Source: a virus (Duplodnaviria > Caudoviricetes). Taken from it: a stretch of DNA of 64,000 nucleotides. How positions within the stretch are numbered: position 1 is the stretch's first letter; each line of letters opens with the position of its first letter. Below the pieces are notes generated by a model. The model was not told the DNA's origin, did not search any database, and was given only the letters and a program-made list of their open reading frames with translations. Location: the IMG/VR virus record IMGVR_UViG_3300042691_031247. One strand, 5' to 3'. The position numbers and the translations under genes were made by a program. Shown here piece by piece: positions 1 through 64,000 of the stretch.

Positions 1-2
1 AC

Positions 3-551
3 GGTGTTAATCGGATTGCGAATCATGGCGTTCATGGTCGACTTCACCGGATTCATCGGCAGCGACATCGGGCCCACAGACTTCCAGCTGGTCTGCGCCA
101 ACGGAATATGCCTCTGAATACCCTGCGACATCGCCGTATTAATGCCGGTAGCCGTGCGATTCGCGTTCACCATGCCGCGACTGAGCGATGCTGCGCCGTC
201 CGCAGCGGCACCTAAGCCTTTGCCCACGGTCTGCGCCACGCGTCCGCCGCCAGCTAGTGCGCGGCTTCCACGCAGCAGGCCCTTAGCAGCGCCGCTGACA
301 AGCCCAGCGCCCGGAATGAGACCCAGCGCCATCATGCCCGCAGAACCCAGCGAGCCGAGCACATTGCCCTGACTGACGTTGTGATACAGGTCTTGGCCGG
401 CTTGAATCGAGCTTAAGCCCGGCGTGAAGTAACCGAGCGTGCGGGCCATTGTGTTTTCTTGATGCAGCGGATTAAACCCGCCCCAGCTACCGCCGAGCGC
501 TTGCTTCTCCAGCCGCGCGCCGACACTGTAGCCAAACTCGTACGGGCGCAT
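3..551 (-). CDS. Gly/Ala-rich hypothetical protein, truncated by the window edge (MRPYEFGYSVGARLEKQALGG...)
   Basis: Translated by hand because it is absent from the ORF track. ATG at 551 follows GGAG and the frame stays open to the window start; carries an EKQA motif. Confidence 0.75.
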   Translation of the reverse strand, partial: MRPYEFGYSVGARLEKQALGGSWGGFNPLHQENTMARTLGYFTPGLSSIQAGQDLYHNVSQGNVLGSLGSAGMMALGLIPGAGLVSGAAKGLLRGSRALAGGGRVAQTVGKGLGAAADGAASLSRGMVNANRTATGINTAMSQGIQRHIPLAQTSWKSVGPMSLPMNPVKSTMNAMIRNPINT

Positions 552-582
552 ATGTAACTCCAGCAGTTAACAATAGTTTAGT

Positions 583-1122
583 TTATTGCTTTGTCGCGCA
601 TTCCCGACTGCACCGAAATACCAGCGAGTAACGTGTATCAGCGACCGGGAGGATTTCATGGTTCCAATTGTAGCGAATTTCGTCGCGCAGTTGTACAAGA
701 CTTCGCGGCGGCAACTCGACGGAAAACGCGCGCTTCTGCAGCGTAAACACCATGGTGGCCGGCGTAAGTAAGCTTAATACCGTGATTACCGCGCCGCCTT
801 CGGGCAGATCCACGTGAGGTTTGATCACCTGTTTTTCCAGATATTGATTCAACGTAATAGAGTCTGGGCGGTGGTCTACGAGGTTTTGCGCCACAAGCCG
901 GTCCAGCAAAAACTGAAAATGTTCTGGAATTGTGTCCGACAAAATATTATTGGGATACGGCACGGATGATCCCCAGCGCTGAATCACATTTCGGGTCTTC
1001 ACGTGCCGGCGGGTGTGCCCCGTGGGAATACCGGCCTCGATGTGCGCGAGTAGTGTCTGCTCTTCCGCGGGCGACAAAAACTCGTCTTGTAGTGCAAGTG
1101 TGCTGACATCGAGTGGAATCAT
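583..1122 (-). CDS. AlkB-like 2OG-Fe(II) dioxygenase
   Basis: TLNQY...IKPHVD (HxD), WNHEI (distal His) and RYSLVFR (2OG-binding Arg). Confidence 0.85.
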   Translation of the reverse strand: MIPLDVSTLALQDEFLSPAEEQTLLAHIEAGIPTGHTRRHVKTRNVIQRWGSSVPYPNNILSDTIPEHFQFLLDRLVAQNLVDHRPDSITLNQYLEKQVIKPHVDLPEGGAVITVLSLLTPATMVFTLQKRAFSVELPPRSLVQLRDEIRYNWNHEILPVADTRYSLVFRCSRECATKQ

Positions 1123-1137
1123 GTCGGGCTCTGCCGT

Positions 1138-1512
1138 TTATTTATTCGGCTTGCGCGGGCACCGACGATGGGTGCGCATTTCCCGGCGAAACGCGGCCGC
1201 CATTTTGCGCACATCGCGGTTGTAGCAATGATAATTAAAGAAGTGCCCAAACATGAAATGGCACGATGTTTCACAGAGCGTGATGAGATTGCTTTCGGTG
1301 AGTTCCAGATCTGGTGCGACGCTGACGGGAAAAATATGATGCACAGCGAGATTCTTCGTCCGGCCGCAGACTTCACAGGCCGGATGCTTGGCTAAGTGTT
1401 CTGCCCGGACTCGTCGCCACTCTCCTGCGCGCTGTCGCTGGTCGAGGATGTATCTGGGGCGCAGCCAGAGCGGCAGCCAACTGACGACGAGGGCGCACAG
1501 TTTTGTAAACAT
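1138..1512 (-). CDS. HNH endonuclease
   Basis: CEVCG...VHHI...NLITLCETSCH motif. Confidence 0.85.
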   Translation of the reverse strand: MFTKLCALVVSWLPLWLRPRYILDQRQRAGEWRRVRAEHLAKHPACEVCGRTKNLAVHHIFPVSVAPDLELTESNLITLCETSCHFMFGHFFNYHCYNRDVRKMAAAFRREMRTHRRCPRKPNK

Positions 1513-1634
1513 GGCCGGACTTTCGTGCTGCCGCGAACATACGGCGGGTCATACGGACAGTTTTTACATTTTTTGCCGCAACACTTTTGCTGCGCCAGTA
1601 GGACGTCACGGGACAAAGGCGGATACTTACTCAC
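1392..1634 (-). CDS. small Cys-rich protein (DUF5522-like)
   Basis: LLAQQKCCGKKCKNCPY pattern; the 3' part overlaps the HNH gene. Confidence 0.55.
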   Translation of the reverse strand: MSKYPPLSRDVLLAQQKCCGKKCKNCPYDPPYVRGSTKVRPCLQNCAPSSSVGCRSGCAPDTSSTSDSAQESGDESGQNT

Positions 1635-1884
1635 ACTCGTTGTACTTCACGACTAAATACGTCCCGATAAAGGCGCCAATAGCCAGCGGGACCACATATA
1701 GTGGATTCTTGGAGTACGAGATCACGCCATACGCGCCCAAGCTATACAAGAACGAACTCACGATCGCGGCGTTGATCGGCTGGCGCTTGCTGACGCAGAT
1801 CACATACATGGCGTACAAGATATCAATGACCACATAGGTCACGAAGATGACGCCGGCCGTGCCCCAATGAAAGTCCTGCCACAT
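1627..1884 (-). CDS. small membrane protein
   Basis: three hydrophobic segments; coupled to neighbouring genes. Confidence 0.7.
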   Translation of the reverse strand: MWQDFHWGTAGVIFVTYVVIDILYAMYVICVSKRQPINAAIVSSFLYSLGAYGVISYSKNPLYVVPLAIGAFIGTYLVVKYNECE

Positions 1885-1892
1885 GGGTCACC

Positions 1893-2246
1893 TCACAGAA
1901 CCGTCGAGGCTTGCGTAAACTTCTTCTCGTAATGCGAATAGATCTCCGCAAACGCCACACCCCACGCGGCGTCATGGGCGAGCTTGTTAAACGCGGCATC
2001 GTCCACTGCTGTATCCAGACGGTGGTTCCACGCCCGCGCATGCGCCCACTCGTGGATCAAGACGTCCATGGCGCGCGATTCATCCAGACTCTTGTCAATC
2101 TGAATGTGGAACTTCTTGCCCTGTTTCCAGCAGCGGCCCTCTAATTTAGATAGCTTTACCCGGCGTACGCTCACGGGAAAAGCCGCAGGACACTCGTCTT
2201 TGAGCATCCGCAGGAGGGCTTGGTAATACTTAAAACGAGCCGCCAT
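1893..2246 (-). CDS. SprT-like / zincin metallopeptidase-like protein
   Basis: DVLIHEWAHA (HExxH); GGAGG before ATG at 2246. Confidence 0.7.
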   Translation of the reverse strand: MAARFKYYQALLRMLKDECPAAFPVSVRRVKLSKLEGRCWKQGKKFHIQIDKSLDESRAMDVLIHEWAHARAWNHRLDTAVDDAAFNKLAHDAAWGVAFAEIYSHYEKKFTQASTVL

Positions 2247-2325
2247 GCTCCGTCCTCCTGAAGGGCGTCCTTGCCACAACAGGGTGATTATACTTGAGCT
2301 GGCGGAGTTTGGCGGCAGTGATTTA

Positions 2326-3300
2326 TTAAGCGTTTTTCTGCAGCTGCGCTAACACGGCCGCGGCGCTTTTCTTAACTTCCTCGTCACCCGAATCTTCCGA
2401 CTTTTCCTCGGACTTCTCTTCTTTTTCTTCGCTTTCGGGCGCTTCTTTCTTTTTGCTAAAGCTCCGCCCGATGTCGGCGCCGATGTTGCCGCCCATGTGA
2501 GCGCCAGCGCCAAGACCAGCAGCACCGCCAGCCAGTAAGCCCAATCCAGCGCCCGGGCCGCCACCGAGAGCACCACCGCCCAGCGCGCCCAGAATCCCGC
2601 CGCCTGCGCCGCCAGCAAGGCCGCCTAAACCACCGCCGGTCAGGCCGCCGAGCACCGACAGCACAGACGCTTCTTTCTTTTCCCACGACGGCGCACCAAG
2701 AGCCGATTCAGTAAGCGCGCCGCCGCCGAGCCCGCCACCGATCAGGCCGGCAACACCGCCGCGCGTCGTAGCATTACGCAGCATGGCATCTGTATACGGC
2801 GATATGTGCCCACTACCGCGAATCGGAACTTTTTTGCCGCTGCGCATCATGGTTCGACCGCCGCGCGCAAGAAACCGTTTCATCGCCTCAACGAGCTGCG
2901 CCTTATTCGGTCCGAACAGCGCTTTGCCCGCACGAGGATTTAACAGTCCCAGCGCCGCAGCACCAACAGCGCCCAGCGCCCCGCCAACGCCCATGCCGGC
3001 GCTGGTACCCGCACCGATCGTGGCGCCACGGCCGGCGCCTTCCATGCGATGACCAGACGGCGACGTAATCGCGCCAAAGCCTGCGCCAAGCCCGGCTGTG
3101 GCAGGAAGTGTAACAAACGCTTTCTTCGCTTGCTGACCGATTTGCATACCGAATTGTGCGGGCGTAACACTCATGCGATCACCTGTGGCTGTAATGTGGT
3201 TTTGAATCTTCCGTGTGGCAACGTGCTGCATGATCTTTTCAAACAGCTTGCGCCGGGATAGCGCCAACTCCATCAATTTATTTGGCGGAATCGGCGGCAT
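2326..3300 (-). CDS. glycine-zipper-rich hypothetical protein, possibly virion/membrane associated
   Basis: several GxxxG-rich hydrophobic blocks and an acidic tail; KKEA and KKSA motifs. Confidence 0.75.
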   Translation of the reverse strand: MPPIPPNKLMELALSRRKLFEKIMQHVATRKIQNHITATGDRMSVTPAQFGMQIGQQAKKAFVTLPATAGLGAGFGAITSPSGHRMEGAGRGATIGAGTSAGMGVGGALGAVGAAALGLLNPRAGKALFGPNKAQLVEAMKRFLARGGRTMMRSGKKVPIRGSGHISPYTDAMLRNATTRGGVAGLIGGGLGGGALTESALGAPSWEKKEASVLSVLGGLTGGGLGGLAGGAGGGILGALGGGALGGGPGAGLGLLAGGAAGLGAGAHMGGNIGADIGRSFSKKKEAPESEEKEEKSEEKSEDSGDEEVKKSAAAVLAQLQKNA

Positions 3301-5410
3301 CGTCTTCGTCCAGAATGCTTTTGCTGGGCTGGGGCTTGGCGTCTGGATATTTTAACAGCCGGCGCTTCTTCTTTGAAAGCGGTCGTTTCGGTGTGCTGGT
3401 GGTGAGCGTGAGCGGCTGAAACACGCTGCTTTTTTCCTGCGGCGCTTCTTTTGTTAACTCTCCGCGCCGGCGCTTGAGATACTTCTGTAACTCCTGCTCC
3501 TGATACGCTTCCAGCATGGTCTTTACTCTGTCCGACTTGGCCGGCGAGACTAACTTTGTCGGATCAATCGCCCAGTTGCGCAGCGCCCAGCCACGACGAG
3601 GTGTCGGTTTGGCCATGAACGGCCCACCATGACGCGCCTTGAAGCTCGCCCAGCGCTTGATCTGGCGCGTGTCTTCCTCGGGAATTCTGCGGCCAGAGTT
3701 ATAGTTCTGATACCACTCCAGCCAGCCCTTTGGGTCATGCTCAGTCACCCATTCAGGCTTCCATTCGCCCAAGCTGGCTAATCTCGGCCCTTCTTTCTCA
3801 TAAAGCGATTTATACACACCCATGCGATGCAGCTGGCCGGGCGTAAAGTCAGGCTGGAACTCAGGAAGCTCCGCGCTCTGCTTCTCTTGCTCGCGCTGCT
3901 TGCGGTATTTATCTCCCTCGTCTTTGAGTATCTTGCGGAAGATCTCATTGAGCTGCTCTTTCTCAGCGGTGAGGTGTTCGAGCACTTCGTCACCTGTACG
4001 CTCGCGCTTGTACCCCATGAGCTTGCCCAAGAAGCTCGGGTCTTGGCTGGCGCTTAGATATCTTTGGACTTGGACGTTCTTGAGTTCTTCAGGGAGATCT
4101 CTGTGCGAGTCAAAACGTAAGCCACGGCCACGAGCTTGCTGGCTGCGCGACTCATGCCAGTGCGGATCTAAGAGCTGGATGAGACTGGTGCCCTTAGTCG
4201 ACAAGCCCTCAGCGCCAGCAGGGCCAATTAAGAGCGCGCGCAGCTTGCCTGTGTTGTATGCGTCCACAGCGGCTTGGCGCGCCTTTGAGCTGACGCCGCC
4301 ATGGAAAAACGCATGCGGGATCTTGGCTTTCTCTAGGCCAGCCGCGTAGGGCGCCAAGCCAGAGTCAATAAAGTTGGAGTAGATAATCGCCTTCTTGCGC
4401 TTGTCTTCGCCCAGTGTTTTCTGCAGGTTCTGGAACGCTGTCTGGAGCTTGGCGCTCTGCTGAAAAGCTTTGCCGGGATCTTTGTCAGCACGGAACGGCT
4501 GTGTACTGAGACTTACTTGGCGCAGGCCCGTCAAGAAGCTATTTAACTTGGCCAGCTCGTCTTTACTTAGCGGAAACTCTTGGTCGAGCTTCCAGAGAAA
4601 TCCCGGCGGAATCTTCGTGCGGATAGCCTTCTGAATCTTGTCCTGCGCTGGCGATAACGGCACACGCACGACTTCTTCTTTGACGTCGACGCCTTCAGGA
4701 GTCTTGCTGGGCTGATAGTCAACTTTGCCCTGCAGTAACTGGCGTAGCTCTTGCTCGTTCTTGACGACTGGTTTGACGCCGGGCTTCACGCCACGCAGCC
4801 AGCCAAACAAACCCGGGCGCACAGTCTTGTAATCTATGTAGCGCTTTTCAAACTCTTCGGGCGTGATCTGTTTATTGTTCAGCATCGACAACAAGTTCGC
4901 CAAGTCCGTGGGCGAGTTTGTGATCGGCGAGCCTGTGAGCAGCATCAGCCGTTTGGCTTGGGCAGCAGCTTCAGCAGCGCCTGTCGAGCTTGCGCTGCCG
5001 GGATTCCGTAATCTATGCGCCTCGTCCATGATGAGTGTCTTAGGCGGCGTCTGGAACTTCTTGCCCAGCGCCAGCCCCGTGTAGCTCATGATCTCAGGAT
5101 TCGAGTTGCGCGTGAACTTCTTGACTTCTTTGTCGAAGTTTCCCCTGAGACTAGCCGGGACCACCACGCCATACTCTTCGCCGTCTTGTTCTTTGGCAGC
5201 TTCGGCGGCAGCGAGCGATGAGAGCGACTTGCCCGACCCTAAGCCGTGATAGACCAGCAATCTGGGGTCAGGGCCGGCAATGCGATCGGCGATGCGTTGC
5301 TGATGCTCTTGCAGCTGGATCTCGGGCAAAAGCTCAGCGATTTTGTGCCACAGCCCAGCCGGCAACGCAGATTTTTTCATCGGCTGGTCATCGTCGAGAA
5401 TGCTGTTCAT
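3278..5410 (-). CDS. SNF2-like SF2 helicase with an extra C-terminal domain
   Basis: Walker A HGLGSGKS, DEAH, LLTGSP, and motif VI QQARGRGLR; C-terminal DPKGWLEWY..Y..GRR...D.RQIKRW domain. Confidence 0.9.
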   Translation of the reverse strand: MNSILDDDQPMKKSALPAGLWHKIAELLPEIQLQEHQQRIADRIAGPDPRLLVYHGLGSGKSLSSLAAAEAAKEQDGEEYGVVVPASLRGNFDKEVKKFTRNSNPEIMSYTGLALGKKFQTPPKTLIMDEAHRLRNPGSASSTGAAEAAAQAKRLMLLTGSPITNSPTDLANLLSMLNNKQITPEEFEKRYIDYKTVRPGLFGWLRGVKPGVKPVVKNEQELRQLLQGKVDYQPSKTPEGVDVKEEVVRVPLSPAQDKIQKAIRTKIPPGFLWKLDQEFPLSKDELAKLNSFLTGLRQVSLSTQPFRADKDPGKAFQQSAKLQTAFQNLQKTLGEDKRKKAIIYSNFIDSGLAPYAAGLEKAKIPHAFFHGGVSSKARQAAVDAYNTGKLRALLIGPAGAEGLSTKGTSLIQLLDPHWHESRSQQARGRGLRFDSHRDLPEELKNVQVQRYLSASQDPSFLGKLMGYKRERTGDEVLEHLTAEKEQLNEIFRKILKDEGDKYRKQREQEKQSAELPEFQPDFTPGQLHRMGVYKSLYEKEGPRLASLGEWKPEWVTEHDPKGWLEWYQNYNSGRRIPEEDTRQIKRWASFKARHGGPFMAKPTPRRGWALRNWAIDPTKLVSPAKSDRVKTMLEAYQEQELQKYLKRRRGELTKEAPQEKSSVFQPLTLTTSTPKRPLSKKKRRLLKYPDAKPQPSKSILDEDDAADSAK

Positions 5411-5424
5411 AGCGGACCGGTGAC

Positions 5425-6270
5425 CTATTTTGACGCATTAATATCTAAATCAGCCACGGGATTCGGTCCCAATGTGGCCTGCGCCGCCAACTCACGCTCG
5501 TGCTTCTGAATTTCAGATTCTACCCAATCTTTGTACAAACTCACACGGGTAAACGCGCTGTCGTCGCCGTACGTGCCGTCTGGTTTCCCGTCGGAGTGCG
5601 CTAGAAATGAGTTAATTCCCGCTAATTGATTGCCAATGAACATTCCGCCGCCAGAATCTCCGGGGGCGATCATGAACTCTAACGGCAGCCGCCCTTCTTT
5701 TCTGGGCGAGCACAAAACTGTTGCCAGATGCGCGGACAAAAGCTTGTTGTGTCCCGCCCGGCGTTGATTATCTGTTTTTGTGGCGCCCGTAATAAAGTTT
5801 CCAGTTGAGCCCCAGCCCGCAATCGTCACGGCTTGGCCTATTTCATCTGTGTTGCTGTACAGCGGCACATAGAAAGCTAGTTTGAAGTCTTCGGCTACGT
5901 AGCACAGCGCAATATCGTGCAGCCCAATTTTGTCTGCGTTGTAATCTTTGTGCTGCACTTTGTAGACAACGCGATGTTTCTTCTCGCCCACATGAATCAC
6001 GTTGTTATTCGATTCGTTGATGACGTGCGCGGCGGTTAACGCCCAGTGCGGCCGGATGATCACAGCCGAGGCAAGCTGTTCGTGGTGTTCGTTGCACTTC
6101 GTGCAGTCAATGTCGTTGGTGATCCGCACGACAAAGGGAAACTGCTTGCCAAACTCGACATACTTGGCGTCTGGTGTGCTGGGGTCGATCGTGCCGGCCA
6201 TCGCTGCGCGCGCGGCCAAGAGAATAATCACGAAGCGTAGCAGGCGGGCAAAGAATTCTTGCGCGTTCAT
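5425..6270 (-). CDS. secreted S1 (trypsin/chymotrypsin-fold) serine protease
   Basis: signal peptide, LTAAH, HDIAL and GDSGGG catalytic motifs. Confidence 0.9.
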   Translation of the reverse strand: MNAQEFFARLLRFVIILLAARAAMAGTIDPSTPDAKYVEFGKQFPFVVRITNDIDCTKCNEHHEQLASAVIIRPHWALTAAHVINESNNNVIHVGEKKHRVVYKVQHKDYNADKIGLHDIALCYVAEDFKLAFYVPLYSNTDEIGQAVTIAGWGSTGNFITGATKTDNQRRAGHNKLLSAHLATVLCSPRKEGRLPLEFMIAPGDSGGGMFIGNQLAGINSFLAHSDGKPDGTYGDDSAFTRVSLYKDWVESEIQKHERELAAQATLGPNPVADLDINASK

Positions 6271-6311
6271 GGCAAGCCCCCAATGGAAATATGTGTGTGT
6301 GTTGTGCTATC

Positions 6312-8126
6312 TCATGCTCGTTGTTGTGGCTGTAAGAGTTTCATCGCGTTGGCAAACATGTGCGGATCGAGTTTGGGCGGTAATGGTTTCGCGGGCGGCG
6401 CTTTCAGTGTGTTCCCCAGTGCGCCGGCGCCGTAGCCAGCCGCGCCCATTAAACCTGTGGCCCCCAGTCCCAAGAGCGTGCGGTTGCGGGCCATGAGCTT
6501 CAGGCCCTTCTGCACGATTGGTTTATTCGTAATACCTAATATCTTAGCGCCCGGGCGTGTGAGCAGCGTACTGGGCAGCACGTCCATGTGGGAAAGTTGC
6601 GGTTTTACGGCGCCGATATCGCTCAGTACGGCAGACGGCATCGAACCGCAATGATTGCCCCAGCATCGCGTTCCGATGCCGCGGCCGCCAATAAACGGGA
6701 TCTTCTGCAGCCACGGAAACCGCCGGCGCAGCATGTTCAGGCCCATCACCTCTTTCGTGCCGGCACCGATGGCGGCTGAACTGGCGTAACCCTTGTTGGT
6801 TTCTACATTGAGCGACTTGGCCAGCTGCGACTCGTCGATATTGTCAGCCATGCGGGCGTAAATCGTGCCGCGCGGCTGCTCTGCGTAATAACCCTTGGGG
6901 AAGAGCTGCGACCTGTCTTTCATCGCGTCGTCGTACACATTGTCGATGCCCATGTGGGGATCGCCAGAATTAAACTTCCACGGGCGCTTCTTGGCGTCGA
7001 GCCGGCCTGCAGCCATGGCTTTTTGATTCTCACGCACACGCTGCCGCAAGATATTTAAACTCACGCCGTTGCGCCCAGCGATTTCGCGCTGGGCGGCTTC
7101 CGGCAGCGTTTCAAACAGATGGAACAGCGGATCATGCACCTGATCGAGCATCGCGCCGCCGTGATGCAGCGTGGGAATCAACCGCTCGAATGCTTTGGGT
7201 TTAAATAACTTTGAGCGGGCCAGATGTCCCTGCGGCATGCCCACTTCGTCAACGGCTTTGGTGATCGCGTCAGCCAGTGCGGGCGAGGATTTGGTCCCTC
7301 TGCGCCGAAATAAATCAGCCAGCGCTTTGAGTCTTTCTTTCTTGGCTAGGCTCTCGGGCGAGGCTGGATTGTCTGCCAGTGCGCGCACATTCGTCTCGAC
7401 TCGGCGCATCTTGGCCTGCGGTGTCCCCTCGAAGAACTCGCGCAGGCCGCCTTTCGCTGCATATGTCCCGCCCGTCGGTGTCGTGCGCTCAGTGGTCAGA
7501 AAGTTCTTAAAGTTCTTGACTAACTTATCGCGCCGGGCAACTAACTTACTGGCATCTGCACCCGTGGTCTTGGCCTCTTGAATCTGCCGAGACAGCGCGT
7601 TCAGCCGGGCTTTCATCAGGCCGTATTTATCACCGCCGCCTTCGAACGCCATGTAGCGCTCGGCGTTCGGCGCATTGCTGATGAATCCCTTGCGGTTCGT
7701 GGCCAGACCCGGGCTGTAGACTTCGCCGGCGTCGTTTACCAAGAACGATAGCGGCGGTGGTTTGCCGCCTTCGGGTGTGTTTGTGAGTGCGTGCGGCGCT
7801 TGAATATACGGCCCGACCATCTGGCCGTGCATGCCCGGACCGCCAGACGCTGCACCCGAGCCCTGAATCAGAAAGTTAACGAGATTACCGTCGCGACTCT
7901 GCTGTAGCCCAGACAAACCGAGGTCGCCGGGCTTGAGGGTCTTGAGCGCCTGCGCGACGTCCACGTTCCCGTTGGCCAGCGTCCAGTCCGGGGCGTCGTT
8001 GATGAGCTTTTTATATTTGGGCAGCGTGACGAGGAGATATTCGAGCAGGCTGGCTGCTGGAAGCGCTGCGCCCGCGGTTGCACCAATGGGGCGTAAATCT
8101 ACGCCATTGTCTTCAGGTGCGGGCAT
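6312..8126 (-). CDS. large protein with a putative split, permuted papain-like (YiiX/YaeF-type) amidase domain
   Basis: LKPGDLGL and His100 near the N-terminus; Cys493 in CGSMPSAVLSDIG...DVLPSTLL near the C-terminus. Confidence 0.55.
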   Translation of the reverse strand: MPAPEDNGVDLRPIGATAGAALPAASLLEYLLVTLPKYKKLINDAPDWTLANGNVDVAQALKTLKPGDLGLSGLQQSRDGNLVNFLIQGSGAASGGPGMHGQMVGPYIQAPHALTNTPEGGKPPPLSFLVNDAGEVYSPGLATNRKGFISNAPNAERYMAFEGGGDKYGLMKARLNALSRQIQEAKTTGADASKLVARRDKLVKNFKNFLTTERTTPTGGTYAAKGGLREFFEGTPQAKMRRVETNVRALADNPASPESLAKKERLKALADLFRRRGTKSSPALADAITKAVDEVGMPQGHLARSKLFKPKAFERLIPTLHHGGAMLDQVHDPLFHLFETLPEAAQREIAGRNGVSLNILRQRVRENQKAMAAGRLDAKKRPWKFNSGDPHMGIDNVYDDAMKDRSQLFPKGYYAEQPRGTIYARMADNIDESQLAKSLNVETNKGYASSAAIGAGTKEVMGLNMLRRRFPWLQKIPFIGGRGIGTRCWGNHCGSMPSAVLSDIGAVKPQLSHMDVLPSTLLTRPGAKILGITNKPIVQKGLKLMARNRTLLGLGATGLMGAAGYGAGALGNTLKAPPAKPLPPKLDPHMFANAMKLLQPQQRA

Positions 8127-8220
8127 AGTCTGTCTACCGGTTTTGATAACAATGGCGCAATTTTACCTGCTCTCATTCTAATACAAAAGCGAGGCCGGCC
8201 GAAAAACTAGTTACCAGAGC

Positions 8221-8279
8221 GCTGATAGTTAAAAAAACGCTTACGCGTGCGGAGCCGTCGCCTCCGCTGCCGATAAGTT
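8221..8279 (-). terminator. intrinsic terminator followed by a variant of the conserved 13-mer
   Basis: gcggag/ctccgc stem, then T7 and AACTATCAGC on the minus strand. Confidence 0.6.
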
Positions 8280-8603
8280 TTACTCGCCGTCGTACACCTC
8301 AAACCGCTCCCAGACACCGTTGCGGCAGCAATCGACCACCCAGTACGACCGGTCTACTTCGACCGTATCGTCACTAAGGACGCAGGCGTGCCGCTCGGTG
8401 TGGTAGCAGTAATCCGCGGAGAGCGTATCCGTACCGTCGCCGATGTCCACAACGTGCGCCGTGCAGTAGTTGGGGTTGGTGATCCGGTCGCGGCGGGCCG
8501 CAAACAGCGCCGCCCGGAGATCGCACTGATTGTTGAACAGCTTGTCCACATAGCGCTCCGCATCGCCCATGTGCTCAAAGAACGTAACAGTATTCGGGGT
8601 CAT
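8280..8603 (-). CDS. hypothetical protein (cassette gene)
   Basis: AAGGAG before ATG at 8603; high GC3 coding pattern. Confidence 0.7.
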   Translation of the reverse strand: MTPNTVTFFEHMGDAERYVDKLFNNQCDLRAALFAARRDRITNPNYCTAHVVDIGDGTDTLSADYCYHTERHACVLSDDTVEVDRSYWVVDCCRNGVWERFEVYDGE

Positions 8604-8668
8604 GACAAACTCCTTCGGAAAACCAGAACCCGCAACCACGCAACACACGCAGTGCTATAGGCCCTCAA

Positions 8669-8700
8669 TAGATATGACCGCTTTTTGCCCGATATTTAGC
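8669..8700 (-). promoter_or_regulatory. conserved promoter-like motif, copy 1 (GCTAAATA-N16-CATATCTA)
   Basis: one of 7 copies with an invariant 16-nt spacer, upstream of a gene start. Confidence 0.75.
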
Positions 8701-8707
8701 TCGGGTT

Positions 8708-8753
8708 CTGATAGCTAAAAAAAGGCGCCCAAGACAACGAGTCAGGGGCGCCT
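8708..8753 (-). terminator. intrinsic terminator plus conserved 13-mer
   Basis: aaggcgccc/gggcgcctt stem, T7, then AGCTATCAG. Confidence 0.75.
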
Positions 8754-8788
8754 TCAAACCGTTCCGAGGAGGACGGTTTAAGACAACG

Positions 8789-9502
8789 TTAGGCGGCAGC
8801 GACCGCGGCCTTGTTGGCGCGCATCGCCTTCACCTTCGCCTCGACGGCGGGCAGGATCTTGGCCAGCGTGCTCTCCTGCACGCCGCCCTCGAACAGCCCG
8901 AACAGCGCGGCCGACGTGCAGCCACCGGAGACCGCAGCGAACAGGATCGCCGTGACCTTGGTGATCGTCACGCCCGCGCCAGCCGCGGCAGCAAGGCCGC
9001 CGGTCGTGACGCCGACAGCGACACCGACCGTGGTGCCCACGCCAATCGCCGCGGCTGCCGCGACCAGCTTGAGCATGCCGGCGTTCACGTCCGAGATGTT
9101 CATGGAGCTGACCAGCGCATGAACTGCGGTCAGAGCCTTCTTGGCCTGACCGTAGGCGTTGTTCGCCATCTCCTTGATCCACGCCACCACCGCCGCCGTG
9201 GCCTCCTCGATCGCGCTGTACACGCGGCCGAGGAAGGACCAGACGCCCGAGGCGATCTTCTTGATCGCATCGGCGATGGTCTCGCAGACCGTCAACACGG
9301 CGCCACCGAGGGCGGAGACCGTGTCGACGACGAGACTGCCGGTGCGGGCCAGCAGGCTCTGCTCGGCCAGCGTCTGCTGCACGAGCTGGTCGATCTGCTC
9401 GTCGGTCAGCTCCGGCTTCGTGGCCGTGCGCGTGACCTTGCCGACCTTGACCTTCGCCTTGACGCCGCGGGTCTTCACGGGGATCTTCTTCGTTGCAGCC
9501 AT
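8789..9502 (-). CDS. hypothetical protein with amphipathic helices and a hydrophobic hairpin
   Basis: AGGA RBS, very high GC3, flanked by promoter and terminator motifs. Confidence 0.8.
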   Translation of the reverse strand: MAATKKIPVKTRGVKAKVKVGKVTRTATKPELTDEQIDQLVQQTLAEQSLLARTGSLVVDTVSALGGAVLTVCETIADAIKKIASGVWSFLGRVYSAIEEATAAVVAWIKEMANNAYGQAKKALTAVHALVSSMNISDVNAGMLKLVAAAAAIGVGTTVGVAVGVTTGGLAAAAGAGVTITKVTAILFAAVSGGCTSAALFGLFEGGVQESTLAKILPAVEAKVKAMRANKAAVAAA

Positions 9503-9588
9503 CTGAACAGTTCCTTAAACATGAGGACATCGATTGCGCAGAAGCCCATGCAATCCGTCTGGGGACGCCAATAACACATTGGCATCAT

Positions 9589-9620
9589 TAGATATACCCG
9601 GCTTTTCGGCTTTATTTAGC
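9589..9620 (-). promoter_or_regulatory. conserved promoter-like motif, copy 2
   Basis: GCTAAATA-N16-TATATCTA, directly fused to GCTGATA. Confidence 0.7.
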
Positions 9621-9622
9621 TA

Positions 9623-10702
9623 TCAGCCGTTATTCCGGGTTTTCACCGCCATCTGCTCCCGCGCAGGCCACAACACCATCTGTTGCATTGTGTCCTCGTC
9701 GGTTGCGTCGCCGAGTAACTGCAGAGCTGTTACTGGACGCTGCGCAATGCTTTCTTTACGCTCGTCGGTCAAGCTGTCGCGCAGCACAGCCTTGAGCGCG
9801 TCATACCGGGGATACGTCACCCATCCTTCAGCTTTGTCCGGGTTGTACTTTTCGTACTTCCTGTGGACATAGTGATTGGTTTGCACCAGTCCGTTGCGTC
9901 TGGTGCGAATGGCGTCGTCATCTCCGACATGCGTCACAACAGTGTGTTCATGGGCTTTGGTGCCAACCACGTGCGCAAAGAACGGCACGATGGTTTCATA
10001 GCTCCGTAGCCCGAGAACCAGACTGTTGTAACTCTTTGGCAGTAGGTCGCAGGCGGCTCGGACCCGCTGTAACACGGGCCACTTAAAGAGCAGCTTAGGC
10101 GCCGACAGCCAGCCAAACAAGCTATTCAGTTTATTTACAACTGGAGCTTGATTGACAGTGACAGCCCATGAATCACCCATGGCAGAGATCACGCCCACCA
10201 TGCCCGCCACGCCTACAGATGTATAAGCTTGGCGACCACGATGAAAGCGAAAGATCCGCGTGTGCCGGCCAGTACTGCGCGGCACCACCCAGTCCATGTT
10301 ACGGACCAGCACGGGGGACTTCTCAACATCAAAGCTGATACTGGAGCACCCACAACCGTACATCTCGGCTAAAGATGTGAAGTCGTAGATGAGGTTTCCC
10401 AGCATGAGCTTCCCCACAGGAACGTCGGCGTGCCGGGCAATGCACGCTAGTTCCTGTGTGTAATCTTCGCCAAACATGTCCACGATTTGGCGAAGTAACC
10501 AGCCGCCACCATTGGCCAGCGTATGCACAGCCGCCATGAGCGGACCGGGCAGGCTAGGCGCCACTGTCTCCTCGATTTCTGTTTCCACATCAGCGAGGAG
10601 CGACTGAATAGCATCTCCGTTTTGGATAGCAAAATCAGTCCAGCGCTCGTCAGCGGGGGCGTCCAGATCGATGTCCCAGACCTTGCCCGTGTAGAGCTTC
10701 AT
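9623..10702 (-). CDS. acid ceramidase / NAAA-like Ntn hydrolase
   Basis: N-terminal DIDLDAPADERW, nucleophile context GC-C119-SSI, RNMDW and VQTNH. Confidence 0.8.
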   Translation of the reverse strand: MKLYTGKVWDIDLDAPADERWTDFAIQNGDAIQSLLADVETEIEETVAPSLPGPLMAAVHTLANGGGWLLRQIVDMFGEDYTQELACIARHADVPVGKLMLGNLIYDFTSLAEMYGCGCSSISFDVEKSPVLVRNMDWVVPRSTGRHTRIFRFHRGRQAYTSVGVAGMVGVISAMGDSWAVTVNQAPVVNKLNSLFGWLSAPKLLFKWPVLQRVRAACDLLPKSYNSLVLGLRSYETIVPFFAHVVGTKAHEHTVVTHVGDDDAIRTRRNGLVQTNHYVHRKYEKYNPDKAEGWVTYPRYDALKAVLRDSLTDERKESIAQRPVTALQLLGDATDEDTMQQMVLWPAREQMAVKTRNNG

Positions 10703-10890
10703 GACGGGTCACGCCCTTTCTTCCGTTTAAACAAGCACACCAGCAGCGGCAATTCGTTGTGAATTGGCACGGCTGGCTGTGCAGGGCGTTTAAATAGAAA
10801 AACCGCCGGTACCGAATAGTGGAAGCTATTCGCGGGTACGGTGCCGCAGGAACGACGATCAGCCCGGCTACGCGTTTGCATAATCGGCAT
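10699..10890 (-). CDS. small hypothetical protein
   Basis: ATG at 10890 with a purine-rich upstream region; ATGA overlap with the next gene. Confidence 0.35.
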   Translation of the reverse strand: MPIMQTRSRADRRSCGTVPANSFHYSVPAVFLFKRPAQPAVPIHNELPLLVCLFKRKKGRDPS

Positions 10891-10892
10891 GA

Positions 10893-11285
10893 CTAGTTCC
10901 CTCCCTTCTTCGGCTTTGGCGCCAAGCCAAAGTCGCTGTTTTGGCCCGGGAACGGCACCGGGATGTTGAGCTTGTCGCAGCACTTGGTGACCAGATCTTC
11001 CAGTCGCTCGATGTACGCCAGCTGCAGGGCAGCCCGTGCGTCCACGATCTCTTGGAATCGCTTTTCCGTCAACTGTCTCGCAATCGCCAGCTCTTGGGCT
11101 GAGACGAGGTTGAGACGCAGCCGGTTGGTGGCTTCTTCAGCCTGCTCAATTCGCTCGAAGGCTTTGTTCAGCGTGACGGTCAAGAATCCGACCACCCTGC
11201 CCAGCTCTTCAACCCTGTCTTCCGCTGGCTTCGAAACATCGTCAGGAAGCCACTTGTTGATGTCCGTTTCAAACATCTGGCTCAT
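10893..11285 (-). CDS. coiled-coil hypothetical protein
   Basis: heptad-like pattern; sits downstream of promoter copy 3. Confidence 0.7.
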   Translation of the reverse strand: MSQMFETDINKWLPDDVSKPAEDRVEELGRVVGFLTVTLNKAFERIEQAEEATNRLRLNLVSAQELAIARQLTEKRFQEIVDARAALQLAYIERLEDLVTKCCDKLNIPVPFPGQNSDFGLAPKPKKGGN

Positions 11286-11353
11286 CGGTCATTCTCCTTA
11301 GCCGCGCAGAAGCGGCAGGACACAGATCCGCCCAATACACTACTGGGCGTCAC

Positions 11354-11385
11354 TGAATATGACCGGAATCGGGCTTTTATTTAGC
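11354..11385 (-). promoter_or_regulatory. conserved promoter-like motif, copy 3
   Basis: GCTAAATA-N16-CATATTCA; overlaps the stop codon of the upstream gene. Confidence 0.75.
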
Positions 11386-12582
11386 TATCAGCGGCTGGCT
11401 CTGCGTCGCCCGAAAGTTGCGCAACGCGGCGGCTAAAAACTTCTGATAGCTCGCGCCGACGCCGCCACGATTAGGAAGTCGGGCGCCGGTATTGAGCGCG
11501 CCGGACGTAATTCTGGGTGGGACAAAGTTGCTTAAACCGCTCACCTGCAAGCGCGGCAGGAGTTTTAATAACATGTCTCCGCGGCCCGCTTCTTTCCCAA
11601 ACGCATACGCGCTGGAGCACTTGCAGTTCCATTTGCGCAGGGATTTGTTAATACGCGAGTCAGGGTCGGACTTGGTTTTACTACCTGTGTTTACACGCTT
11701 CATGCCGCACATCCGCGAGCAGAAAGAGTCCTGACGCTTCTTGGCTTTTCCCTTGGGATTCTTCTCAGTGACCGGGGCTTTTAAGTTCCCGCCCGTCTCC
11801 CGTTCGTAGCTTTTGCGCCCCTTTTCATTGAGCCCGCCTTCAGGATTCTTACCCGAAGAGCGCTGCCACGCCGGCGTACTGCCCAACTTCTCACCCCCTA
11901 CCGAATTAGCCGTCCCAAACGCTGCGTTCCCTGTGATATCGCCCGTGGAAGACAGCGCGCCGTAAGAGTTAATGGGGTTGGCATTGGGAGAAGAGCCGCC
12001 GCCAACAGGGGGAAGCTGGCCAGACGGCGCCGGGGAGCCCATGTTCGCCGGTTGGGCGGCGGGAGCCTGTGGTTGAGCCTGCGGCGCCTGTGGTTGCATC
12101 CCCATCGGCAGGGGAGTACCGGCTGCAGGCATGGCGTAGCGCTTTATACCGGCGTTTGCAGGCATGCGGGCAGCCTCTCGGGCCTCTAGCTCAGCCCTTT
12201 CGTTCTCTATCGCCTGCATTATGGGCTGCGACAAGACAGCAGAAATCTTCGCCATCAGCTTGTTTACACCATAATTTGGCTTTATTTCTGAATTACACCG
12301 TTCGCCCTTGGTCTTCACTACCTTGGGTGGATTTTCACCTGCAACCGTGGGCTTAGCACTGGCCGGCTGCTCGATATAGACCTCTTTGGTGTCCGCTTTC
12401 TTGGATAATTTTCTGTAAATATCGAGGGCTACAGAGTTTACAGCCGATTGTTTATGAGTTGTCTCTTTATTAGCGTACATAGGGAGTTTCTTTTTGGTTG
12501 GATACTCGTGTGCCCAGCGTTTGGCGATGTCTGGATGCGCTGCCCAGAGAAATCTACGCTGTTTTTCAGACTTAAACGGCAT
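11377..12582 (-). CDS. modular phage protein containing a DUF6321-like domain
   Basis: N-terminal MPFKSEKQRRFLWAAHPDIAKRW; AWQRSSGKNPEGGLNEKGRKSY...SFCSRM...DSRINKSLRKWNC. Confidence 0.75.
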   Translation of the reverse strand: MPFKSEKQRRFLWAAHPDIAKRWAHEYPTKKKLPMYANKETTHKQSAVNSVALDIYRKLSKKADTKEVYIEQPASAKPTVAGENPPKVVKTKGERCNSEIKPNYGVNKLMAKISAVLSQPIMQAIENERAELEAREAARMPANAGIKRYAMPAAGTPLPMGMQPQAPQAQPQAPAAQPANMGSPAPSGQLPPVGGGSSPNANPINSYGALSSTGDITGNAAFGTANSVGGEKLGSTPAWQRSSGKNPEGGLNEKGRKSYERETGGNLKAPVTEKNPKGKAKKRQDSFCSRMCGMKRVNTGSKTKSDPDSRINKSLRKWNCKCSSAYAFGKEAGRGDMLLKLLPRLQVSGLSNFVPPRITSGALNTGARLPNRGGVGASYQKFLAAALRNFRATQSQPLIAK

Positions 12583-12796
12583 GGCGTAGCTCGAAAGATA
12601 GTGAACTCAGAGGGATTCCCGGAGTTAGGGTGCGAACTAGTCGGAAAAACCTATAAGTTGGTCGGCGCGGCTGTTCCCAAGCTGAATACGCCTCATTTTG
12701 GCATACGGGGGCTGAGAAGAAAAGGGCGAAGAGGCGTCTGGTACACTGGAAAGATAGTTGGGGAATGGATTCAGGCGTTTCGACAAGGAGGCCGCC

Positions 12797-13126
12797 ATGA
12801 GATCTCTAAGAATTCTAGTGTTTAGCCTGCTGTGCGTGATGGGAATGGGAAAAGTGTGCGCCGATACGGTATTAATGTTCTCCGCTGACTGGTGTAAGTA
12901 CTGCAAGATCGCTAAGGCGGACTTATTGGAGAACAAAGACGAGGTGAATGGCTGGGGGTTAGAGGTAGTGGACACCGATGTGAGCCGGGAACTGGTCAAG
13001 CAGTACGGAGTGAAGAGCCTGCCGACGTTTATCTATCTAAATGACGCCGGGGAAGAGCTGGATAGAGTGGCAGGCTATAAGGGATATAACCGGCTACGGC
13101 GTTGGGTCGAAAAGAGCGCGCGCTGA
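12797..13126 (+). CDS. thioredoxin-like protein with a signal/anchor peptide
   Basis: WCKYC, GVKSLPT cis-Pro motif; AAGGAG before ATG at 12797. Confidence 0.85.
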   Translation: MRSLRILVFSLLCVMGMGKVCADTVLMFSADWCKYCKIAKADLLENKDEVNGWGLEVVDTDVSRELVKQYGVKSLPTFIYLNDAGEELDRVAGYKGYNRLRRWVEKSAR

Positions 13127-13152
13127 TAGCTAAAAAAAGGGGCCGAAGCCCC
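13122..13152 (-). terminator. terminator between convergent genes, with the conserved 13-mer
   Basis: GCTGATAGCTAAAAAAA followed by a ggggc-cgaa-gcccc hairpin. Confidence 0.7.
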
Positions 13153-13181
13153 GAGAAACAACACGAGAGAGGCGGCGTAGT

Positions 13182-13505
13182 TTACGCGCCACAGGCCGAT
13201 AGCCCGCGGCAGCCGCAAGGCTGGCCCTTCTCGTCGCGCACCAGTTCGCCCGGAGCGAACACGTCAGTACGGTTGATGCGCGCAGCAACCATACCCGACA
13301 CCACATACACCGTGTCGGCGGCGGGAGCCGGGAGGTCTTCCACCTCGCCAAACTCCACAGCAAATGTGTCGATGCCGTCGACACTCGGGCCGGGAACCCG
13401 GCGGGTGGCCACGCGCGCCACCTTGCCCGACGGGGGCACTTCCCGAACAGAGCCATTGGAAGCATGGATGTTCAGCGCGTGGGGGGTGAGGTTAACAATG
13501 GTCAT
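13182..13505 (-). CDS. conserved phage hypothetical protein (NLTPH family)
   Basis: MTIVNLTPH...PPSGKVARV; GGAG before ATG at 13505. Confidence 0.8.
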   Translation of the reverse strand: MTIVNLTPHALNIHASNGSVREVPPSGKVARVATRRVPGPSVDGIDTFAVEFGEVEDLPAPAADTVYVVSGMVAARINRTDVFAPGELVRDEKGQPCGCRGLSACGA

Positions 13506-13603
13506 GGTTGCTCTCCTTGAGGCAAAGTCCGCTACCCTTGGACTCTGGGGAGTAATGCCGGATTGACGTACAACACGCACGTCAATAACACCGGGGTTCT
13601 CAC

Positions 13604-13635
13604 TAGATATGCCCGGATTTTGATAGATATTTAGC
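13604..13635 (-). promoter_or_regulatory. conserved promoter-like motif, copy 4
   Basis: GCTAAATA-N16-CATATCTA. Confidence 0.75.
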
Positions 13636-13640
13636 CGGGC

Positions 13641-13686
13641 GCTGATAGCTAAAAAAAGCGCCCGCACGGTTTAGATGCGGGCGCTT
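13641..13686 (-). terminator. intrinsic terminator plus conserved 13-mer
   Basis: agcgcccgca/tgcgggcgct stem, T7, AGCTATCAGC. Confidence 0.8.
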
Positions 13687-13690
13687 CTGC

Positions 13691-13912
13691 CTACGGGGCC
13701 GAGAGGGTTGTCCACTCGCCGGCGTAGGTCTGTTCCAGCGGATTGATGATCCGTGGCTTTTGCTCTGGAGCGGGGCGTGGAGCCGGGAGAGTTACGCCGG
13801 TTGGTTGCTGCCAACGCGCCGTGAACTCGTCCCAGCCTTTCGGGGCCTGAGCTTTATCCGAAACCCACCCAATGAGCGCCAGACCACCGACAATCATAAG
13901 CAGCGTGGTCAT
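13691..13912 (-). CDS. small membrane-anchored protein
   Basis: N-terminal transmembrane segment; between promoter copy 5 and a terminator. Confidence 0.65.
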   Translation of the reverse strand: MTTLLMIVGGLALIGWVSDKAQAPKGWDEFTARWQQPTGVTLPAPRPAPEQKPRIINPLEQTYAGEWTTLSAP

Positions 13913-13979
13913 AAGGCTATTTCCTTTCTATACATCGTGCCGGGCAAAGCGTAATTTTTGGCTTACGCCTATCCGTCAC

Positions 13980-14011
13980 TAAATATGACCGGAAATAATG
14001 GGTTATTTAGC
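13980..14011 (-). promoter_or_regulatory. conserved promoter-like motif, copy 5
   Basis: GCTAAATA-N16-CATATTTA. Confidence 0.75.
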
Positions 14012-14095
14012 CCGTAGCCAGACCATGATATCTAAACCCATGTCCTCGTCTTCGTCGTCGTCTGTGGTAAAGATATCCATACTGTGCGCGCGCAT
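14003..14095 (-). CDS. 30-aa acidic microprotein (MRAHSMDIFTTDDDEDEDMGLDIMVWLRAK)
   Basis: translated by hand; GGAGG 5 nt before the ATG. Confidence 0.45.
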   Translation of the reverse strand: MRAHSMDIFTTDDDEDEDMGLDIMVWLRAK

Positions 14096-14201
14096 ATGTA
14101 CCTCCAGACGACGGGTGGGTAAAACGTGGCGCAATTATACGGTTTTGATAACATGTCCCGAAGCATAAAGAAGTCCGTATGCGTTTTTCTTACAGCTATT
14201 T

Positions 14202-14286
14202 GACGTAACATGTTGATATACAAAGACTTAGCGCGTGCGGGTTTTTCCTGCTTGGCGTAAGTCTTTGCGCGACAATATGTTACGTC
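14202..14286. repeat. pair of inverted imperfect palindromes (TAAS-N3-TTG-N5-CAA-N3-STTA) forming a long hairpin
   Basis: cgtaacatgttgatatacaaagacttag (14204-14231) and cgtaagtctttgcgcgacaatatgttacg (14256-14284). Confidence 0.65.
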
Positions 14287-14287
14287 T

Positions 14288-14334
14288 AATAGCTAAGAAA
14301 AAGCGCGGTCAGGGTCCGAAGACCACTGCCGCGC
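14288..14334 (-). terminator. intrinsic terminator plus 13-mer variant
   Basis: gcgcgg...ccgcgc stem, T-rich tail, AGCTATT. Confidence 0.65.
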
Positions 14335-14341
14335 GTAGGGG

Positions 14342-14569
14342 TTAGACAGTCTCGAACTCGGCGTCGATCACCGTGTAGCTGTCGAACTCGTCGTTCAGGA
14401 TCGCTGCTTCCGCCGGGATGCACTCGCAGACGCCCAGTTCAAGGCCGCAGTGCAGGCAGTGCTCGATGTCGACGTCCGCTGGGGCGATTGCCACGGCGAA
14501 CACGAACAGCATGTCCCGGTAGTCGTCCACATTGACCTTCACCGCCGGGTTGTTGCGAAGCTGAGCCAT
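14342..14569 (-). CDS. small hypothetical protein with CxxC-x5-CxC
   Basis: AAGGAGG upstream of ATG at 14569; HCLHCGLELGVCEC. Confidence 0.7.
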   Translation of the reverse strand: MAQLRNNPAVKVNVDDYRDMLFVFAVAIAPADVDIEHCLHCGLELGVCECIPAEAAILNDEFDSYTVIDAEFETV

Positions 14570-14754
14570 TATCTCGTCCTCCTTGAAGAGAAAATAAAAC
14601 AACCGCCGTCTCGTGGCGGCACAACGCTAATGGTCTCTCGCCATTAGACGGCCCCACCTATCACCGGGCAGGGGGTACGGCGAGGAAGTGCTATAGCTTC
14701 ATGCGTAAGGCCAGTGCAATACACACTGCCGCGGCAAGAGATATAGGTCCTCAA

Positions 14755-14786
14755 TAGATATGCCGTGTTTTTGGCAGATATTTAGC
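14755..14786 (-). promoter_or_regulatory. conserved promoter-like motif, copy 6
   Basis: GCTAAATA-N16-CATATCTA. Confidence 0.75.
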
Positions 14787-14794
14787 TAGGCCCG

Positions 14795-14841
14795 AATAGC
14801 TAAAAAAAAGCCGGCAGGGAAGCGCATCCCCACCGGCTTTT
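14795..14841 (-). terminator. intrinsic terminator plus 13-mer variant
   Basis: aaagccgg/ccggcttt stem, T8, AGCTATT. Confidence 0.75.
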
Positions 14842-15274
14842 ACGGAGTTAACGAGATCCGCGCTCGTGCCGAAGCGACCAATCGGTCGCCAAAAGAATCG
14901 TTAGCACAAGAAACGCTCGTGAGGACAGGTATCACTACCCGCCTACGCCCTGCAGCCGTTTGTTAGGTCACGGACAGTCTCGCGTTGTACGGACGCAAAA
15001 CTATGTTATTTAAAACTAGTCCGGCAGGTCTTTCACCTGCACCACCCGCTCCCCTAGCCATAATGTAGTGTAGTCGAGTGGAGTCACTTGGAATAGCCAA
15101 CGAGGCCCGGGCGGGGCATGCCCGCTATTCCGCCATCTACCCTAACGGTTCCTGCAAAACATTTCACGAAAGCTGCTCGCCCAGCCCTCTGCATGCACCT
15201 AGAGATAGGTTCATAACACATGCTTCTCACGAGCGCTTCTTGTGCCAACGTACGGATTCTAGCGGCCGTGTTGG
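14842..15274 (-). ncRNA. putative structured ncRNA of unknown class, closed by a 24-bp stem
   Basis: arms 14900-14923 and 15226-15249 pair with two G-U wobbles on the minus strand; several internal helices; no credible ORF. Confidence 0.6.
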
Positions 15275-15562
15275 CTACGTCAACGTGTCAATATAGTGCT
15301 GTGTAGAGCACACATAACGCGTGACGATATCTTCGGCTTCGCTCCCGGGGCAGCGCTGGTCTAACTCTTGGACCAGCGCGCCCATCGACCTGCGGATGTT
15401 TCCCAGAGCGCGGCGGAGCTGCTTTACTTCAACCTCCGCGTCTGTTTTATATCTCGTCCCGCTTTTCGTGTTCACTGTCGGAGCCAACGCTGCCTTCTCC
15501 TTGTGTACTACTTCGGTCCACCACTGGTTGTTCCACTTCGTCGCCGTCCTCGTCGCTGGCAT
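15275..15562 (-). CDS. hypothetical protein
   Basis: open frame with plausible composition; overlaps the upstream ORF. Confidence 0.5.
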   Translation of the reverse strand: MPATRTATKWNNQWWTEVVHKEKAALAPTVNTKSGTRYKTDAEVEVKQLRRALGNIRRSMGALVQELDQRCPGSEAEDIVTRYVCSTQHYIDTLT

Positions 15563-15746
15563 CTTGACTCACTACTATTAGTAGCGCTTCCTTGAGGGTG
15601 TCGATCAGGGTGTTGGCACAATCATCCACGACTTTACGCAGATGATCCATTCTGTCAATCGTTTCGCGCATCTCGTCTCTGGTTTTCACCAACGTTTCTG
15701 CAAGCTTGAGCAAAGCCTGCGCCATCGCTATCGACAAGTTATCCAC
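15447..15746 (-). CDS. coiled-coil hypothetical protein
   Basis: AAGGAG with GTG start. Confidence 0.55.
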   Translation of the reverse strand: MDNLSIAMAQALLKLAETLVKTRDEMRETIDRMDHLRKVVDDCANTLIDTLKEALLIVVSQDASDEDGDEVEQPVVDRSSTQGEGSVGSDSEHEKRDEI

Positions 15747-15766
15747 GGGTTCTCCTTTTTTAGATA

Positions 15767-16054
15767 TCAGGACGCCACCTTTTCAGCGGGCTTAGCGCTA
15801 TCAGCAATCTGATCGCGCAGCTGGCCCTCAGCCTCGGCCCACTTGTCGAGGATGAGGTTAGCGAGTGGGCTGTTGACCTTCAGCAAAAACTCCTCGATCT
15901 CCGGGGCCAACGCCGCCAGCGCCAGCAGCTTCGGCTCGCACTCACAGGTGTTGCCGATCTCCAGCACGAAGTGCCCAGCCTCGTCCGCGATGGAGCCGCG
16001 GATATGGTGATGCGAGGGCATTGAGCCCAGCGCGCGCAGTGCAGCAAAAAGCAT
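15767..16054 (-). CDS. hypothetical protein
   Basis: AAGGAG before ATG at 16054. Confidence 0.7.
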   Translation of the reverse strand: MLFAALRALGSMPSHHHIRGSIADEAGHFVLEIGNTCECEPKLLALAALAPEIEEFLLKVNSPLANLILDKWAEAEGQLRDQIADSAKPAEKVAS

Positions 16055-16070
16055 ACTGTTCTCCTTTTCG

Positions 16071-16685
16071 TTAGTCCCACAGGGCTTGGTAGTACTTACC
16101 GAAGAGCGTCGTACCACGGCAGATACGCTCCTCGTGCGCTTTCAACCCATCAAAGTCACACTTCACCCGCTTCATGTGCTCGGTGATGTTATCAATATCG
16201 GCCAAATCATCCCGTCCCTGCCAGAACTGATCGTCGTGATCCGGGTCGTTCAACTGCTCGAACGCCCAGATCATCTCGTTCATGATCCATTCCCAGCGCT
16301 TTTCGTGGAGCTGGTCAGGCGCGCCACAATTCTTTTCTTCTTCGGTCAACGCCGGCGCAGCGCTGGACCGAAGCTCTTCCGGGACGTCTTCGTCGTCGGT
16401 GAAGGGATACCCGTGCTGGGTTTCCTTCAACTGTTTGAGCAGCGGAAGAATAATTGGCGCGAGCGTGTCGTCCACGCTCCACGTGTCGTAATAATGAATC
16501 TTGACCGATACTTTCCGCGTACGTAACCGGCTGTGAAACCACTCGCAGAACGGGCCGAACCACGTCTTGTTCAGCCATTCTCCAATCTTCTGGCAGCGAT
16601 CTTCAGATACACCAACCCATTGCAGCAGGTCGGCGATCTGATACGGACCCCACCACTTCGGCGCCTTGCCAATGTAAACCTTCAT
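16071..16685 (-). CDS. conserved hypothetical protein of a type seen in T4-like myoviruses
   Basis: MKVYIGK...DTWS.D.TLA.II.P.L.QLK...HG.P...W.WIMNEMIWAF...LFGKYY..LWD pattern. Confidence 0.75.
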   Translation of the reverse strand: MKVYIGKAPKWWGPYQIADLLQWVGVSEDRCQKIGEWLNKTWFGPFCEWFHSRLRTRKVSVKIHYYDTWSVDDTLAPIILPLLKQLKETQHGYPFTDDEDVPEELRSSAAPALTEEEKNCGAPDQLHEKRWEWIMNEMIWAFEQLNDPDHDDQFWQGRDDLADIDNITEHMKRVKCDFDGLKAHEERICRGTTLFGKYYQALWD

Positions 16686-16695
16686 AGAATCCTTT

Positions 16696-16986
16696 CTAGT
16701 CGTTAAACCTCTGCCACTGATGCTGACAATCCGGGCACTCCCAATACGACACGCCGTCGTAGTGCTTGGGGTGGCTGTACGGCAGCTGGACGCCGATCAG
16801 CCTACTGAACTTGTACGGCGGCGAATAGCACTGCGCAATATATTCACGCAGGTCTTCGTCGCTCTTGTCTTTACACCAGTCCTGCCCGCGCAAGACCGTA
16901 AAAATATCTCCAGCACACCAATCAGCCTCACACTCCGGGCAATGCCCAAAGTGATCAAGCGTGGCTGTTTTTTCATTCAGCAACAT
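16696..16986 (-). CDS. Zn-finger-like conserved phage hypothetical protein
   Basis: CPEC...YDGVSYWECPDC. Confidence 0.75.
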   Translation of the reverse strand: MLLNEKTATLDHFGHCPECEADWCAGDIFTVLRGQDWCKDKSDEDLREYIAQCYSPPYKFSRLIGVQLPYSHPKHYDGVSYWECPDCQHQWQRFND

Positions 16987-17218
16987 TGGTCAACTCCTGT
17001 GGCTTACAGACGACAAATTTATCAACGCCGGGCAGAATGTTTAATGTTCTGCCGTTGTCCCACTTGACGCCAATTTGGTGCCATTCTGCCGGACCCTCCA
17101 GCGAGAGATATACGATTGTCCCTTTCAATCCTGCCGGCATACCCTCTTCAACCGGAATTATTTTCGAGTCCGGGTTTGTCATGGGCGCCAGCAATTCGAT
17201 TCGATCGCCGATTTTCAA
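16973..17218 (-). CDS. DUF4314-like protein
   Basis: GDRIEL..M..P.....G.KGTI......QIGVKWDNGRTLNIL.G.D. Confidence 0.7.
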   Translation of the reverse strand: MKIGDRIELLAPMTNPDSKIIPVEEGMPAGLKGTIVYLSLEGPAEWHQIGVKWDNGRTLNILPGVDKFVVCKPQELTNVAE

Positions 17219-17239
17219 CGGATGTGCCTTTCAAAAAAA

Positions 17240-17530
17240 AGAAAAACCGGGCGGGTCGATTTACGCCCCCGACCCTATAGCCCAAGACTAGCTGCAGCTC
17301 TTCTTGGAACTCCCCCACGTCGGCAGCACGCCACGAGATTCCCCGCAGCGGTATCCGAAGGCAAGGAGTACCCGGTTAGACAACGGCGCGCTCAGGTATG
17401 CTAGCTGGCGCTGGATATAGGACTTTGGGCTCGGGCATACCAATCCACCCTAGTTTCCCGGAGTTCTTGGCCGGCAAGTGACGGCTGTTACTCCTTCGTC
17501 CCCGTTGTTGTTCGAGACCCGGCTGTTAAT
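17240..17530 (-). ncRNA. putative structured ncRNA of unknown class, downstream of the tmRNA
   Basis: no credible ORF; several 6-8 bp long-range helices, including crossing pairs; ends in a U-rich tract. Confidence 0.55.
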
Positions 17531-17621
17531 TCAGCAATCTTACCCGTTGAAAGATAAGACGCGGACGCAATGCCGCGGTGTTAATTCACTTCACTACCCG
17601 ATGAAGGATAGTTCCGGGCTA

Positions 17622-17966
17622 TGGAGGCGGCGGGAGTCGAACCCGCGTCCAGAGATATCTCCAGAAAGAACGTCTACGTGTGTAGGCAGTTGTTGTTTAC
17701 ACTCCTGCCAAAGTTAGCCGATTATCGGCGTCAGGTGGGCTACCACCATCTTGCCCTTTCTCGCCGGGCCAGATCAGCCGATTATCGGCGTCAACCTGAT
17801 TGGGCAATAAGGCTCAGGTCGCCTCACCCACTGGCCTATTAACTAGGCAGCGAGGGCCGGAGCAAAAGCGCCAGCTAGAAACGTAATCGGCTTTTAACGT
17901 GGCCAACCGATCAACCACGACACGCAGTCCTAACCTTCCTTATCCTGTCGAAACCAGTACGCCCCC
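17622..17966 (-). ncRNA. ssrA: tmRNA; tag (A)GAFAPALAA
   Basis: 5' GGGGGCG...TTCGAC, 3' GGTTCGACTCCCGCCGCCTCCA with G3-U70, PK1, and tag ORF at 17843-17872. Confidence 0.95.
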
Positions 17967-18078
17967 GAACTCTCGCCGCAAGGATGTGGTGATCACACGT
18001 AATATACGCTCCCACGCACATTAAGGCTCATAACTTCCCCTTGCATTTCGCAACGCTGTACACACGCTGCCGAGAGAA

Positions 18079-18152
18079 TAACCCGGGTGGGAGTCGAACC
18101 CACAACAAGTAGATCCTAAGTCTACCGCCTCTGCCAGTTGGGCTACCGAGTT
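18079..18152 (-). tRNA. tRNA-Leu(UAG) with an atypically short variable loop
   Basis: cloverleaf folded by hand; anticodon loop CT-TAG-GA; no encoded CCA. Confidence 0.85.
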
Positions 18153-18158
18153 GCGCAT

Positions 18159-18231
18159 TGACCCCACGGGGATTCGAACCCCGGTAAACGGAACGAAAAT
18201 CCGTTGTCCTAGGCCACTAGACGATGGGGCC
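18159..18231 (-). tRNA. tRNA-Glu(UUC)
   Basis: cloverleaf; anticodon loop TT-TTC-GT. Confidence 0.9.
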
Positions 18232-18240
18232 ATTGTCGTC

Positions 18241-18462
18241 TCAGTCTACCTTCTCGACGTTTAGCGCGATAAGAAAACCACACATCTGGGCAAATGTGAT
18301 CAGCTGCTTCTCTTTGAGTTTGAAGAAATCTGCAAAGTGAGTAAACAGATCACAAGGCGACAGATCTGTCGGGTTTTGCGTTTCACGCAATTTAGATATC
18401 AATTCGGCTGCTCGTTCTAGAGTCATCTTGCTATTCCTTCGTGTAAAGATAACAGAACTCAT
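18241..18462 (-). CDS. small hypothetical protein
   Basis: fills the gap between tRNAs; start could be the internal MTLERA after AAGGA. Confidence 0.55.
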   Translation of the reverse strand: MSSVIFTRRNSKMTLERAAELISKLRETQNPTDLSPCDLFTHFADFFKLKEKQLITFAQMCGFLIALNVEKVD

Positions 18463-18487
18463 TGGGCCGCCAAGGAGTCGAATCTTG
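18463..18487 (-). pseudogene. tRNA 3'-half remnant (T arm plus acceptor strand)
   Basis: CAAGA-TTCGACT-CCTTG-GCGGCCC-A with no matching 5' half nearby. Confidence 0.5.
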
Positions 18488-18536
18488 CGTTTTTGTTGTC
18501 TTCCAACTACACTGCGTTATTCCAAACGGAGGTTTT

Positions 18537-19031
18537 ATGCGCTGCGTCAATTGCAACATAGAGACAACAAATCCGCGTTTTTGTGGTCGCTCGTGTTCGG
18601 TTAGTTACAACAATCGCCGCGCGCCAAAAAGAAAAAAACAAACACAAGCGTGTCCAAATTGTTTAACCCAATTTTTTAAACGCGTAAACAGCAATCAAAC
18701 GTTCTGCAGCGTTCAATGCCGCAAAACAAATTACTGCGCAAAAATTACTGCGGCTGGTCGTTTTGATATTAACGGCCAACCCAGCAGCGTAACTGTGCGC
18801 AAGTTTTTAATTGTTACGTCCGGCAATATCTGCACTGTTTGCGGTCAAACCGGTAACAACTGGCGCGGTCAGCCATTGACGCTAATTGTTGACCACATGG
18901 ACGGAAACGCCCGCAACTGGAAAATTGAAAACATTCGACTTGTGTGTCCAAATTGCGACAGCCAGCTACCCACGTTTAAAGGTAGAAACAAAGGTAAAAG
19001 CACACGCAAATACACAATCATTCAACGCTAG
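18537..19031 (+). CDS. HNH homing-endonuclease-like protein with N-terminal Zn fingers
   Basis: CTVCG...LIVDHMDGN..N..IENIRLVCPNCDSQ; GGAGG before ATG at 18537; antisense to the tRNA array. Confidence 0.9.
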   Translation: MRCVNCNIETTNPRFCGRSCSVSYNNRRAPKRKKQTQACPNCLTQFFKRVNSNQTFCSVQCRKTNYCAKITAAGRFDINGQPSSVTVRKFLIVTSGNICTVCGQTGNNWRGQPLTLIVDHMDGNARNWKIENIRLVCPNCDSQLPTFKGRNKGKSTRKYTIIQR

Positions 19032-19132
19032 TACGCCCGCAGGGAATCGAACCCCGACCTACAGGTAATCAGCCTGTATCCTTTCGGACCGAGAATATAA
19101 GTCTCGTGTGCTAACCGTTACACCACGGGCGC
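19032..19132 (-). tRNA. tRNA-Ile(UAU), 101 nt, with a second anticodon-like arm (GAU) in the variable region
   Basis: canonical acceptor, D and T arms; arm 1 CGAGA-CTTATAT-TCTCG; extra GTCC-GAAA-GGAT and ACAGG-CTGATTA-CCTGT. Confidence 0.8.
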
Positions 19133-19202
19133 ATATCTCGCGTGGGCGGGGCGCCAGCAGCTTGGGCTACTGCCAGCGCCCCGCCGTCAGCGAGTCTACG
19201 CT

Positions 19203-19565
19203 TCAGCGGTAGCGTTTGCACGCGTACCACCGGCCATCCCTGCCACGCGCGACCCCTTGGTCTACAACCGCTCTGCCGCTATTGCTATAGCAGCAGTTTC
19301 CCAGCGCCTGCTCGGGCGTTGAGCCCATGCCGACGCCTTCGTAACCGGCGTTGCCGCCGTGATGTCCCATGCGGCCATTGCTAGCCTGCAGCTCAGCTAC
19401 GCCCTGTGCCGTAGACGTATGCCCGGCGTAAGAACTAGCGTAGGAATAGGACTTCACTGGAACCTGCGCCTGAGACGGCGTGTAAGACCGACGGTGCCGC
19501 GGGGCAGCATGCGCAACGCTGACCAGCGAAAGAGCGACGGCTACACACATGAGAAAACGGAACAT
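19203..19565 (-). CDS. secreted small Cys-containing protein (planctomycete-type)
   Basis: signal peptide; EGVGMG.T...A..NCC...QGVA.G.DGRWYACKRY; GGAGG RBS. Confidence 0.75.
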   Translation of the reverse strand: MFRFLMCVAVALSLVSVAHAAPRHRRSYTPSQAQVPVKSYSYASSYAGHTSTAQGVAELQASNGRMGHHGGNAGYEGVGMGSTPEQALGNCCYSNSGRAVVDQGVARGRDGRWYACKRYR

Positions 19566-19632
19566 AACGATCCTCCGTGACCCCGCTGCTGGTGTGCGCA
19601 GCGTGAAAACAAACAAGCCCCACACCGGGCAG

Positions 19633-19706
19633 TAGGCGCAAAGGGACTCGAACCCCTAACCCCCTGCGTGTAAAACAGGTGCTCTGACCAATTGAGCTAT
19701 GCGCCT
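19633..19706 (-). tRNA. tRNA-Val(UAC)
   Basis: cloverleaf; anticodon loop TT-TAC-AC. Confidence 0.92.
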
Positions 19707-19712
19707 GCGAGA

Positions 19713-20069
19713 CTACGCCGCGCGCTCTCGCTCGCGGCGTTGACGCCGACGAGCCCACGGAGACCGGTTCCAGTACCAGCCCCGCCAGCGATTGCAATAC
19801 GCACGCCAGCGCCGACGCAACTTGTGATACCACTTGTTGCGGCCGATGCCGGTGAGGTAATGCTGCGTCCAGAATTCCATCGACTCGTCTGACGTACCAT
19901 CCACGTAGCTTTCGCTGCAGTCGAAGCAACGGTTTGCCGGCACACGATACATAGGAACTTTGTGCATTGTTCCATCAATGCGCATCGTCACGACGTCGTT
20001 GAACTCAACCGCTTCGATACGACCGCCGCAGTGAATGCACTTTAACGACTTGTAAACCGGATTACCCAT
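19713..20069 (-). CDS. YgiT/MqsA-type zinc-finger protein
   Basis: CIHCGG...VPANRCFDCSESY; GGAGG RBS. Confidence 0.7.
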   Translation of the reverse strand: MGNPVYKSLKCIHCGGRIEAVEFNDVVTMRIDGTMHKVPMYRVPANRCFDCSESYVDGTSDESMEFWTQHYLTGIGRNKWYHKLRRRWRAYCNRWRGWYWNRSPWARRRQRRERERAA

Positions 20070-20081
20070 ACAGCCCTCCAA

Positions 20082-20167
20082 TGGCCAAGGCGGGACTCGA
20101 ACCCGCACGGGAAATTACTCCCAGCGGATTTTAAGTCCGCTGCGTCTGCCAATTTCGCCACTTAGCC
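20082..20167 (-). tRNA. tRNA-Leu(UAA)
   Basis: cloverleaf with a long variable arm; anticodon loop CT-TAA-AA. Confidence 0.93.
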
Positions 20168-20176
20168 AGCCGCCCG

Positions 20177-20488
20177 CTAGACCAGTGCGGGCTCTTGCGG
20201 AGCCGGATACTGCTCGGGATGCGCTATGTGACGAAAACGATCCTTTCCCGTCTTACTGTGCGTCCCGAACATGTCACGGCGGTGCATCGTCTGTTCAACC
20301 GCCTCAAACGCTTGCTTCAATCGCAGAAACTGCGAGTAAGTCATTGAAAAAGCGTCTGGTTTTTGCGGACTCTCCATATTCCACGGCATACTGTTGAGCA
20401 CTTCGGCCAGCTTTCGCAGCTCAATTGGCAACCGGTCGTTGTAGTACTCCGCCATGCTCTCGAATTCATCGCGTTCTTGTGTCGCCAT
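20177..20488 (-). CDS. hypothetical protein
   Basis: GAGG upstream of MATQERDEF. Confidence 0.6.
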   Translation of the reverse strand: MATQERDEFESMAEYYNDRLPIELRKLAEVLNSMPWNMESPQKPDAFSMTYSQFLRLKQAFEAVEQTMHRRDMFGTHSKTGKDRFRHIAHPEQYPAPQEPALV

Positions 20489-20699
20489 TCCAGACGTACC
20501 TCTTGTCACCAATTTGACACCACCACCGCTGCCCATCGTTCCAGTAGACGGGAGTCACAGACGGAGATGGGGGCTGCAGCGTTGTCGGCGCGGGATGCGC
20601 CTTCTGATACTCTTCATAGCTCTGCCAAGCGATCCCCGCAAGCATCAGCAACGCCGTCACCAAACCAATCACGTTTCCCTTGATCTCGATACCCTTCAT
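20466..20699 (-). CDS. small membrane-anchored protein
   Basis: AAGGAGG RBS; N-terminal transmembrane segment. Confidence 0.65.
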   Translation of the reverse strand: MKGIEIKGNVIGLVTALLMLAGIAWQSYEEYQKAHPAPTTLQPPSPSVTPVYWNDGQRWWCQIGDKRYVWNGDTRTR

Positions 20700-20748
20700 T
20701 TCAAAACCTCCTTGTTTGGAAATGACCTTTGAACAACCAATCGAACAA

Positions 20749-20821
20749 TGGGCCCTGTGGGACTCGAACCCACGACCAAAGGATTAAAAGTCCCTTGCTC
20801 TACCAACTGAGCTAAAGGCCC
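20749..20821 (-). tRNA. tRNA-Lys(UUU)
   Basis: cloverleaf; anticodon loop CT-TTT-AA. Confidence 0.93.
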
Positions 20822-20854
20822 GCTGCGTTTTTACCGTACGCTAACGGGGACCAC

Positions 20855-21556
20855 TTACTTTTTCATCGGGGTCATACGCGGCCGAACATGTGGCGTGGCC
20901 GGCCACTGGTTTGGGCAGGTGCCGTCCGGGCAGTCGCCCTTGGCGTTGCTTGCCTGCGCTTCTGGTGCGGGCTTTGCTGCCCGCGCTTCCTGCCGCACCT
21001 CCTGCCGCTTTGCTGGCGCACGGCCTGCCGGCCAGAACGCCTCAGACATTCCGCCGTTGATGACGTGAGCTTTCCACTGCCCCTTTTCAACACGGGCATA
21101 CAGCTGGTACTCGCACAGCTCCCACTTGGGCAGCAGGCCAGACCGGTGGCGGTACTCTGTGTAATCCACGTCATCATCTTTGGCCATGGTCCACTGTGTG
21201 ATTTGCACAGCAGCCCACAAGCCCTTCGTATCGCGCCAGCTCGTAATCCACCGGCAGTCTACGAGCCGGATGTAAACGTCCGTATCGTCGAACATCTTCT
21301 GGCATTCCACCATGAAGTTCTCGCGATCCGGGCAGTTTGACGTCATGGTAGTCATCACAGCCTTGAGGTCTTCAGTCGTGCACGCCCTGAAGTTTTCTTC
21401 CATGACTTCCCGAATCGCCGCGGTAGCCGCATCGACATACTCGTGGTTGTAGGGATCGGTGACGCGATCCCATTTACCACTGCGTGCGTTTTGCTGCGCT
21501 TCGGCGGCAGTACACACAAACAACACAAAAAGAACCGAGGTCATGAACTTAATCAT
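20855..21556 (-). CDS. secreted protein, possibly NTF2/SnoaL-like fold
   Basis: signal peptide ending AEA; helix-then-strand pattern; AAGGAG RBS. Confidence 0.6.
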   Translation of the reverse strand: MIKFMTSVLFVLFVCTAAEAQQNARSGKWDRVTDPYNHEYVDAATAAIREVMEENFRACTTEDLKAVMTTMTSNCPDRENFMVECQKMFDDTDVYIRLVDCRWITSWRDTKGLWAAVQITQWTMAKDDDVDYTEYRHRSGLLPKWELCEYQLYARVEKGQWKAHVINGGMSEAFWPAGRAPAKRQEVRQEARAAKPAPEAQASNAKGDCPDGTCPNQWPATPHVRPRMTPMKK

Positions 21557-21801
21557 CTCGCTGACTCCTTTAAGCATGCCTCAGCAAGGCCGCCTAAAAC
21601 GACCCAGCCAAGAAATGCGCCTATTAGGTTTACTGCTTCTCCCATCTGGAAGGACCGCGCCGCAAATAGCCCAAGTGCGGTGCCGGCCACAGTACACATA
21701 ACAACCAAGATCTCACGCATAATCGGGTATGGCATGGCATCCTCCTTGCGTAGCCCGAATGTGTGCGCCCAAATCCGCAAACACGTATTTGCGGGGCACA
21801 C
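21553..21801 (-). CDS. small two-TM membrane protein (start probably the internal MPYP)
   Basis: two hydrophobic segments; ATGA overlap with the next gene. Confidence 0.6.
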   Translation of the reverse strand: MCPANTCLRIWAHTFGLRKEDAMPYPIMREILVVMCTVAGTALGLFAARSFQMGEAVNLIGAFLGWVVLGGLAEACLKESAR

Positions 21802-21836
21802 GAAATATGCCCGGATATTGCCAAAAATTTAGGCAA

Positions 21837-22979
21837 TCAGGCGGGGGCACAAACAGGCCCGTCACAGCGTTTTTGCTCTACCCATTCTGGCGGCAAAGTG
21901 TACCAGCCCTTGTCGTACAGCTGGTAGATCTTCTGAAACGCTTCATCGTACAGCGCGCCGCACGCTTCAAGGCTGTACGTGCGCCGGGCGGCCTGCGCAA
22001 TAGCTACGCGGTCGAGATCATGGACTTTGCTGAGCGCCTGCATCCAGTCAGCCAGCGTCTTGCAGCGGAAACCGTTGAAACCCTGCTGCACGGTCTCGGT
22101 AAACGCGCCGTAGTCTGTTGAGATGAGCGGCGTGCCACACAGCAGACCTTCGACACCAGATCCGCCGAACGGCTCAATGAAGTTTGTGGGCATGAGCGAG
22201 CAGATCGCATTGCGCATAAATTCGCTGCGCTCTCGACCGGCAATCGGGCCGCGGTACACGATGTTCGGGTGCGCCCAGCGTGTGTGATCGCCCTGCCCGC
22301 ACAGCACGATCTTGGCGCTGCGATCTATGTTGGGTAAAAACTTGGCAATTTCATATAGCGTGTCGAGCCCTTTGCAGGCGTCGATGCGGCCGAGAAACGC
22401 ATAGTACGCACCGGGCGCAAAACGAGGTTGCCAGTCCTCGATATCAAAATAGTTCGGGATCACGAACTCGTAGTGCGCGCCTTGCCGCCCGTCTTTACCG
22501 GCGTGATAGTGCCGCCACGCGTAGCTCTCAAATATCTTAATCGTGCCGTCTACCAGCGTCGGGTAACCAATGCCGGTTTCGACGTGGCTGTTTTCAGGGA
22601 AGTCGTGCAGCAGCCGCGAGTGCGCGTGCCCGAACGGGTGACAGATAATGTCGCGCGGCTTAACCCGCTGCTTCATCGCCGGGACAAGGCGCTCTTCAAA
22701 CAAATTATGATGGGGCGCGCCGACTGTGGCGTTGTCTCCATGAAACGCTTTCTTGTCACGATTGCCCAGCATGTTTTCAAATTCGTCATGCGTGAGCATT
22801 TCTACTTTCTCGTCAGCCAGACTTTCACTGCCGGCGTTCGCGTACTCAATGACGCGATACCCGTACATGCGCAGCATTTTGGAGAAGCGCAGAGCTTTTC
22901 CGGTGAACGCGCAATGGGAGTATGCTGCCGTATGCTTGGTGTGAAAGATACCAACGAGATGCAGTGTCGGCCGTGACAT
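21837..22979 (-). CDS. GT-B fold (GT4-like) glycosyltransferase
   Basis: FLGRIDACKG and PTNFIEPFGGSGVEGLLCGTPLI (E-x7-E) motifs. Confidence 0.88.
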   Translation of the reverse strand: MSRPTLHLVGIFHTKHTAAYSHCAFTGKALRFSKMLRMYGYRVIEYANAGSESLADEKVEMLTHDEFENMLGNRDKKAFHGDNATVGAPHHNLFEERLVPAMKQRVKPRDIICHPFGHAHSRLLHDFPENSHVETGIGYPTLVDGTIKIFESYAWRHYHAGKDGRQGAHYEFVIPNYFDIEDWQPRFAPGAYYAFLGRIDACKGLDTLYEIAKFLPNIDRSAKIVLCGQGDHTRWAHPNIVYRGPIAGRERSEFMRNAICSLMPTNFIEPFGGSGVEGLLCGTPLISTDYGAFTETVQQGFNGFRCKTLADWMQALSKVHDLDRVAIAQAARRTYSLEACGALYDEAFQKIYQLYDKGWYTLPPEWVEQKRCDGPVCAPA

Positions 22980-22988
22980 GTGTGTTCC

Positions 22989-23423
22989 TTACTGGTCGAA
23001 CGAGAATTCTTGCTGACGCGGATCTGGCGTAGCCTTTTTCTGCTTTAATTGCATCGCGGTGGCGGTGAGACTGGCCGCGATTTTTTGCCGTGCGTCGTCA
23101 GTCACAGCCGGAATAAATAATGTGTACGCGTTGCCCGGCCCAAACATAATCGTGACGCCATTTTCGTTTACTTGTGTTTTGCTGGGGTGAAAAATACCTA
23201 GCAAACCTTTAAGATAATTATTCTCCGCCACAATCGCTGAAATCGTAGCGGCCAGCTCATTCACCCGATCGTTTTTGAAGCCGACAAAGCGAATGCCGCT
23301 CTTTGCGATTTCGAGCAGCTTTGTAACCGCCCATGAGCTGTCTTCGAGTAACGAGATCACGGCTTCCGGGCTCAGCATCTCTTCTTTCGGCCGATCGCAT
23401 TTTTTGTTGGCGCAGCAACCCAT
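22989..23423 (-). CDS. hypothetical protein
   Basis: AAAGGA before MGCCANKK. Confidence 0.65.
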   Translation of the reverse strand: MGCCANKKCDRPKEEMLSPEAVISLLEDSSWAVTKLLEIAKSGIRFVGFKNDRVNELAATISAIVAENNYLKGLLGIFHPSKTQVNENGVTIMFGPGNAYTLFIPAVTDDARQKIAASLTATAMQLKQKKATPDPRQQEFSFDQ

Positions 23424-23527
23424 GTCGTTTCCTTTGGTGGTAGCGGGTATCACGATACGCGACGTACAAAATCAAACTGCCCCATATCAGCATGACGCTG
23501 ATAAAAATAACCCATTTAGCAAGCATG

Positions 23528-23737
23528 TCAATTCAACCGCATGATTCGGCGTGACGAGCTAAACTCGGCACGACAGGGGCAGCGGTCAGTAAAAACTTCT
23601 TCTGAAACTGGTACGTAAACAACTTTTGTTTTATACGCACACCGCCGTTCTGTTTCCCTAGGCGACCAGCCGCGCCGTATTTCTCGTGCGCGTTGAGCAA
23701 TTTCTTCTTCTGTCGGCGGCGGCACACGGGCGGCCAT
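23528..23737 (-). CDS. small hypothetical protein (planctomycete-type PTxEEI...W motif)
   Basis: PPPTEEEIAQRAREIRRGWSPRETERR; AGGAG RBS. Confidence 0.65.
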   Translation of the reverse strand: MAARVPPPTEEEIAQRAREIRRGWSPRETERRCAYKTKVVYVPVSEEVFTDRCPCRAEFSSSRRIMRLN

Positions 23738-23746
23738 ATTTTCTCC

Positions 23747-24142
23747 TTAGCCGTAAAGTTTGAAAATCTTGCGCTGCTTCGGTGTCGCGTCAACTGGTGT
23801 TTTGGTAACTGCGGGAGCTGTTGCAGACGGAATAACGCGCGTTACGTGCGCCGCCAACCGCTCGCGAAACTGCAGACTCACTAGCTCGTCGTGACGCCTG
23901 CGAGCCTCCGCGCGAAAATACTCCATGCGCGTTTTTCGTTCGGCCAACCACACACGTTCACGCATGAAATCAAATCGCAACCAGAGCAAAAACAATACGC
24001 CAATGACAAGCGCACCAATAGCTCCGGTTGGATCAGATTTGAACGCGCGACCCGTGACAGGTTGCTCAACACGTACGACTGTTGTTGAGTCCGTGTTTAG
24101 TTGCATAACACGCGGCACAAGCCGGGAGATACTTTTCTTCAC
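23747..24142 (-). CDS. single-TM hypothetical protein
   Basis: hydrophobic segment AIGALVIGVLFLLWL. Confidence 0.55.
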   Translation of the reverse strand: MKKSISRLVPRVMQLNTDSTTVVRVEQPVTGRAFKSDPTGAIGALVIGVLFLLWLRFDFMRERVWLAERKTRMEYFRAEARRRHDELVSLQFRERLAAHVTRVIPSATAPAVTKTPVDATPKQRKIFKLYG

Positions 24143-24647
24143 AGCCGAGTTCTACAGATGGGCCGTCCAGCGTGGGGCAGCCGTCGCACAGCTTAAGGTT
24201 AAACACAGCTTTGCGCAAGCAGAATGTGCACGTTGTTTTGACTTCTTCAATCGAGTCCGCAAGTTCGAGCAGGCGCTGTGAAGCTGGGAAGAGTTGCCGA
24301 CGAAAATCTGTCCGCAGGCCGTAACAAATCACCGGAACACCAGCATCCGCGGCAGAACGAAATTGGTCAATATCAGCTGCACATAAAAACTGCGCTTCAT
24401 CGACGAGGATGCACGCGACATCTGTAAGCGCCGGAAGAACAAGCTGGTCAGATGCTGGTACGACAATGTCTGCCGGCATTTCAAGCCCGGCGCGCGTTTT
24501 TATGATATCTGCGCCAAACCTAGTATCGACGGCGGGTTTGACGAGTACGACTTTTTTGCCCTGCTGCCGGTAGTTGTGCGCGACAGCAAGAAGATTTAGT
24601 GTTTTAGCGCTGCCGACAGTACCGTACCGAAAATAAAGTTTAGCCAT
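24066..24647 (-). CDS. tdk: thymidine kinase
   Basis: LYFRYGTVGSAKT, ILVDEAQF, YGLRTDF and Zn-binding Cys pairs. Confidence 0.95.
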   Translation of the reverse strand: MAKLYFRYGTVGSAKTLNLLAVAHNYRQQGKKVVLVKPAVDTRFGADIIKTRAGLEMPADIVVPASDQLVLPALTDVACILVDEAQFLCAADIDQFRSAADAGVPVICYGLRTDFRRQLFPASQRLLELADSIEEVKTTCTFCLRKAVFNLKLCDGCPTLDGPSVELGCEEKYLPACAACYATKHGLNNSRTC

Positions 24648-24658
24648 TTTTATGCGGG

Positions 24659-25111
24659 TCACTGGCAGAAACGAATCTTAAAGTCAGCGCTCATACCGAA
24701 ACCGTAATTGTCTTTAGTGGCCAGCGTAAACGTGCGGCTTTCGGCTGTAAAGCAATATTCCATGTCGTGTGCGCCGTTGCACGGATTACCACCAAACGGG
24801 AATTCGTTTGGCCGCACGACCTCGCCGTTCAAAACAAGATCGTCGTTGACCGAGCCTTGCAGGTGCACGGTAACCGGCAGCGGAATACTAGACGGAATGG
24901 TAAATGTTTCCTCGCCGCGGATGTACGTAAACGAACAAAACGGCCCAAGATAGTCGGTCGATTCTTGGTATTTGTACTCCAGCTCTTCTGAATAAAATGC
25001 GGAGCACTCGCAGGGCGGGCAACAACACGGCTCCGAGCTAGAAACGACGAGTGGGCCGCCACAACCCGCGACGCGCAAGAGGCCGTTGATAACCGTGAGT
25101 TCTGGCGCCAC
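24659..25111 (-). CDS. Cys-rich hypothetical protein, probably tail associated
   Basis: CCCPPCEC cluster; lies at the edge of the fibre module. Confidence 0.65.
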   Translation of the reverse strand: MAPELTVINGLLRVAGCGGPLVVSSSEPCCCPPCECSAFYSEELEYKYQESTDYLGPFCSFTYIRGEETFTIPSSIPLPVTVHLQGSVNDDLVLNGEVVRPNEFPFGGNPCNGAHDMEYCFTAESRTFTLATKDNYGFGMSADFKIRFCQ

Positions 25112-25117
25112 AGCAAA

Positions 25118-26152
25118 TTACGCGTGTTCAAGGAGAATAGCGTCAACTAACGCCGCACCGTGCCCGCACAAAATGTAGCCAATAACGGTCGTGCCGCTGG
25201 TTAAACGCTGCCCTAATTGCGCGTCAGAGAACGCGTAAATATCACGCAACCGCCCGATAATGTTATCGGACGATAAACTACGGTACAGAATTGGTACACG
25301 AGCAAACTGCCCAGACCGCGTTTTTAGAGTTGTAGCCGTCGGCGTGACGGCAAATTGAAACGTGGTATTCAAAAGCATAACTGTTGATGTGTTCGGCGCG
25401 AACACGGCTGCGCATGCGTTTTCGTCGTACGTGGTCGAGACGCCGTTCCAGTTACTGGATAAAAAGCGATTACAGCCGTTCACGTTATTGCATGTCGGAT
25501 TGTAACCGTCGGTCCAAAACGTGTGGCTGATCGTTCGCGACCTGCCGGAGCGAATAACGCCGTACAACTTACCGTCGGATTCTGAGTCTACAACCGTGTC
25601 GGTCGACTCCGAGTCAAGGATCGCACCGGCGATAAACCCATACGTTGTAGTACTGGTAGCGTTTGTTGCGACGACTGCGATCGCGTCTTTTGCTTCCCAT
25701 AGATATACAACGCCGCTACCGTTTGCGGTCAACCACCATTTACCCCAGCCAAACACTTGCCCGCCGGCAAAAGGATCAACACTGTTCCATGTTGTACCCG
25801 TCGGTGTGCCGGCGCCAGCGTTTTTCACGAGATTTACCATCATCGTGTTTGTTGTATAGCTTTCGCCGCCTTGCATAGTAATTGACGGCGTTGAATCAGT
25901 GCCCGCAATCATAATGCGCTGATTGAGCGTGTTTGTCGGCGTTGCGCAATACAAGCACTCTGTTTGGCCGCGCGTAACTTTCGTCCATGTACCTGCCGAC
26001 GCAGAGCCTGCGGTGCGTATTGTGCCGTCGTTGTATGTTGTACGCGTGGCCAGATCAAAAATAGCGTCGAGCAACTGCGCACATGTCGCCGTGCTACCGG
26101 AACCAAATCCGACAGAACCAACATAACGCCAATTGATATGTTCTACACTCAT
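25118..26152 (-). CDS. putative virion structural protein
   Basis: Thr/Gly/Ser-rich beta composition within the fibre module. Confidence 0.65.
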   Translation of the reverse strand: MSVEHINWRYVGSVGFGSGSTATCAQLLDAIFDLATRTTYNDGTIRTAGSASAGTWTKVTRGQTECLYCATPTNTLNQRIMIAGTDSTPSITMQGGESYTTNTMMVNLVKNAGAGTPTGTTWNSVDPFAGGQVFGWGKWWLTANGSGVVYLWEAKDAIAVVATNATSTTTYGFIAGAILDSESTDTVVDSESDGKLYGVIRSGRSRTISHTFWTDGYNPTCNNVNGCNRFLSSNWNGVSTTYDENACAAVFAPNTSTVMLLNTTFQFAVTPTATTLKTRSGQFARVPILYRSLSSDNIIGRLRDIYAFSDAQLGQRLTSGTTVIGYILCGHGAALVDAILLEHA

Positions 26153-26490
26153 GAGAGACTTCCTCCGCTTAGTTTGTACGAATTAAATTTTATACTTGTC
26201 CGATTAAGTTCTAGTGTAGTACCTGTTGTTGGTATTTTTACTGCCGGTTCAAATTTGATGTAATTACACGCGTGTATCGTATGCGCACCAAACCGAATAT
26301 GCGCGCCGTTTATTTCAATAATCGTGTCGGCCGGCATCAAGTTTAACGTAGATTGTCCGCCATTCAATTCCAGCGGCCATAACCGAAAACGCCGCGCGTC
26401 ATACAACTCACTTAGCCGCCAAATACCGGCAGCTTTACCTTCTGTAGGGTATAGGTCTGAGCCAATCCGGCCGCCAGTTCTGCCAAGCAT
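26149..26490 (-). CDS. small tail-associated protein
   Basis: GGRIG...AAGIWRLSE motif typical of phage fibre accessory proteins. Confidence 0.6.
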   Translation of the reverse strand: MLGRTGGRIGSDLYPTEGKAAGIWRLSELYDARRFRLWPLELNGGQSTLNLMPADTIIEINGAHIRFGAHTIHACNYIKFEPAVKIPTTGTTLELNRTSIKFNSYKLSGGSLS

Positions 26491-26846
26491 TAGCCGACCT
26501 CTTCAAAACTACAGACGGCGTCGAGCGCCGAATTTGCAGAAGCCGTTAATCTTAGCGCGTCGCCCTCGACGATGTAGAAGGGGTTTTCTTTCGCGATAAC
26601 TACAAGTGAAGATTGCGGCGGGACTGGAATCAACCGCGCGATGTGCGCCGCCGTGCCAGAGCGAAAAATATCCGCCGTGATGTTCGCCACGTTATTTGAC
26701 ACGTTTGTGACGATTAGTGCGTTGATTTTTAAAACTTTGTTGCTGTTAGCGGCGTTACTGGCAATCGCGGTAGGCGTGGTTGTCACTTGTTGCAACGTTG
26801 TGCGACCGTAAACAGACGCTGCGGTAACAATATTTGGGTTAGCCAT
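26490..26846 (-). CDS. conserved small virion protein (MANPNI... family)
   Basis: MANPNIV...KINALIVTNV...EGDALRLTASANS.LD..CSFEE. Confidence 0.75.
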   Translation of the reverse strand: MANPNIVTAASVYGRTTLQQVTTTPTAIASNAANSNKVLKINALIVTNVSNNVANITADIFRSGTAAHIARLIPVPPQSSLVVIAKENPFYIVEGDALRLTASANSALDAVCSFEEVG

Positions 26847-26922
26847 ATGACACCTACAAGTCGCTCATAATAATCGGTAATGTTGAGTTACGCAATACGC
26901 GATATTTGACTAATGCCGCGCA

Positions 26923-29463
26923 TTAACTAAATAAAATTGACGGCCAAATAGCCACTGGGCCTGTGGGGCCTGTAGGGCCAGATGGGCCGCCGGATGGCCC
27001 TGTTGGACCAACCGGTCCGGTTGCGCCTGTTTCACCAAACGGACCTGTTGGCCCGCTCGCGCCTGTCGGACCGGTGACGCCAGTCGGTCCAGTTGTTCCC
27101 TGCGGACCTGTTGGTCCAGTTGGGCCTTCAACACCTGTCGCGCCATCTGGTCCAATGGGCCCAGTCGCGCCCTCGGGGCCGTCTGGTCCGGTTGCGCCTT
27201 GTGCCGCTAACACCGGCACGCCACCGATTAAAATAACATCTTGGTACTCAGTCGATTCAACGGTTGGCGCTGGACCTGTCGGGCCTGTTGGGCCATCCGG
27301 GCCAGAGGCGCCCGTCGGTCCTGTTGCGCCCTGTGCCGCAGCAACAGGAACGCCGCCGATTAAAATAACATCAGGTTCTTCTGTTGCTTCTACAGTAGGC
27401 GCGGGGCCGGTAGGTCCGCTTGGCCCGCGCGGGCCAACTTGTCCGCGAAGTCCTGTAGGTCCTTCTGGTCCTGACGGCCCGGACGGACCGACGGGCCCCG
27501 TTGGTCCGGTCGCGCCTTGTGCAGCAACAACAGGGACGCCGCCGATTAACAAAACGTCCGGCTCTTCAGTCGCTTCAACCAGCGGAGCCGGCCCTGTCGG
27601 GCCAGTTGCGCCGTCCGCGCCAGTTGGACCATCGGCACCCGTTGCGCCGGCTTCGCCGTTTGGTCCTTGTACGCCGTTTAAACCGCGCTGGCCTGTTAAA
27701 CCTCTGGGGCCAGTCGAACCAGTCGCGCCCTGTACAGCGACAATCGGCACGCCGCCAATTAAAACAACTTCAGGAAACTCTGTCGGCTCTACAAGCGGCG
27801 GCGGACCGGCCGGGCCGGTTGGACCTGACGGCCCGGATGGCCCGCTCGGGCCGAGAGGGCCTTGTATACCCTGCGGGCCTTGCAACCCAATAACACCCTG
27901 TATACCGGTCGCGCCTTGTGGTCCGGGCGTGCCTTGTATGCCTTGTATACCTGTCGCGCCCGTCGCGCCAAGCGAGCCAGTAACACCTGTCGCACCTTGC
28001 GGGCCGCTTGCGCCTGTTGGACCCTGAATACCGGTTGGGCCGGTGGGGCCTTCTGGTCCAGTAGGCCCTATTACACCAGTTGCGCCAATCTCTCCTTGCG
28101 GTCCCGTTGGTCCGGTAGCACCCGGCGGGCCGACAACACGACCAATGTTTTGCCACGTTGTTCCGGTCCACGTATACGCAACGCCTTCAGCGGCGTTCAC
28201 AGGGAGATCTTCGTCTGTTAACGCGTCTACGCCGATGATCCACGTATCGCCGATCACGGGCGTCCCAGCAGGCGGCCAGCTTTGCGTCGTTCCGTAAAAC
28301 CGAACACCTACACCTGTTGCGCCGGTTGTACCAACCGGACCCGTCGCGCCCGTTGCGCCCGGATCGCCTTGCGGCCCGTCGTCGCCAACGTCGCCCTGCG
28401 GCCCTTGCGGTCCAGTCGCGCCCTGCGGACCAGTTGCGCCGTCAATACCGTTTATTCCGTTTGTGCCGGCGACGCCCGTCGCACCTTGCGGCCCGCTCGC
28501 GCCTGTAGGGCCGGCAATGCCTGTGGCGCCAAGTTCGCCTTGTGGTCCTGTCGGACCTTGCGTGCCTGTGGCACCAGTCGGGCCTGCGTCTCCAGTTAGA
28601 CCGACGTTACCCTGCGGGCCAGTGGCACCTTGTATTCCTGTAGCGCCAGTCGGCCCCTCGACACCAGTCGCTCCGACGGTGCCTTGTAAACCCTGCGGCC
28701 CTGACAGACCTTGTATACCTTGTGGCCCTTGCGGACCCGATAAACCTTGTAAGCCCTGTGGGCCTGTCGGACCCGGCAAACCCGTCGCACCAGTCGCGCC
28801 AGCGGGTCCTGTTAAACCCTGTGTGCCTGTCGGGCCGGGCTCGCCAGTCAAACCAGTCGCACCAGTCGCACCGAGCGATCCAGTCGCACCAGTAGCTCCG
28901 AAAGCGCCCGTCGGGCCTTGTATACCAGCTGAGCCGGCGAACCCGCGCGGGCCTGTCTCACCTTGCGGCCCCGTCGCGCCTGTTGCACCGCTGCTGCCTT
29001 GTGCGCCGCTAGCGCCAGTCGCGCCGGCCGGACCTGTGGCGCCAGTCGGGCCGCGAATACCAGTTGCGCCCGTCGCGCCACTGATGCCAGAGACACCAGC
29101 AGCGCCTTGCAGGCCAGTAGCGCCTGTGGGGCCTGCCGCGCCGGCTAGACCCGGCACACCAGTGGCGCCGGATTCGCCGGCAGGGCCAGCGACACCCGTT
29201 GCGCCGCGAGCCCCAGTTGGACCCATGGCGCCCACCATACCCGCGGAACCTTGCGGGCCGGTAGCGCCCGCAGGGCCGGTCACGCCGGTAGCGCCCCGAA
29301 CACCAGTTGCACCTTGCGAGACGAGATTCAGCGCGGCCAGCAGATTGCCGACCGTTGTCTTTTTAGTGGTAGGAAGATCTGCCTGCTGATCAACGATTGC
29401 TATTAAATCGTCGGGGCCCGGTATTGGTTTACTGGGCAGGTCAGATATGCGCTTTTTAGCCAT
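26923..29463 (-). CDS. collagen-like fibre protein
   Basis: hundreds of Gly-X-Y triplets, one globular interruption and four IGGVP interruptions. Confidence 0.92.
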
Positions 29464-29518
29464 CGTGCTATCCCTGCAGACAGAATGCCTGCCCTATAAA
29501 ATAGCATATTTCGGCTAA

Positions 29519-29782
29519 TCAGTCGTTGTCCCGCGACTCAATCTTTTCGAACAATTTGTTTAGCCGATAATCGCTGGAATAACCCGAGTAAGTGCCGCGT
29601 AAAACACGCGACAGACTCGGGCTGCGCCGCGGATGAAACCGATAGCGACGAAACCGCAGGATCGATTTGTGCCGATAGGGCATTTTCGGAAGTTTGTTAT
29701 ACCAGTAGATTTTCCGCGCCGCCCAATAACCAATAGCGCCGACAACGCAACCAGATAAAAAACAGGCAATCAGCGGAGTCAT
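29519..29782 (-). CDS. small membrane-anchored basic protein
   Basis: GAGG RBS; N-terminal transmembrane segment. Confidence 0.55.
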   Translation of the reverse strand: MTPLIACFLSGCVVGAIGYWAARKIYWYNKLPKMPYRHKSILRFRRYRFHPRRSPSLSRVLRGTYSGYSSDYRLNKLFEKIESRDND

Positions 29783-29802
29783 GGTTTCCCTCGACGGTTT
29801 AG

Positions 29803-29949
29803 TTATTTAGCCGATAACTGGTACATAGCCACATTGCTGACGGCGTAACAGAAGAACGCCAACCCGAGCCACGGATTATTTTTCCAACACTGCTCGGCGG
29901 CGGCATATGCGTAAATCGCCGACACCACTAGAAGCAACCAGCCGCTCAT
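29803..29949 (-). CDS. 48-aa membrane protein (MSGWLLLVVSAIYAYAAEQCWKNNPWLGLAFFCYAVSNVAMYQLSAK)
   Basis: translated by hand; below the ORF-track cutoff; two hydrophobic helices. Confidence 0.65.
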   Translation of the reverse strand: MSGWLLLVVSAIYAYAAAEQCWKNNPWLGLAFFCYAVSNVAMYQLSAK

Positions 29950-29959
29950 ATCACCACTT

Positions 29960-30004
29960 AAAAAAAGACCCGCCGAGTGAGCATCGTTGAGAGGCCCGGC
30001 GGGT
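29960..30004 (-). terminator. intrinsic terminator ending the fibre operon
   Basis: acccgccg/cggcgggt stem followed by T7 on the minus strand. Confidence 0.7.
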
Positions 30005-30028
30005 TTGCTGCGTTAAATTCAAAGCAAC

Positions 30029-30403
30029 TCAGGCAGTCGGCGGTGTCGGCTGTACGGACGGGGGAATAGCCGGGGCCGGAGGCGGTGTGATTGTCACAGT
30101 ACCGTCAGCGTTGTACGTGAACTGCCCAACCATAGCTGCGCCTTCTTGAATCGCTTCGGGCCGAACTTCAGCGATTAAGGCGCCGAGCTTTGCGTGCAAC
30201 TGAAACACTTCAACCGCGTCTGTACCAAGCGCGGCCGCGATTTGCGAGGGGGACGCCTGCGGGTTACGCCAAAACTGCTTGGCGCCCTGATTAAACGCCG
30301 TCACCATGCTTTGAAACGTGGTGCGCGCTTGCTGCTTGATCTGGTTCGCTTGGCGTTGAGCCGGCGTGAGTTCGTTGACGACTGGGGTATCGAGAATGCT
30401 CAT
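30029..30403 (-). CDS. hypothetical protein
   Basis: GGAG RBS; Pro-rich tail. Confidence 0.75.
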   Translation of the reverse strand: MSILDTPVVNELTPAQRQANQIKQQARTTFQSMVTAFNQGAKQFWRNPQASPSQIAAALGTDAVEVFQLHAKLGALIAEVRPEAIQEGAAMVGQFTYNADGTVTITPPPAPAIPPSVQPTPPTA

Positions 30404-30459
30404 GAGTTTGCTCCATTAGGTGTTATCAGTATACCTGCCAACACAAGTTTGCTCAACCG

Positions 30460-32733
30460 CTACACAATGGTTGGGACGCGCCCGGCAGTAGTGCGCAAAT
30501 AATTGAGATTGAAGAAATCTGGTCGAACCTTTATGGCGCGATACCACACGTTTGGTAGTTGCATTTCAAATACAACACCCTGATTCACGCCAGTCGTCGA
30601 AAAGTTAAATTCTACGGTATTTGGGTTGTCCCCGTGTAAAAGCAACGTACCTGAATACGTTGTGTCATTCGCTTTCAAAAACGTATACGACCCGCAACAA
30701 TCAGTGTTGCCGTACGGCGATGCTCCGTGCGCCCGAACAATCGCCAGAGAATTCGCAAGATCTATTTCGTATACAACGCCCCGGTGCGGCCTACCAGAGC
30801 ACGATTGGTTGTCTGAAATAGAGACAATATCGTTGCCGGGTGTCAGCGGCGGGAAATCTACGTGCCAGCGGGCGTCGTGTTGGGAATCTGTACCGTTATA
30901 CGGACTACCGGAAACACTAGGCTCACCTTGCGGTGTCAGCCACTTCGTGTTCTGCGTCATATTCGCTTTGATAACTGGCGCGAGTTCGCCGCCGTAGCAA
31001 TAGCCGGAACCAGATATAATCCAAATAATATCTTTTGTCTCGTAGTCAATAGCGAACACTGCGCCGTTGTGCCGGCAGCTGACCACGATATTGCCGGTCA
31101 CAGGATTGACGTCTACAGAGTTGAGGTGGAAGTAGTCCGAATAAGTGGTGTTAAAGTAATCGTCGCTCCACCATTCCCATACGATCTGGCCCTGCGGGCT
31201 TTGCTCTTGGATATAAAAACCCGTGCTGTCGTAAGACTCATATATGACATTACCTTTGCGCGTGCCGGGTCCTTTTACGGCGTGAGACTCGTGAATTTCC
31301 CACGTGTGATAGCCGCCACGCGTGTCGGGATTAATCATCGTATAAGGCTTGGCCGTTAAATCGTTCAAGCCAATATTAATGTCCCAGCGTGGTGCGCTGT
31401 TTGTAGTGCCGTTGGTCATCAGTTTGTTTTTGTCCCACCCGGCGTGCAAACTGACGACCTCTTCCAGTGAACTGTCGTTGTATGTATACCAAACAGGCAC
31501 GGCGTTTGAATCGTAAACTGCCATATACGCACCAACTGGCGCCGCAATGTAGTAGCCCGGAACATGCGCGTTTGTTTTTGTGGAGATGACGGGCAAATCC
31601 GGAAAGTCGCTCGGGAGAATGCGTACGAAATAACTCTGCGCGCCAGCTTTAATCCGCAGGGCTTTGTTAACATTAGCAGAACCCGTCACCGCAGTTCCGC
31701 CGTTGATAGTCACGGAGTAATCGCGCAGTGAGGAACTGTAAAAATCTGTATCCGACCAGACCACGTAATCGCGAATTGCGGGATTGAACGCCGGCTGCAT
31801 GCTATTGCCATCTACTGTCACGGCAAGGTTCGTGACGGCGGCGTTCGACAGAATTTCAACAAACATGTCAGAAAACAGCGGCTCTTCAGAAATAAGCTCT
31901 GTCGAAAGAACGGTGGCCGCCCACTGCACCTGATGCGCAGCTGGACCCGTCACGGTAACGGCCAGTGCTTTGTTTACACTGTCGGCGGTAACTTCGACAC
32001 CCGAATCTTCCGGCCAATCCGCCGAGATCACTTCGACAACTGGCACGCCCGAAAGGCTAATGTTGTTCGCATAGTCACGATAGATACTGCCGCGAATTGT
32101 CCACGCGCCCGACATCGTGGCGGAGATGTCATAAGCCGAAACTTTGACTTCAAACGCCCACGCCGCTCCGGGCGCTAACGTCAAATGGCTCGTCATGCCG
32201 TTAATAAACATGCGTGTCGGTGTATCAGTCTCGGTTGAGGCGCGCAGGGTGTACACAGAAAACTGCGCGTCGCCCGGAACGAAAAAACTACCAGACGCCA
32301 GCGCCAGCTGCGATTCTTTAGCCGCAACAGCGTGCTTCCCGCCAGCAACGCTATTTAAACCGCTGGCTGTGTTGTTCGTACCGCCCAGCACAACAGAATT
32401 GACGCCGCTAGCTGTGTTGTCTTGTCCGCCCACAACCGCTGACTTCGCGCCAGACGCCGTATTATCGCCGCCGCCAAGAGTAGCCGCGTTTACGGCGCTA
32501 ACGGTGTTGTTCGCGCCGCCACCAGCAAAACCGTCTGTGCCGGTGACATCGTTATTGGTGCCGGGGAGTTCGGCGCCGGTCGCGGAGTAGGCCAGTTGGT
32601 TCCACGGCGTGATACCGTCGCCATACTTGATCTTGCCCGTGTCGATCTCAAGACACGGTTCGCCCGCCGCAAGAACTTCGTTTTGACCAGCAAGATAACT
32701 TGCCGTTCCTCTTTTAATCCTTATTTCTATCAT
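30460..32733 (-). CDS. fibre-like protein: Mtd-N-like anchor, adhesin-like repeats and aryl-sulfotransferase-like beta-propeller
   Basis: IRIKRGT...LAAGEPCLEIDTGKIKYGDG..W..L.Y; DYFHLNSV, SCRH, QHDARW. Confidence 0.8.
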   Translation of the reverse strand: MIEIRIKRGTASYLAGQNEVLAAGEPCLEIDTGKIKYGDGITPWNQLAYSATGAELPGTNNDVTGTDGFAGGGANNTVSAVNAATLGGGDNTASGAKSAVVGGQDNTASGVNSVVLGGTNNTASGLNSVAGGKHAVAAKESQLALASGSFFVPGDAQFSVYTLRASTETDTPTRMFINGMTSHLTLAPGAAWAFEVKVSAYDISATMSGAWTIRGSIYRDYANNISLSGVPVVEVISADWPEDSGVEVTADSVNKALAVTVTGPAAHQVQWAATVLSTELISEEPLFSDMFVEILSNAAVTNLAVTVDGNSMQPAFNPAIRDYVVWSDTDFYSSSLRDYSVTINGGTAVTGSANVNKALRIKAGAQSYFVRILPSDFPDLPVISTKTNAHVPGYYIAAPVGAYMAVYDSNAVPVWYTYNDSSLEEVVSLHAGWDKNKLMTNGTTNSAPRWDINIGLNDLTAKPYTMINPDTRGGYHTWEIHESHAVKGPGTRKGNVIYESYDSTGFYIQEQSPQGQIVWEWWSDDYFNTTYSDYFHLNSVDVNPVTGNIVVSCRHNGAVFAIDYETKDIIWIISGSGYCYGGELAPVIKANMTQNTKWLTPQGEPSVSGSPYNGTDSQHDARWHVDFPPLTPGNDIVSISDNQSCSGRPHRGVVYEIDLANSLAIVRAHGASPYGNTDCCGSYTFLKANDTTYSGTLLLHGDNPNTVEFNFSTTGVNQGVVFEMQLPNVWYRAIKVRPDFFNLNYLRTTAGRVPTIV

Positions 32734-32739
32734 GTTTTA

Positions 32740-35700
32740 TTATGTGTTAAAGGGTGTTGTTGGGGGTGTGAAATTTGCGGTATAGGCAGCATAACCCTTA
32801 ATAATGCGCAGCTCGTCTATGTACATTTCGGATGTGAAACCGATGTTGTTGGGTTGCATGGCCCCAATCAGCAATCGGTACGGGCCTGCCTGCGGCGCAA
32901 CCGCGGACGAACCAACGCTCGTGCCGTTCACGTAAATCGTGACGGTGCCGTTCGCTCTTGCCGCCGCGACATGAACCCACTGCTCTCGCGGAACCACGCC
33001 GCCTATGGCGCATTGCTGTGTCCCTTCGTCCCACCTTAAGGCATCGTCAGATCCGATCCAAAAATGTAATCCGAAAGGAACATTGATGGCATTAGAAAGA
33101 TTCAAGACCGTAGCGTTGTCAATGGATGACGGACGCCAAACCCACGCTTCAAGCGTCCAATCCCCTTCGGACATGTCCTCGAAGTCCGAAAAATCTCCGC
33201 TGTCCAGATAGCCGTTGCCCAAAGACAACGAGGAGCCGCCGAACTTGCTCTGTGCGGTTGAAATAGCAGCACTACCGTTTGAGGCTACAGTCACCGCGTT
33301 CGGGCCGCTGTCGGTGAACGTCGTACTACCGTTAGCGCCGTCCATGTGAAGAAGCAGCGCCGGGGTCACACCAAACGGCAGCGACGGCGGAGTGAAATTA
33401 CCCGTATAAACCGCCGCGCCCTTCGTGATGCGGAGTTCGTCGATGTAGCCGTTAAACGCGTACGTGTCTGTGTGCGAGTAACCGCCGATCGTCGGCAAGT
33501 ATGTGAGATTGTTGAAATCAAAATCGCTATTTACAGGGTCTCCGCCAACACCGTCCAGATACAACCGCATGACGCCGTTGTGCCGACACAGCGCAAAGTG
33601 CTGCCAAGTATTATTCGATACGGCCGGTCCCCACACATATGTGCCGGGATTTGTCAGACCGTGATCGAGAAACAGATTGCCGTCAGAGATTTGCAACGCC
33701 AGATAGTTAAAACCGCTTTCGGTTTGGCTGTAAATTGTGGTGCCCGGGTCTGGAGCAGTAGGGTAAATCCAACCCTCGATTGTAAAATCTCCCGTACCAT
33801 ACGCGAACATTTCAGGATCTGTCGGTGTCACTTGAACGTTGTCGCCGTAACCCGTGAAATCGCCGCTTGCGCCGCCAAACTTGCTTTCCGTCGTGCTGAT
33901 GGCTGCGTTGCCGTTTGACGTTACCGTGTGCTCGTTCGCGCTGCTGTCGGTAAACGTAGTACTACCGTTCGCGCCATCCATGTGAAGAAGCAGCACTGTG
34001 TCGCCGGCCGGTACGGGTGAAAGCCCGGCGCCACTGTTATACAGCGCTGAAATTTCCGCGCCTGTAAGCGCGCGACTCCAAATACCGGCCTCGTCGATCG
34101 TACCGTAGAACGGCGAGTTCCAAAGACCTTCGCGGTACCCGACAGTCATCTTGGCGTACTGGCCGCCAACGTCAGAAAACGCAATTTCGCCCTTTTTCAC
34201 TCCGTCGACCCAGAGCGCGCTCGTATTGTTATCTTTGTCAATAACGAGCGTGACCATATGCCACTGCCCGTCGGTATAGTTATTGTTTGAAGAAATCCAC
34301 AGACCGTTCGAGGCGCCGCGAACATCTGCGTAAAGGCAGCCGGGGTTCTCTGGCGGCCAACCACCGTCAGCCCAACAAATAGTCCAGCCGTAATATGGGC
34401 CAACTTCGGGTGTGGTGCTCATCAGGTGCGGACGGCCGGTGACAGGGCCGTACGCGGCGTCAGTCTTAAACCATAGATTTACCGTGACCGAGTAATCGTT
34501 TCCGGCCGGGTTAAACGCGGAGTTGCTCGGATAATAGTAACCGCCGCCAGAACACACGAGGCCGCCGCTGATTTTGCCCGCGTCAAAACTCGACGAGCCT
34601 TCGGCGGTCAGGTCGTAGTTGTTGGCAGTAAAATCATTTGAGTTACCGTTGAGTGTCCAGTAACCCAACAGGCCGTCGAGCAGGTTGAATGGCGGCGGCG
34701 GCAAGCAGCGATTGATCAGACCACGCTCTAACGCAATTAGCGCAGCATCGCCGAGCGCGTGGTCAAAGATAACTATTTCTGCGATGTCGCCGCGAAGCGC
34801 TGACGCTTGAGTAAAATCGCCGCCAAAACCAAGTAAAAGTTCGGCGCCGGCTTTGTTTGCCAGCGACGAGAACGTTGCGGTTTCTTCGTCGACGCCATTG
34901 CGCCGAAACCGAACGTTACCGGCGCCGTCAATTACATAACTAAATACGGTCCACTCCATCGGGCAGTTGACGCTGTACGGCACGGACGTTCCGGTGTTGT
35001 ACAAATCAACGGCGTGCAAACCGGAGCCGGCGTTGTTCTGGTTATGGTGAAAAACCATGGCGTCGTTTTGCTGCCAGTCGAAACCGTTTGCAGGCTGGAA
35101 CGACAGTATGCGCTCAGGGCGAGACGTGCTGCAATCTTCTGGCGCCACCGTCTGGCCGACGACGACAAACCCAGAAGAGTTCTTGAGGTTGAACTGATAA
35201 CCCACGTCCAGCACGTTCGGGTCGCCACTGAAGCGCACGACGTTCTGCCCCTTTGGCCCTTCGCCGGCAGCCACAAACGGAGCCGGCGCGTAGTCAGCCG
35301 GAGTCGCGGTACGGCCGTTTCCGCTCTTGTCAGCCCACGTGACAATCGTGCCGTTAACCTCGCCGATGTCGCCGGTCGAATCGAGCCACAGATCACAACC
35401 AAGAACGTCAGTCGGTGTGACGTCGGAAACAGCCCTGAACGGTGCGGTAGGCGGTGTGAAGTCCGCGGTGTAAAGCGCGACGCCCCTGACGACACGAAAT
35501 TCGTCGACGTAGCCGGGGAAATACTGCCCGGCAAATCCTCCAGCGCCGATCGTGCAGTCTGAGTTAATTTCTAATAAAGGCGCACTGTAATCGAAATTAG
35601 AAACTAATACGCCGTTTATGAAAACTCGCCATGTCGCCATTTCTCGCGTTATTGCAACATGCTGCCACACATTTTCCAGTATTGATGCGTTATTGTTTTG

Positions 35701-38700
35701 AACTTCAGTGATATTCCAAGCATTTCCAGCCGAAGAAATTAACAGGCGCAGCTGACCGGAAAAAAGATCAATAACAAAACCGTAATTTCCTTCAAAATTA
35801 ATACGCTGCCCAAAAAGGCCCGCTGTGCCGGCTAAAGCTCCCGCTGTCGGATAGATCCAAAACTCTATTGTAAAATCGTCAGCGCCAAGCTGCCCAACTG
35901 TCGCCGGTGTACGCAACAATGACTGGCCGTCAAAATAAACGCTCGCCCCGCCGAACTTGCTCTGCGCCGTAGAGATAGCTGCACTACCATTTGCCGTTAC
36001 GGTCAGCGCGTTCACTGACGAATCCGTAAACGTCGTGCTGCCGTTTGCGCCATCAAAATGAAGGAGCAGGTCAGCGGTCGGCCCGGGAACAAACGGATTC
36101 GGGAACGGAACCGTGGGCGGCGTGAAGTTGGCGGTGTAGCGCGCGACGCCCTTCGTAATGCGAAGATCGTCGATATAACCGAACCATGTAGACCCGTTTC
36201 CGCCGAACGAGTGCCGCCCGATCGTCAACGGTTCGTTAGTGGTGCTTTCGATGACCGCCGAATCGTTCGCCGAAGCCTCCTGTACGCCGTTCACGAACAA
36301 ACGAATGACGCCCGCATTCCTAGAAACGGCGACGTGAGACCACTGATTCGGTTGAATCTGTGATGTGCTTGTTATGGATGAAGACCCGTTCCACCAAAAA
36401 CGAACGCGGTTGTCGCCGTAAACAAAACTAATCAAAAGCGGGTATGAACCATTTCCGTAGACGCCCACAATAGCCATTCCATCGGCAACAGAGGACGGGT
36501 TTACCCACGCCTCCATCGTGAAATCCCCGTCGAAAGAAAAGCCGTCGTTGTACGGGACAGACAAGTAAGAACCCGAAACCGACTGATAAAGACTTGCCCC
36601 GCCGAACTTGCTTTGCGCCGTTGAAATAGCGGCATTACCTTCCGCCGTCACGGTGTTCTGCAAGTACGAGTTGTCTGTAAACGTCGTGCTGCCGTCGGAT
36701 CCGTTCATGTGGAGTAGCAGCGTGACATATTCCGCGTACGGATCGCCCGTTGGTTGCGTAGACGGCGGGATGGCCGGATCAGGGAGCGCCTTGGTCGGCG
36801 GATTGAACTCGGCGATGTAACGCGCCACACCCTTCGTGATCCTGAAGTCGTCGATCAGGCCGTCGAGGTAGTAGTCATCTTCATTCGTCCAACGCCGGCC
36901 AATCACGGCGGTTGTCTGCGTGCCGCCGTCCAGATTGATATTTGTATTCGCGGTCGCAACTTCGGCGCCGTTGATGTACATCTTCAACACGCCGGAAGCG
37001 CGCACGAATGCGTAGTGCGCCCACGTGTTGTAGTACTCTGCGATGTTAGCCGACACGAATGTGAAATTATCCATGTCGTAGCAGAAGCCAAACATGTTGG
37101 TGTCGTCGCTGAAACCGATCAGATATGTGCCGGCCTCCTCTGCTGTCGACGCCGTGGAGAACACTGCAGAGTACTGCACGTAGCTTAGCTTGCCCCAGAA
37201 CTCGACGGTAAAGTCGCCGTCGTCGAACGCGAACTCAGGTGACATCGCGATTTCGCAGTGTCCGCCCGCAAACTCGCCGCTGGCGTTGCCGTACTTGATA
37301 TCTTCAAGATTCAGGTAGGCGCTGCCCGTCGCCGTGACCTCGTGGTTGTGTTTGGACGTGTCGATGAACGTCGTGATCGGGCCGGTCCCGCCACCACCAC
37401 CGCCGCCTGCGGGATCTGGAAAGGCCGCCGTGGGGGGCGTAAAGTTATCAGTGTAGCGCGCGACGCCTACCGTGAGCCGCAGGTCGTCCAGATAGTAGTT
37501 AGTTCCGTCAAAACTGTTGTCGTACTGCTGGCCGATCTGCACGGCATCGCGCTGTACCATAGGCGGAATGGCGACGCGCGAGAAAACGCGTACGCCGTCG
37601 ACGTACATTGAAAAGTTGTTCGTTTCAGCGTTGTTCACAAATGCCAGATGAGCCCAAGTGCCGGGCACGTACGGGGCGTGAGTGGGAATTGGCATCAGAT
37701 TTGAGTTGTCAGCCGGGTACAGGCTGGTGGAGTGGACAACATTATTTTCCGTTAAAATGCGCGGATAAATGCTTCCATCATCTACTATAAAATCTATCGT
37801 AAGACGGCTGGGGAACTGGTTGTTGTTAGTCGTCAAAATATTGAACGAGAGGTCGCAGCAGGTCGGCGCTGCGTTTACCCAACACTCCAACGTCCAACTG
37901 TCAGACGCCAAGTTGAAGTCGCACGGCACATCCAGATAATTGCCCGGCGTGTGAACAACCTGAAGACTTGCGCTACCAAACTTGCTTTCTGTCGTGCTGA
38001 TCTGGACGTCGTAATTCGGCGTTGCTGTTAACGCGTTAGTCGACGAGTCAGTAAAGACATCACTGCCGTCTGCACCATCAAAATGGAACAGCATAAAAAC
38101 GTTGTTGAAGTACGGATCGTCGCCCGGCGGCGGAATGAGCGTGATCGTCGGGTTTAAGAACGGCGCGGCCGGCGGATTGAAGTTCTCCGTGTACAGCGCT
38201 GTGCCTTTGATGATGCGGAGTTCGTCGATGTAGCCGCCGAACGAATTAACGGGTGCGCCGTTTAGGCTGGCACCAATTTGAATACTATTGTCAGGCGGAT
38301 TAAACGAAACGATACGATTTTCCGCAGAACCGATAACACCGTTGACAAAAATCTTGAAAGCGTTTCCAGCCCGTGTAAACGCTAAATGAGTCCACTGCCC
38401 CGGCGTAATTGTTTCGGAGGTAATTGGGAAAGCACCGTTGCCGCCGTCGGGGCCGAACCAAGCCCAAGAAATCCAGTTTCCGTTGCGCTCACCGACCGCA
38501 AAAAGTAAACCGCCACTACCCAAACCGGAGTGCGAACCAATTTCACACACGCACCCACTGTCAGGATTGCACGTGGTTGCGTCAATCCAAACCCACGCCT
38601 CAATCGTAAAATCCTCTGTGTCGAAATTGGTGTTTGCAGGAATTACTAGTTTGCTCGCGCTTTGCCCGTCAAAATATCCACTCGCCCCGCCGAACCTGCT

Positions 38701-41700
38701 TTGTGCCGTACTAATTACCACGGCGCCATTTGCCGTCACCGACAACTGATTCTTGCCGCTGTCCGTAAACGTCGTGCTGCCGTTTGCGCCGTCAAAGTGC
38801 AGGAGAAGATCGGGCGCCGGGTTAGTAGATGTCGAGAAGGGCGTCGTCGGCGGCGTGAAATTCGCCGTGTACAACGCTTGGCCCTTGACGATGCGGAGTT
38901 CGTCGAGATAACCGTCAATCGAAACGCCGTATTGCGCGCCATAGATCTGCGTAGACAGCAACGGATCACAAATTCGCATGCCATATGTTTGCTGCGTGAG
39001 GTAGTTCTGCGTCGACGTGCCGGTGCCCATCAGCACGCCGTTTTGGAAGAAATAAACAGTGCTACCTTGCCGAGTCACCGCCAGATGATGCCACTCGTTA
39101 GTCGTTAGGGCAATTGTGGCAGCAGCATCAAAAGGATTGCAGTTGCGCCCGAGACCAAATGTTGTGCCGTAATCGTTAATACCGACAAAGAGCGTGTTTA
39201 CTGGAGTACACCAATCGCCGCCGGGATCGTCGGGGTTACCGCCGCCCTGAATGACGCTAGAACCGAGCGCGAAAAGCGATAGCGGGTAATACCAGAACTC
39301 AATCGTGAAATCCCCTGTGCCGAGATCCAAATCAGGGCTGTAAGGAATCATTACGCTGCCGCCAGATTGCGGTTGGTACAGTGCTGCGCCACCAAACTTG
39401 CTGAACGCCGTGCTGATTTCTACGTCGCCCTCGTAAGTCAACGTTTGAGCTGGCTTGGCGTTGTTTTTAAACGTCGTGCTGCCATTTGCGCCATCAAAGT
39501 GCATGAGCAGTGACGCGTTAGTCGTCGGGGCAAACGACGCAGACGGAGGCGCAAAGTTGGCCGTGTACAGCGCGTAGCCTGTGACAATTCGCAGATCGTC
39601 GATGTAGCCGTTGAAGAATGCGCCAACACTTGAGCCGTCTTGCCGCCCGCCGATAGCGAGCGTGTCGGCAATCGTGTATGACGCCGTGTTGCTCAGCGTG
39701 TCGGCAACCAACGTACCGTCGACAAATAAACGCAGCGCAGCGCCCTGCCGTGTTACAGCGACGTGATACCACTGGTTGGCGTTGAAGGAGAACGCGCCAA
39801 GCAAATCCCACGAAAGACCGCTTTGACCAAAACCAATGCCGACAAAATTGGGATTGATTGCGAACATCCAATCCCCAGTCGTTCGCCCGCCAGCAATAGA
39901 CTGGTCAGCGCTGCCGTTGCTAGTGTAAACCCACGCTTCAATAGTGAAATCTAAGTTTCCAAAAGACAGCGCAGAATTCGCGGTTAGCTCTAAGTGACTG
40001 CTGCCGTCAAAAGAACCGCTTGATGTGCCGAACTTACTTTGCGCTGTAGAAATTGTGGGCGTACCAACAGGCGTCAACGCAAAGTTGTTCGCCGACAAAT
40101 CAGTAAAAGCTGCGCTGCCGTTTGCGCCTTCAAAAGGCAACAGAAGTGACGCGTTTAGTGGCGGATGCGGAAATGCTGGTGGCGTGAAGTCGGCGGTGTA
40201 GAGGGCCGCGCCTTTGACGATGCGGAGTTCGTCTATGTAGCCGTCGAATGAATTGTGACGCGAGGATCCGTTTTCAAACAGAGTTCCAACGGCTACAGTG
40301 TCTCCGACAATCAGATTGATGCCCGAATTGGCTTCGTAGTCGATAACTCCGTTCAAGAAAACCCTAATCTGACCGGCAGATCTGGCAACAGCCACATGAA
40401 CCCACGCATCGCGAGGCACTGGCGTGGGGCACTGCATTATCAATGACCAAGTGAATGGCGTTGTGCTTTCAGCAAGGAACCACAATGTAGTTGGGTTCAA
40501 TCCAAACGCCCATTTCGCAAATGGGCTTGCAGAGCCGGCCTCGTCATATGACGATACAACCCATCGTGGAGCATCGCCGTTGTTTGGGACATAAATCCAC
40601 GCCTCAATCGTAAAATCTTCGGTGCCGAAGGCAAAGTTGTTGCTGCCATCCAGTGAAACCCAATCATTTTCACTATTATCAAGCAACAGGCTGCTTCCGC
40701 CGAACTTGCTTTGTGTAGTGCTGATCTGCGCGGCGCCATGAACCGTCACAGTCAGCCCGTTCTCGCCACTGTCCGTGAACGTCGTGCTGCCGTTCGCGCC
40801 GTCGAAGTGAAGAAGCAACACAGTCTCGCCCGCAGGCGGCATCGTGACGACTTTGGTGTAGCCGAGCGGAAACGATGCTGTCGGCGGCGTGAAGTTGGCG
40901 GTGTAGCGGGCGAGACCTTTCGTGATGCGTAGGTCGTCGATGTAGCCGTTCATGTACGACGCAAAAGCGCCGCCGGCACCGCCGTCAAAACCTATAGCCG
41001 TTACGCCGGTATAAGCTGCTAACGAGCCGCCATAAGAAAATGACAAAATTTGTACACCATCAATAAACAACGTAAAAGTATTGCCGGCGCGTGTTGCCGC
41101 AACATGATACCACTGCCCGATTGAATATGTGCCCGCCAGAGTTGTATTAATCCAACCAGAGCCGGCATCGCACAATAACCGAAACGCGCTAGCTGAAGGA
41201 TAGGCAGACACGCGCACCTGAGCCCCGCCTACGTTATCTGTTCCGACAGCAAACAGCGTATGATCACCGCTGTCGTCTTCCGCTCTCCACCATGTTTCCA
41301 CAGTCCAGTCGCCGTCTTTAAGATCCAGCACTGACGTGTATTCAAGTGTGGCTGTGCCGCCTGAAAAATAACCGCTCGCACCTCCGAACTTGCTCTGCGC
41401 GGTACTGATCACAGCATCACCTTCCACCGTCACCGTCAGCGCGTTAGGACTGCTGTCGGTAAACGTCGTGCTGCCGTTCGCGCCATCCATCTTGAGGAGC
41501 AGCGAGACCTTGTCGAAGTCGGGGTCGAGGAGCGACTGGCCGGCTTGATCAGGAAACTCGGCTGTCGGTGGCGTGAAGTTTGCTGTGTAGCGCGCGACGC
41601 CTTTGGTGATGCGGAGGTCGTCGATGTAGCCGTTGAAGCCCGCGTCTAAAGACCCGTTTGAACCGCAGTATCTGCCGCCGATAGTAATGTCAGTGACGCC

Positions 41701-43896
41701 AACCAGCGGATTTATGGGAACACTGGATTCCGCCGTCGCCCCAATTTGAACCCCGTTCCAGAAGCAGCGAACAGAGTTTCCTTCGCGTGTCACGGCTAAA
41801 TGCGTCCATTTATTCGTCACATCGGCGTCCGGTACCGGGAAAAGTCCGTTCAAGTGACCCGGACCGTAGCCTATGCCCGGGCCGTCACCAAAAAACACGC
41901 GTACATTCCGGCCGGGAAACGCGCCGTCGAGATCTAGGGCAATTTCATAGCCGAATTGCGGCGTGCTGCAAATTTGATGCGCGAATAAACTTTTGTAACC
42001 GCTGTTAGCGAGCGGATACAACCACATTTCAACAGTCCAGTTTGTTGCGGCGAGCGTAAGATTTTCGGGTATTGTAGTCAGACAAGAACTGCCGTCGAAG
42101 TACCCACTTGCACCGCCAAACTTACTCTGCGTCGTACTGATTTCTGGATTGCCGTTTGCCGTAACAGTCAGCCCGCCCGCCGACGAATCCGTAAAGCCCG
42201 GGCCGTTCATGTGAAGAAGCAGCGACACGTCGTTGAAATACGGGTCACCATTACCACCATCAGTGCCGACCACTGCGTTCGCGGGTTTGTCCATATGGAG
42301 CAAGAGCGAGACGTTGTCGCCGTACAGATCGGCCGTAAAGTCTTCCTTGCCGAGTTCGTAGTTGTAGAGCATCTGGACGTCCTGCAACGACAAGACGCGA
42401 TCCCAGATACCTAGCTGGTCTACCACACACGCAAGGTCGTTCTGCGTCGCCGTCTGGTCGCCAATACCGACGCGCAGCGGAATGTTTCCCGCACTGAACG
42501 ACCCGAGCGTGGCGACCTGCGCGGCCTGTAAACCGTTGAGATACAACGTAAGCGTGTTGGCGGTGGCGCTGTATACCAGCACAACGTGATGCCAGAGGTT
42601 GGCTTCTAGATCCGGCACGACAACGGTGTAAATATCGTCGTCTGTGGCGATACGACCAAACACGGCGTTGGTGTCAGACCCGTCGTCGCCGAAGCCAAGT
42701 TCGACCTGCCCGGAAGCGTTGCCGGCTGCCCAGTTCTGCACGAGCACAGACCGGCCCCCAGCCATGGACGCTGCTTTAAACCACGCCGAGATAGCGAACG
42801 AACCGTCGAGCGCAAAATCGCTGGGCGCCTGTAGGTAGTTGTTTCCGCCAGTAAACTCCGCGGCGTTTTCAATGACACCCGAGTCAAAACCAACGGTGCC
42901 GGTCTGGGTCAGCGGGACTTCTGCGTCAGTGATATCTAAACGATTGCCGCTTTCTTCGTTCAGCGGCCAGAACGCTTTCATGCCCTCACGCAGCGGATGC
43001 ACAGCGCTTACAACAGACCAGCGCTCCATCATGTAATTTTCCGCGTCCAACAAATCAGCCGCGGACAAGACGCTGTCGTACAAGACAATCTCTGCAATGT
43101 CGCCGCTGTAGTTGTCATCGGCAAAGTCACTGCGCGAGCCGCCGAGCGAAAGGTGCGTCATCGGCGGGACGGTAAACCCCTCGACTGACACCGTGTTTAA
43201 ACCATTTAACCGCGTAGACAAACCGGCCAGACTAAACTGCAATGTGTAGACAACCGGTACAAGATTATCGACTGCCTGTGTTGCGCTATATTCACCGTCA
43301 AAAAATACGCCAAACTCTCCGCCTGTTTCTGTACCGCACAACACAAGCTCTGTGTTGTTGTTAGCCGTATATGCCGCAATAACTTTACCGTCGGCGCTCG
43401 CGCCGCGGCGGCGTAGCGCAACGAGCAGCGTAAACTCCTCGGGCAGGTCCAGCTTGCCGATCATCGCGTCGTTCTCGCCGTCGAACGTCACGACATCTTG
43501 ATTTGCAAGTTGATTGGCGACAGACGGGCGATTCACTTTGTTAGATTGCACAAACTTTGCGTCAGAGTCGGAAGCGTCCTCCCACAGCGACACGCGGTTG
43601 GCAACGCGATGTACGTAGTCCGCATTGTCGGCGTCGAGCCACAGCTTCAGGCCGGGTAACGTAGGTGGACTGAACGTACCGGGTACGGCCGGAATGGCGC
43701 CGGCAGTGAATTCGCCGCCGTCAACAACTTCCAGCGCAGGATTCGAATATGGTAGGTCGCGCCACGGAGTTACACCGTTGCCGTACTTCACCTTATTTGT
43801 GTCAATCTCAAGACCCGGCTCGCCGCGGAGCAGAACGGGGTTGAGAGCGTACAGAGCCGCAGCAGTACCGCGCTTAAATTGAATATTTGATGGCAT
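32740..43896 (-). CDS. giant (3718 aa) fibre/adhesin with Mtd-N-like anchor and about 16 LamG/ConA-like modules
   Basis: IQFKRGT...GEPGLEIDTNKVKYGNG; repeated LLLHxDG...SKFGG...FTIEAW...IDxLRITKG. Confidence 0.9.
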   Translation of the reverse strand: MPSNIQFKRGTAAALYALNPVLLRGEPGLEIDTNKVKYGNGVTPWRDLPYSNPALEVVDGGEFTAGAIPAVPGTFSPPTLPGLKLWLDADNADYVHRVANRVSLWEDASDSDAKFVQSNKVNRPSVANQLANQDVVTFDGENDAMIGKLDLPEEFTLLVALRRRGASADGKVIAAYTANNNTELVLCGTETGGEFGVFFDGEYSATQAVDNLVPVVYTLQFSLAGLSTRLNGLNTVSVEGFTVPPMTHLSLGGSRSDFADDNYSGDIAEIVLYDSVLSAADLLDAENYMMERWSVVSAVHPLREGMKAFWPLNEESGNRLDITDAEVPLTQTGTVGFDSGVIENAAEFTGGNNYLQAPSDFALDGSFAISAWFKAASMAGGRSVLVQNWAAGNASGQVELGFGDDGSDTNAVFGRIATDDDIYTVVVPDLEANLWHHVVLVYSATANTLTLYLNGLQAAQVATLGSFSAGNIPLRVGIGDQTATQNDLACVVDQLGIWDRVLSLQDVQMLYNYELGKEDFTADLYGDNVSLLLHMDKPANAVVGTDGGNGDPYFNDVSLLLHMNGPGFTDSSAGGLTVTANGNPEISTTQSKFGGASGYFDGSSCLTTIPENLTLAATNWTVEMWLYPLANSGYKSLFAHQICSTPQFGYEIALDLDGAFPGRNVRVFFGDGPGIGYGPGHLNGLFPVPDADVTNKWTHLAVTREGNSVRCFWNGVQIGATAESSVPINPLVGVTDITIGGRYCGSNGSLDAGFNGYIDDLRITKGVARYTANFTPPTAEFPDQAGQSLLDPDFDKVSLLLKMDGANGSTTFTDSSPNALTVTVEGDAVISTAQSKFGGASGYFSGGTATLEYTSVLDLKDGDWTVETWWRAEDDSGDHTLFAVGTDNVGGAQVRVSAYPSASAFRLLCDAGSGWINTTLAGTYSIGQWYHVAATRAGNTFTLFIDGVQILSFSYGGSLAAYTGVTAIGFDGGAGGAFASYMNGYIDDLRITKGLARYTANFTPPTASFPLGYTKVVTMPPAGETVLLLHFDGANGSTTFTDSGENGLTVTVHGAAQISTTQSKFGGSSLLLDNSENDWVSLDGSNNFAFGTEDFTIEAWIYVPNNGDAPRWVVSSYDEAGSASPFAKWAFGLNPTTLWFLAESTTPFTWSLIMQCPTPVPRDAWVHVAVARSAGQIRVFLNGVIDYEANSGINLIVGDTVAVGTLFENGSSRHNSFDGYIDELRIVKGAALYTADFTPPAFPHPPLNASLLLPFEGANGSAAFTDLSANNFALTPVGTPTISTAQSKFGTSSGSFDGSSHLELTANSALSFGNLDFTIEAWVYTSNGSADQSIAGGRTTGDWMFAINPNFVGIGFGQSGLSWDLLGAFSFNANQWYHVAVTRQGAALRLFVDGTLVADTLSNTASYTIADTLAIGGRQDGSSVGAFFNGYIDDLRIVTGYALYTANFAPPSASFAPTTNASLLMHFDGANGSTTFKNNAKPAQTLTYEGDVEISTAFSKFGGAALYQPQSGGSVMIPYSPDLDLGTGDFTIEFWYYPLSLFALGSSVIQGGGNPDDPGGDWCTPVNTLFVGINDYGTTFGLGRNCNPFDAAATIALTTNEWHHLAVTRQGSTVYFFQNGVLMGTGTSTQNYLTQQTYGMRICDPLLSTQIYGAQYGVSIDGYLDELRIVKGQALYTANFTPPTTPFSTSTNPAPDLLLHFDGANGSTTFTDSGKNQLSVTANGAVVISTAQSRFGGASGYFDGQSASKLVIPANTNFDTEDFTIEAWVWIDATTCNPDSGCVCEIGSHSGLGSGGLLFAVGERNGNWISWAWFGPDGGNGAFPITSETITPGQWTHLAFTRAGNAFKIFVNGVIGSAENRIVSFNPPDNSIQIGASLNGAPVNSFGGYIDELRIIKGTALYTENFNPPAAPFLNPTITLIPPPGDDPYFNNVFMLFHFDGADGSDVFTDSSTNALTATPNYDVQISTTESKFGSASLQVVHTPGNYLDVPCDFNLASDSWTLECWVNAAPTCCDLSFNILTTNNNQFPSRLTIDFIVDDGSIYPRILTENNVVHSTSLYPADNSNLMPIPTHAPYVPGTWAHLAFVNNAETNNFSMYVDGVRVFSRVAIPPMVQRDAVQIGQQYDNSFDGTNYYLDDLRLTVGVARYTDNFTPPTAAFPDPAGGGGGGGTGPITTFIDTSKHNHEVTATGSAYLNLEDIKYGNASGEFAGGHCEIAMSPEFAFDDGDFTVEFWGKLSYVQYSAVFSTASTAEEAGTYLIGFSDDTNMFGFCYDMDNFTFVSANIAEYYNTWAHYAFVRASGVLKMYINGAEVATANTNINLDGGTQTTAVIGRRWTNEDDYYLDGLIDDFRITKGVARYIAEFNPPTKALPDPAIPPSTQPTGDPYAEYVTLLLHMNGSDGSTTFTDNSYLQNTVTAEGNAAISTAQSKFGGASLYQSVSGSYLSVPYNDGFSFDGDFTMEAWVNPSSVADGMAIVGVYGNGSYPLLISFVYGDNRVRFWWNGSSSITSTSQIQPNQWSHVAVSRNAGVIRLFVNGVQEASANDSAVIESTTNEPLTIGRHSFGGNGSTWFGYIDDLRITKGVARYTANFTPPTVPFPNPFVPGPTADLLLHFDGANGSTTFTDSSVNALTVTANGSAAISTAQSKFGGASVYFDGQSLLRTPATVGQLGADDFTIEFWIYPTAGALAGTAGLFGQRINFEGNYGFVIDLFSGQLRLLISSAGNAWNITEVQNNNASILENVWQHVAITREMATWRVFINGVLVSNFDYSAPLLEINSDCTIGAGGFAGQYFPGYVDEFRVVRGVALYTADFTPPTAPFRAVSDVTPTDVLGCDLWLDSTGDIGEVNGTIVTWADKSGNGRTATPADYAPAPFVAAGEGPKGQNVVRFSGDPNVLDVGYQFNLKNSSGFVVVGQTVAPEDCSTSRPERILSFQPANGFDWQQNDAMVFHHNQNNAGSGLHAVDLYNTGTSVPYSVNCPMEWTVFSYVIDGAGNVRFRRNGVDEETATFSSLANKAGAELLLGFGGDFTQASALRGDIAEIVIFDHALGDAALIALERGLINRCLPPPPFNLLDGLLGYWTLNGNSNDFTANNYDLTAEGSSSFDAGKISGGLVCSGGGYYYPSNSAFNPAGNDYSVTVNLWFKTDAAYGPVTGRPHLMSTTPEVGPYYGWTICWADGGWPPENPGCLYADVRGASNGLWISSNNNYTDGQWHMVTLVIDKDNNTSALWVDGVKKGEIAFSDVGGQYAKMTVGYREGLWNSPFYGTIDEAGIWSRALTGAEISALYNSGAGLSPVPAGDTVLLLHMDGANGSTTFTDSSANEHTVTSNGNAAISTTESKFGGASGDFTGYGDNVQVTPTDPEMFAYGTGDFTIEGWIYPTAPDPGTTIYSQTESGFNYLALQISDGNLFLDHGLTNPGTYVWGPAVSNNTWQHFALCRHNGVMRLYLDGVGGDPVNSDFDFNNLTYLPTIGGYSHTDTYAFNGYIDELRITKGAAVYTGNFTPPSLPFGVTPALLLHMDGANGSTTFTDSGPNAVTVASNGSAAISTAQSKFGGSSLSLGNGYLDSGDFSDFEDMSEGDWTLEAWVWRPSSIDNATVLNLSNAINVPFGLHFWIGSDDALRWDEGTQQCAIGGVVPREQWVHVAAARANGTVTIYVNGTSVGSSAVAPQAGPYRLLIGAMQPNNIGFTSEMYIDELRIIKGYAAYTANFTPPTTPFNT

Positions 43897-43910
43897 GATG
43901 TGCTACTGAG

Positions 43911-46634
43911 TTAGGATACGACTGTTATGGGCAAACCAGCGGTGGCACGCAGGTAATTGATATCAAAATAGTTTTTTGAGACTTTCGTGATCCTATAGAG
44001 ATCGCCGGGAAAGTCTACCGCAAAAATGACACCTGTGGGAGAGGCACCGTCGCCTTCGTCACCATATTCGACAAGCGGCGGGTGTTGCTGCGTGAAATTT
44101 AACACGTGGCTGTAAGACCCGTTATCGTGCAGCGCGATTTGATAGCTACCGAGATAGCCAGACGTCCCGTTTGGCGCAAAGACGCTCGCGCGATGAATCG
44201 CCGTATTGTTGACTAAATCAATTTCGTAAATTACGCCACGTGCGGCAGGCGAGTTTGCGCTATGGGGCCAGTAAGTCAACGCGCGGACGGCCGTAATTGC
44301 CGTACCAGTCGCTGTCGCCGTACCGCTCTCCGCAACGGTGTAGGTGAACGTGCTGGAGTTAACAACAGTGACCTGAAAAATACCATTAAACACCGCCTCG
44401 TTAGCGCCGACAACTTTAACGTACGACCCGGTTGTAAAGCCGTGCGCTGTCGCTGTACCGGTAACAGTCGTGCCATCTTGTACAAGTGCCGTTACAGTTT
44501 TTGGCGAGTTTGTGCTTCCCGGAAAGAAACCGGCTTGATTATCGAAAATCGCCACGACGGCATTTCCGGGCGTCAACGGATCTACATTCACAGCCCAGCG
44601 CGCATGATGTTGACCTTCTGGGCCGAGATACTGGTAACCCTCTAATTCGGGTTCGCCCTCAAGTGTCAACCATTTCGCGTTATCTAGTGTGTATTGGTTC
44701 GCGGTCTGTTGAATACCGCCCCACGGTTGCGATTCGCCTTGAATAACCCACTTGACATCTTTCGTAGCGCGATCGACGCACACAATAGCGGAGCACTGCC
44801 GACAACTCAGTAACATGTCGCCGGTCACAGGGTGAATGTCCACAGAATTCATGTGAAAGAAAGAGGCGTTGCGCGCAAGCGTCGTTTGATCGAAGCGGTC
44901 GCTCGTCCACCACTCCCAGCCGATAGTATTTTGGGGTGTTTGCTCTTGGATATACACGCCGTACGCTTTGTCGGTAAGAGCCTGCGAGCCGTTCGCGGGT
45001 TGTGCCACGAATGTGTTGTAAATAACATTTCCCCGCGCGCTTGGCGGACTTTTAACTTCTAAAAATTCGTGGTTGCCGAAGTTGTATTGATATGTATTGC
45101 CATTGCGTTGGGTCGGCAGAAAACTGAATTCTTTTGTTTCGATCGCGTCTTCGGTGAGCGTCATCGAGAAACGAGTGCCGGTACCGTTGCGGCTGACGCC
45201 AATCTTGTTGCGGTCATTGCCGTGTTGCGCTAAATGCGGTGTGCCGGCATTTTGCACATACCACACCGGAACGCCGTTTTCGTCGTACACAATGTTGTAG
45301 TTATTGACATTGATATCGCGGCGGCTCGTGGTGATGTAATACCCGGGCACGTAACCAGCTTGCGGCGCCGTGGTCACGGTACCCAACGGCATGTCAGACG
45401 GGAGCAAGCGAACGTAGTAATTCTCGGTGCCGTTGGTGATGCGAATTAGCTTGCCGACCACGCTGGCGCCCGGATACGCAACGCCGTTAATCGTCACTGT
45501 GTATGTGACAGCCGTCCCCGCAGATACAGAAGACGTCAGAATACCGTAGTCGCGAATCGCGGAATTAAACGCGGGGTATAATGTGTTTGTATTACCGGAG
45601 ATCGTCGCCGTAATTGTGTTGATGGCACCGGCGATATTCAGCGTCACAAACTCTTCGTAATTAATGTCAGCCGGCGGAATAGCTGGAATCACGTACGCGT
45701 TTGAACCGCCGCCATAAAGAGTTTGCACTTCGGCTGCGCTTAACGCACGGCTCCAGACGCCAAAGCAGTCAATATCAACAGCCACAACGTTTGACCACCC
45801 AAGCATAAACTTAGCCGCCGCGTCACTTGGCGCCGCGCCGCTGACACTAACCGCAACGGTCTGCGCGCCGTTTTCATATACGCGTAGATAGTTTTGCGCG
45901 GCGTCATACACAAACGCAACGTGACGCCACGCGGCGTACGGCAGCTCTGTAGCAGTCGCGGCCGTGACATTCGTCGTGCCGATTTTCGGCAACCACGTGA
46001 GTTTGCCGTCGGGCGCAAAGTAAATGCGCGCCTGATTTGCTGCGCCAAAGTTCGCCACGCTGAGTAGCGGATACTCACTTGCCGCCGCGCCAAGCAGTGT
46101 CCAGTGCGCCGGTTCTGGCATGTACCCAGCTGCGCCAATAAACGTGTGCATCCGCCACAGTTGCCCGCTAATCGCGACCATGTCACCCGGATTGTATGTA
46201 ATACCCTCGTTGTACGCGCCCTTGAAGCGCGTATCAGTTTTCACCCAAAACGCCAATGTTTTATGGCCAACAAACGCGTTATTAGCGTAATAAAAATTTC
46301 GCTTTGCTAGACGCAGCGCGCCGTCGAAGCCGGACACCGTTTGTTCCGAAAAACCCTCATACAGTGTGACATTATTACCTGACACGTCGTCAACACGCAT
46401 GCTGTTCTGATCAAACAACCAGAACGCCATTAAACCTTGGCGTAATTGATCGTACTGTAGCTCTCCGCCGTCAACACCGCCGGTTGTAGTAAGGTCGACC
46501 ACAGACCCGTCTGTTTTTTTCGTGAATAGCCGACCGTCGGTTGTGTTAATCGCTAGCTCACCTAGCGCTAAATCCGCCGGTGTGGGAACGGCGCCAGTTG
46601 CGCTGCTGCGCTTATGTTTAATGATATTTGCCAT
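43911..46634 (-). CDS. fibre-like protein: Mtd-N-like anchor, LamG, CBM-like insert and aryl-sulfotransferase-like beta-propeller
   Basis: MANIIKHKRS...LALGELAINTTDG; FFHMNSV, SCRQ, QHHARW; start reassigned to 46634. Confidence 0.8.
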   Translation of the reverse strand: MANIIKHKRSSATGAVPTPADLALGELAINTTDGRLFTKKTDGSVVDLTTTGGVDGGELQYDQLRQGLMAFWLFDQNSMRVDDVSGNNVTLYEGFSEQTVSGFDGALRLAKRNFYYANNAFVGHKTLAFWVKTDTRFKGAYNEGITYNPGDMVAISGQLWRMHTFIGAAGYMPEPAHWTLLGAAASEYPLLSVANFGAANQARIYFAPDGKLTWLPKIGTTNVTAATATELPYAAWRHVAFVYDAAQNYLRVYENGAQTVAVSVSGAAPSDAAAKFMLGWSNVVAVDIDCFGVWSRALSAAEVQTLYGGGSNAYVIPAIPPADINYEEFVTLNIAGAINTITATISGNTNTLYPAFNSAIRDYGILTSSVSAGTAVTYTVTINGVAYPGASVVGKLIRITNGTENYYVRLLPSDMPLGTVTTAPQAGYVPGYYITTSRRDINVNNYNIVYDENGVPVWYVQNAGTPHLAQHGNDRNKIGVSRNGTGTRFSMTLTEDAIETKEFSFLPTQRNGNTYQYNFGNHEFLEVKSPPSARGNVIYNTFVAQPANGSQALTDKAYGVYIQEQTPQNTIGWEWWTSDRFDQTTLARNASFFHMNSVDIHPVTGDMLLSCRQCSAIVCVDRATKDVKWVIQGESQPWGGIQQTANQYTLDNAKWLTLEGEPELEGYQYLGPEGQHHARWAVNVDPLTPGNAVVAIFDNQAGFFPGSTNSPKTVTALVQDGTTVTGTATAHGFTTGSYVKVVGANEAVFNGIFQVTVVNSSTFTYTVAESGTATATGTAITAVRALTYWPHSANSPAARGVIYEIDLVNNTAIHRASVFAPNGTSGYLGSYQIALHDNGSYSHVLNFTQQHPPLVEYGDEGDGASPTGVIFAVDFPGDLYRITKVSKNYFDINYLRATAGLPITVVS

Positions 46635-46644
46635 GTGCTGCTCG

Positions 46645-47490
46645 CTAGTATGCGCCGCCGTCGATAATAGAGTTGTTGTAAATAACGGTACCGCCGCCAC
46701 CAAAATTAATTGGGGCATCATCGGCGGCCGAAAAAGTCATCGTGTTAGATACGGTTAATGTTTTTGTCGCGGCAACAACTACGCCGGTTGCGTTTTCACC
46801 GGCAGGACCTTGCGGACCGGTCGGGCCTTGTGCGCCAGTTGCACCAATCGCCCCTGTTTGCCCGTCGTTCCCCGCTGGGCCCGCAGGGCCTTGTGGCCCA
46901 GTCGCACCTTCTACGCCGGCCGGACCTGTGCTGCCCTGCGGTCCGCGAATCGGGCCGACGTTGACCCAACTTGTGCCTGTCCAAACAACGCCGTCGCCGG
47001 GTAACGTGCCGACTGGCGCGTCGTTTGGCGCCGGATCGGCGATCAGCCACATATCACCTACATCTGGATTTTGCGCTGGCGGCCACGTAAGCGCCGTACC
47101 TTCAATCGTCACACCGGAACCGGCAGGACCTTGCGGGCCGGTGGCGCCAACAAGTCCTTGCGCACCAGTCGCGCCGGCGTCTCCAGCAGGTCCTTGCGGT
47201 CCCGTTGCCCCCTGTGCGCCAGCAGCGCCCTGTGCGCCGGGCTCGCCTTGAGGACCAGTAGCGCCCGTGTCGCCAGCAGGGCCTTGCGGGCCTGTAGCGC
47301 CGCGCGGGCCAGTCGGCCCTGTGGCGCCAGCTCCGCCCCCGCCACCGCCGTCTGTCAAACCGAGAATGGCCCCAATCGTTGTGCGCTTTGTCGCCAGATT
47401 GTTTGGGTTTTGCGTATCAACAATTGGGACAATGTCGTTCAGCGTTGGTGTTTGTTTTTCAGGTAACGCTGAAATACGTTTATTCGACAT
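46645..47490 (-). CDS. short collagen-like protein, paralog of 26923-29463
   Basis: shared MxxKRISxLP N-terminus and WPP..P..GD.W...WTG..W.N.G interruption; Gly-X-Y repeats. Confidence 0.88.
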
Positions 47491-47502
47491 TGTGCACCTG
47501 CG

Positions 47503-47832
47503 TCAGTAAGGGTCGTCGTCTTCTTCTGGCCGCTGGCGGTGCTTGCGTTTTTTCTCGTGCTTTACGCCTTCGAGATCATCTGCCGCGCGCACCAGCCATT
47601 TGGCTAGTTTGCGGGCATCGACAGGCGATAAAAGAGGTAGCTGTGCGCCAAAAACATCGATAACAATTCCTGCTTCGGTGTAGTTTTCAGCGTCCCATTC
47701 GCCAGCTTGAAACCGCGCGGTCGGCGTGTCTTCTTGCGATTTGGCCGCGTTTACGTTTCTAAATTCTATGTGATCGGGGTTGTTAACAACAACTGTGGCC
47801 ACGAAATTATTCCTCCTGAAGATCATCAACAA
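47503..47832 (-). CDS. hypothetical protein
   Basis: operon packing; start uncertain. Confidence 0.6.
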   Translation of the reverse strand: MLMIFRRNNFVATVVVNNPDHIEFRNVNAAKSQEDTPTARFQAGEWDAENYTEAGIVIDVFGAQLPLLSPVDARKLAKWLVRAADDLEGVKHEKKRKHRQRPEEDDDPY

Positions 47833-48079
47833 TTACAGGCGTCAAATCACCAGCGCGAACGGCCACAAATTTGCCGGCGTAATATTCGTCGGCATCTTCG
47901 CGAGAAAAACCATCCGATAAAAGTTTGGCATACATTTTTGCGCGACTGTACACAGCAACCGGTTCTTTGTCGGCGATGTACCCAACACCAATAAGCGCGG
48001 CGTCCATATTGTCAAACAATACGGCTTCGGGGTTCAGATCCGATAATTCGGCAAGAATGCGGTGTACTTGTGCTGTCAT
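47807..48079 (-). CDS. conserved phage hypothetical protein
   Basis: FDNMDAALIG.....VAVYS..KM...L...G...EDA.EY pattern. Confidence 0.75.
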   Translation of the reverse strand: MTAQVHRILAELSDLNPEAVLFDNMDAALIGVGYIADKEPVAVYSRAKMYAKLLSDGFSREDADEYYAGKFVAVRAGDLTPVIVDDLQEE

Positions 48080-48573
48080 TTCCTAACTCCGATCTGGAGA
48101 TCTTCTAGAAATAAGATAGCAATATCGCTCGCGCGGCGGTAGCCTTCGCGCACACCTTTTTGATATTCAGGGTGCCCCGGCGGCGTATTTTTTTCGGGCA
48201 TGTCGGCGATTGTGGCAAGAGCGGCCACAAACCGATTTTGTAACCGACGATATTCTGGCGAGTTTAATACCACTGATGTTTCAACCGCAGCGGCGGGCGC
48301 AGCTACTTCTGCCGCCACCATTGGTTTAAGCCCCATCTTTTGCATAGCCCGTGTAGCGCGCGTAAGTGAGTCAAAATCGCGAAATGTCTGCGCGGACTTC
48401 GGCACGTACTTTTGCGCCAGCTGATGTAGCGTTAAGCACAGGTGCGTCAACTCTTCTCTGGCAGTTTTTTGCTGCTGTTTGATTTCACGCCGGGCAGCCG
48501 TTTCCCGCGTAATACGAACAAACTTTTCGCGATCGGCTTTTTTCTGCGCAACTTCCGGCGACAAAACTAGCAT
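48076..48573 (-). CDS. hypothetical protein
   Basis: AAAGGA before MLVLSPEV; ATGA overlap downstream. Confidence 0.65.
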   Translation of the reverse strand: MLVLSPEVAQKKADREKFVRITRETAARREIKQQQKTAREELTHLCLTLHQLAQKYVPKSAQTFRDFDSLTRATRAMQKMGLKPMVAAEVAAPAAAVETSVVLNSPEYRRLQNRFVAALATIADMPEKNTPPGHPEYQKGVREGYRRASDIAILFLEDLQIGVRK

Positions 48574-48583
48574 GTGAATCCTT

Positions 48584-49213
48584 TCATGTATGCAGAGCTG
48601 TCTTACGCGAAACGGAAGAAAACAACCGATAAATTTCGGCGTGCGTTGCGTCGGCGGGCGAGTCAGCATTGATGTGATGCACAATGCTGGCGTGCGGTCT
48701 ATGCGCCGCGTGTGTCTTATACGCCGCACGCATCCTATGCTGATCCTCGATACACCGGCGCTCGTACCGGTCGGGTTGTGTGTGACCGACTGGGCGCCGC
48801 TTCCTGACGTTCTCCGGCGCTATGTCCATGAGAAACAGAATGTCGGGGCAAATATATGACGTCTCGCGAAAAATGTTAACGATCAGGTCAGTCGATATGT
48901 TATTTATTTCGCCCTGATACACAAGCGTCGACAACAACCACCGGTCACAAATAACTACCTGCTCTTGCGCGAGTAGTTCGCGAATATGCTCGGATAGCTC
49001 TGCGCGGGCGGCAGAGAAAAGCAGCATTTGCGCCGCGGGCGTAATAGGCGCGTCATTGTGCAAAAGGATTTGCCGAATAGCAGTACCAATGCGCGTTGTT
49101 CCCGGATCTGCTACCTGCGTTGCGGCTACGCCTTCTTTATGCAACCGCTGCAACAACATGCGCGCCTGCGTAGTTTTACCGGCGCCATCGATTCCTTCGA
49201 AACAAACGAACAC
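48584..49213 (-). CDS. tmk: thymidylate kinase
   Basis: FEGIDGAGKTTQ, LLFSAARA and ICDRW...YQG motifs. Confidence 0.93.
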   Translation of the reverse strand: MFVCFEGIDGAGKTTQARMLLQRLHKEGVAATQVADPGTTRIGTAIRQILLHNDAPITPAAQMLLFSAARAELSEHIRELLAQEQVVICDRWLLSTLVYQGEINNISTDLIVNIFRETSYICPDILFLMDIAPENVRKRRPVGHTQPDRYERRCIEDQHRMRAAYKTHAAHRPHASIVHHINADSPADATHAEIYRLFSSVSRKTALHT

Positions 49214-49227
49214 GAGGTTCCTTTCGC

Positions 49228-49542
49228 TTAGCGACCTGTGATCTGAAAACTGGGAGACTCGCCGGCAATTGGCTTGGTAATTTTGCTCTGACTACCTGTG
49301 ATTCCGACATCACCGGGAACAGCAATCACAAGCTCAGCAATTGGTTCAAATAACAATAACTCACGCCCGTCGGCAAACCGCAAAGCGAGCCCGTTTGGCG
49401 TATGCCCGACCCCGACAACGCTATTTGTGGCAAGCCATGTGGCCGCATACTCACAAAACGCTTTGAGCTGGTCGCTAACGAGTTCTGGTTTGTTAGACGT
49501 AAAATCAGCAAGGATGTTATTCAACACTTCGCTTGCGGGCAT
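49228..49542 (-). CDS. hypothetical protein
   Basis: GAGG RBS; operon packing. Confidence 0.65.
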   Translation of the reverse strand: MPASEVLNNILADFTSNKPELVSDQLKAFCEYAATWLATNSVVGVGHTPNGLALRFADGRELLLFEPIAELVIAVPGDVGITGSQSKITKPIAGESPSFQITGR

Positions 49543-50278
49543 ATCGAACCTCTCTTTTCTTTTTAACGGGCGCTGGTTTCGCTATTTCTGCTTCGGCTGA
49601 CTTGGCGCGTATCCCGGTTGTATGTTGTGCAACCATTTTGTCAAGTTTGGCTTTTTGACGACACTCTTTAATTGCCCGGCTGACGTCACTCAAAAGGTTA
49701 CGCGCGGCGTGAGAGAACAAGCGAAGCACATAAAACCGCTCGGCGGCGCGCAACGCTAATAGATCGCCGTCAAGCTGGGTAAGAATCTTCTTTGCTTTTG
49801 GCGCGGCCGCTGTGCCATTCGCCGCGACCAGCGCTAGCAAATCTTTAGCGGTACAAATAATGTCGGAAAGCACGATGATTTGCGCGCCTACCGGACTGCC
49901 GCTGACGCGACCACGAAACTCCATATCACGCTTTGTCTCGACCATGCGAAAATCGCGGCTGATGTCCGCAACCATGGCGGCCACCTGTACCGTCGAGATC
50001 TCAGCTATGTTCTCAAACGCGCAAGCACTTATGTTTAGAACATCGTGCAGCAGTGCGCCCTGAATAATCGCCGCAATACTGTCTTTCGTATCGTCGGGTA
50101 GATAATCGGCGCGGACGTCTTGATACAGTTTATGCGCAATTGTCTCCGCCTGTCGGGCTACCTGTTTGCTGTGCTCTACAAGACTAATTCCGGCGGTTGT
50201 ACGTAAATCTCGATAGTGCTGCTCGGCGAAAGCCAGTATTTGCCGTAACGGCACTACTGGGCTGTCAGATTTTTTCAT
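49517..50278 (-). CDS. HD-domain protein resembling a SpoT/Mesh1 hydrolase, degenerate
   Basis: LVEHSKQVA...ALLHDVL...VAAMVADIS...IIVLSD; lacks the ED motif. Confidence 0.6.
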   Translation of the reverse strand: MKKSDSPVVPLRQILAFAEQHYRDLRTTAGISLVEHSKQVARQAETIAHKLYQDVRADYLPDDTKDSIAAIIQGALLHDVLNISACAFENIAEISTVQVAAMVADISRDFRMVETKRDMEFRGRVSGSPVGAQIIVLSDIICTAKDLLALVAANGTAAAPKAKKILTQLDGDLLALRAAERFYVLRLFSHAARNLLSDVSRAIKECRQKAKLDKMVAQHTTGIRAKSAEAEIAKPAPVKKKREVRYARKRSVE

Positions 50279-50295
50279 GGCATCTCCATATGCCG

Positions 50296-51339
50296 TCACA
50301 CAAGTTTGAGCAGCGTTTGCCAGCCTAACTCAAACGATTTGCGGCGCGTTGATAAGTTGTAATTCACCCGGCGATTCAAGTTGTCGATGTGCATTGGTTC
50401 TGCAATAAGCGTTTGCAAGCCAGTGATCAACCGTTCATAGTCTGGCGCTGCGTGAGGAACGCCATTTTCGTCGTAGTCTACTCGTGTTTTTACAAGTACG
50501 CCATTCGCATCTTGATATACAAAGTCAATCTGCGGGGACAGCGCAAAAGACAACACCGGCGTCCCGCAATTAATCGACGTCAGGCTGCAAAAGCCGTAGT
50601 TGTCGCACTCAGCAGGGAAAAGCGTCAGGTCGTGCGCCGTGTACATGGCTGGGCGTTTTGCAAGCGGCGTGTTCCGCACGAGCTTGACGCGCCCGTTTGT
50701 TTTGCGCCCCAGTGTTTGAAAAAACTTGGCCACAGAGGGTGCAAACCGACACGACGTAATAGCGACTGTTAGCTGCGCGTCTGGCATGCGTTCGAGAAGG
50801 TAGCCCAGCAGCCCTAGAAATTGGCTGTTGGCGCAGCGGGCGTTGCGGTCGAACCACGGTAAAAATATCTTTACCTGCCGCCCGTTCGCCGGTTTCGTTT
50901 TCTTTGTCGCGGGCAAGCCAACGTCGAACGGGATGTACGTGACGTTCTTGAATTTATAGACCTTGGCGAACAGCTCGCGCGCCTCTGAATTCATCGCGAC
51001 AACATGATCAGCACGCTGCATCACCTTACGAAACGGCCTGATGAGTTCTTGCCACATGGGCACAATAATTGTCCGCACCTCAAAACGCCGCGTAAAATTT
51101 AGCGTATCAAGCTTGGGCGGCTGGGTGTAAATGATTGTGTGACATGTTTTTGCCCAGTGGGTAAACGGACATTTCTTTTTATGCACTACCGCGCGGTCGT
51201 GGTGCGTGCACAATTTGGCCGGCGTGGCGTCTGAGTAGATTGTGTACTCTACGCCCTGTGTGCGTAAAAAATCAGCAAGCCGCACAGCAAAGTACGCTTC
51301 GTCGCAGTGGGCGTAGTGTGTATAGATACCAATACGCAT
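50296..51339 (-). CDS. GT-B fold glycosyltransferase-like protein
   Basis: ADHVVAMN; HDLTLFPAECDNYGFCSLTSINCGTPVL. Confidence 0.7.
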   Translation of the reverse strand: MRIGIYTHYAHCDEAYFAVRLADFLRTQGVEYTIYSDATPAKLCTHHDRAVVHKKKCPFTHWAKTCHTIIYTQPPKLDTLNFTRRFEVRTIIVPMWQELIRPFRKVMQRADHVVAMNSEARELFAKVYKFKNVTYIPFDVGLPATKKTKPANGRQVKIFLPWFDRNARCANSQFLGLLGYLLERMPDAQLTVAITSCRFAPSVAKFFQTLGRKTNGRVKLVRNTPLAKRPAMYTAHDLTLFPAECDNYGFCSLTSINCGTPVLSFALSPQIDFVYQDANGVLVKTRVDYDENGVPHAAPDYERLITGLQTLIAEPMHIDNLNRRVNYNLSTRRKSFELGWQTLLKLV

Positions 51340-51342
51340 GGG

Positions 51343-53241
51343 TTATTGAGCTGGAGCGCCTTGGCCAAACTGCTGCGCCATAACCATCGCGCCGCCCTGA
51401 GAACGCGCCTGCTGCCGAATGTCGTCGATAATGCTGGTTACAAGCGCGTGCATCGTTGAATCCGAGCGCTTGAGTTTAATCAGCTCAGAATCCTTTAGAG
51501 ATTCAGGCATAGATAGTAATTGATTCGCAATAAGCTGCGCTTGTTGTTGCAGCTCTTCGGGCGTCCGCGGCACGTTCGGCGAGTTTTGCCGCTGCATAAG
51601 AAACTGATCGACGGGGCTGGGCGCCTGCCCCGGCATTGCGCCGGCGGGAGCTGGCGCTGGCGCGGCGCCGGCTTGCGGCATACCAGTCGCGCCGGCACCA
51701 GTGTTGCCGACACCTGCCATCATGTCGGGCGCCTGACTCATGTCCTTCATTTGCTGCGCTTGCTGCATCTCGGCCTGCATGCGCTCCTGCTCTTCCGCGT
51801 AGATCTTCTCTTCTTCGAGCATCTGTTTGATCTCGTCGCGGTAGTCCAGACCCACGCTCGACAGGCCAGTGCTCTTGCTGATCTGCTGCCCTTGCATGAG
51901 CTGGAGCTTGGCCATCTGCCTATTGAGATCGTCGGCATGCGTGACGCGCGTCAGCTTGGCGTTAACCGGCTCCCACGACATAACACGGGAAATAGACGAC
52001 ACAAGCTCGTTTAAGAACAAGTTCATGTTGTGCGGTAAGTGGCTCCAGTTCGCCTCAAATAGCCGCAGCGCTGCCGGGGCAGCCTGCAGGGTAAGCGTGC
52101 CGTTAAACAGCTCGACCGGCATGCCGATGCACTTCAGCAGCGTCTCTAGGCCCTGATCTAGCAAGTCTCGTGGTGCAAGTTGAGACGCGTCGCCGCCGAG
52201 TGCCTGATACTGCACCGGGAACGGAAGAATGTTCCAGCGGGCCGGGTCGGTGCGGCGAGCACGAATCATCGAATTTACACGCGCCGTAAAGCTTGACAGG
52301 TTAATCGTGTGAACAGGATCGGACGACTGCGCGTCGCCGCCGCGGGGCATCGGCGTGATCACGCGGAACGGGATAACATAATCGAGCGCCACGGCTTCGT
52401 TGTAGCGCTTGAGGATCTGGTAATACCAAGCCTCGCGAAAATTCGACAGCACGCGCGAAATACCCCAACCGCGATTTCGCATGCCAGAAAGTGCGTCTTC
52501 TTTCAAATGAAAAATCACACCCTTATCAAACATCAAATTCTGGCCGCTCTTGATCGCCTGAATAACTTCCCAGCTGGCGCGCTCAAGATGATGTAAATGT
52601 CCCTGTTTGATTAGCGTTCGATAGTCTTCTGGGATCTTCCAAACATATGAGCATTCGCCGGTGTACGGATCCCATAAGATATCAATTTCGTGCGGACTCC
52701 AGCGCTTGACCGTGATATGACTTGTATCGCCGCTGCGCCGATCCACGTGTTTCCACGCGCCGACATATTTGCATTTTGGGCAGCTGGCGTGAAACTGGAA
52801 GTTCTGCCACGAAAACGCGCACTGGTCTGAGTTCATTACCCGATCAAGCGGCATTTCAAGTCCGCATTTTGGGCAGAACAGATAGCGCCGAAAAGGTACC
52901 AGCAGGCTAGTAAATGAATTTCCGTAGGTCATGTAATCCATGCCTACAGAGTGCAATACGTTTTTAATGCTTAGCGTGTCGGCTAAAAACGTTTCGTATT
53001 TTTCTTTCTCTTCGCGGCCCGTCTTGTTTTCGCCGACGTCCCGAATTTCAACGTCAGTAATAAAATAGGATACGACGCGGTCAATGGCCTGCCTGTACGG
53101 GCCATTCGCGTTCATGATGTATTCCGTCCACCGAAGTGCCGTCTGGATGCTCTCAGGCATCGACAGGCTGGCTACGTCGCAAAACGGATCTGGAAAGCGC
53201 TCGTCGGCCTGTACGCCGCGGCCGAGCGAGTTATATCCCAT
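51343..53241 (-). CDS. putative portal protein with a Zn-ribbon insertion
   Basis: size, helical composition, Gln/Pro-rich tail and genomic context; CPKC x2; no diagnostic motif match, so the call is tentative. Confidence 0.45.
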   Translation of the reverse strand: MGYNSLGRGVQADERFPDPFCDVASLSMPESIQTALRWTEYIMNANGPYRQAIDRVVSYFITDVEIRDVGENKTGREEKEKYETFLADTLSIKNVLHSVGMDYMTYGNSFTSLLVPFRRYLFCPKCGLEMPLDRVMNSDQCAFSWQNFQFHASCPKCKYVGAWKHVDRRSGDTSHITVKRWSPHEIDILWDPYTGECSYVWKIPEDYRTLIKQGHLHHLERASWEVIQAIKSGQNLMFDKGVIFHLKEDALSGMRNRGWGISRVLSNFREAWYYQILKRYNEAVALDYVIPFRVITPMPRGGDAQSSDPVHTINLSSFTARVNSMIRARRTDPARWNILPFPVQYQALGGDASQLAPRDLLDQGLETLLKCIGMPVELFNGTLTLQAAPAALRLFEANWSHLPHNMNLFLNELVSSISRVMSWEPVNAKLTRVTHADDLNRQMAKLQLMQGQQISKSTGLSSVGLDYRDEIKQMLEEEKIYAEEQERMQAEMQQAQQMKDMSQAPDMMAGVGNTGAGATGMPQAGAAPAPAPAGAMPGQAPSPVDQFLMQRQNSPNVPRTPEELQQQAQLIANQLLSMPESLKDSELIKLKRSDSTMHALVTSIIDDIRQQARSQGGAMVMAQQFGQGAPAQ

Positions 53242-53277
53242 AGAAGCAGTTGGTTGGAGCGACACAGGCGCCTCGCG

Positions 53278-53427
53278 CTATTTAGACGTGTTATGCACAG
53301 TGTCCGCAGCTCTCTTGCGGAAATCACTATCAAGCGCCTGAACTTGCGCTTTCTTCTCTGTGGGCTGCGCCGCGTCTTCATGTTCCGGGGGCGTGACGCC
53401 GGCTTTTATCACTCCGCACTTTTCCAT
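53278..53427 (-). CDS. 49-aa protein (MEKCGVIKAGVTPP...EKKAQ...)
   Basis: translated by hand; GAGG upstream; fills the gap before the putative portal. Confidence 0.55.
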   Translation of the reverse strand: MEKCGVIKAGVTPPEHEDAAQPTEKKAQVQALDSDFRKRAADTVHNTSK

Positions 53428-53430
53428 GAT

Positions 53431-54348
53431 TTAAACCTCGTCGTAATTTGCCCGCAGGGCGCGCTCAACGAGTAAAACACAGTACTCGCGGTTATCATAA
53501 ACATACTGAAATCCCGTCGTATGGACAAGGTATAACCGCCGATCGTCGTTAATTTGCACGGCCCACGGACGCTGATACGGATCGTTTGACGGCGGAAACC
53601 AACGGGCGGCGTTTTGCTCAAAACGTAAGTCGTAAATTAATACGATAAAGCCGTGCTCTTCAACACTCTCGGGCGATACCTGCGCAACGGACACAATTAC
53701 GTCGTGAAAAAACGCGGGCACTGTGCCAATGCCCTCTTTTTCAAAATACAGCAGTTTCTGCGGCGGGCCTGCTTTGTGCGCTGTAGCTGTTGCCGTCGGG
53801 ACGGGATTGTTTGATTGTTTCTTCAAACCAAACGCGGCCATTGGACTGTAGTTTCGATCAATTTTTTCAAGCGGCGGCATCGCTGGCGCGGGCTGGTCTA
53901 ACTCAGCCACCAAATTTGCTTCTAACTCTTCTTCAGTATCTACAGGTTGCGGGACTGGCGGTGGTACGGGTTTTTTCGCGCGCACACTCGGTACCCGCTG
54001 TACACCGGCTTTTTCCATTTTTGCCAACTCTTCAAAAACCATAGCCGCGCGCTCCCTGATCGAGTCGATATCATTACCCGGAATAGCTGCCTGCGCAGAC
54101 GACAACGCCTGCTCAACCGCCGGACCGGTCATCTGGTCAAGCGTCAACCCACCGACATTTGAACCGTTGGGGTCGACGACGTTAATTTTGATCTTTGTCC
54201 GATCGTGCGGATTGAAGTTGATCGGGATCCCGCCCGGTGTTGCGGGGGCGACGATTACACCTTTGAGGCCCTTGCTGCCGCGCATAACGTCGAGCATAGT
54301 GCGGCCGTTTTCCATACGCTCGCTTGCCGGGTCTCGGTAGTCGGCCAT
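53431..54348 (-). CDS. hypothetical protein
   Basis: GGAG RBS; long open frame. Confidence 0.75.
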   Translation of the reverse strand: MADYRDPASERMENGRTMLDVMRGSKGLKGVIVAPATPGGIPINFNPHDRTKIKINVVDPNGSNVGGLTLDQMTGPAVEQALSSAQAAIPGNDIDSIRERAAMVFEELAKMEKAGVQRVPSVRAKKPVPPPVPQPVDTEEELEANLVAELDQPAPAMPPLEKIDRNYSPMAAFGLKKQSNNPVPTATATAHKAGPPQKLLYFEKEGIGTVPAFFHDVIVSVAQVSPESVEEHGFIVLIYDLRFEQNAARWFPPSNDPYQRPWAVQINDDRRLYLVHTTGFQYVYDNREYCVLLVERALRANYDEV

Positions 54349-54357
54349 AAAAGCTCC

Positions 54358-54408
54358 AATAGCTAAAAAAAGGGGGCAACGAGTGGCCGAAGCCTAAACG
54401 TTGCCCCC
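54358..54408 (-). terminator. intrinsic terminator plus 13-mer variant
   Basis: gggggcaacg/cgttgccccc stem, T7, AGCTATT. Confidence 0.75.
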
Positions 54409-54729
54409 GAAAGATTCTGAACTCAACTCAGGGCACACTGAATACAGCCGCGTTTTCGGAACATGAAAATACAGCCGACCCAGCGGAACCCCACCACCAC
54501 AAACCAGTTTGACGTGCTCTTCTGTCGGCAGTACCTCAGCGAGGACTTTGCCGGAGATGAGCTGCGCAACCACCAAACCCGTTCCATTATCGTCTGGAAA
54601 GAACGGTAACGTACTCGGCGCGGCGTCGATGTTTAACAACCACGCTAACGTCGAGTCGTCGGGTTTGATGAAATAACGCATGTCAGTAATTACACACCAG
54701 CAATGCGCATACGAACACTTTCTGCGCAC
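54394..54729 (-). CDS. hypothetical protein (start probably MRYFIKP)
   Basis: open frame; operon packing. Confidence 0.55.
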   Translation of the reverse strand: MRRKCSYAHCWCVITDMRYFIKPDDSTLAWLLNIDAAPSTLPFFPDDNGTGLVVAQLISGKVLAEVLPTEEHVKLVCGGGVPLGRLYFHVPKTRLYSVCPELSSESFGGNV

Positions 54730-55928
54730 TCAACTGCTTCTGCGGAACTAACGTGTTCCGAAGGCTGGTAACTAGACCGCTTCGGAACAAACTCGACCGG
54801 CGCTAGCAACTCGCCGCGATACGGAAATGGCGTGTTCTGCCATTCCGCCGCCCAGTTAACCTGAATAGCGCTGAGGCGACTCAACACTAAAGGTTTAGCC
54901 GGAAACATCGCGGCTGTAAATAGCTCCTCGTCGGTCGCTTCCCGCTGCGCCCGCTTAGGAGCGCAGAGCCGCAAATAATTTGCGGCCGCAGACGGCATCT
55001 GCTCGATAGCCGTTTTGATATCAATCGTTACTTCCAGCGGCTGATCGGGCGACAACAACGCGTCACACATTTCGCTTTCGGTGGGCTTGATATCGCCTAC
55101 CTCGGCATACATTCCGCGCAGAATGTCGTCCAAAATCCACTGGGGCATCCCTTCAGCCGTCTCCAGCCCGTGCCGAGCCAGAATCTTACCGGCCGGGTTC
55201 GGTAACGACACGGTCATGTCGCTCACCGAACCAAAAGGATTTCGATCCATATCGCCTAACACAGGCGAAAAATCTTCGAGCGCAGCGTCGTGCTTAATCG
55301 CCTTGGTGACATCCTTAGCCGACTCTTCAGTGAGCGCAGCAACGTTAATGTACGGCTTATTGCCGAACTCACGAATCATGCTGTCGCGCAGCTTGCGCCG
55401 GTAAGTCTCTACCAACTCCGACGGAGCATTCTGGATGGCCAATGCGGTCAACTTATCCTCGTCAATCCGCATGTGGTCACGAACCGGAATATACACCGTC
55501 GGCCAACGGCAGGGCTCAAACGTTACCGTCTCGCCCCGTTTATCGGCATATCCGTAGTTGCAGATGTTATGAAGCATGTCACAGCCACGCTTTGCGTTGA
55601 GCCTGTGCTTCTGCTTATTCATATTCAACTGCGATCCGAAACCCTTGGGCGAGATCGGGGCTCGAAAGTCCCACTTGCCAAGCGTCTCTAGAAATACGTT
55701 GCCAGACCGATCTGCCAGCGCCATCGCCGGGGACAGAGTCAGACCAGCATGCCGAGTTACTTCAAGCACTAACGCTGACGGCCGAACTTTATCGCCGAAA
55801 CGCCGCGTGGGCGAGTCGAACTTTTTACCTTCGCCGGCCAGCCAGCTGACCGCTACGAACTCTTCGCAGCGCGCCGCTACCCGATCGAAAGCCGCGATAA
55901 TCGTTGCCTGTGTCTTCGCGATATCCAC
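54690..55928 (-). CDS. hypothetical protein
   Basis: AAGGAG with GTG start; downstream of promoter copy 7. Confidence 0.75.
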   Translation of the reverse strand: MDIAKTQATIIAAFDRVAARCEEFVAVSWLAGEGKKFDSPTRRFGDKVRPSALVLEVTRHAGLTLSPAMALADRSGNVFLETLGKWDFRAPISPKGFGSQLNMNKQKHRLNAKRGCDMLHNICNYGYADKRGETVTFEPCRWPTVYIPVRDHMRIDEDKLTALAIQNAPSELVETYRRKLRDSMIREFGNKPYINVAALTEESAKDVTKAIKHDAALEDFSPVLGDMDRNPFGSVSDMTVSLPNPAGKILARHGLETAEGMPQWILDDILRGMYAEVGDIKPTESEMCDALLSPDQPLEVTIDIKTAIEQMPSAAANYLRLCAPKRAQREATDEELFTAAMFPAKPLVLSRLSAIQVNWAAEWQNTPFPYRGELLAPVEFVPKRSSYQPSEHVSSAEAVECAESVRMRIAGV

Positions 55929-56211
55929 TATCTACTCCTTTATTCAAGTTACCATCCTTGACGGATTGAGTTCCAAAGTGTTTCGACGAATATAAGGCCC
56001 ACTCATTCGGAGTTACGACAATCTCTTCATAGTCTCCACTAGAAGTCTTGTCGTAAAACTGAACAAGCGTCCGAGTTACATCGAGAACTTCCTGTCTTCG
56101 CACAGGACGTCCTTGGAATCTCACAACATCACGCAAACACGAGTCCCCCCTTACAGCAATAGAGCTGCGGTTATTGATGCTGCCCGCGCTCAACGATAAA
56201 GCGCAGTACAA

Positions 56212-56243
56212 TAAATATGCCAGCTTATGCTGAAAAATTTAGT
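56212..56243 (-). promoter_or_regulatory. conserved promoter-like motif, copy 7 (variant)
   Basis: ACTAAATT-N16-CATATTTA. Confidence 0.55.
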
Positions 56244-56696
56244 TCAGCTGTCTGGGTCGGGCAGCACGCCGTCGAAGACGTTTAGAGCGCCGTCGTCTTC
56301 GTCAGAAAAGAAGTCACCTGAGTTTACAGATGATTTTGGCGCATTAGGCGCCTTGATTGCGGGGGGCGCTTCAAGGTGCACAGGGTCGACGCCAAGGTAA
56401 CCGGTTTCATCTGGTTCAAGGTTGTCTGTCGCCATATCAAACAGAGGCATGTTTCCCCACGGCGTCAGCAAATACCGCAACGGCGGTTTAGATATGTTTA
56501 ACCGCACACCAGCAAAGCTAAACACGCTGACGTCACGATTAACCAACTCTTTCAGGCGCGCGGTCAGTTTCTCTAGCGCGTCAAACTCCTCGACTTTGAA
56601 ATCGCCTTCCGGGCTAAGAATAACAGCATAGTAGTGCCCGGGAGCTTCAGCGCCTTCGGGTGTGATTTTGACTTCGGGGTTCGGTGCGTCGTCCAT
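56244..56696 (-). CDS. acidic hypothetical protein
   Basis: operon packing. Confidence 0.7.
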   Translation of the reverse strand: MDDAPNPEVKITPEGAEAPGHYYAVILSPEGDFKVEEFDALEKLTARLKELVNRDVSVFSFAGVRLNISKPPLRYLLTPWGNMPLFDMATDNLEPDETGYLGVDPVHLEAPPAIKAPNAPKSSVNSGDFFSDEDDGALNVFDGVLPDPDS

Positions 56697-56697
56697 G

Positions 56698-57339
56698 TTA
56701 CTCTCTCATGTCTAGCGGATCTTTGCCGTTAAACCCGGCCATCAGCCCAGCTTTGTAAATGCTTGGCGGGATAAGGTGTGGTTGGGTTGTGCTCACGCAT
56801 CGCACAATCGCGGGCCCGTTAAACTGCGGGTCAACATACGCGACAAATTTGTTTGACATCACGCCAACCACGTTTACTTCAAGCGTCTGGCCTGTGCGCG
56901 ACGTCGGGTCGAGGATGATCGCCGTCTGCATAAACGAACTGGCAAACAAGTTAGTGTTTTGATTCGAGTATGCGATGCCGCCAAGAAATTCAAAGCATTC
57001 TTCTTTGCGCCGATGGTCGATGCAGTAAAGCCGTTTATCCCAGTTGACTGCTCTCGACCGGCCGGGTGCGGGCGTGACACCAAACCCAGAAAAAAACCGC
57101 TCACGATCACGCGCTAAGTCGATAAAAAACGGCCGCAGCTCTTTCGACTCCGCGGGGAAGCGGGCGTCAAACTCAATCACCGGGTCTCGGTCAAAGCCGC
57201 CGCGCGTAAAGAGCAGCGCGGCTGTAAACAACACCAACGGGTGCTCACGCTGGCTGAACGCGTCGGCGCACGAGAGCGGCGCGATGGCGTCAGCGCCCGT
57301 GACTTCATCAATTTTAACAAACGTGTCCGGCCGATTCAT
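56698..57339 (-). CDS. hypothetical protein
   Basis: operon packing. Confidence 0.7.
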   Translation of the reverse strand: MNRPDTFVKIDEVTGADAIAPLSCADAFSQREHPLVLFTAALLFTRGGFDRDPVIEFDARFPAESKELRPFFIDLARDRERFFSGFGVTPAPGRSRAVNWDKRLYCIDHRRKEECFEFLGGIAYSNQNTNLFASSFMQTAIILDPTSRTGQTLEVNVVGVMSNKFVAYVDPQFNGPAIVRCVSTTQPHLIPPSIYKAGLMAGFNGKDPLDMRE

Positions 57340-57345
57340 TCCGCA

Positions 57346-57972
57346 TCACTGTTTTTTTGCGTTCGTTAATCCTGCATTTGTTGTCTGTATCAGCAGCAGC
57401 AAAACAAACGCTGCGTCCACAACGTTATCGATGCCGGTTGATTTGTACTTTGCCGAATCAAAAGCCGCTCCCAGAGATTTGTTTGCCGCGGCGATCATAT
57501 CTTCTTTACTTGCTTTGCCGTTACCAGTTGCGAACTTTTTAATTGTACTAATCGCAAAGCCGGTGGAGATCAAATCAGCTTCTTCAGCCCACGTGGCGAC
57601 AGTGACCTTCATGCCGCCCAAAACCTCAGATGCTGTCGCGACCCGGGAAAGCACGGCCGGAATGCCGAACTTTTTGTTGACAAAGAACTCGCGCGGCGGC
57701 GTGTACTTGACGTCTTCGTAGCCAACGACGTCCGGCGCTACAGTGTTTAGAAAAGCACGCAGGCGTACAAACCGGGAAGCGCCGGATTCGAGGCCCTGTA
57801 CCGACAGGTCCCACTGAAAAAGCTGCAGTTTTTCCTGCAGCATTTTCTTGCCGGGAATGAAGTCGTAAACCGCGACACCGCAGTTACTACCCAAATCGAG
57901 CCCAAGGAACCGAATCGCGTCCGCCGGCTTTTTATCCAGCTTTGCCCCAAATTGCTTGGGGTCTTTGTACAT
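57346..57972 (-). CDS. RuvC-like Holliday junction resolvase
   Basis: FLGLDLGSNCG, VGYEDV, IKKFATGNGKASKEDM, DNVVDA. Confidence 0.85.
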   Translation of the reverse strand: MYKDPKQFGAKLDKKPADAIRFLGLDLGSNCGVAVYDFIPGKKMLQEKLQLFQWDLSVQGLESGASRFVRLRAFLNTVAPDVVGYEDVKYTPPREFFVNKKFGIPAVLSRVATASEVLGGMKVTVATWAEEADLISTGFAISTIKKFATGNGKASKEDMIAAANKSLGAAFDSAKYKSTGIDNVVDAAFVLLLLIQTTNAGLTNAKKQ

Positions 57973-58000
57973 CCTGTACTTGGGCACGAAACGCTCCTGA

Positions 58001-58675
58001 CTATTTTGGGCCGGGGTAATCGGTTTGCTGAGACGACCAAGCAACGAACCGCTGCCACAACGACGGTTTAGTTTGTTTAGCCGCAGCAAACGCCGCGGAG
58101 CACTCGCTGAGTTTTGCTTGCGTGTCTTGCAGCTCCTTATACACCACGTTGAGCCGAGTCTGCAATACGTCGTTCATCATTTTCAGATGCTCAGCCATGA
58201 AGTTGGCATTGTAAGTCGGCGTGCCGTTGCGTGCGGCAAATTCAACAACCGTCGCCGCGAAGCGCGCCATACCGCTAGCGGCCGGCGACTCTTCACCAAT
58301 CACAGATACTTCGCGCACACCCTTGAACCACGCGGCACAAAACACTTCGCCAATCGCCGCGAACAGCGCCAACCGTACTGGATATCTAAACGCGAAAAAG
58401 TCGCGCCTGTTCAACGCCTGATCAAACGTGCGCACCGGGTCAGCGCCGTTGACAAAATCGCGCTGCGCCGCCGCCAGCGCCTCGGCAATTTTTACAATCT
58501 CGTCCTGCGATATGTTGTGCTCGATATACCAGTTTGCCGCCTCATCTGTGCGGGCCGCGGCGTCGAGATTTTCAATAGCGCGAACCATGAGCGTCGGAGT
58601 GATGTACGCGTAGTCGCGTTCCGGGTTATACAGCGGTCCGCTGTCACCTTTCTGCCTGTAACCAATGCTGCTCAT
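58001..58675 (-). CDS. hypothetical protein with C-terminal coiled coil
   Basis: AAAGGA before MSSIG. Confidence 0.7.
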   Translation of the reverse strand: MSSIGYRQKGDSGPLYNPERDYAYITPTLMVRAIENLDAAARTDEAANWYIEHNISQDEIVKIAEALAAAQRDFVNGADPVRTFDQALNRRDFFAFRYPVRLALFAAIGEVFCAAWFKGVREVSVIGEESPAASGMARFAATVVEFAARNGTPTYNANFMAEHLKMMNDVLQTRLNVVYKELQDTQAKLSECSAAFAAAKQTKPSLWQRFVAWSSQQTDYPGPK

Positions 58676-58685
58676 AAAATCCTTT

Positions 58686-59537
58686 CTATGATGCGGACTC
58701 AACCTGCCGCGCTGCGCTTTGCCGGCACCGTACGCACAACAAACTAGAATCCTTGGGATCAAAAAACGCGTCTGTCCGACACGCGTCGCAATAACGCGTT
58801 TCGTATGTACGCTGGTGCGTCGCAAACATGCACTGGTCGGCACCAAGCCAACAATGCAGGCACGAGTGCTCGTACCCGTCAGGGCACGGGCGGGCGCGAG
58901 TTCGGACCTCGATAAGTCCGCGGTTGTCGCGCTGCATGCTGCTGCTTACGCTCACTTTTGAAAACGCCGGCTGCTCTCGACTGCGCTCGGCTTCAACGTG
59001 GGCGAAGAACAACAGGTTTAAAAAGTGCGCCGCTGTTGTATACGGATACGCACCCCACGGCGCAGAGAAACCCAGCGTCTGCGAAATCGCTCTACAGCTG
59101 TTCTGCGAGAAAAACTGCGTAACTAACATTGCCGCAGGAGAACCGCCGACAGCGCGACATTCAAGCATATAACCTGAAACAGTTTTACGCTTATATGGCC
59201 GCACGCCTTCTACGCACACGGGCACCAGCTCATCCTCCAGTTGCCGCGTCCACGGCAACACCGGGAGCCCGGCTTTGAGTGTTTCAACGTTGCCCGCGAG
59301 GCGCCACGCCAGCTCGTAAGCGGCGCGCTTCGACAGCCGCGTGCCAGCCAGCGCGCGTACAGAATCAAACACCGCCGGCTGCGAAACTGCGGCCGGCAAC
59401 TCCGCAAGTACGTCACGACAAATGTCGCGCAACGTCTCTCCGGCTACATTCGCATCTATGTATGGCCGAAGCGCGCGTTCCGCAAGTTTGTCGCGATACT
59501 GGCGCAGACGCACATAACTAAACGGAGGGCGTTTCAT
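58686..59537 (-). CDS. hypothetical protein with C-terminal Cys clusters
   Basis: CPDG..HSCLHC...C; CDAC...CVRC. Confidence 0.72.
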   Translation of the reverse strand: MKRPPFSYVRLRQYRDKLAERALRPYIDANVAGETLRDICRDVLAELPAAVSQPAVFDSVRALAGTRLSKRAAYELAWRLAGNVETLKAGLPVLPWTRQLEDELVPVCVEGVRPYKRKTVSGYMLECRAVGGSPAAMLVTQFFSQNSCRAISQTLGFSAPWGAYPYTTAAHFLNLLFFAHVEAERSREQPAFSKVSVSSSMQRDNRGLIEVRTRARPCPDGYEHSCLHCWLGADQCMFATHQRTYETRYCDACRTDAFFDPKDSSLLCVRCRQSAARQVESAS

Positions 59538-60180
59538 CAGCGCCCCGCAACGTTACGTCTGATGGAGTTGGCAGCTGGCCGGGATCTACAGCAACAGTGT
59601 TTTGAGACGTGACACCCCGTACAGCGTCGCCGCTACGCGCCACGACCTTACGATCGGGGTTATTGGCCTCCCACTGTTGCCGCGCTTTGTTACACGTTTC
59701 TTCGGCGCTCGTGGCCGTTTCTTTGACCGCCAGCGCTTCTTGCTCTAGCGCCAGAATAATCGTGCCCAGCTCGCTCGACAGCAGGTTGGCAATGTCGCCG
59801 ACGCAAATAACGTTCTTGACGTGAGCAGTAACGGGCTCCGATTCCTTACCGTCTTTAACCGACCGAAACGTAATTGCAATGTCTTCGAGCTTGATGGTTT
59901 CAGGCAGCGGGTCGCTGAGCGTCTTGCCGTGCAATTCTGCGCCAATCTGCCGCAGGGCATTAAACCGCGTATACATCTCTTCCATGCGCGTGGCGGCGTC
60001 CTTGATCAACGTAGACGGATTCACTTTTACCGTCTGCGGCTGCGAGGCCGCCGTCTGCAGGGCCTTTGCCAGCGCCGACGCGTCCATCTTAATCGGCACC
60101 GTAACGTTGGTAGTTCCGCCGGTGCTCTGGGCTGCGGGAGTTTCAGACTTGACTGCGTCTACAATCGTCGTTTTTGCCAT
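59518..60180 (-). CDS. hypothetical protein
   Basis: AAGGA before MAKTT. Confidence 0.7.
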   Translation of the reverse strand: MAKTTIVDAVKSETPAAQSTGGTTNVTVPIKMDASALAKALQTAASQPQTVKVNPSTLIKDAATRMEEMYTRFNALRQIGAELHGKTLSDPLPETIKLEDIAITFRSVKDGKESEPVTAHVKNVICVGDIANLLSSELGTIILALEQEALAVKETATSAEETCNKARQQWEANNPDRKVVARSGDAVRGVTSQNTVAVDPGQLPTPSDVTLRGADETPSV

Positions 60181-60190
60181 TGTTTCGTCC

Positions 60191-60595
60191 TTAAATTGTT
60201 TTAACTGCAAACCCAAACCAATAACGTAACCCGCTATTCAATCCTGTGTCGGGATCATACAACAACTCCACCGGATTTCCAGTCGCCACATAAAAGTGGC
60301 TGACGGGCCGTGGTAGGTAAGCTGCGCAAGATAACCCGCACTGCAACAGAAACGCCATCGCGAGATCTGCCGCCGGATTTAGATCGTACGAAAAAAGCGG
60401 AATTCGTAAATACTCGTCGTGCTCGGAAAAAGCCCATACTGGCTGCTCGCCGGGAGTATGCGCGGCATCCAGAATATGCCACTTAGACCCGCCTACCTCG
60501 TCAATCGGCTTTATCAACGCTGGCTCAAAAGGCACGCCCTCCGGCCAGCGCTCCCGAGTCTTTTTCATATCTAAACGGGCGACGGAAACTTTCAT
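60191..60595 (-). CDS. hypothetical protein
   Basis: ATGA overlap with the upstream gene. Confidence 0.65.
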   Translation of the reverse strand: MKVSVARLDMKKTRERWPEGVPFEPALIKPIDEVGGSKWHILDAAHTPGEQPVWAFSEHDEYLRIPLFSYDLNPAADLAMAFLLQCGLSCAAYLPRPVSHFYVATGNPVELLYDPDTGLNSGLRYWFGFAVKTI

Positions 60596-61302
60596 GTCGT
60601 CATCGTCCTCGGTTCTGCGGTCTCGACCCCTGAGTCGTTGACGTTGATTTTCACGCCCTCTCGAAAATGGCAGAAGCGAATGTCTTGGTGTTTAAACGCC
60701 GCGCCAAGCACACGCTCACCATATTTCTGCTGGAACCCGGAAGGAGGAAAATCGAATTGGTACAGCAGCTCCGTTTTAATCGCCCACCATCCGCCGATAA
60801 CGTACGGCAAATATATTTTTTCATATTCAGGGTTAAACCACGGCTGCTGCTTCATCCACCACAGCTGCTCTTCGGGTAGTTTAGCGCGCTCGACTGATCC
60901 CACAAGATTACAGCCGTTCACATTTGTTGTTACGCGTGCAAACCAGTTGTGCACGTCGTCCATCGGCTCTAAATACGAGTCGTGGTCAAACCACATAGTG
61001 ATTGGCGCCGTAATCGGCGGCTCGTAGAACATGCGCCGCATCATCGGATACTTCATCAAATTTTCAGCGCTGTGAAAAATCGTCGCCGAATGAAAATGAT
61101 CGGCAATCTGCTGTACAAGAAACTGAGTCGTGTCTGGTCCCACAGCGTTACAACCAAAACGAAAAGAAACGTTCTGGGTGGCCAACTCGCGCATCGGGCC
61201 ATTGAGCACACGCTGCGCCAGCTTGAAGTGCTTGTCTTCTGCGCCGTAAAACAACACGCAGATACAAACAGATGCGGCTCCATCCGCCATACACGACTCC
61301 AT
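60592..61302 (-). CDS. GT-A fold glycosyltransferase-like protein
   Basis: ITMWFDHDSYL (DxD); YVIGGWWAI; ERVLG. Confidence 0.6.
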   Translation of the reverse strand: MESCMADGAASVCICVLFYGAEDKHFKLAQRVLNGPMRELATQNVSFRFGCNAVGPDTTQFLVQQIADHFHSATIFHSAENLMKYPMMRRMFYEPPITAPITMWFDHDSYLEPMDDVHNWFARVTTNVNGCNLVGSVERAKLPEEQLWWMKQQPWFNPEYEKIYLPYVIGGWWAIKTELLYQFDFPPSGFQQKYGERVLGAAFKHQDIRFCHFREGVKINVNDSGVETAEPRTMTT

Positions 61303-61314
61303 TCAATTAACGTG

Positions 61315-61863
61315 TTACAGCTTAATCGGTGCCATTGCGGCCCGGGCCACGGCAACCGGCATAACTACCGGCGGAACACGCGACCTGCCCAGAATCTTCA
61401 GCACACGCATCACGTCTTGTGGCGCGGGGTCCGAACCCTTCTTGGCGTCTTTGACCATCTTATCGACCAACTCAAGAAACGTCGTGCGCTCTTTTACTGT
61501 CGGGAAGTTAAACCTGACAGAAAACTGCGTCACCGTTTTACCGGCATGCTCATCGGCAACGTCGCACCGATCCCACGCCGACTTCTCGTCGCCTCGTGTA
61601 TACACGCAGGCAATCCGGCCAAGAAAGTCATAGACCACAATCACAGCCGACTTATCAACATCCCCGAGTAAAGAGAAAGCGTGAGGAAATTGAGTTGCCG
61701 GAATAAACGGCAACTTCTCCACCATGCTCTCGTTTAGTTCGAGGCGCTGTAGCTGCAGCGGAAATGTGCGATGTCCGCGGGCATCGTCTTTGATAAAGAA
61801 TTCAGCCTCAAGCGCACCAACGCCGGGCTCAATCACAACTGGAACATTACGTACAGAAAACAT
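61315..61863 (-). CDS. hypothetical protein
   Basis: AGGAGG RBS. Confidence 0.72.
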   Translation of the reverse strand: MFSVRNVPVVIEPGVGALEAEFFIKDDARGHRTFPLQLQRLELNESMVEKLPFIPATQFPHAFSLLGDVDKSAVIVVYDFLGRIACVYTRGDEKSAWDRCDVADEHAGKTVTQFSVRFNFPTVKERTTFLELVDKMVKDAKKGSDPAPQDVMRVLKILGRSRVPPVVMPVAVARAAMAPIKL

Positions 61864-61871
61864 AAAACCTC

Positions 61872-62759
61872 CTAACGCGTCATATCGGACCGGCGACGCG
61901 GCGAGGCTTCCTGCTCTTCCGTATCGTCATCAACCTCTTCGCGCTTGTCCAGTTCTTCCCGAACCTTAGCGCACATCGCACGGTGATCCGCTACAATGTC
62001 AGACATCTTCTCAAAGTTTTCGACGATCTCGGCGAAGTAGCCTTGAACAGTTGCGTCAAACTTTGACGGTGCAGCATTTACGATATCGTCGTAAATGTTG
62101 TCACGCTTTTCGCTCAACCAGAGCGAATCAGATCGCGAAATCCAGCGCCGCTGGTGTTGCAGCAAATCGTGCAGCTGCTGCTTGAGCCCCTTGGGCGACT
62201 GATGCGTGCGCCCACTGGTCTTCTGCTTGCCGCGCATCTCCTGCAACTCGGTAGCCAACGTGCGTGCCGTGTACGCTTCCTCGACGCACTTCTCCTCGAC
62301 GGCAGCGCGCTGCTGATCGTCGGGAATCTGCGTGAGCAGCTGCACGTGCGAAGTCGTCAGCCGCCACCGCGGGCGGTCGGGACAACGCAGGCTGAGCAAC
62401 CGAATAATCTCGGCCTCGCTCGGGTACTTCTCAAAGAAGTTCACGGCACCACGCATCTGCTCGACGGTATAAACGGGCGCAAAAATCGCCATGAGCAACG
62501 AGGCTCCGTCGACGTGCTGCGTCTGCTGTTCCGGCGTCAGATAGCGTTCTGGATCTCCCTTTACCTCCGAAATAAGCTTTCCGATCCGCCAGTACGCACG
62601 CAGACTAGCTTCCTGCGCGTCACTGAACAGACCGTCGATTTCGGAAACGACGTCCTGCAACTCAGGCGTCAAATTCTCCATTGCTACTAAGAGCGGCGAA
62701 TTACGAGAATCAACCATGTCGGCCTGAATCATCGCTGCCGCCTTAGACTTCCTACCCAT
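61872..62759 (-). CDS. helical hypothetical protein (DUF1016-N/DUF3102-like N-terminal part)
   Basis: YWRIGKLI...LTTSHVQLLT pattern; tentative. Confidence 0.5.
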   Translation of the reverse strand: MGRKSKAAAMIQADMVDSRNSPLLVAMENLTPELQDVVSEIDGLFSDAQEASLRAYWRIGKLISEVKGDPERYLTPEQQTQHVDGASLLMAIFAPVYTVEQMRGAVNFFEKYPSEAEIIRLLSLRCPDRPRWRLTTSHVQLLTQIPDDQQRAAVEEKCVEEAYTARTLATELQEMRGKQKTSGRTHQSPKGLKQQLHDLLQHQRRWISRSDSLWLSEKRDNIYDDIVNAAPSKFDATVQGYFAEIVENFEKMSDIVADHRAMCAKVREELDKREEVDDDTEEQEASPRRRSDMTR

Positions 62760-62786
62760 TGAATCTCTCCCTATATGTGAGGTTAA

Positions 62787-63953
62787 CTATTTTCGCTTTC
62801 TGCCTTTGGGGGCAGGAAGCAGCAATTCAAGCGCGGTTGTTTGCAGTAGATCGCGCAGGGTGTGGTAGTGCCCGCGCGAACACCGCAACATAGAACAAAA
62901 TAAGTCATAGGCGTTGCGCTGCCTAAGCACTTCTTTTGTGTAAACGTCAATGGCGTCGCGCGGCTCGATATCCGCGCCAACCATTGCTGTGTTTCGAATA
63001 ATCTGTTTAGCGTCTTCGCGCGTAATCTTGAACTTCATCAAATACGAAGTCCATTTATCGTTCGCGGCGTCCATGGTTGTCTTGTCTGGTGAAAACTCCA
63101 GCGACAATCCCATCATCGCCGAAACCCGCGCTGCAACGGCCGTCATATCAATGCCGCGCTCGGCAACATTAGACGCCAGAATCGCCGTGCGCCCGACAAG
63201 GTCTGCGCCCGTGTGGTTTAACCGCCCGCCTTTGCCTGCCGGAGACAACGCAGCGCCAAACTTCGTATACAGACAGGTAGACGCCCGGATAGCGTTTCCA
63301 GTGTCTTCGCGATTCGAGAAATACCAGCCGGCCGCAAATGTGTGTCGCGGATCGGTATAGATATCTGTACGCCGCGATTTGGGATCTATGAAATACAGCC
63401 GCAGCTCTCGCCCCAAAAGCTCCGCCCGAAAAAACTCGGCTTGCGGTTGCTTGTCGTACAGCTCGTTGCTGACGGTTTCCATGAACAAACTGTTGTCCAG
63501 CATGCGGTGATCGAGGCCCAGAAATCCTTCGACTGCCCGCTCGCGATGGTTCACCAGCAACGTGCGCTCGCGCAACGCATCAAACCTAACACGAAGCGTC
63601 GTGTTGTAAATACTAACCGCCGCGGCAATGTCGTTTGCGCGAGTGGTCGTACGAACCTGCCGAACGTTCTCGCCCGACAACTCGTTAAACAGTTGCGCCA
63701 GTCCCGCAGACAAAACTGACGACAGCGCTCGGAAACCGATGGCGTTAAACCGATAACCGTTTTCGACAATGCTGCCGTTGGGTCCCATAATTAACTGGGA
63801 CTCCTCAACGACAGGGACCGACTCCGTGCTGGCGGAGCGCATCTCCAGAAACTTTCGGCACTCCTCTAGCTGGCTTGCCGAGAACGAGAACGCCGGCACG
63901 GGCGCAAACACACTGCGCACAGTTGTTGTTGCCGACAACATTCGGGCCTCCAT
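62787..63953 (-). CDS. hypothetical protein, possibly DUF932-like
   Basis: long ORF; FLGLDHRMLDN and YFSNREDTG resemble DUF932 motifs; tentative. Confidence 0.5.
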   Translation of the reverse strand: MEARMLSATTTVRSVFAPVPAFSFSASQLEECRKFLEMRSASTESVPVVEESQLIMGPNGSIVENGYRFNAIGFRALSSVLSAGLAQLFNELSGENVRQVRTTTRANDIAAAVSIYNTTLRVRFDALRERTLLVNHRERAVEGFLGLDHRMLDNSLFMETVSNELYDKQPQAEFFRAELLGRELRLYFIDPKSRRTDIYTDPRHTFAAGWYFSNREDTGNAIRASTCLYTKFGAALSPAGKGGRLNHTGADLVGRTAILASNVAERGIDMTAVAARVSAMMGLSLEFSPDKTTMDAANDKWTSYLMKFKITREDAKQIIRNTAMVGADIEPRDAIDVYTKEVLRQRNAYDLFCSMLRCSRGHYHTLRDLLQTTALELLLPAPKGRKRK

Positions 63954-64000
63954 GCCACACTAGTCGTAATACCAGTCTGAGCCGATCGCGTTAAAGAGCG

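What the first reader, a model, noticed from the sequence alone, without database searches (positions are those of the whole stretch)
8669..14786. Seven copies of a bipartite promoter-like motif, GCTAAATA-N16-CATAT(C/T)(T/C)A, with a fixed spacer
Seen: minus-strand copies at 8669, 9589, 11354, 13604, 13980, 14755 and 56212, each with exactly 16 nt between the boxes and each upstream of a gene. Most have CGG just before the second box. It does not match sigma70. Inference: a promoter for a phage-encoded or alternative (group 3-like) sigma factor, or for a phage RNA polymerase. It drives a regulon of single-gene accessory cassettes, comparable to the promoter-stem-loop modules of T4-like phages.
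Basis: partly seen in the sequence, partly recalled or inferred. Interest (0 to 1): 0.75.

Follow-up and report, generated by a model that had tools for sequence, protein, structure and literature searches.

The report
Phage-specific promoter with terminator cassettes
The repeated two-box motif is almost certainly a dedicated promoter of a large uncultured lake phage that carries its own sigma factor and RNA polymerase, and it drives a small set of short accessory and regulatory transcription units.

Summary
The motif is real. Five copies fit the stated pattern exactly, against 0 expected by chance. Two listed copies deviate by 1-2 bases.

A weight-matrix scan finds exactly these 9 sites and nothing intermediate. 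All are on the coding strand. Each lies 56-95 nt (one 182 nt) before a ribosome site and start codon, is often preceded by a terminator, and is always followed by a 5' hairpin.

The extended consensus is aGCTAAATw-N7-AAA-n-cCgGkCATATyTAnTG. The boxes and spacing are invariant across at least 11 related IMG/VR genomes, while the spacers vary.

The phage encodes one sigma70-family factor (domains 2-3-4) and a split bacterial-type RNA polymerase. Two cultured distant relatives with the same machinery, Salmonella phage Arash and Vibrio phage D69, carry a cognate strand-specific motif (G-K-Y-ATA-W-n-TA core) before their non-structural genes.

Best reading: a promoter class read by the phage's own sigma, probably with the phage polymerase, which is found in the virion in Arash. 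In the 8.2-15.3 kb region it is combined with terminators into shuffling cassettes like T4 PeSLs. No transcription start has been mapped. I score it a new variant of a known kind.

The parts
8665..8701 (-). Promoter site 1: gAGCTAAATATCGGGCAAAAAGCGGTCATATCTATTGA. Predicted start near 8666.
   Evidence: Exact pattern match. PWM 53.5 bits. 62 nt to the SD+ATG of a 107-aa ORF.
9585..9621 (-). Promoter site 2, with TATAT in place of CATAT. It overlaps the TGA/TAG stops of the upstream 359-aa gene. Predicted start near 9586.
   Evidence: One mismatch. PWM 49.3 bits. 83 nt to the SD+ATG of a 237-aa ORF.
11350..11386 (-). Promoter site 3. It overlaps the stop of the upstream 401-aa gene. Predicted start near 11351.
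   Evidence: Exact match. PWM 46.1 bits. 65 nt to the SD+ATG of a 130-aa ORF, which is followed by the 359-aa NAAA/AAT-like (Ntn-hydrolase-type) gene.
13600..13636 (-). Promoter site 4. Predicted start near 13601.
   Evidence: Exact match. PWM 51.4 bits. 95 nt to the SD+ATG of a 107-aa ORF (phrog_21731/30542, unknown function).
13976..14012 (-). Promoter site 5. Predicted start near 13977.
   Evidence: Exact match. PWM 45.5 bits. 64 nt to the SD+ATG of a 73-aa ORF. A lake metatranscriptome contig covers 13752-13969 and stops 8 nt inside the predicted start.
14751..14787 (-). Promoter site 6. Predicted start near 14752. It is followed by a 182-nt leader.
   Evidence: Exact match. PWM 54.1 bits. 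The leader ends in a terminator-like hairpin at 14620-14602, before a 75-aa ORF.
21798..21834 (-). It sits just after the glycosyltransferase gene. Predicted start near 21799.
   Evidence: Three mismatches to the literal pattern, but PWM 46.6 bits. 63 nt to a 60-aa ORF, then a 233-aa ORF, 6 tRNAs and a tmRNA downstream. Syntenic in relatives.
56208..56244 (-). Promoter site 8 (AACTAAATT...). It overlaps the stop of the upstream 150-aa gene. Predicted start near 56209.
   Evidence: Two mismatches. PWM 44.7 bits. About 70 nt to a 103-aa ORF, then a 412-aa ORF; the next terminator is 1871 nt downstream. Syntenic in relatives.
14797..14841 (-). Intrinsic terminator, T-run and AGCTAT, directly upstream of site 6. 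It ends the non-coding RNA gene.
   Evidence: 15-bp stem followed by T8. The T-run lies 24 nt before the -35 box.
13642..13684 (-). Intrinsic terminator of the 73-aa gene, T7 and AGCTATCAG, directly upstream of site 4.
   Evidence: Sequence. Terminator scan. AGCTATCAG at 13642-13650.
8708..8752 (-). Intrinsic terminator of the 237-aa gene, T7 and AGCTATCAG, directly upstream of site 1.
   Evidence: Sequence. Terminator scan. AGCTATCAG at 8708-8716.
13123..13152 (-). Terminator, T7 and AGCTATCAG, closing the 107-aa cassette. No promoter follows, because the next gene is on the other strand.
8222..8266 (-). Terminator, T7 and AACTATCAG, closing the last cassette of the cluster.
8280..14569 (-). 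The genes driven from the cluster: 8280-8603 (107 aa); 8789-9502 (237 aa); 10893-11285 (130 aa) with 9623-10702 (359 aa, NAAA/AAT-like); 13182-13505 (107 aa); 13691-13912 (73 aa); 14342-14569 (75 aa).
   Evidence: ORF and SD positions. Pfam and PHROG scans find almost nothing. Promoter-to-terminator units measure 353-896 nt.

Best explanation
The motif is a promoter class specific to this phage lineage. CTAAAT acts as a -35-type box. After a 17-bp spacer, (c)G-G/T-CATAT-y-TA acts as an extended -10-type box. Transcription should start at or next to the invariant TG, 33-34 nt after the C of CTAAAT, so each RNA begins with a stable 5' hairpin.

The motif is most likely read by the phage's single sigma70-family factor (280 aa, domains 2, 3 and 4). 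That factor probably works with the phage's own bacterial-type RNA polymerase (a beta-beta'N fusion plus beta'C). In the cultured relative Arash both proteins are found in the virion, so this would be an early, host-independent regulon.

In G000 the regulon has 9 units:
- Six small units with mostly unknown products in a hyperplastic region (window 8.2-15.3 kb). Most are bounded by terminator + AGCTATCAG + promoter junctions, and these junctions also serve as recombination points for swapping cassettes between relatives.
- Three syntenic 'core' units. One holds CsrA and a 4x alpha-CTD protein. One lies upstream of the tRNA/tmRNA cluster. One precedes a block of genes of unknown function.

Shown here: the motif, its geometry, its placement, its conservation, and the presence of the sigma and polymerase genes. 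Inferred: which enzyme reads it, the exact start site, and the timing.
For: Statistics
- 5 exact copies against 0 expected.
- The PWM score distribution is sharply bimodal, with exactly 9 sites.
- The two halves never occur apart: the -10 half alone occurs 10 times on the minus strand, 9 of them in the sites, and once on the plus strand.

Placement
- 9 of 9 sites are on the coding strand, 56-95 nt (one 182 nt) before an SD and start codon.
- Terminator T-runs lie 23-24 nt upstream of three sites, and terminators lie 353-896 nt downstream of five.
- A stable hairpin starts 2-8 nt after the predicted start in G000, G006 and G007.

Phylogenetic footprint
- 4-11 exact copies per genome in 11 relatives (G001-G004, G006-G008, G010-G012, G014; 1-2 in the fragmentary G005, G009 and G010), all exact matches on a single strand of each genome.
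- The reversed-pattern control gives at most 1 per genome in the exact (0-mismatch) scans. In the scan allowing 1 mismatch the control gives 0-5 per genome, but every 0-mismatch match there is on one strand per genome.
- Spacers differ freely while the boxes, G21 and T32-G33 stay invariant.
- More distant G013 and G026 keep CTnAAT-N15-G(G/T)CATA..TG variants.

Machinery
- Sigma: Pfam Sigma70_r3 at 39.9 bits (above cutoff), with weaker r4 and r2 matches. A profile hits SigA/RpoD at E 8e-15. The AlphaFold model has three helical domains joined by a disordered linker, and all top Foldseek hits are sigma factors.
- Polymerase: Rpb2_6 at 172 bits and Rpb1_2 at 88 bits in one 1467-aa protein, and Rpb1_5 at 85 bits in a 626-aa protein. 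The GADFDGD motif is conserved.
- Every genome at least 96% complete that carries the motif also has the sigma.
- The sigma recognition helix (ITPGAVSQRAAKIQ) is invariant wherever CTAAAT is invariant.
- The sigma lacks the melting residues of sigma70: the equivalents of Y430, W433 and W434 are H, S and Q. This fits the near-consensus stringency of all 9 sites, as established for alternative sigmas (Koo et al. 2009, from memory).

Cognate motif in cultured relatives with other hosts
- Arash: tGGTATAAGwAA.gTGTA, 30 copies on the minus strand against 1 on the plus strand. G is preferred 30:2 over the T that sigma70 requires.
- D69: tTaAaTA-N13-..G(T/G)TATAAGtAAtaTG, 24 against 4.
- The shared core is G-K-Y-ATA-W-n-TA, and the TAAAT box sits at the same 20-nt distance.

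Other
- The Arash virion proteome contains beta, beta' and sigma Gp10 (PMC10585845).
- Weak RNA hint: a lake metatranscriptome contig covers 13752-13969 and ends 8 nt inside the predicted start of site 5, without entering the promoter.
Against: - No 5' end has been mapped. The only RNA data are assembled contigs, which cannot show starts.
- Nothing ties the sigma to this motif biochemically. Co-occurrence within one lineage is also what common descent alone would give.
- Only 9 sites exist for about 230 genes. If the phage polymerase needs this sigma, most genes must be read through from far upstream or transcribed by another enzyme. No site lies upstream of the replication genes (148-198 kb).
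- The host is unknown, so a host alternative sigma with a similar consensus cannot be excluded. The sigma32 and sigma28 geometries both fit.
- Virion packaging is known only for Arash, whose sigma is 28% identical.
- In D69 the motif approaches a sigma70 extended -10 promoter (TTcAAT-N16/17-TGtTATAAg). Host sigma70 reading of that relative's sites is therefore not excluded.
Confidence: 0.55

Rival explanations
1. The same promoter is read by the phage sigma, but the sigma is bound to the host core RNA polymerase. This would be sigma appropriation as with T4 gp55 or SPO1 gp28. The phage's own polymerase would use other signals.
For: - The sigma aligns over regions 2-4 with cellular SigA/RpoD.
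- In the survey of Iyer et al. 2021 (PMC7824862), jumbo phages with sigma factors use them to recruit the host core, and no sigma is found in the group 1 (PhiKZ-type) jumbo phages, which hold nearly all the phage-encoded polymerases.
- Only 9 sites exist, which suits a small switch regulon.
Against: - The sigma gene sits in the structural (baseplate) block, and its Arash orthologue is in the virion together with beta and beta'.
- The phage encodes a complete catalytic core with no other known specificity factor.
Confidence: 0.2
2. A host-encoded alternative sigma of the heat-shock (sigma32) or flagellar (sigma28) type reads the motif. The phage would simply borrow a host regulon signal.
For: The geometry matches both consensuses (recalled from established knowledge). 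For sigma32, CTTGAAA-N13/14-CCCCATNT puts CT and CAT.T at the same positions. For sigma28, TAAA-N15-GCCGATAA matches TAAA and G...ATA. These are positions.
Against: - The invariant positions (G21, T32-G33, CTAAAT rather than CTTGAA) fit neither consensus.
- The same motif is kept in relatives down to 67% sigma identity, and in variant form in the more distant G013, whose sigma scores 156 bits against about 470 for close relatives.
- A cognate core is kept in phages of Salmonella and Vibrio, where it matches no known host sigma consensus.
Confidence: 0.1
3. The sites are weak housekeeping (sigma70) promoters that need a phage activator, for example the 4x alpha-CTD protein or another factor. 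The conserved boxes would then be partly activator sites.
For: - The spacer is 17 bp.
- The CATATT variant shares 4 of 6 bases with TATAAT, including A-11 and T-7.
- The D69 version resembles an extended -10 promoter.
- A true sigma70-type promoter (TTGACG-N16-TAGAAT) exists nearby, so the host enzyme is probably used by this phage.
Against: - The -35 box shares 2 of 6 bases with TTGACA.
- 40% of sites have C at the position of T-7, and Arash and D69 have G there (30:2 over T in Arash).
- The consensus scan does not report any site.
Confidence: 0.08
4. The motif is not a promoter. It would be a recombination or cassette-junction signal, or a protein operator, that merely marks module borders.
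For: - Among relatives the same spacer is joined to different leaders and genes, and the reverse also occurs.
- AGCTATCAG after terminators is the reverse complement of the CTGATAGCT that overlaps the -35 box at gene ends.
Against: - Orientation is strict, and the distance to start codons is fixed.
- A terminator lies before each junction and a 5' hairpin after it.
- The two-box geometry uses a 17-bp spacer.
- Three sites are syntenic and not at variable junctions.
- T4 PeSLs show that promoter and junction roles coexist (PMC4122927).
Confidence: 0.04

Closest known systems
PeSL (promoter-early stem-loop) composite terminator/promoter cassettes of T4-like phages (Arbiol et al. 2010, PMC2839356; Comeau et al. 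2014, PMC4122927)
   Same: Short conserved terminator-plus-promoter junctions flank small genes of unknown function in a hyperplastic region. They also coincide with mosaic breakpoints between close relatives.
   Different: T4 PeSL promoters are host sigma70 early promoters. Here the promoter is a non-sigma70 consensus in a phage that has its own sigma and RNA polymerase. An extra AGCTATCAG box follows the terminator. The same promoter also serves three conserved non-cassette units.
Promoters of group-3 sigma factors: sigma28/FliA (TAAA-N15-GCCGATAA) and sigma32/RpoH (CTTGAAA-N13/14-CCCCATNT). Both are recalled from established knowledge.
   Same: An A-rich -35 box containing TAAA. A G/C-extended -10 with an ATA/CAT.T core at the same distances. 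Very stringent consensus. A sigma that lacks the sigma70 melting aromatics.
   Different: The invariant bases differ (CTAAAT; G-k-CATAT; TG at the start). The sigma is no closer to FliA or RpoH than to RpoD/SigA.
Early promoters of virion-delivered phage RNA polymerases: N4 vRNAP hairpin promoters, phiKZ/AR9 virion RNAPs (PMC7598289, PMC5312081) and P23-45 (PMC10770324)
   Same: A small, sharply defined promoter set would be read by an injected enzyme to express the first genes. The polymerase genes lie among the structural genes.
   Different: Those enzymes work without a sigma70-family factor, and their promoters are hairpins or short single boxes. Iyer et al. 2021 found no sigma in the group 1 (PhiKZ-type) jumbo phages, which hold nearly all phage-encoded polymerases. 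Here the promoter is a classical two-box sigma-type signal. Packaging is not shown for this phage.
The GGTATAAG / GTTATAAG motifs of Salmonella phage Arash and Vibrio phage D69.
   Same: Core G-K-Y-ATA-W-n-TA, with a TG a few bases later. A TAAAT-like box lies 20 nt upstream in D69. Strict strand bias. Position just before genes. The phage encodes orthologous sigma and RNAP.
   Different: - 24-30 copies spread over the whole non-structural block, against 9 here.
- Short leaders (25-40 nt) without the 5' hairpin.
- G at the last -10 position.
- TG lies 2 nt further downstream.
- The -35 box is weak in Arash.

Membership tests
Bacterial-type (sigma70-family) two-box promoter | Two conserved boxes about 17 bp apart, in one orientation, upstream of genes | tested here: met
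   CTAAAT-N17-CATATy in 9 of 9 sites and in 40 of 40 distinct sites of relatives. All are on the coding strand, 56-182 nt before start codons.
Bacterial-type (sigma70-family) two-box promoter | Transcripts start 5-9 nt after the -10 box | not testable with these tools
   Only assembled RNA contigs were available. One contig ends 8 nt inside the predicted start of site 5. The 5' hairpins begin 2-8 nt after the predicted start.
Housekeeping sigma70 promoter (TTGACA-N17-TATAAT) | At least 4 of 6 bases in each hexamer, 9 of 12 overall, with A-11 and T-7 | tested here: not met
   The consensus scan of 8000-15600 reports none of the six sites, only the promoter of the non-coding RNA. The -35 box matches 2 of 6 bases.
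Sigma70-family sigma factor (the presumed reader, genome 32348-33190) | Domains sigma2, sigma3 and sigma4 with a region 4.2 helix-turn-helix | tested here: met
   Pfam r3 at 39.9 bits (cutoff 25.3), r4 at 20.9 bits and a weak r2 match. A profile against the PDB gives SigA at E 8e-15 over positions 80-256. The model has three helical domains, and all top 50 Foldseek hits are sigma factors.
Sigma70-family sigma factor (the presumed reader, genome 32348-33190) | Binds this motif and directs initiation | not testable with these tools
   There is only co-occurrence, and the recognition helix is invariant wherever the -35 box is invariant.
PeSL-type mobile regulatory cassette | A composite terminator + promoter between small variable genes | tested here: met
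   In three junctions the terminator T-run lies 23-24 nt before the -35 box. Five units measure 353-896 nt from promoter to terminator.
PeSL-type mobile regulatory cassette | Junctions are points of exchange between otherwise unrelated sequences in close relatives | tested here: inconclusive
   The same spacer occurs with different leaders and genes, and the same leader with different spacers or upstream contexts. No formal breakpoint or recombination test was done.
Virion-RNAP early promoter | The polymerase and specificity factor are packaged and injected, and transcription is independent of the host RNAP | not testable with these tools
   Known only from the Arash virion proteome (PMC10585845). 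There are no data for this phage.

The most novel reading that the evidence does not exclude
The motif is the early promoter of a virion-delivered holoenzyme made of a phage-encoded bacterial-type RNA polymerase and a phage-encoded sigma70-family factor. That combination is not among the characterised virion RNAPs and is absent from published jumbo-phage surveys. If so, a conserved G-K-Y-ATA-W-n-TA promoter code runs through a whole clade that includes the culturable phages Arash and D69.
Probability: 0.4. Interest if true: 0.8.

Novelty: new variant of a known kind. Interest (0 to 1): 0.62.

Why it matters
Phage transcription strategies are usually split in two. Some phages bring a polymerase that works without sigma (N4, phiKZ, AR9, crAss-like). 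Others bring a sigma that hijacks the host core (T4, SPO1). This freshwater clade, with Arash and D69, carries both a bacterial-type polymerase and a full sigma, and no promoter has been reported for it in the papers I could search.

A sharply defined two-box promoter gives that machinery a testable target. It predicts the start sites and defines the regulon: small genes of unknown function, CsrA, a 4x alpha-CTD protein and perhaps the tRNA/tmRNA block. The cognate motif in two culturable phages makes the question answerable at the bench.

The terminator-promoter junctions also extend the PeSL idea of regulatory cassettes as recombination joints beyond T4-like phages.

Tried and rejected
- N4-like reading. 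The 3718-aa ORF (32740-43896) first looked like an N4 virion RNAP. It is a giant fibre with 15 Laminin_G_3 domains and an Mtd_N domain. Rejected.
- T7-type RNAP search (PF00940). No hit, but the control genomes did not ring either, so this says nothing.
- Nucleotide search of 8000-15000 against GenBank phages. No match.
- Literal motif in Arash and D69. Absent, at the level of the reversed control. Their cognate motif appeared only through k-mer enrichment.
- RNA evidence. No RNA holder was listed for the 7.1-kb stretch. For 13500-15300, 16 RNA runs hold small parts. Laying four of them gave only contigs, mostly over the neighbouring non-coding RNA, and no table of starts. Parts without cover are not evidence.
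- Complex prediction of sigma residues 40-200 with the beta'N part of the phage polymerase. No verdict (score 0.03, controls not run). This is neither for nor against binding.
- Genome-wide search for a second abundant promoter class. Sigma70-like hits are no more frequent on the coding strand than on the other (37 against 43), and few are intergenic. All-against-all comparison of intergenic regions found only this motif, the terminator-AGCTAT box and tRNAs.
- A -10-only subclass. Not found.
- Sigma/motif co-variation. G028 (sigma 41% identical) has cgGCATTATAa.gTG with a loose -35 box and an altered recognition helix (SHRMQQ against SQRAAK). G027 has no recognisable motif. This is suggestive, but too few lineages were compared to count as a test.
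- Rfam. No family matches in any leader.

Full report
**Context.** The window is bases 91137-155136 of a 198,101-bp IMG/VR virus record. The record is 97% complete with GC 55.5%. About 194 of 231 ORFs lie on the minus strand. It is a tailed phage. It has collagen-like and Laminin_G fibres, a sheath-like protein, a DNA polymerase, helicases, six tRNAs and a tmRNA.

**Observation.**
- The literal pattern GCTAAATA-N16-CATATYYA occurs 5 times, all on the minus strand. Shuffles give 0.
It also finds an unlisted site at 21802-21833.
- The relaxed form CTAAAT-N17-YATAT finds 9 sites genome-wide, all on the minus strand.
- From 40 distinct sites in six related genomes I derived the consensus a-G-CTAAAT-w-N7-AAA-n-c-C-g-G-k-CATAT-y-T-A-n-T-G-w. 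Positions that were not part of the search pattern are still nearly invariant: G21 is 40/40, T32 is 40/40, G33 is 38/40 and A14 is 37/40.
- A weight matrix scores the 9 sites at 44.7-54.1 bits. Nothing else in the genome exceeds 14 bits, and the best score in a shuffled genome is 3.6.
- The -10 half never occurs without the -35 half.

**Placement.**
- Every site faces a downstream gene. The Shine-Dalgarno sequence and start codon lie 56-95 nt after the predicted start, and 182 nt in one case.
- Three sites follow an intrinsic terminator by 23-24 nt, through a conserved T-run + AGCTATCAG box. Three others overlap the stop codons of the upstream gene (GCTGATAGCTAAATAA).
- Five of the six clustered sites are closed by a terminator 353-896 nt downstream, so they are single small units.
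- In G000, G006 and G007, nearly every site is followed within 2-8 nt of the predicted start by a stable hairpin. This is the usual look of a protective 5'-terminal stem.
- None of the sites passes a sigma70 consensus scan. The only site in 8000-15600 that does is TTGACG-N16-TAGAAT, in front of the neighbouring non-coding RNA.

**Conservation.**
- Relatives were found through the sigma gene and the polymerase gene. They carry 4-11 exact copies each, always on one strand. The reversed-pattern control gives at most 1 per genome in the exact scans. It gives 0-5 in the scan that allowed one mismatch.
- A collection scan with a 16-base version of the motif (16 specified bases) found 106 stretches in IMG/VR, mostly on contigs of up to 224 kb.
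- Spacer sequences vary freely between paralogous and orthologous sites, while the boxes do not.
- Three sites are syntenic in all relatives, including G007, whose sigma is 67% identical. These are genome 11865, window 21802 and window 56212.
- The clustered sites vary in number and content. The same spacer is found joined to different leaders and genes, and the same leader to different spacers. This is the pattern described for PeSL cassettes of T4-like phages (PMC4122927).
- More distant genomes keep variants. G013 has CTnAAT-N15-GGCATA..TG. G026 has CT(T/A)AAT-N15-GTCATA. G028 has cgGCATTATAa.gTG with a loose -35 box.

**Machinery.**
- The genome has one sigma70-family gene (genome 32348-33190, 280 aa), inside a block of structural genes.
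  - Pfam region 3 passes its cutoff, and regions 4 and 2 are weaker.
  - NCBIfam aligns it over the whole RpoD C-terminal model.
  - A profile of 14 orthologues hits SigA at E 8e-15.
  - The AlphaFold model shows three helical domains (40-126, 133-180, 211-277) joined by a disordered linker. All top Foldseek hits are sigma factors.
  - In the alignment to SigA, the residues matching E. coli Y430, W433 and W434 are H110, S113 and Q114. Alternative sigmas that lack these melting residues demand near-consensus promoters (Koo et al. 2009, from memory). That fits the all-or-none score distribution.
- The region 4.2 helix is ITPGAVSQRAAKIQ. It differs from sigma70 at the base-contacting positions and is invariant in all relatives that keep CTAAAT.
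- The phage also encodes a multisubunit RNA polymerase. One part is a 1467-aa beta-beta'N fusion (Rpb2_6 at 172 bits, Rpb1_2 at 88 bits, GADFDGD conserved). The other is a 626-aa beta'C (Rpb1_5 at 85 bits).
- All genomes at least 96% complete that carry the motif also carry the sigma.
- In the published survey of jumbo phages, no sigma is found in the group 1 (PhiKZ-type) phages, which hold nearly all phage-encoded polymerases, and phages with sigmas lack polymerases (PMC7824862). In Salmonella phage Arash, whose sigma is 28% identical, beta, beta' and sigma Gp10 are all abundant in purified virions (PMC10585845).

**Cognate motif in cultured relatives.** The literal motif is absent from Arash and Vibrio phage D69. 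Intergenic k-mer enrichment nevertheless reveals one dominant motif in each.
- Arash: tGGTATAAGwAA.gTGTA, 30 copies on the minus strand against 1 on the plus strand, with GGTATAAT only twice. The copies lie 25-40 nt before the start codons of the minus-strand non-structural genes.
- D69: tTaAaTA-N13-tt.tG(T/G)TATAAGtAAtaTG, 24 copies against 4.
- Aligned on the GG, all three lineages share G-K-Y-A-T-A-W-n-T-A followed by a TG. In D69 the TAAAT-type box sits at the same 20-nt distance as here.
- The motif therefore follows the phage clade across Salmonella, Vibrio and an unknown freshwater host. In Arash it carries a G where sigma70 needs T-7. This is the strongest argument that phage-encoded machinery reads it, rather than a host sigma.

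**What the regulon contains.**
- The clustered units encode proteins of 73-250 aa without family matches, plus a 359-aa NAAA/AAT-like Ntn-hydrolase-type protein.
- The unit from the site at genome 11865 runs about 5.9 kb to the next strong terminator. It holds a CsrA homologue (70 bits) and a protein with four RNA polymerase alpha-CTD domains (156 bits).
- The site at window 21802 precedes two ORFs and then the tRNA/tmRNA cluster.
- Small proteins of unknown function together with regulators are the usual content of early, host-takeover transcription. That timing is an inference.

**Expression data.**
- No RNA run was listed for the whole stretch. Runs found with 13500-15300 hold small parts.
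- Laid contigs cover mainly the neighbouring non-coding RNA.
- One 218-nt contig (96% identical, depth 8) covers 13752-13969. That is the leader and gene of site 5. It ends 8 nt inside the predicted start at 13977 and does not enter the promoter. Contigs cannot prove a start, so this is a weak hint only.

**Verdict.**
- The promoter reading is very likely (about 0.9). It rests on geometry, placement, terminators, 5' hairpins and a deep phylogenetic footprint.
- Reading by the phage sigma is likely (about 0.75 over both core-enzyme options).
- Use of the phage's own, possibly injected, polymerase is plausible but untested.
- The closest known systems are T4 PeSL cassettes for the architecture and group-3 sigma promoters for the geometry. 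The motif is a member of neither consensus.
- Other agents of this scan had already noted the sigma, the polymerase and the Arash link on this genome. The promoter-to-machinery connection, the exact regulon and the cognate motifs in Arash and D69 are added here.

Noticed in passing
L274-L281 (Salmonella phage Arash OQ632216, whole record), e.g. record 20676, 32944, 37874, 46639 (minus strand): A strand-specific motif, tGGTATAAGwAA.gTGTA, occurs 30 times on the minus strand and once on the plus strand. It lies 25-40 nt before the start codons of the non-structural genes. I found no paper describing it.
   Followed up: partly
L282-L291 (Vibrio phage D69 OZ195729), e.g. record 31076, 110898, 135855 (minus strand): The motif tTaAaTA-N13-tt.tG(T/G)TATAAGtAAtaTG occurs 24 times on the minus strand and 4 times on the plus strand. 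Its copies often follow a terminator-like T-run plus 'TTTTTAG', much as in this window.
   Followed up: partly
window 30428-30434 (minus strand); also genome 52513, 49256 and 2375 (L003, L001): (T)GTATACT occurs 4 times in intergenic DNA, 25-35 nt before the start codons of structural genes (a sheath-like protein, a 757-aa tail protein and others). Only 2 further copies exist in the whole genome. This may be a second, single-box (late?) promoter class.
   Followed up: partly
window 14570-14752 (minus strand): The leader of promoter site 6 is 182 nt long and folded. It ends in a terminator-like hairpin (14620-14602) just before the ribosome site of a 75-aa ORF. This is an attenuator or riboswitch candidate with no Rfam match.
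   Followed up: no
window 15256-15283 (minus strand) and 14941-15179: A near-consensus sigma70 promoter (TTGACG-N16-TAGAAT) precedes the non-coding RNA gene. That RNA is covered by contigs in four lake metatranscriptomes. The phage therefore appears to use at least two promoter types.
   Followed up: partly
L262-L263 (G028 = IMGVR_UViG_3300018080_000104, 185.7-190.2 kb, minus strand): An array of at least 20 units about 95 nt apart. Each holds CACACTTTACTACCAAGACCAACAGAACATAATC (readable as CTTTAC-N17-CATAAT), amid 8-nt-periodic 'nAGCnnnGC' sequence. The function is unknown. It could be a promoter array or a small-RNA array.
   Followed up: no
L001:7001-8128:- and L001:8754-9044:- (genome coordinates, outside the window): A 375-aa protein with four tandem RNA polymerase alpha-CTD domains and a CsrA homologue lie in the unit driven by the ninth promoter copy (genome 11838-11865).
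   Followed up: partly
window 29968-30003 (minus strand): A match to the Rfam abiF RNA motif (44.6 bits, gathering score 37) just downstream of the collagen-like fibre gene.
   Followed up: no
window 8708-8716, 13123-13131, 13642-13650 (minus strand) and 9612-9620, 11377-11385: AGCTATCAG after terminators is the exact reverse complement of the CTGATAGCT that overlaps the -35 box at gene-end junctions. The two junction types therefore share an inverted 9-mer.
   Followed up: no
window 12758-13126 (plus strand): A lone opposite-strand cassette inside the cluster encodes a secreted thioredoxin-like protein (WCKYC motif). It has no copy of the promoter motif on its strand.
   Followed up: no

What the first reader, a model, noticed from the sequence alone, without database searches (positions are those of the whole stretch)
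14842..15274. About 430 nt of structured non-coding sequence closed by a 24-bp stem: candidate new large ncRNA
Seen: GTTGGCACAAGAAGCGCTCGTGAG (minus strand, 15249-15226) pairs with CTCACGAGCGTTTCTTGTGCTAAC (14923-14900). The pairing includes G-U wobbles and extends by AGAATC/GATTCT. Inner helices include GCATG/CATGC, GGAATAGC/GCTATTCC, GCAGG-CCGTTAGG/CCTAAC-AACGG-CTGC and GCAGGT-GAAAG-ACCTGC. A strong terminator follows and there is no credible ORF. I could not match it to RNase P, SRP, 6S or a group I/II core. Inference: an unclassified phage RNA; the long terminal repeat recalls retron a1/a2 arms, but no RT is in the window.
Basis: partly seen in the sequence, partly recalled or inferred. 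Interest (0 to 1): 0.75.

Follow-up and report, generated by a model that had tools for sequence, protein, structure and literature searches.

The report
New structured RNA gene, lake phages
This stretch of a 198-kb freshwater phage is a real gene, with its own promoter and terminator, for a folded non-coding RNA of about 350 bases that matches no known RNA family; it is found in lake RNA samples and its function is unknown.

Summary
On the minus strand a 25-bp helix (15250-15226 with 14923-14899) closes about 300 nt of multi-helix RNA, and a strong terminator follows (14841-14806).

Ten records of one clade of about 200-kb lake phages carry it, as 8 distinct sequences. Across them 99.2% of the predicted pairs are kept and 18 pairs show compensatory changes. 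No shuffle out of 500 reached these values.

A sigma70-type promoter is conserved directly upstream: TTGACG, 16 nt, TAGAAT. It is kept even in a relative whose upstream flank is otherwise unrelated. It places the start at the first base of the closing helix.

Contigs from four lake metatranscriptome studies lie wholly inside the RNA.

No Rfam family matches, even at E up to 10. The genome has no reverse transcriptase, so the retron idea fails.

One more distant relative has an "empty" 16-bp hairpin at the same site, with the same trailer and a decayed promoter.

The closest known kind is the large ornate phage RNAs GOLLD and ROOL, which also sit near tRNA islands, but this RNA belongs to neither. 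The function is inferred only: a stable trans-acting scaffold RNA.

This scan had already found the same RNA on other genomes (e1-5403778, e1-5403770).

The parts
15256..15283 (-). Sigma70-type promoter: -35 TTGACG (15283-15278), 16-nt spacer, -10 TAGAAT (15261-15256). The predicted start is near 15250.
   Evidence: The consensus scan gave 10 of 12 matches. The hexamers and the 16-nt spacing are kept in all 10 members while the spacer sequence varies, including in L022, whose upstream flank is unrelated.
14800..15250 (-). The whole RNA gene: primary transcript of about 445 nt, from the predicted start to the U-tract.
   Evidence: Promoter and terminator bracket it. Homology in L022 begins at 15249. 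The start is inferred, not mapped.
15226..15250 (-). P1, 5' arm of the 25-bp closing helix. The outer 10 nt are invariant. The inner part varies with compensation.
   Evidence: Nine P1 pairs have compensatory changes, mostly in L006.
14899..14923 (-). P1, 3' arm of the closing helix.
15191..15223 (-). Hairpin H2/H3: GCAUGU/GCAUGC ending in an invariant U-G pair, an invariant 7-nt bulge, then ACCUA/UAGGU.
   Evidence: There is one compensatory pair. The U-G pair is present in all 8 sequences.
15168..15189 (-). Hairpin H4, with a variable sequence.
   Evidence: Three pairs have compensatory changes.
15141..15162 (-). 5' strands of the long-range helices H6 (15162-15152) and H7 (15146-15141), with the invariant linker GAACC.
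   Evidence: Predicted. The sequence is invariant, so covariation neither supports nor refutes these helices. The only changes are U-G to U-A.
14945..14967 (-). 3' strands of H7 (14967-14962) and H6 (14955-14945), with the invariant linker AAACGG.
15090..15131 (-). Hairpin H8/H9. The stem GGAAUAGC/GCUAUUCC covaries. The tip holds four invariant GGGC/GCCC blocks, including the palindrome GCCCGGGC.
   Evidence: Three compensatory pairs. The tip blocks are invariant and only the linkers between them vary.
15042..15081 (-). Hairpin H10/H11 with a large invariant internal loop.
   Evidence: Compensatory A-U to G-C change in 2 sequences.
15024..15040 (-). Hairpin H12, GCAGGU-GAAAG-ACCUGC.
   Evidence: It is nearly invariant.
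14971..15023 (-). Branched arm H13-H15. Its stem is highly variable and its 7-nt loop CCGUACA is invariant.
   Evidence: Seven compensatory pairs across H13, H14 and H15.
14924..14943 (-). Hairpin H16 with an invariant GUGA (GNRA) tetraloop.
   Evidence: The only change is C-G to U-G.
14873..14890 (-). Small conserved hairpin in the 3' trailer (GGCGACC-GAUU-GGUCGCU).
   Evidence: It is also present after the empty hairpin of L072.
14800..14841 (-). Intrinsic terminator: 15-bp stem and a U8 tail.
   Evidence: Compensatory changes in the stem.

Best explanation
This is an independently transcribed gene for a stable, highly structured non-coding RNA of a family not yet described. It belongs to one clade of about 200-kb freshwater phages.

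Shown or directly read:
- A conserved sigma70-type promoter places the start at the first base of a 25-bp helix (P1).
- P1 pairs the 5' end with a segment about 330 nt downstream.
- P1 opens into a junction with two hairpins, a long-range stem and a GNRA hairpin.
- The long-range stem leads to a second junction with four arms.
- A 95-nt trailer and an intrinsic terminator follow.
- Stems change by compensation, while junctions and several loops are invariant.
- The RNA turns up in lake RNA libraries.

Inferred:
- P1 clamps and protects both ends. It is probably also where host RNase III trims off the trailer.
- The invariant junctions and loops fold into a specific three-dimensional surface that works in trans. 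It would bind a protein, another RNA or copies of itself, as proposed for the GOLLD and ROOL RNAs of phage tRNA islands.
- Because the gene lies 2.4 kb from the phage tmRNA and tRNA genes, a role in translation or RNA metabolism during infection is the likeliest field.
- It is accessory: one relative has lost (or never gained) the core and keeps only the hairpin.

My odds: real expressed ncRNA gene of a new family, about 0.9. Trans-acting scaffold or binding RNA, about 0.4. RNase III trimming at P1, about 0.4.
For: Structure. Across 8 distinct sequences from 10 records, 99.2% of pair cells are standard pairs. Eighteen pairs (30 cells) changed on both sides. No shuffle out of 500 reached these values, and slid controls gave 0-5 such pairs. 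RNAalifold found 28 compensatory pairs when P1 and the terminator are included. The fold z-score is -6.8.

Strand. 112 of 797 pair cells are G-U. Pairing therefore falls from 99.2% to 85.2% on the other strand.

Own gene. The -35 box, 16-nt spacing and -10 box are kept in all members, including L022, where homology otherwise starts at 15249. The terminator follows.

Non-coding. No ORF is conserved, and indels are not multiples of three.

Expression. In four metatranscriptomes from four studies, contigs lie wholly inside the RNA: 14962-15160 and 14941-15099 with no differences, 14955-15179, and 14958-15226. The phage tmRNA is also recovered in one of these runs.

Constraint. The RNA core is 84-95% identical between members. 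Neighbouring coding DNA in the same pairs is 70-88% identical.

New family. No Rfam match and no match in 50,697 phage records.

Context. The tmRNA and six tRNAs lie upstream on the same strand. GOLLD and ROOL are described as phage-borne, often near tRNA islands, and of unknown function (PMC12286853).
Against: - Function is not shown by anything here.
- The family is narrow: 10 records and 8 distinct sequences, 84-95% identical. The long-range helices H6 and H7, and hairpins H3, H9, H11 and H16, never vary, so covariation does not test them.
- The RNA evidence is assembled contigs from runs chosen because they hold this sequence. Contigs cannot show ends, strand or level.
- None of the contigs covers P1 beyond 15226 or the trailer, so the mature ends are unknown.
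- The genome encodes no RNase III, Ro or RtcB. Any processing must be done by the host, and the host is unknown.
- The RNA lies 2.4 kb from the tRNA island, with several small ORFs between.
- More distant relatives lack it, one of them 98% complete.
Confidence: 0.6

Rival explanations
1. An intron-like or otherwise mobile RNA module lodged in the loop of a pre-existing hairpin. The roughly 300-nt core would have inserted into (and could be excised from) a hairpin that related phages keep empty. Group I-like chemistry would cut after a U-G pair.
For: L072 has at the same site a 16-bp hairpin with homologous arms, a 15-nt loop, and the same trailer and terminator. Its loop contains GCAUGU followed by AG. 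In the window GCAUGU is the 5' strand of H2, ending in an invariant U-G pair. In the window the inserted part ends in G just before AG.
Against: - No Rfam group I or group II hit at E up to 10, apart from a 13.5-bit chance match.
- I could not map a P3-P7 pseudoknot or a guanosine-binding site.
- The R/S-like motif pair (GACUA with UAGUU) is not kept: it is GACGGAUU in L003 and L004.
- The element has its own promoter at the hairpin's first base.
- The last 6 nt of the insert pair with the 5' flank, which no group I intron does.
- No contig joins across the element.
- There is a single copy per genome.
- The L072 promoter looks decayed (TCGACC, 16 nt, TTTAAT), which fits loss of the core by deletion better than gain.
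- The 3' boundary alignment is ambiguous by 1 nt.
Confidence: 0.05
2. The functional part is the long perfect duplex. The transcript would be a precursor or decoy whose 25-bp P1 is cut by, or soaks up, a host double-strand-RNA enzyme or sensor. The core would matter less.
For: P1 is 25 bp, longer than the roughly 20 bp that RNase III needs (established knowledge). Its outer 10 bp are invariant, including a G-U pair kept in all members. The hairpin survives without the core in L072.
Against: The core junctions and loops are invariant over about 300 nt and the stems covary, which a mere spacer would not show. The RNA-library contigs cover the core, not P1. The invariance of the outer 5' arm may simply reflect the transcription start region.
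Confidence: 0.12
3. A retron-type ncRNA (msr-msd) whose a1/a2 repeats are the two arms.
For: Long inverted repeats bracket a structured non-coding stretch.
Against: There is no reverse transcriptase domain anywhere in the 97%-complete genome, while the same search rings in control genomes. The enclosed part is about 300 nt with nine helices, unlike msr-msd. No retron RNA family of Rfam matched.
Confidence: 0.01
4. A DNA-level element (a miniature inverted-repeat transposon, a recombination site or an origin), or just a structured 3' UTR of the upstream gene.
For: Terminal inverted repeats occur together with a presence/absence polymorphism between relatives. The element lies in a region of small promoter-terminator cassettes (D2/D4).
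Against: - 14% of pair cells are G-U, which only makes sense for minus-strand RNA.
- The inner helices covary.
- There is a single copy per genome.
- It has its own conserved promoter.
- It appears in RNA libraries while the adjacent genes do not appear there (see the caveat under tried and rejected).
- The arms remain at the empty site, whereas a transposon would take its arms with it.
Confidence: 0.03

Closest known systems
GOLLD and ROOL RNAs (large ornate RNAs of phages and prophages)
   Same: All are phage-borne, ORF-free, intricately folded, close to a tRNA/tmRNA island and of unknown function (PMC12286853). GOLLD was first seen in lake metagenomes, and this RNA also comes from lakes.
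   Different: Neither Rfam model matches at E up to 10. This RNA is about 350 nt, against about 580 and 800 nt or more. It is closed by a 25-bp terminal helix. No pseudoknots or self-pairing loops are shown here. Its distribution is very narrow.
Phage T4 stable RNAs species 1 and 2 (rnaC, rnaD) in the tRNA cluster
   Same: They are stable non-tRNA RNAs of unknown function encoded in a phage RNA-gene region. This comparison rests on my own knowledge and was not tested here.
   Different: The T4 RNAs are about 120-140 nt and are processed from the tRNA precursor. This RNA has its own promoter and terminator and is 2-3 times larger.
Phi29 packaging RNA (pRNA)
   Same: A structured phage ncRNA made from a host-type promoter that works as a multimeric scaffold. 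PMC12286853 names it as a biologically relevant RNA homomer.
   Different: There is no sequence or structure match. pRNA is about 120-174 nt and occurs in small phi29-like phages. Nothing links this RNA to packaging.
RNase III processing stalks of rRNA operons and T7 early transcripts
   Same: A long, nearly perfect duplex formed by sequences flanking a structured RNA (established knowledge).
   Different: Cleavage is not shown here. The transcript starts at the duplex itself, so only the 3' trailer would need removal.
Retron msr-msd RNA
   Same: Inverted repeats flank a structured non-coding stretch.
   Different: No reverse transcriptase in the genome, and the size and architecture are different.

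Membership tests
Any described RNA family (Rfam 15, 4227 models, including RNase P, SRP, 6S, tmRNA, Y RNA/YrlA, GOLLD, ROOL, HEARO, OLE, raiA, riboswitches and introns) | A covariance-model score at or above the family's gathering threshold | tested here: not met
   Nothing in 14400-15700 reached the gathering thresholds. At E up to 10 with permissive filters there were only six chance-level hits of 13-20 bits, far below thresholds of 34-100 bits.
GOLLD / ROOL | Phage or prophage location near tRNA genes | tested here: met
   The tmRNA at 17619-17966 and six tRNAs at 18079-20821 lie on the same strand, 2.4 kb upstream. The context of GOLLD and ROOL is as stated in PMC12286853.
GOLLD / ROOL | Homo-oligomeric cage held together by conserved intermolecular contacts | not testable with these tools
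   There is only an invariant palindrome, GCCCGGGC, at the tip of H8/H9. No covariation test is possible because it never varies.
Retron | A reverse transcriptase gene next to the ncRNA | tested here: not met
   PF00078 is absent from the 198-kb, 97%-complete record. The same search rings in 3 control genomes.
Retron | a1/a2 inverted repeats flanking msr-msd | tested here: inconclusive
   A 25-bp inverted repeat is present, but such a helix is not specific to retrons.
Group I intron | Conserved catalytic core (P3-P7 pseudoknot, P4-P6, guanosine site) | tested here: not met
   No Rfam Intron_gpI hit. Mapping by hand failed, and the only R/S-like pairing is not conserved in L003, L004, L022 and L029.
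Group I intron | 5' splice site after the U of a U-G pair, terminal G, and an uninterrupted homolog of the host sequence | tested here: inconclusive
   Comparison with the empty site of L072 puts the left boundary after GCAUGU, where the U-G pair is invariant, and the last inserted base is G. The right boundary is ambiguous by 1 nt, and a deletion explains the same facts.
Group I intron | Spliced exon junction in RNA | tested here: inconclusive
   No joint across the element appears in four RNA runs. These are contigs, and contigs drop rare forms.
Bacterial Y RNA (YrlA) | A Ro (TROVE) protein partner encoded nearby, and a tRNA-like module | tested here: not met
   There is no TROVE domain and no RtcB in the genome. 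ARAGORN finds no tRNA-like module in the element, and no Rfam family matched.
Miniature inverted-repeat transposon | Several copies, and arms that move with the element | tested here: not met
   There is a single copy in this genome and in two complete relatives. The arms stay at the empty site in L072.

The most novel reading that the evidence does not exclude
The roughly 300-nt core is an excisable, intron-like or mobile ribozyme of a new class that sits in the loop of a hairpin. It would cut after the invariant U-G pair of its first helix and after its terminal G, restoring the short hairpin that the relative L072 shows. It has no recognisable group I or group II core.
Probability: 0.05. 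Interest if true: 0.9.

Novelty: new variant of a known kind. Interest (0 to 1): 0.62.

Why it matters
Large, intricately folded bacterial and phage RNAs without a known job are rare. Those studied so far (GOLLD, ROOL, OLE, raiA) have turned out to have unexpected architectures. This one offers a compact example of about 350 nt, with a clear promoter, a clear terminator, well-supported helices, evidence of expression in nature and a natural "core-less" allele in a relative. Those features make it tractable for in vitro structure work and for asking what phage RNA-gene islands do beyond supplying tRNAs. It also shows that uncultured freshwater jumbo phages that encode their own RNA polymerase still keep a gene with a host-type promoter. 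The narrow distribution and unknown host limit the immediate reach.

Tried and rejected
- **Public phage records.** No DNA match near or distant, and no match for a neighbouring 846-aa protein. I did not determine the host or the phage's taxonomy.
- **Neighbouring ORFs.** They have no informative Pfam or PHROG family.
- **More distant relatives.** An nhmmer profile and covariance model R1 found nothing in the loci of more distant relatives, L007-L019. R1 also found nothing in five of their whole records, one of them 98% complete. No comparable long-stem element sits at their syntenic sites.
- **18-mer scans.** Scans of metagenome and genome contigs gave two new members, L029 and L038. The other 11 loci were chance hits or records already found.
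- **Search for empty hairpins by the outer arms.** These scans gave only chance matches in coding DNA, apart from L072. A search with the upstream 99-aa ORF gave no new relatives.
- **RNA-handling proteins.** The genome has no RT, RtcB, Ro/TROVE or RNase III.
- **Sigma factor.** No Sigma70_r2 domain was found at E up to 0.001.
- **Pseudoknots.** A search for pseudoknots through covarying column pairs was swamped by phylogenetic noise, with only 8 sequences.
- **RNA runs.** The flanking protein genes (12000-14671 and 15340-17343), the P1 arms beyond 15226 and the trailer have no contigs. No contig joins across the element. The 3' ends of the four contigs cluster at 14941-14962. Because these are contigs from runs chosen for this sequence, I treat none of this as evidence about ends, processing, splicing or relative level. 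It argues only weakly against DNA carry-over.
- **Group I mapping by hand.** Rejected, as described under the rival explanations.

Full report
**Where it lies.** The window is part of a 198,101-bp IMG/VR virus record that is 97% complete. Nearly all genes in the window are on the minus strand. Rfam and ARAGORN find a tmRNA at 17619-17966 and six tRNAs at 18079-20821, all on the minus strand. The finding lies 2.4 kb downstream of these, after several small ORFs without informative families. DNA runs that hold the sequence are freshwater and lake metagenomes. The phage encodes a bacterial-type RNA polymerase beta-like protein.

**The observation.**
No shuffle gave such a pair.
- With one more pair the stem is 25 bp, 15250-15226 with 14923-14899. 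Its two mismatches are both G-U on the minus strand (I2).
- The minus strand folds 6.8 standard deviations better than shuffles.
- A 15-bp terminator stem with a U8 tail follows at 14841-14806.

**Homologs and structure.**
- A neighbouring 204-aa protein and exact-word scans brought in related loci.
- BLAST, nhmmer and covariance model R1 find the element in ten records of one clade, as 8 distinct sequences. Core identity to the window is 84-95%.
- Each of two complete relatives checked has one copy.
- On the alignment fitted to R1, 99.2% of pair cells are standard pairs. Eighteen pairs (30 cells) changed on both sides. No shuffle out of 500 reached these values, and sliding the partners by 1-3 columns leaves 0-5 such pairs and 33-44% pairing. 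That alignment leans towards the model's structure.
- An independent MAFFT plus RNAalifold run gave the same helices and 28 compensatory pairs when all of P1 and the terminator are included.
- Helices supported by compensation: P1 (nine pairs, chiefly through L006), H2, H4, H8, H10 and H13-H15.
- Helices that never vary and so are only predicted: the long-range H6 and H7, and hairpins H3, H9, H11 and H16. H12 varies on one side only.
- 112 of 797 pair cells are G-U, so the opposite strand would pair at only 85.2%. This fixes the strand.
- No ORF keeps its place and length across members, and 1-, 3- and 4-nt indels sit in loops.

**A gene of its own.**
- The scan found TTGACG, 16 nt, TAGAAT at 15283-15256. 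On its own that is not evidence.
- In all ten members, however, the -35 box (TTGAC followed by G, A or C), the 16-nt spacing and the -10 box (TAGAAT, TACAAT or TAAACT) are kept while the spacer varies.
- In L022 everything upstream of 15249 is unrelated except these two boxes at the same spacing.
- P1 starts 6 nt after the -10 box (9 nt in L022), so transcription should begin at or next to the first base of P1. This is inferred, not mapped.
- Who reads it is not shown. Host sigma70 polymerase is likely, since I found no sigma domain in the phage.

**Expression.**
- Six metatranscriptome runs hold 25-36% of the sampled words of the element. I laid four runs from four studies on window 12000-22000.
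- Each has one listed contig that lies entirely inside the RNA: 14962-15160 and 14941-15099 (both identical to the window), 14955-15179, and 14958-15226 (7 differences, so from a related strain).
- The phage tmRNA is recovered in one run.
- These are contigs from runs chosen for this sequence. They show presence in RNA libraries, not ends, strand or level.
- Two of the four listed differences in the fourth contig (15000, 15003) match the letters that most homologs carry at those columns.

**What it is not.**
- No Rfam family matches at the gathering thresholds or at E up to 10. That covers RNase P, SRP, 6S, Y RNAs, GOLLD, ROOL, HEARO, OLE, raiA, riboswitches and introns.
- The genome has no reverse transcriptase, so the retron idea fails.
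- It has no Ro, RtcB or RNase III either.
- It is single-copy, so it is not a repeated transposon.

**The empty site.**
- Scans with the outer arms gave only chance hits.
- A 20-mer from the conserved trailer found L072, a 157.5-kb record that is 77% complete.
- L072 is syntenic with the window: tRNAs, the tmRNA at 71% identity and neighbouring ORFs. It is more diverged than any RNA-bearing member.
- It has no R1 match in the locus or in the whole record.
- At the site it has a 16-bp hairpin whose arms are homologous to the outer 16 bp of P1, with a 15-nt loop. The same trailer hairpin and terminator follow, 88% identical to the window.
- So the outer stem, trailer and terminator exist without the core.
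- Because L072 is the outgroup, gain and loss cannot be told apart by parsimony.
- Two details favour loss by deletion:
  - The L072 loop still holds GCAUGU, the 5' strand of H2.
  - The promoter position holds a weakened copy with the same spacing (TCGACC, 16 nt, TTTAAT), which has lost the key A of the -10 box.
- The same boundary facts (left edge after an invariant U-G pair, last inserted base G) are what an intron-like element would show. I keep that as a low-probability rival. No intron core could be mapped, no Rfam intron model matches, no joint was seen, and the element has its own promoter.

**How it most likely works.**
- Shown: it is a stand-alone, structured RNA gene found in RNA libraries. 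Its stems are constrained in shape, and its junctions and several loops are constrained in sequence. Examples are the 7-nt bulge of H2, the GAACC and AAACGG linkers, the CCGUACA loop on a stem that changes at seven pairs, and the GUGA tetraloop.
- Inferred:
  - The 25-bp P1 ties the ends together and protects them. It is long enough to be a host RNase III site that would remove the 95-nt trailer.
  - The two stacked multi-helix junctions build a compact fold whose invariant surfaces bind a partner in trans.
  - The location suggests a link to translation or RNA metabolism.
- The closest known kind is GOLLD and ROOL, which are phage-borne, often near tRNA islands and of unknown function (PMC12286853). 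This RNA is not a member of either family.

**Verdict.** This is a real, new family of phage structured RNA with unknown function and a narrow distribution. The same scan had already noticed it on other genomes (e1-5403778, e1-5403770). This window adds the conserved promoter and an independent check of the empty site.

Noticed in passing
window 17236-17461 (-): The ORF-poor stretch just 3' of the tmRNA is 82-98% identical in all relatives, including L072, which lacks the RNA studied here. Another reader flagged it as a second structured RNA (e1-5340463). R1 does not match it.
   Followed up: partly
window 29968-30003 (-): An abiF RNA motif (Rfam RF03085) scores 44.6 bits, above its threshold of 37. 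It sits between a collagen-repeat protein gene and a gene with an Mtd_N domain plus an arylsulfotransferase-like domain.
   Followed up: no
window 19032-19132 (-): A 101-nt tRNA match by Rfam (53.9 bits) that ARAGORN does not call.
   Followed up: no
window 17622-17966 (-): The phage tmRNA matches the full Rfam model at 129 bits, but ARAGORN reads an odd 25-residue tag that does not end like usual degradation tags.
   Followed up: no
window 13595-13657, 13976-14012, 14746-14808, 21793-21855: A repeated promoter-like two-box motif lies directly after terminators, marking small gene cassettes (D2/D4). The RNA gene does not use it. One copy starts right after the RNA's terminator.
   Followed up: partly
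G000:C1:68899-69909 (outside the window; L075): A 1468-aa ORF carries an RNA polymerase beta-subunit domain (PF00562, E = 5.8e-53), so the phage has its own multisubunit-type polymerase. No Sigma70_r2 domain was found at E up to 0.001.
   Followed up: partly
window 14194-14230 and 14258-14294: A pair of 37-nt inverted segments, 81% complementary and 27 nt apart, lies in a gene-poor gap (I1). In L072 similar sequence follows the terminator directly, so the cassette at 14800-14310 is missing there.
   Followed up: no
L029:2151-2660: In this relative about 500 nt are inserted between the RNA's terminator and the next cassette.
   Followed up: no
window 32740-43896 (-): A single ORF of 3718 aa. 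I did not examine it.
   Followed up: no

What the first reader, a model, noticed from the sequence alone, without database searches (positions are those of the whole stretch)
17240..17530. Second unassigned structured RNA with crossing helices, directly 3' of the tmRNA
Seen: ends pair (17518-17524 with 17245-17251). Long-range helices are 17363-17370/17489-17496 (8 bp) and 17307-17313/17460-17466 (7 bp), which cross as a pseudoknot. Others are 17395-17401/17435-17441, 17274-17279/17416-17421, 17280-17285/17425-17430 and hairpin 17253-17275. There is a U-rich 3' end and no ORF. Established: large phage ncRNAs such as GOLLD and ROOL sit beside tRNA clusters. Inference: a new or diverged member of such RNAs, or a ribozyme.
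Basis: partly seen in the sequence, partly recalled or inferred. Interest (0 to 1): 0.75.

Follow-up and report, generated by a model that had tools for sequence, protein, structure and literature searches.

The report
New folded RNA trailing phage tmRNA
Just after the ribosome-rescue RNA (tmRNA) gene of this uncultivated ~200-kb lake phage lies a real, conserved gene for a two-domain folded RNA of about 275 bases. It matches no catalogued RNA family, its last stem doubles as the operon's terminator, and its function is unknown.

Summary

- **Location:** it is on the minus strand at about 17508 to 17233, as the last gene of a unit running promoter motif, ORF, six tRNAs, tmRNA, then this RNA.
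- **Homologues:** nine distinct copies exist, all in ~200-kb freshwater phage contigs and all downstream of a tmRNA.
- **Support for the fold:** 19 of 71 base pairs keep pairing through changes on both sides, against 5.5 ± 1.7 in shuffles.
- **Domain 1:** a junction closed by ACAACGG/CCGUUGU, whose two hairpin loops kiss. Two compensatory changes in one relative support the kiss.
- **Domain 2:** a four-way junction whose closing stem abuts the U-tract.
two are confirmed, one is undecided and four are not conserved.
- **Known families:** Rfam 15 gives no match in three diverged copies. It is not GOLLD, ROOL, RNase P, Y RNA or a known riboswitch.
- **Function:** unknown. My best guess is a stable RNA released from the tmRNA 3' trailer and acting in trans. 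A conditional terminator is the main rival.

First readers of this scan noted the same RNA in sister genomes, without follow-up.

The parts
17233..17508 (-). Whole RNA 'X' as inferred: from the 5' strand of closing helix P0 to the U-tract
   Evidence: The covariance model R1 built from the homologues matches 17232-17464 at 269 bits, once in the 198-kb genome. The P0 5' strand was found upstream in all nine copies.
17502..17508 (-). P0 5' strand, ACAACGG. It closes domain 1.
   Evidence: It pairs with CCGUUGU at 17380-17386 in all eight copies tabulated. L005 and L049 carry G-C to U-A at the seventh pair.
17460..17494 (-). Variable inserted hairpin (GGAGU...ACUCC) between P0 and P1
Evidence: It is present only in the window and L003. 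Other copies have different inserts or only about 5 nt here. The MFE fold forms it.
17419..17459 (-). P1 hairpin in three segments: 17457-59/17419-21, 17452-53/17423-24 and 17447-50/17427-30. Its 16-nt loop L1 has the kissing strand GUAUGC at 17435-17440.
   Evidence: There are four pairs with compensatory changes, for example GGG/CCU to AAA/UUU and GGGU/NCCC to GGCC/GGCC in L004.
17388..17411 (-). P3 hairpin (17405-11/17388-95). Its 9-nt loop L3 has the kissing strand GCAUAC at 17396-17401.
   Evidence: Three pairs show compensatory changes. The L1-L3 helix is invariant in eight copies and changes UA to CG at two pairs in L049, in loops that the model left unpaired.
17380..17386 (-). P0 3' strand, CCGUUGU
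17370..17377 (-). P4 5' strand, AACCGGGU. It closes the four-way junction of domain 2.
   Evidence: It pairs with GCCCGGUU at 17245-17252 in 9 of 9 copies. The stem is invariant apart from one U-G to C-G change, so covariation does not test it. The MFE of the single sequence forms it.
17309..17369 (-). Long arm P5-P6-P7 (17360-69/17309-18, 17354-58/17320-24, 17342-50/17329-37), with an invariant GAAU loop
   Evidence: Five pairs show compensatory changes and many show wobble-compatible changes.
17281..17308 (-). P8 hairpin with a UGCA loop
   Evidence: Three pairs show compensatory changes, for example GCUGCAGC to GUUGCAAC.
17253..17275 (-). P9 hairpin with an invariant CGUAAA loop motif.
   Evidence: Two pairs show compensatory changes.
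17233..17252 (-). P4 3' strand (17245-17252) and U-tract (17233-17246), read as the built-in intrinsic terminator
   Evidence: The sequence is and is conserved in all copies. The simple terminator scan did not flag it, because the stem next to the U-tract is long-range. Function is inferred.
17517..17619 (-). Optional 'module 0' between the tmRNA and X: five hairpins closed by GCCCG/CGGGU (17615-19/17517-21), with two repeated double-hairpin units
Evidence: It is present in the window, L003, L049 and L023 only. Five pairs have compensatory changes in L023.
17619..17966 (-). Phage tmRNA (context)
   Evidence: Rfam RF00023 scores 129 bits over the full model. ARAGORN agrees.
21805..21832 (-). 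Copy of the phage promoter-like motif CTAAAT-N17-CATAT upstream of the ORF, tRNA, tmRNA and X unit
   Evidence: Regex scan. On the minus strand the next copy downstream of X is at 14758-14785.

Best explanation
X is a gene for a stable, highly structured non-coding RNA of about 275 nt in this phage (230-280 nt in relatives). It lies on the minus strand as the last gene of the phage's tRNA-tmRNA transcription unit.

Shown:
- It folds into two domains. Domain 1 is a junction closed by helix P0, whose two hairpins P1 and P3 are tied together by a 6-bp loop-loop (kissing) helix.
- Domain 2 follows 1-3 nt later. It is a four-way junction with no linker at three of its four helix junctions, and its closing stem P4 runs straight into a U-tract.

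Inferred:
- X has no promoter of its own and is transcribed with the tmRNA.
- Its 5' end is made by the endonucleolytic cut that matures the CCA-less tmRNA 3' end.
- Its 3' end is made by termination at P4 plus the U-tract.
- The released RNA then acts in trans, most likely as a specific binding partner (scaffold or decoy) for a host or phage protein or for the translation or RNA-processing machinery. It does not act by long antisense pairing.

The function itself is a guess. The gene, the strand, the fold and the operon position are well supported.
For: Homologues and fold:
- Nine distinct homologues were found (window, L001-L005, L023, L033, L049). All lie in ~200-kb phage contigs, and all lie downstream of a full tmRNA.
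- On the model-fitted alignment, 95.3% of cells are paired. Nineteen of 71 pairs have changes on both sides, against 5.5 +/- 1.7 in shuffles (0 of 500) and 0-4 when partners are slid.
- A plain MAFFT alignment of eight copies gives the same picture: 14 pairs against 4.6 +/- 1.5.
- The kissing helix covaries in L049, in loops the model did not constrain.
- P0 is kept in all nine copies, with G-C to U-A in two.

Strand and coding:
- 66 G-U cells give 96.6% pairing on the minus strand against 84.8% on the plus strand.
- There is no coding signal.

Selection: the X core is more conserved than the neighbouring tmRNA. Mean pairwise identity is 84% against 75%, and the window against L001 is 90% against 65%.

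Co-transcription:
- In L004 the P0 strand starts 2 nt after the tmRNA discriminator, and in L002 only a few nt after it, so there is no room for a promoter.
- Neither the tmRNA nor any of the six tRNAs encodes CCA.
- The phage promoter motif sits upstream of the unit at 21805-21832.

Independence as a module: the spacer to the tmRNA varies from 2 to about 590 nt, with an ORF inserted in L005. The first gene downstream also differs between genomes.

Copy number: one copy per genome.
Against: - There is no expression data. No RNA-seq run holding this phage was listed, so transcription, ends and stability are all inferred.
- P4, the terminator stem, is invariant, so covariation does not test it. 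The simple terminator scan did not call it.
- All nine copies come from one narrow phage clade, so the link to the tmRNA may be inheritance rather than function.
- In L005 an ORF lies between the tmRNA and X, so the 5' end cannot always come from tmRNA processing.
- No partner protein is indicated. Neighbouring genes are of unknown function (DUF4314 and unnamed families). The phage has no SmpB, Ro60/TROVE or CCA-adding enzyme.
- Genes start 14 nt after the U-tract and have no recognised promoter. This fits a cis-regulatory terminator at least as well.
Confidence: 0.5

Rival explanations
1. X is a cis-acting conditional terminator (an attenuator or riboswitch-like element). Domain 1, or the whole fold, senses a signal such as a metabolite, an uncharged tRNA or tmRNA, or a protein. 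That signal decides whether P4 plus the U-tract stops RNA polymerase or lets it read into the DUF4314 gene block.
For: - The next gene starts 14 nt after the U-tract (TTG at 17218), and all downstream genes run in the same direction.
- No copy of the phage promoter motif lies between X (17233) and 14785, and no sigma-70-like site was found on that strand. So about five genes seem to depend on read-through.
- The DUF4314 gene family follows X in all nine genomes, directly in three of them.
- Domain 1 has the junction-plus-kissing-loops architecture that I recall from several riboswitch aptamers.
Against: - In six of nine genomes an unrelated gene is inserted between X and the DUF4314 gene.
- The junction strands of domain 1 are poorly conserved and tolerate inserts of 5-44 nt, which is unlike a ligand pocket.
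- I found no conserved alternative (anti-terminator) pairing.
- A 125-nt four-way junction inside the terminator stem is unlike known expression platforms.
- No riboswitch or T-box model matches.
- The phage may use other promoter classes that I cannot recognise.
Confidence: 0.22
2. X is a passive 3' end module of the RNA operon. It is a terminator plus a compact fold that blocks 3' exonucleases and helps orderly processing of the tRNA-tmRNA precursor, and it has no life of its own after cleavage.
For: - It always sits at the 3' end of the RNA gene array and ends in the terminator.
- In some genomes it starts 2 nt after the tmRNA.
I did not test that note.
Against: - Simple protection needs only a stable hairpin.
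- Here, loop and junction nucleotides (GAAU, CGUAAA, UGCA, the AAA bulge and the kissing loops) are invariant or covary.
- The element is also better conserved than the tmRNA it would protect.
Confidence: 0.13
3. X is a ribozyme, for example self-cleaving at its own 5' border or acting on tRNA or tmRNA precursors.
For: - It has a compact multi-junction fold with a tertiary kissing contact and invariant unpaired nucleotides.
- It sits among RNAs that all need 5' and 3' processing and lack encoded CCA.
Against: - No ribozyme family matches, including RNase P, hammerhead, HDV-like, twister and hatchet models in Rfam 15.
- The RNase P-like string AAAGUCC is not conserved: L004 has AAGCUUU there.
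- The variable spacers of 2-590 nt argue against a role in defining the tmRNA 3' end.
Confidence: 0.06
4. X is an antisense regulator of the tmRNA. Its P3 region pairs with the tmRNA resume-codon region.
For: In the window, L003 and L002, 12 nt of X (AGCGCCAGCUAG) are perfectly complementary to tmRNA positions 89-100. That stretch spans the 6 nt before the resume codon plus the first two tag codons. Only 1 of 200 shuffles reached 12 nt.
Against: - The match is absent in L001, L033, L023, L004 and L005, whose tmRNAs carry a different tag region while X P3 is unchanged.
- It is lost in L049, whose tmRNA is 98% identical to the window's while P3 has changed.
- The segment lies inside helix P3.
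Confidence: 0.03

Closest known systems
Phage T4 RNAC and RNAD (small stable RNAs from the T4 tRNA gene region)
   Same: They are non-tRNA RNAs encoded within or at the end of a phage tRNA gene cluster on the same strand. Their function is unknown despite long study (PMC3014915; PMC9697503).
   Different: - BLAST of this region against 50,697 phage records found only tRNA and tmRNA matches, so there is no detectable sequence similarity.
- X is larger, has two domains with a kissing loop and a four-way junction, trails a tmRNA (from my own knowledge, T4 has none), and carries the operon terminator.
- Processing of X is not shown.
GOLLD and ROOL (large ornate RNAs, often in phages or prophages near tRNAs)
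   Same: X is an orphan, elaborately folded phage non-coding RNA next to tRNA genes. Its function is unknown and it has palindromic loops (UGCA, CUAG).
   Different: - No match to any Rfam 15 model.
- X is about 230-280 nt, against roughly 600-800 nt from memory.
- X has a narrow distribution: nine sequences in one clade.
Junction aptamers held by loop-loop contacts (purine and lysine riboswitch type) followed by a terminator
   Same: Domain 1 is a junction whose two hairpins are joined by base-paired loops, and a terminator follows.
   Different: - The junction strands are variable and tolerate inserts.
- The terminator stem encloses a 125-nt four-way junction.
- No alternative pairing was found, and no riboswitch model matches.
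- The architectural comparison is from my own knowledge and was not tested.
tRNA-like cloverleaf elements (tmRNA tRNA-like domain, YrlA Y RNAs, viral TLS)
   Same: Domain 2 has cloverleaf topology. It has a closing stem, three arms, a 5-nt linker before the last arm, and the last arm stacked directly on the closing stem. It also sits among tRNAs.
   Different: - It has no T-loop or D-loop signature and no CCA. Its arms are 62, 28 and 23 nt.
- tRNA, tmRNA and YrlA models do not match it.
- The phage has no Ro60/TROVE gene.
- ARAGORN's 'permuted tmRNA' call across X in L001 and L047 looks spurious.

Membership tests
GOLLD / ROOL (Rfam) | Match to the family covariance model | tested here: not met
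   cmscan of Rfam 15 at E <= 10 on the window, L005 and L049 copies gave only noise, with E values of 2-8 against unrelated snoRNA, miRNA and viral models.
GOLLD / ROOL (Rfam) | Size of several hundred nucleotides (about 600-800, from memory) with many conserved helices | tested here: not met
   X is 230-280 nt from P0 to the U-tract.
GOLLD / ROOL (Rfam) | Frequent location beside tRNA genes in phages or prophages | tested here: met
   X follows six tRNAs and a tmRNA in all nine genomes.
tmRNA (standard or two-piece) | tRNA-like domain plus tag reading frame; match to RF00023 or permuted models | tested here: not met
   The RF00023 match ends at 17619, before X. The weak RF04321 hit (23 bits) is the real tmRNA's T-arm plus spacer.
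RNase P RNA | Match to the bacterial, archaeal or type-T models, with conserved P4 strands (CR-I GGAAAGUCC, CR-V) | tested here: not met
   No Rfam match. AAAGUCC at 17419-17425 is replaced by AAGCUUU in L004.
Bacterial Y RNA (YrlA type) | Rfam match, and a Ro60 (TROVE) gene in the same genome | tested here: not met
   No Rfam match. PF05731 is absent from the 97%-complete phage genome.
Known riboswitch or T-box classes | Match to an aptamer model; conserved junction core; mutually exclusive terminator and anti-terminator | tested here: not met
   No Rfam match. The junction strand between P0 and P1 varies from 5 to 44 nt. No conserved alternative pairing was found by inspection.
Intrinsic (Rho-independent) terminator | G+C-rich stem directly followed by a U-tract | tested here: met
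   An 8-bp stem AACCGGGU/GCCCGGUU is followed by U5-C-U8 in 9 of 9 copies. The stem is long-range, so the simple scanner missed it.
Intrinsic (Rho-independent) terminator | Actual termination of transcription | not testable with these tools
   No RNA data were available.
Stable RNAs of phage tRNA operons (T4 RNAC/RNAD kind) | Encoded in the tRNA gene cluster on the tRNA strand, and non-coding | tested here: met
Stable RNAs of phage tRNA operons (T4 RNAC/RNAD kind) | Co-transcribed with the tRNAs and accumulating as a discrete processed RNA | not testable with these tools
   Only indirect evidence: a 2-nt spacing to the tmRNA in L004, and a promoter motif only upstream of the unit.

The most novel reading that the evidence does not exclude
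X is the founding member of a new class of phage riboregulator or catalytic RNA that acts on the translation-rescue or tRNA/tmRNA-maturation machinery. It might, for example, bind or mimic a substrate of SmpB, EF-Tu, RNase Z/P or the CCA-adding enzyme. Phages would carry it together with their own tmRNA to take over ribosome rescue.
Probability: 0.12. Interest if true: 0.8.

Novelty: new variant of a known kind. Interest (0 to 1): 0.5.

Why it matters
- **An old open question.** Phage tRNA clusters have long been known to carry extra stable RNAs of unknown role; T4 RNAC and RNAD remain unexplained. X is a well-supported new example, with a defined two-domain fold and a tertiary contact backed by covariation. 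It is more conserved than the tmRNA beside it, so selection acts on X itself.
- **An unusual terminator.** The stem next to the U-tract encloses a whole four-way junction, and a gene block with no promoter I could recognise follows directly. This makes X a concrete test case for structured-RNA control of termination.
- **A link to tmRNA.** If X acts on ribosome rescue or on tRNA/tmRNA maturation, it would show how large phages that carry their own tmRNA use it.
- **Limits.** The family is narrow (nine sequences from uncultivated lake phages), there is no expression data, and thousands of candidate phage structured RNAs have already been catalogued (PMC10690425).

Tried and rejected
- **Rfam:** gathering thresholds on the whole window, and E <= 10 on X in three diverged copies, gave nothing.
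- **BLAST against 50,697 phage records:** only tRNA and tmRNA hits.
- **Pattern scans:** four of IMG/VR, one of JGI metagenomes and one of GTDB genomes returned only this clade. The extras were chance matches, or a copy of the L001 phage contig binned into a MAG.
- **Model R1 elsewhere:** no match in five more distant relatives, which also lack a tmRNA. Only one of the five is near-complete. No match in 130 other genomes of that MAG's phylum.
- **Paralogues:** none in the phage's own genome.
- **Antisense pairing to the tmRNA resume codon:** a 12-nt match occurs in three genomes. It is not conserved in five others and is lost in L049.
- **Complementarity to the phage tRNAs:** 8 nt or less, within the range seen for shuffled X against the tmRNA.
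- **Expression:** no RNA holder was listed by the look-up of sequencing runs, so I did not lay reads.
- **Published catalogue:** the supplementary tables of the IMG/VR structured-RNA catalogue (PMC10690425) are not held, so I could not check whether X is already among its 8,495 candidates.
- **RNA duplex folding of X against the tmRNA:** timed out.
- **SmpB, Ro60/TROVE and CCA-adding enzyme genes:** absent from the phage.
- **Pfam and PHROGs on neighbouring genes:** only DUF4314 and families of unknown function.
- **Coding reading:** rejected.
- **Plus-strand RNA:** rejected.

Full report
**Setting.** The window is part of a 198-kb, 97%-complete IMG/VR phage record. Around the finding, every gene is on the minus strand.
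- Rfam and ARAGORN place a full tmRNA at 17619-17966 and tRNAs at 18079-20821.
- The next ORF downstream starts at 17218.
- The finding therefore covers the roughly 400 nt between the tmRNA 3' end and that ORF.
- A copy of the phage's own promoter-like motif (CTAAAT-N17-CATAT) lies at 21805-21832, upstream of a 240-aa ORF and the tRNA array. On this strand the next copy downstream is at 14758-14785.

**Checking the observation.** So are the hairpin, the U-rich end and the absence of a gene. A single sequence proves little, though.
- The count of perfect 7-mer complements is 7, against 3.0 ± 2.3 in shuffles.
- The folding energy is ordinary, with z = -0.97 on the minus strand and -0.32 on the plus strand.
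- The question had to be settled with relatives.

**Relatives.**
- A neighbouring 204-aa protein led to five syntenic phage contigs that carry the region at 80-98% identity.
- Pattern scans of IMG/VR, JGI metagenomes and GTDB genomes added L023, L033 and the more diverged L049.
- They also returned a duplicate of the L001 phage contig inside a MAG bin.
- That makes nine distinct sequences. Those with long contigs come from phage genomes of about 194-205 kb. The only sequencing runs listed for this stretch are lake-water samples.
- Every copy lies downstream of a full tmRNA.
- Five more distant relatives have neither a tmRNA nor X, but only one of those records is near-complete.
- Model R1 finds one copy in the phage's own genome, and none in 130 other genomes of the phylum of the MAG that holds the phage contig.

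**The fold.** Conservation starts at ACAACGG (17508-17502) and runs to the U-tract (17246-17233). Helices were derived with RNAalifold and by inspection. I then counted them on a model-fitted alignment of nine copies and on an independent MAFFT alignment of eight.
- Nine copies: 95.3% of cells paired. Nineteen of 71 pairs changed on both sides, against 5.5 ± 1.7 in shuffles (0 of 500) and 0-4 for slid partners.
- Eight copies, MAFFT: 14 pairs against 4.6 ± 1.5.
- 66 G-U cells make the fold 96.6% paired on the minus strand and only 84.8% on the plus strand.

*Domain 1.* P0 (ACAACGG/CCGUUGU, 17502-08/17380-86) closes a junction that carries P1 (17447-59/17419-30) and P3 (17405-11/17388-95).
- P0 is kept in all nine copies, and L005 and L049 change its seventh pair from G-C to U-A.
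- Between P0 and P1 the genomes carry anything from 5 nt to a 44-nt hairpin.
- The loops of P1 and P3 pair with each other (GUAUGC 17435-40 with GCAUAC 17396-401). This helix is invariant in eight copies.
- In L049 both loops changed, and two U-A pairs became C-G with the register kept. The covariance model had left these columns unpaired, so the alignment was not fitted to this helix.

*Domain 2.* It starts 1-3 nt after P0.
- P4 (AACCGGGU/GCCCGGUU, 17370-77/17245-52) closes a four-way junction.
- Its arms are the long arm P5-P7, hairpin P8 and hairpin P9.
- There is no linker nucleotide except 5 nt (YUAUA) between P8 and P9.
- P4 runs directly into U5-C-U8.
- P5-P9 all show compensatory changes. 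P4 is invariant.

- Two are right: the GGUAUGC/GCAUACC pairing (the kiss) and hairpin 17253-75 (P9).
- CCUAUA/UAUAGG (17416-21/17274-79) is 93% paired across copies but no better than shuffles. It overlaps P1 and P9. It remains a possible tertiary or alternative contact.
- GCCCAA/UUGGGC competes with P1 and P8, which covary, and breaks in several copies.
- The 8-bp and 7-bp helices said to form the pseudoknot use the variable hairpin 17460-94, which exists only in the window and L003.
- The 'ends' pairing uses 17518-24. That segment is the 3' strand of the stem closing a separate module.

**An optional extra module.** In the window, L003, L049 and L023, about 103 nt (17517-17619) sit between the tmRNA and X.
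- They form five hairpins closed by GCCCG/CGGGU.
- Two double-hairpin units are repeated within it.
- L023 has five compensatory pairs.
- The other five genomes lack this module.

**What X is not.**
- No Rfam 15 family matches any of three diverged copies at E <= 10. That rules out recognisable membership of GOLLD, ROOL, tmRNA, RNase P, Y RNA, T-box, riboswitch and small ribozyme families.
- The phage has no SmpB, Ro60 or CCA-adding enzyme gene.
- X is not coding.
- A 12-nt antisense match of P3 to the tmRNA resume-codon region exists in three genomes. It is absent from five others, and it is lost in L049 although that phage's tmRNA is 98% identical to the window's.

**How it probably works.** The points below are inference built on what is shown.
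- In L004 the P0 strand begins 2 nt after the tmRNA discriminator, and in L002 only a few nt after it. X therefore cannot have its own promoter there and must be transcribed with the tmRNA.
- None of the phage tRNAs, nor the tmRNA, encodes CCA. Each must be cut at or just after the discriminator before CCA is added. The same cut would free the 5' end of X or of module 0.
- P4 plus the U-tract would make the 3' end.
- The spacer to the tmRNA varies (2 to about 590 nt, with an ORF in L005), and so does the first gene downstream. X behaves as a self-contained module.
- X is more conserved than the tmRNA beside it: 84% against 75% mean pairwise identity, and about 90% against 64-65% for some pairs. 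Its invariant positions lie in loops and junctions. That pattern suggests a specific partner rather than a passive hairpin.
- I therefore favour a stable trans-acting RNA of unknown target. This is the situation of T4 RNAC and RNAD, which come from the T4 tRNA region and still have no known role (PMC3014915, PMC9697503).

**The main rival.** The next gene starts 14 nt after the U-tract, and no recognisable promoter lies between X and 14785. So about five genes, the DUF4314 block that is conserved after X in all nine genomes, seem to need read-through. X could then be a regulated terminator.
- Against this, unrelated genes are inserted after X in six genomes.
- The junction of domain 1 is loosely conserved.
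- I found no alternative pairing.
- Only experiments can separate the two readings.

**Earlier notes of this scan.** First readers of sister genomes flagged the same RNA, and none of those notes was followed up. They named the P0 pairing, the GGTATGC/GCATACC crossing, the AACCGGG/CCCGGTT closure and the idea of release by tmRNA 3' processing. I had reached P0 and the kiss independently before reading them, and I tested them here.

**Verdict.** X is a real, new, narrowly distributed phage RNA family with a well-supported two-domain fold. Function is open. Interest is moderate.

Noticed in passing
window 17517-17619 (-): An optional ~103-nt structured module lies between the tmRNA and X. It has two repeated double-hairpin units (loops YYUCAWC and AAUUAA) around a central hairpin, all closed by GCCCG/CGGGU. 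It is present in four of nine genomes, and L023 has five compensatory pairs. The motif CA(A/U)CGGG recurs three times, including in the P0 strand of X, which hints at an origin by duplication.
   Followed up: partly
window 17619-17966 (-) and tmRNAs of L001, L004, L005, L023, L033: The clade carries at least two tmRNA types with different tags. The window type reads GGC GCU UUU GCU CCG GCC CUC GCU GCC UAG, giving GAFAPALAA. L001, L004, L005 and L033 read GNTLAIAA. The two types are only about 64-65% identical, while X next to them stays 80-90% identical. ARAGORN's 25-residue tag for the window looks like a wrong frame choice.
   Followed up: partly
window 17401-17412 (-) against tmRNA 17867-17878 (-): X helix P3 and its loop have 12 nt of perfect complementarity to the tmRNA resume-codon region. 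This occurs only in the window, L003 and L002. It is probably chance or lineage-specific.
   Followed up: yes
It lies upstream of the 240-aa ORF and the tRNA-tmRNA-X unit. No copy lies between X and 14785.
   Followed up: partly
window 18079-20821 (-) and 17622: None of the six tRNA genes, nor the tmRNA gene, encodes the 3' CCA. The phage has no CCA-adding enzyme gene, so all must rely on host 3' processing and CCA addition.
   Followed up: partly
window 19032-19132 (-): Rfam calls a 101-nt tRNA here (53.9 bits) that ARAGORN misses. An earlier follow-up in this scan treated it as a two-armed tRNA-Ile.
   Followed up: no
window 29968-30003 (-): There is an Rfam abiF RNA motif match (RF03085, 44.6 bits, above its gathering score) in the phage genome.
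   Followed up: no
L001 4798-5496 and L047 1277-1975: ARAGORN calls a 'permuted tmRNA' (tag AGSDGEAGI) that spans X and its flanks. It lies downstream of, and next to, the real standard tmRNA found by Rfam and looks like a false positive.
   Followed up: partly
L049 4237-4500 (-): X is a mosaic in this genome. The tmRNA and module 0 are about 98% identical to the window's. Domain 1 of X is strongly diverged, with new P3 and kissing loops and an L005-type P0, while domain 2 resembles the L001/L033 type. This suggests recombination inside the RNA gene.
   Followed up: partly
L047 (GenBank RGVZ01000259.1, a 5.2-kb contig): A fragment of the L001-type phage carrying tRNAs, tmRNA and X is binned into a bacterial MAG. 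This is either a binning artefact or a hint at the host. No other genome of that MAG's phylum carries X.
   Followed up: partly
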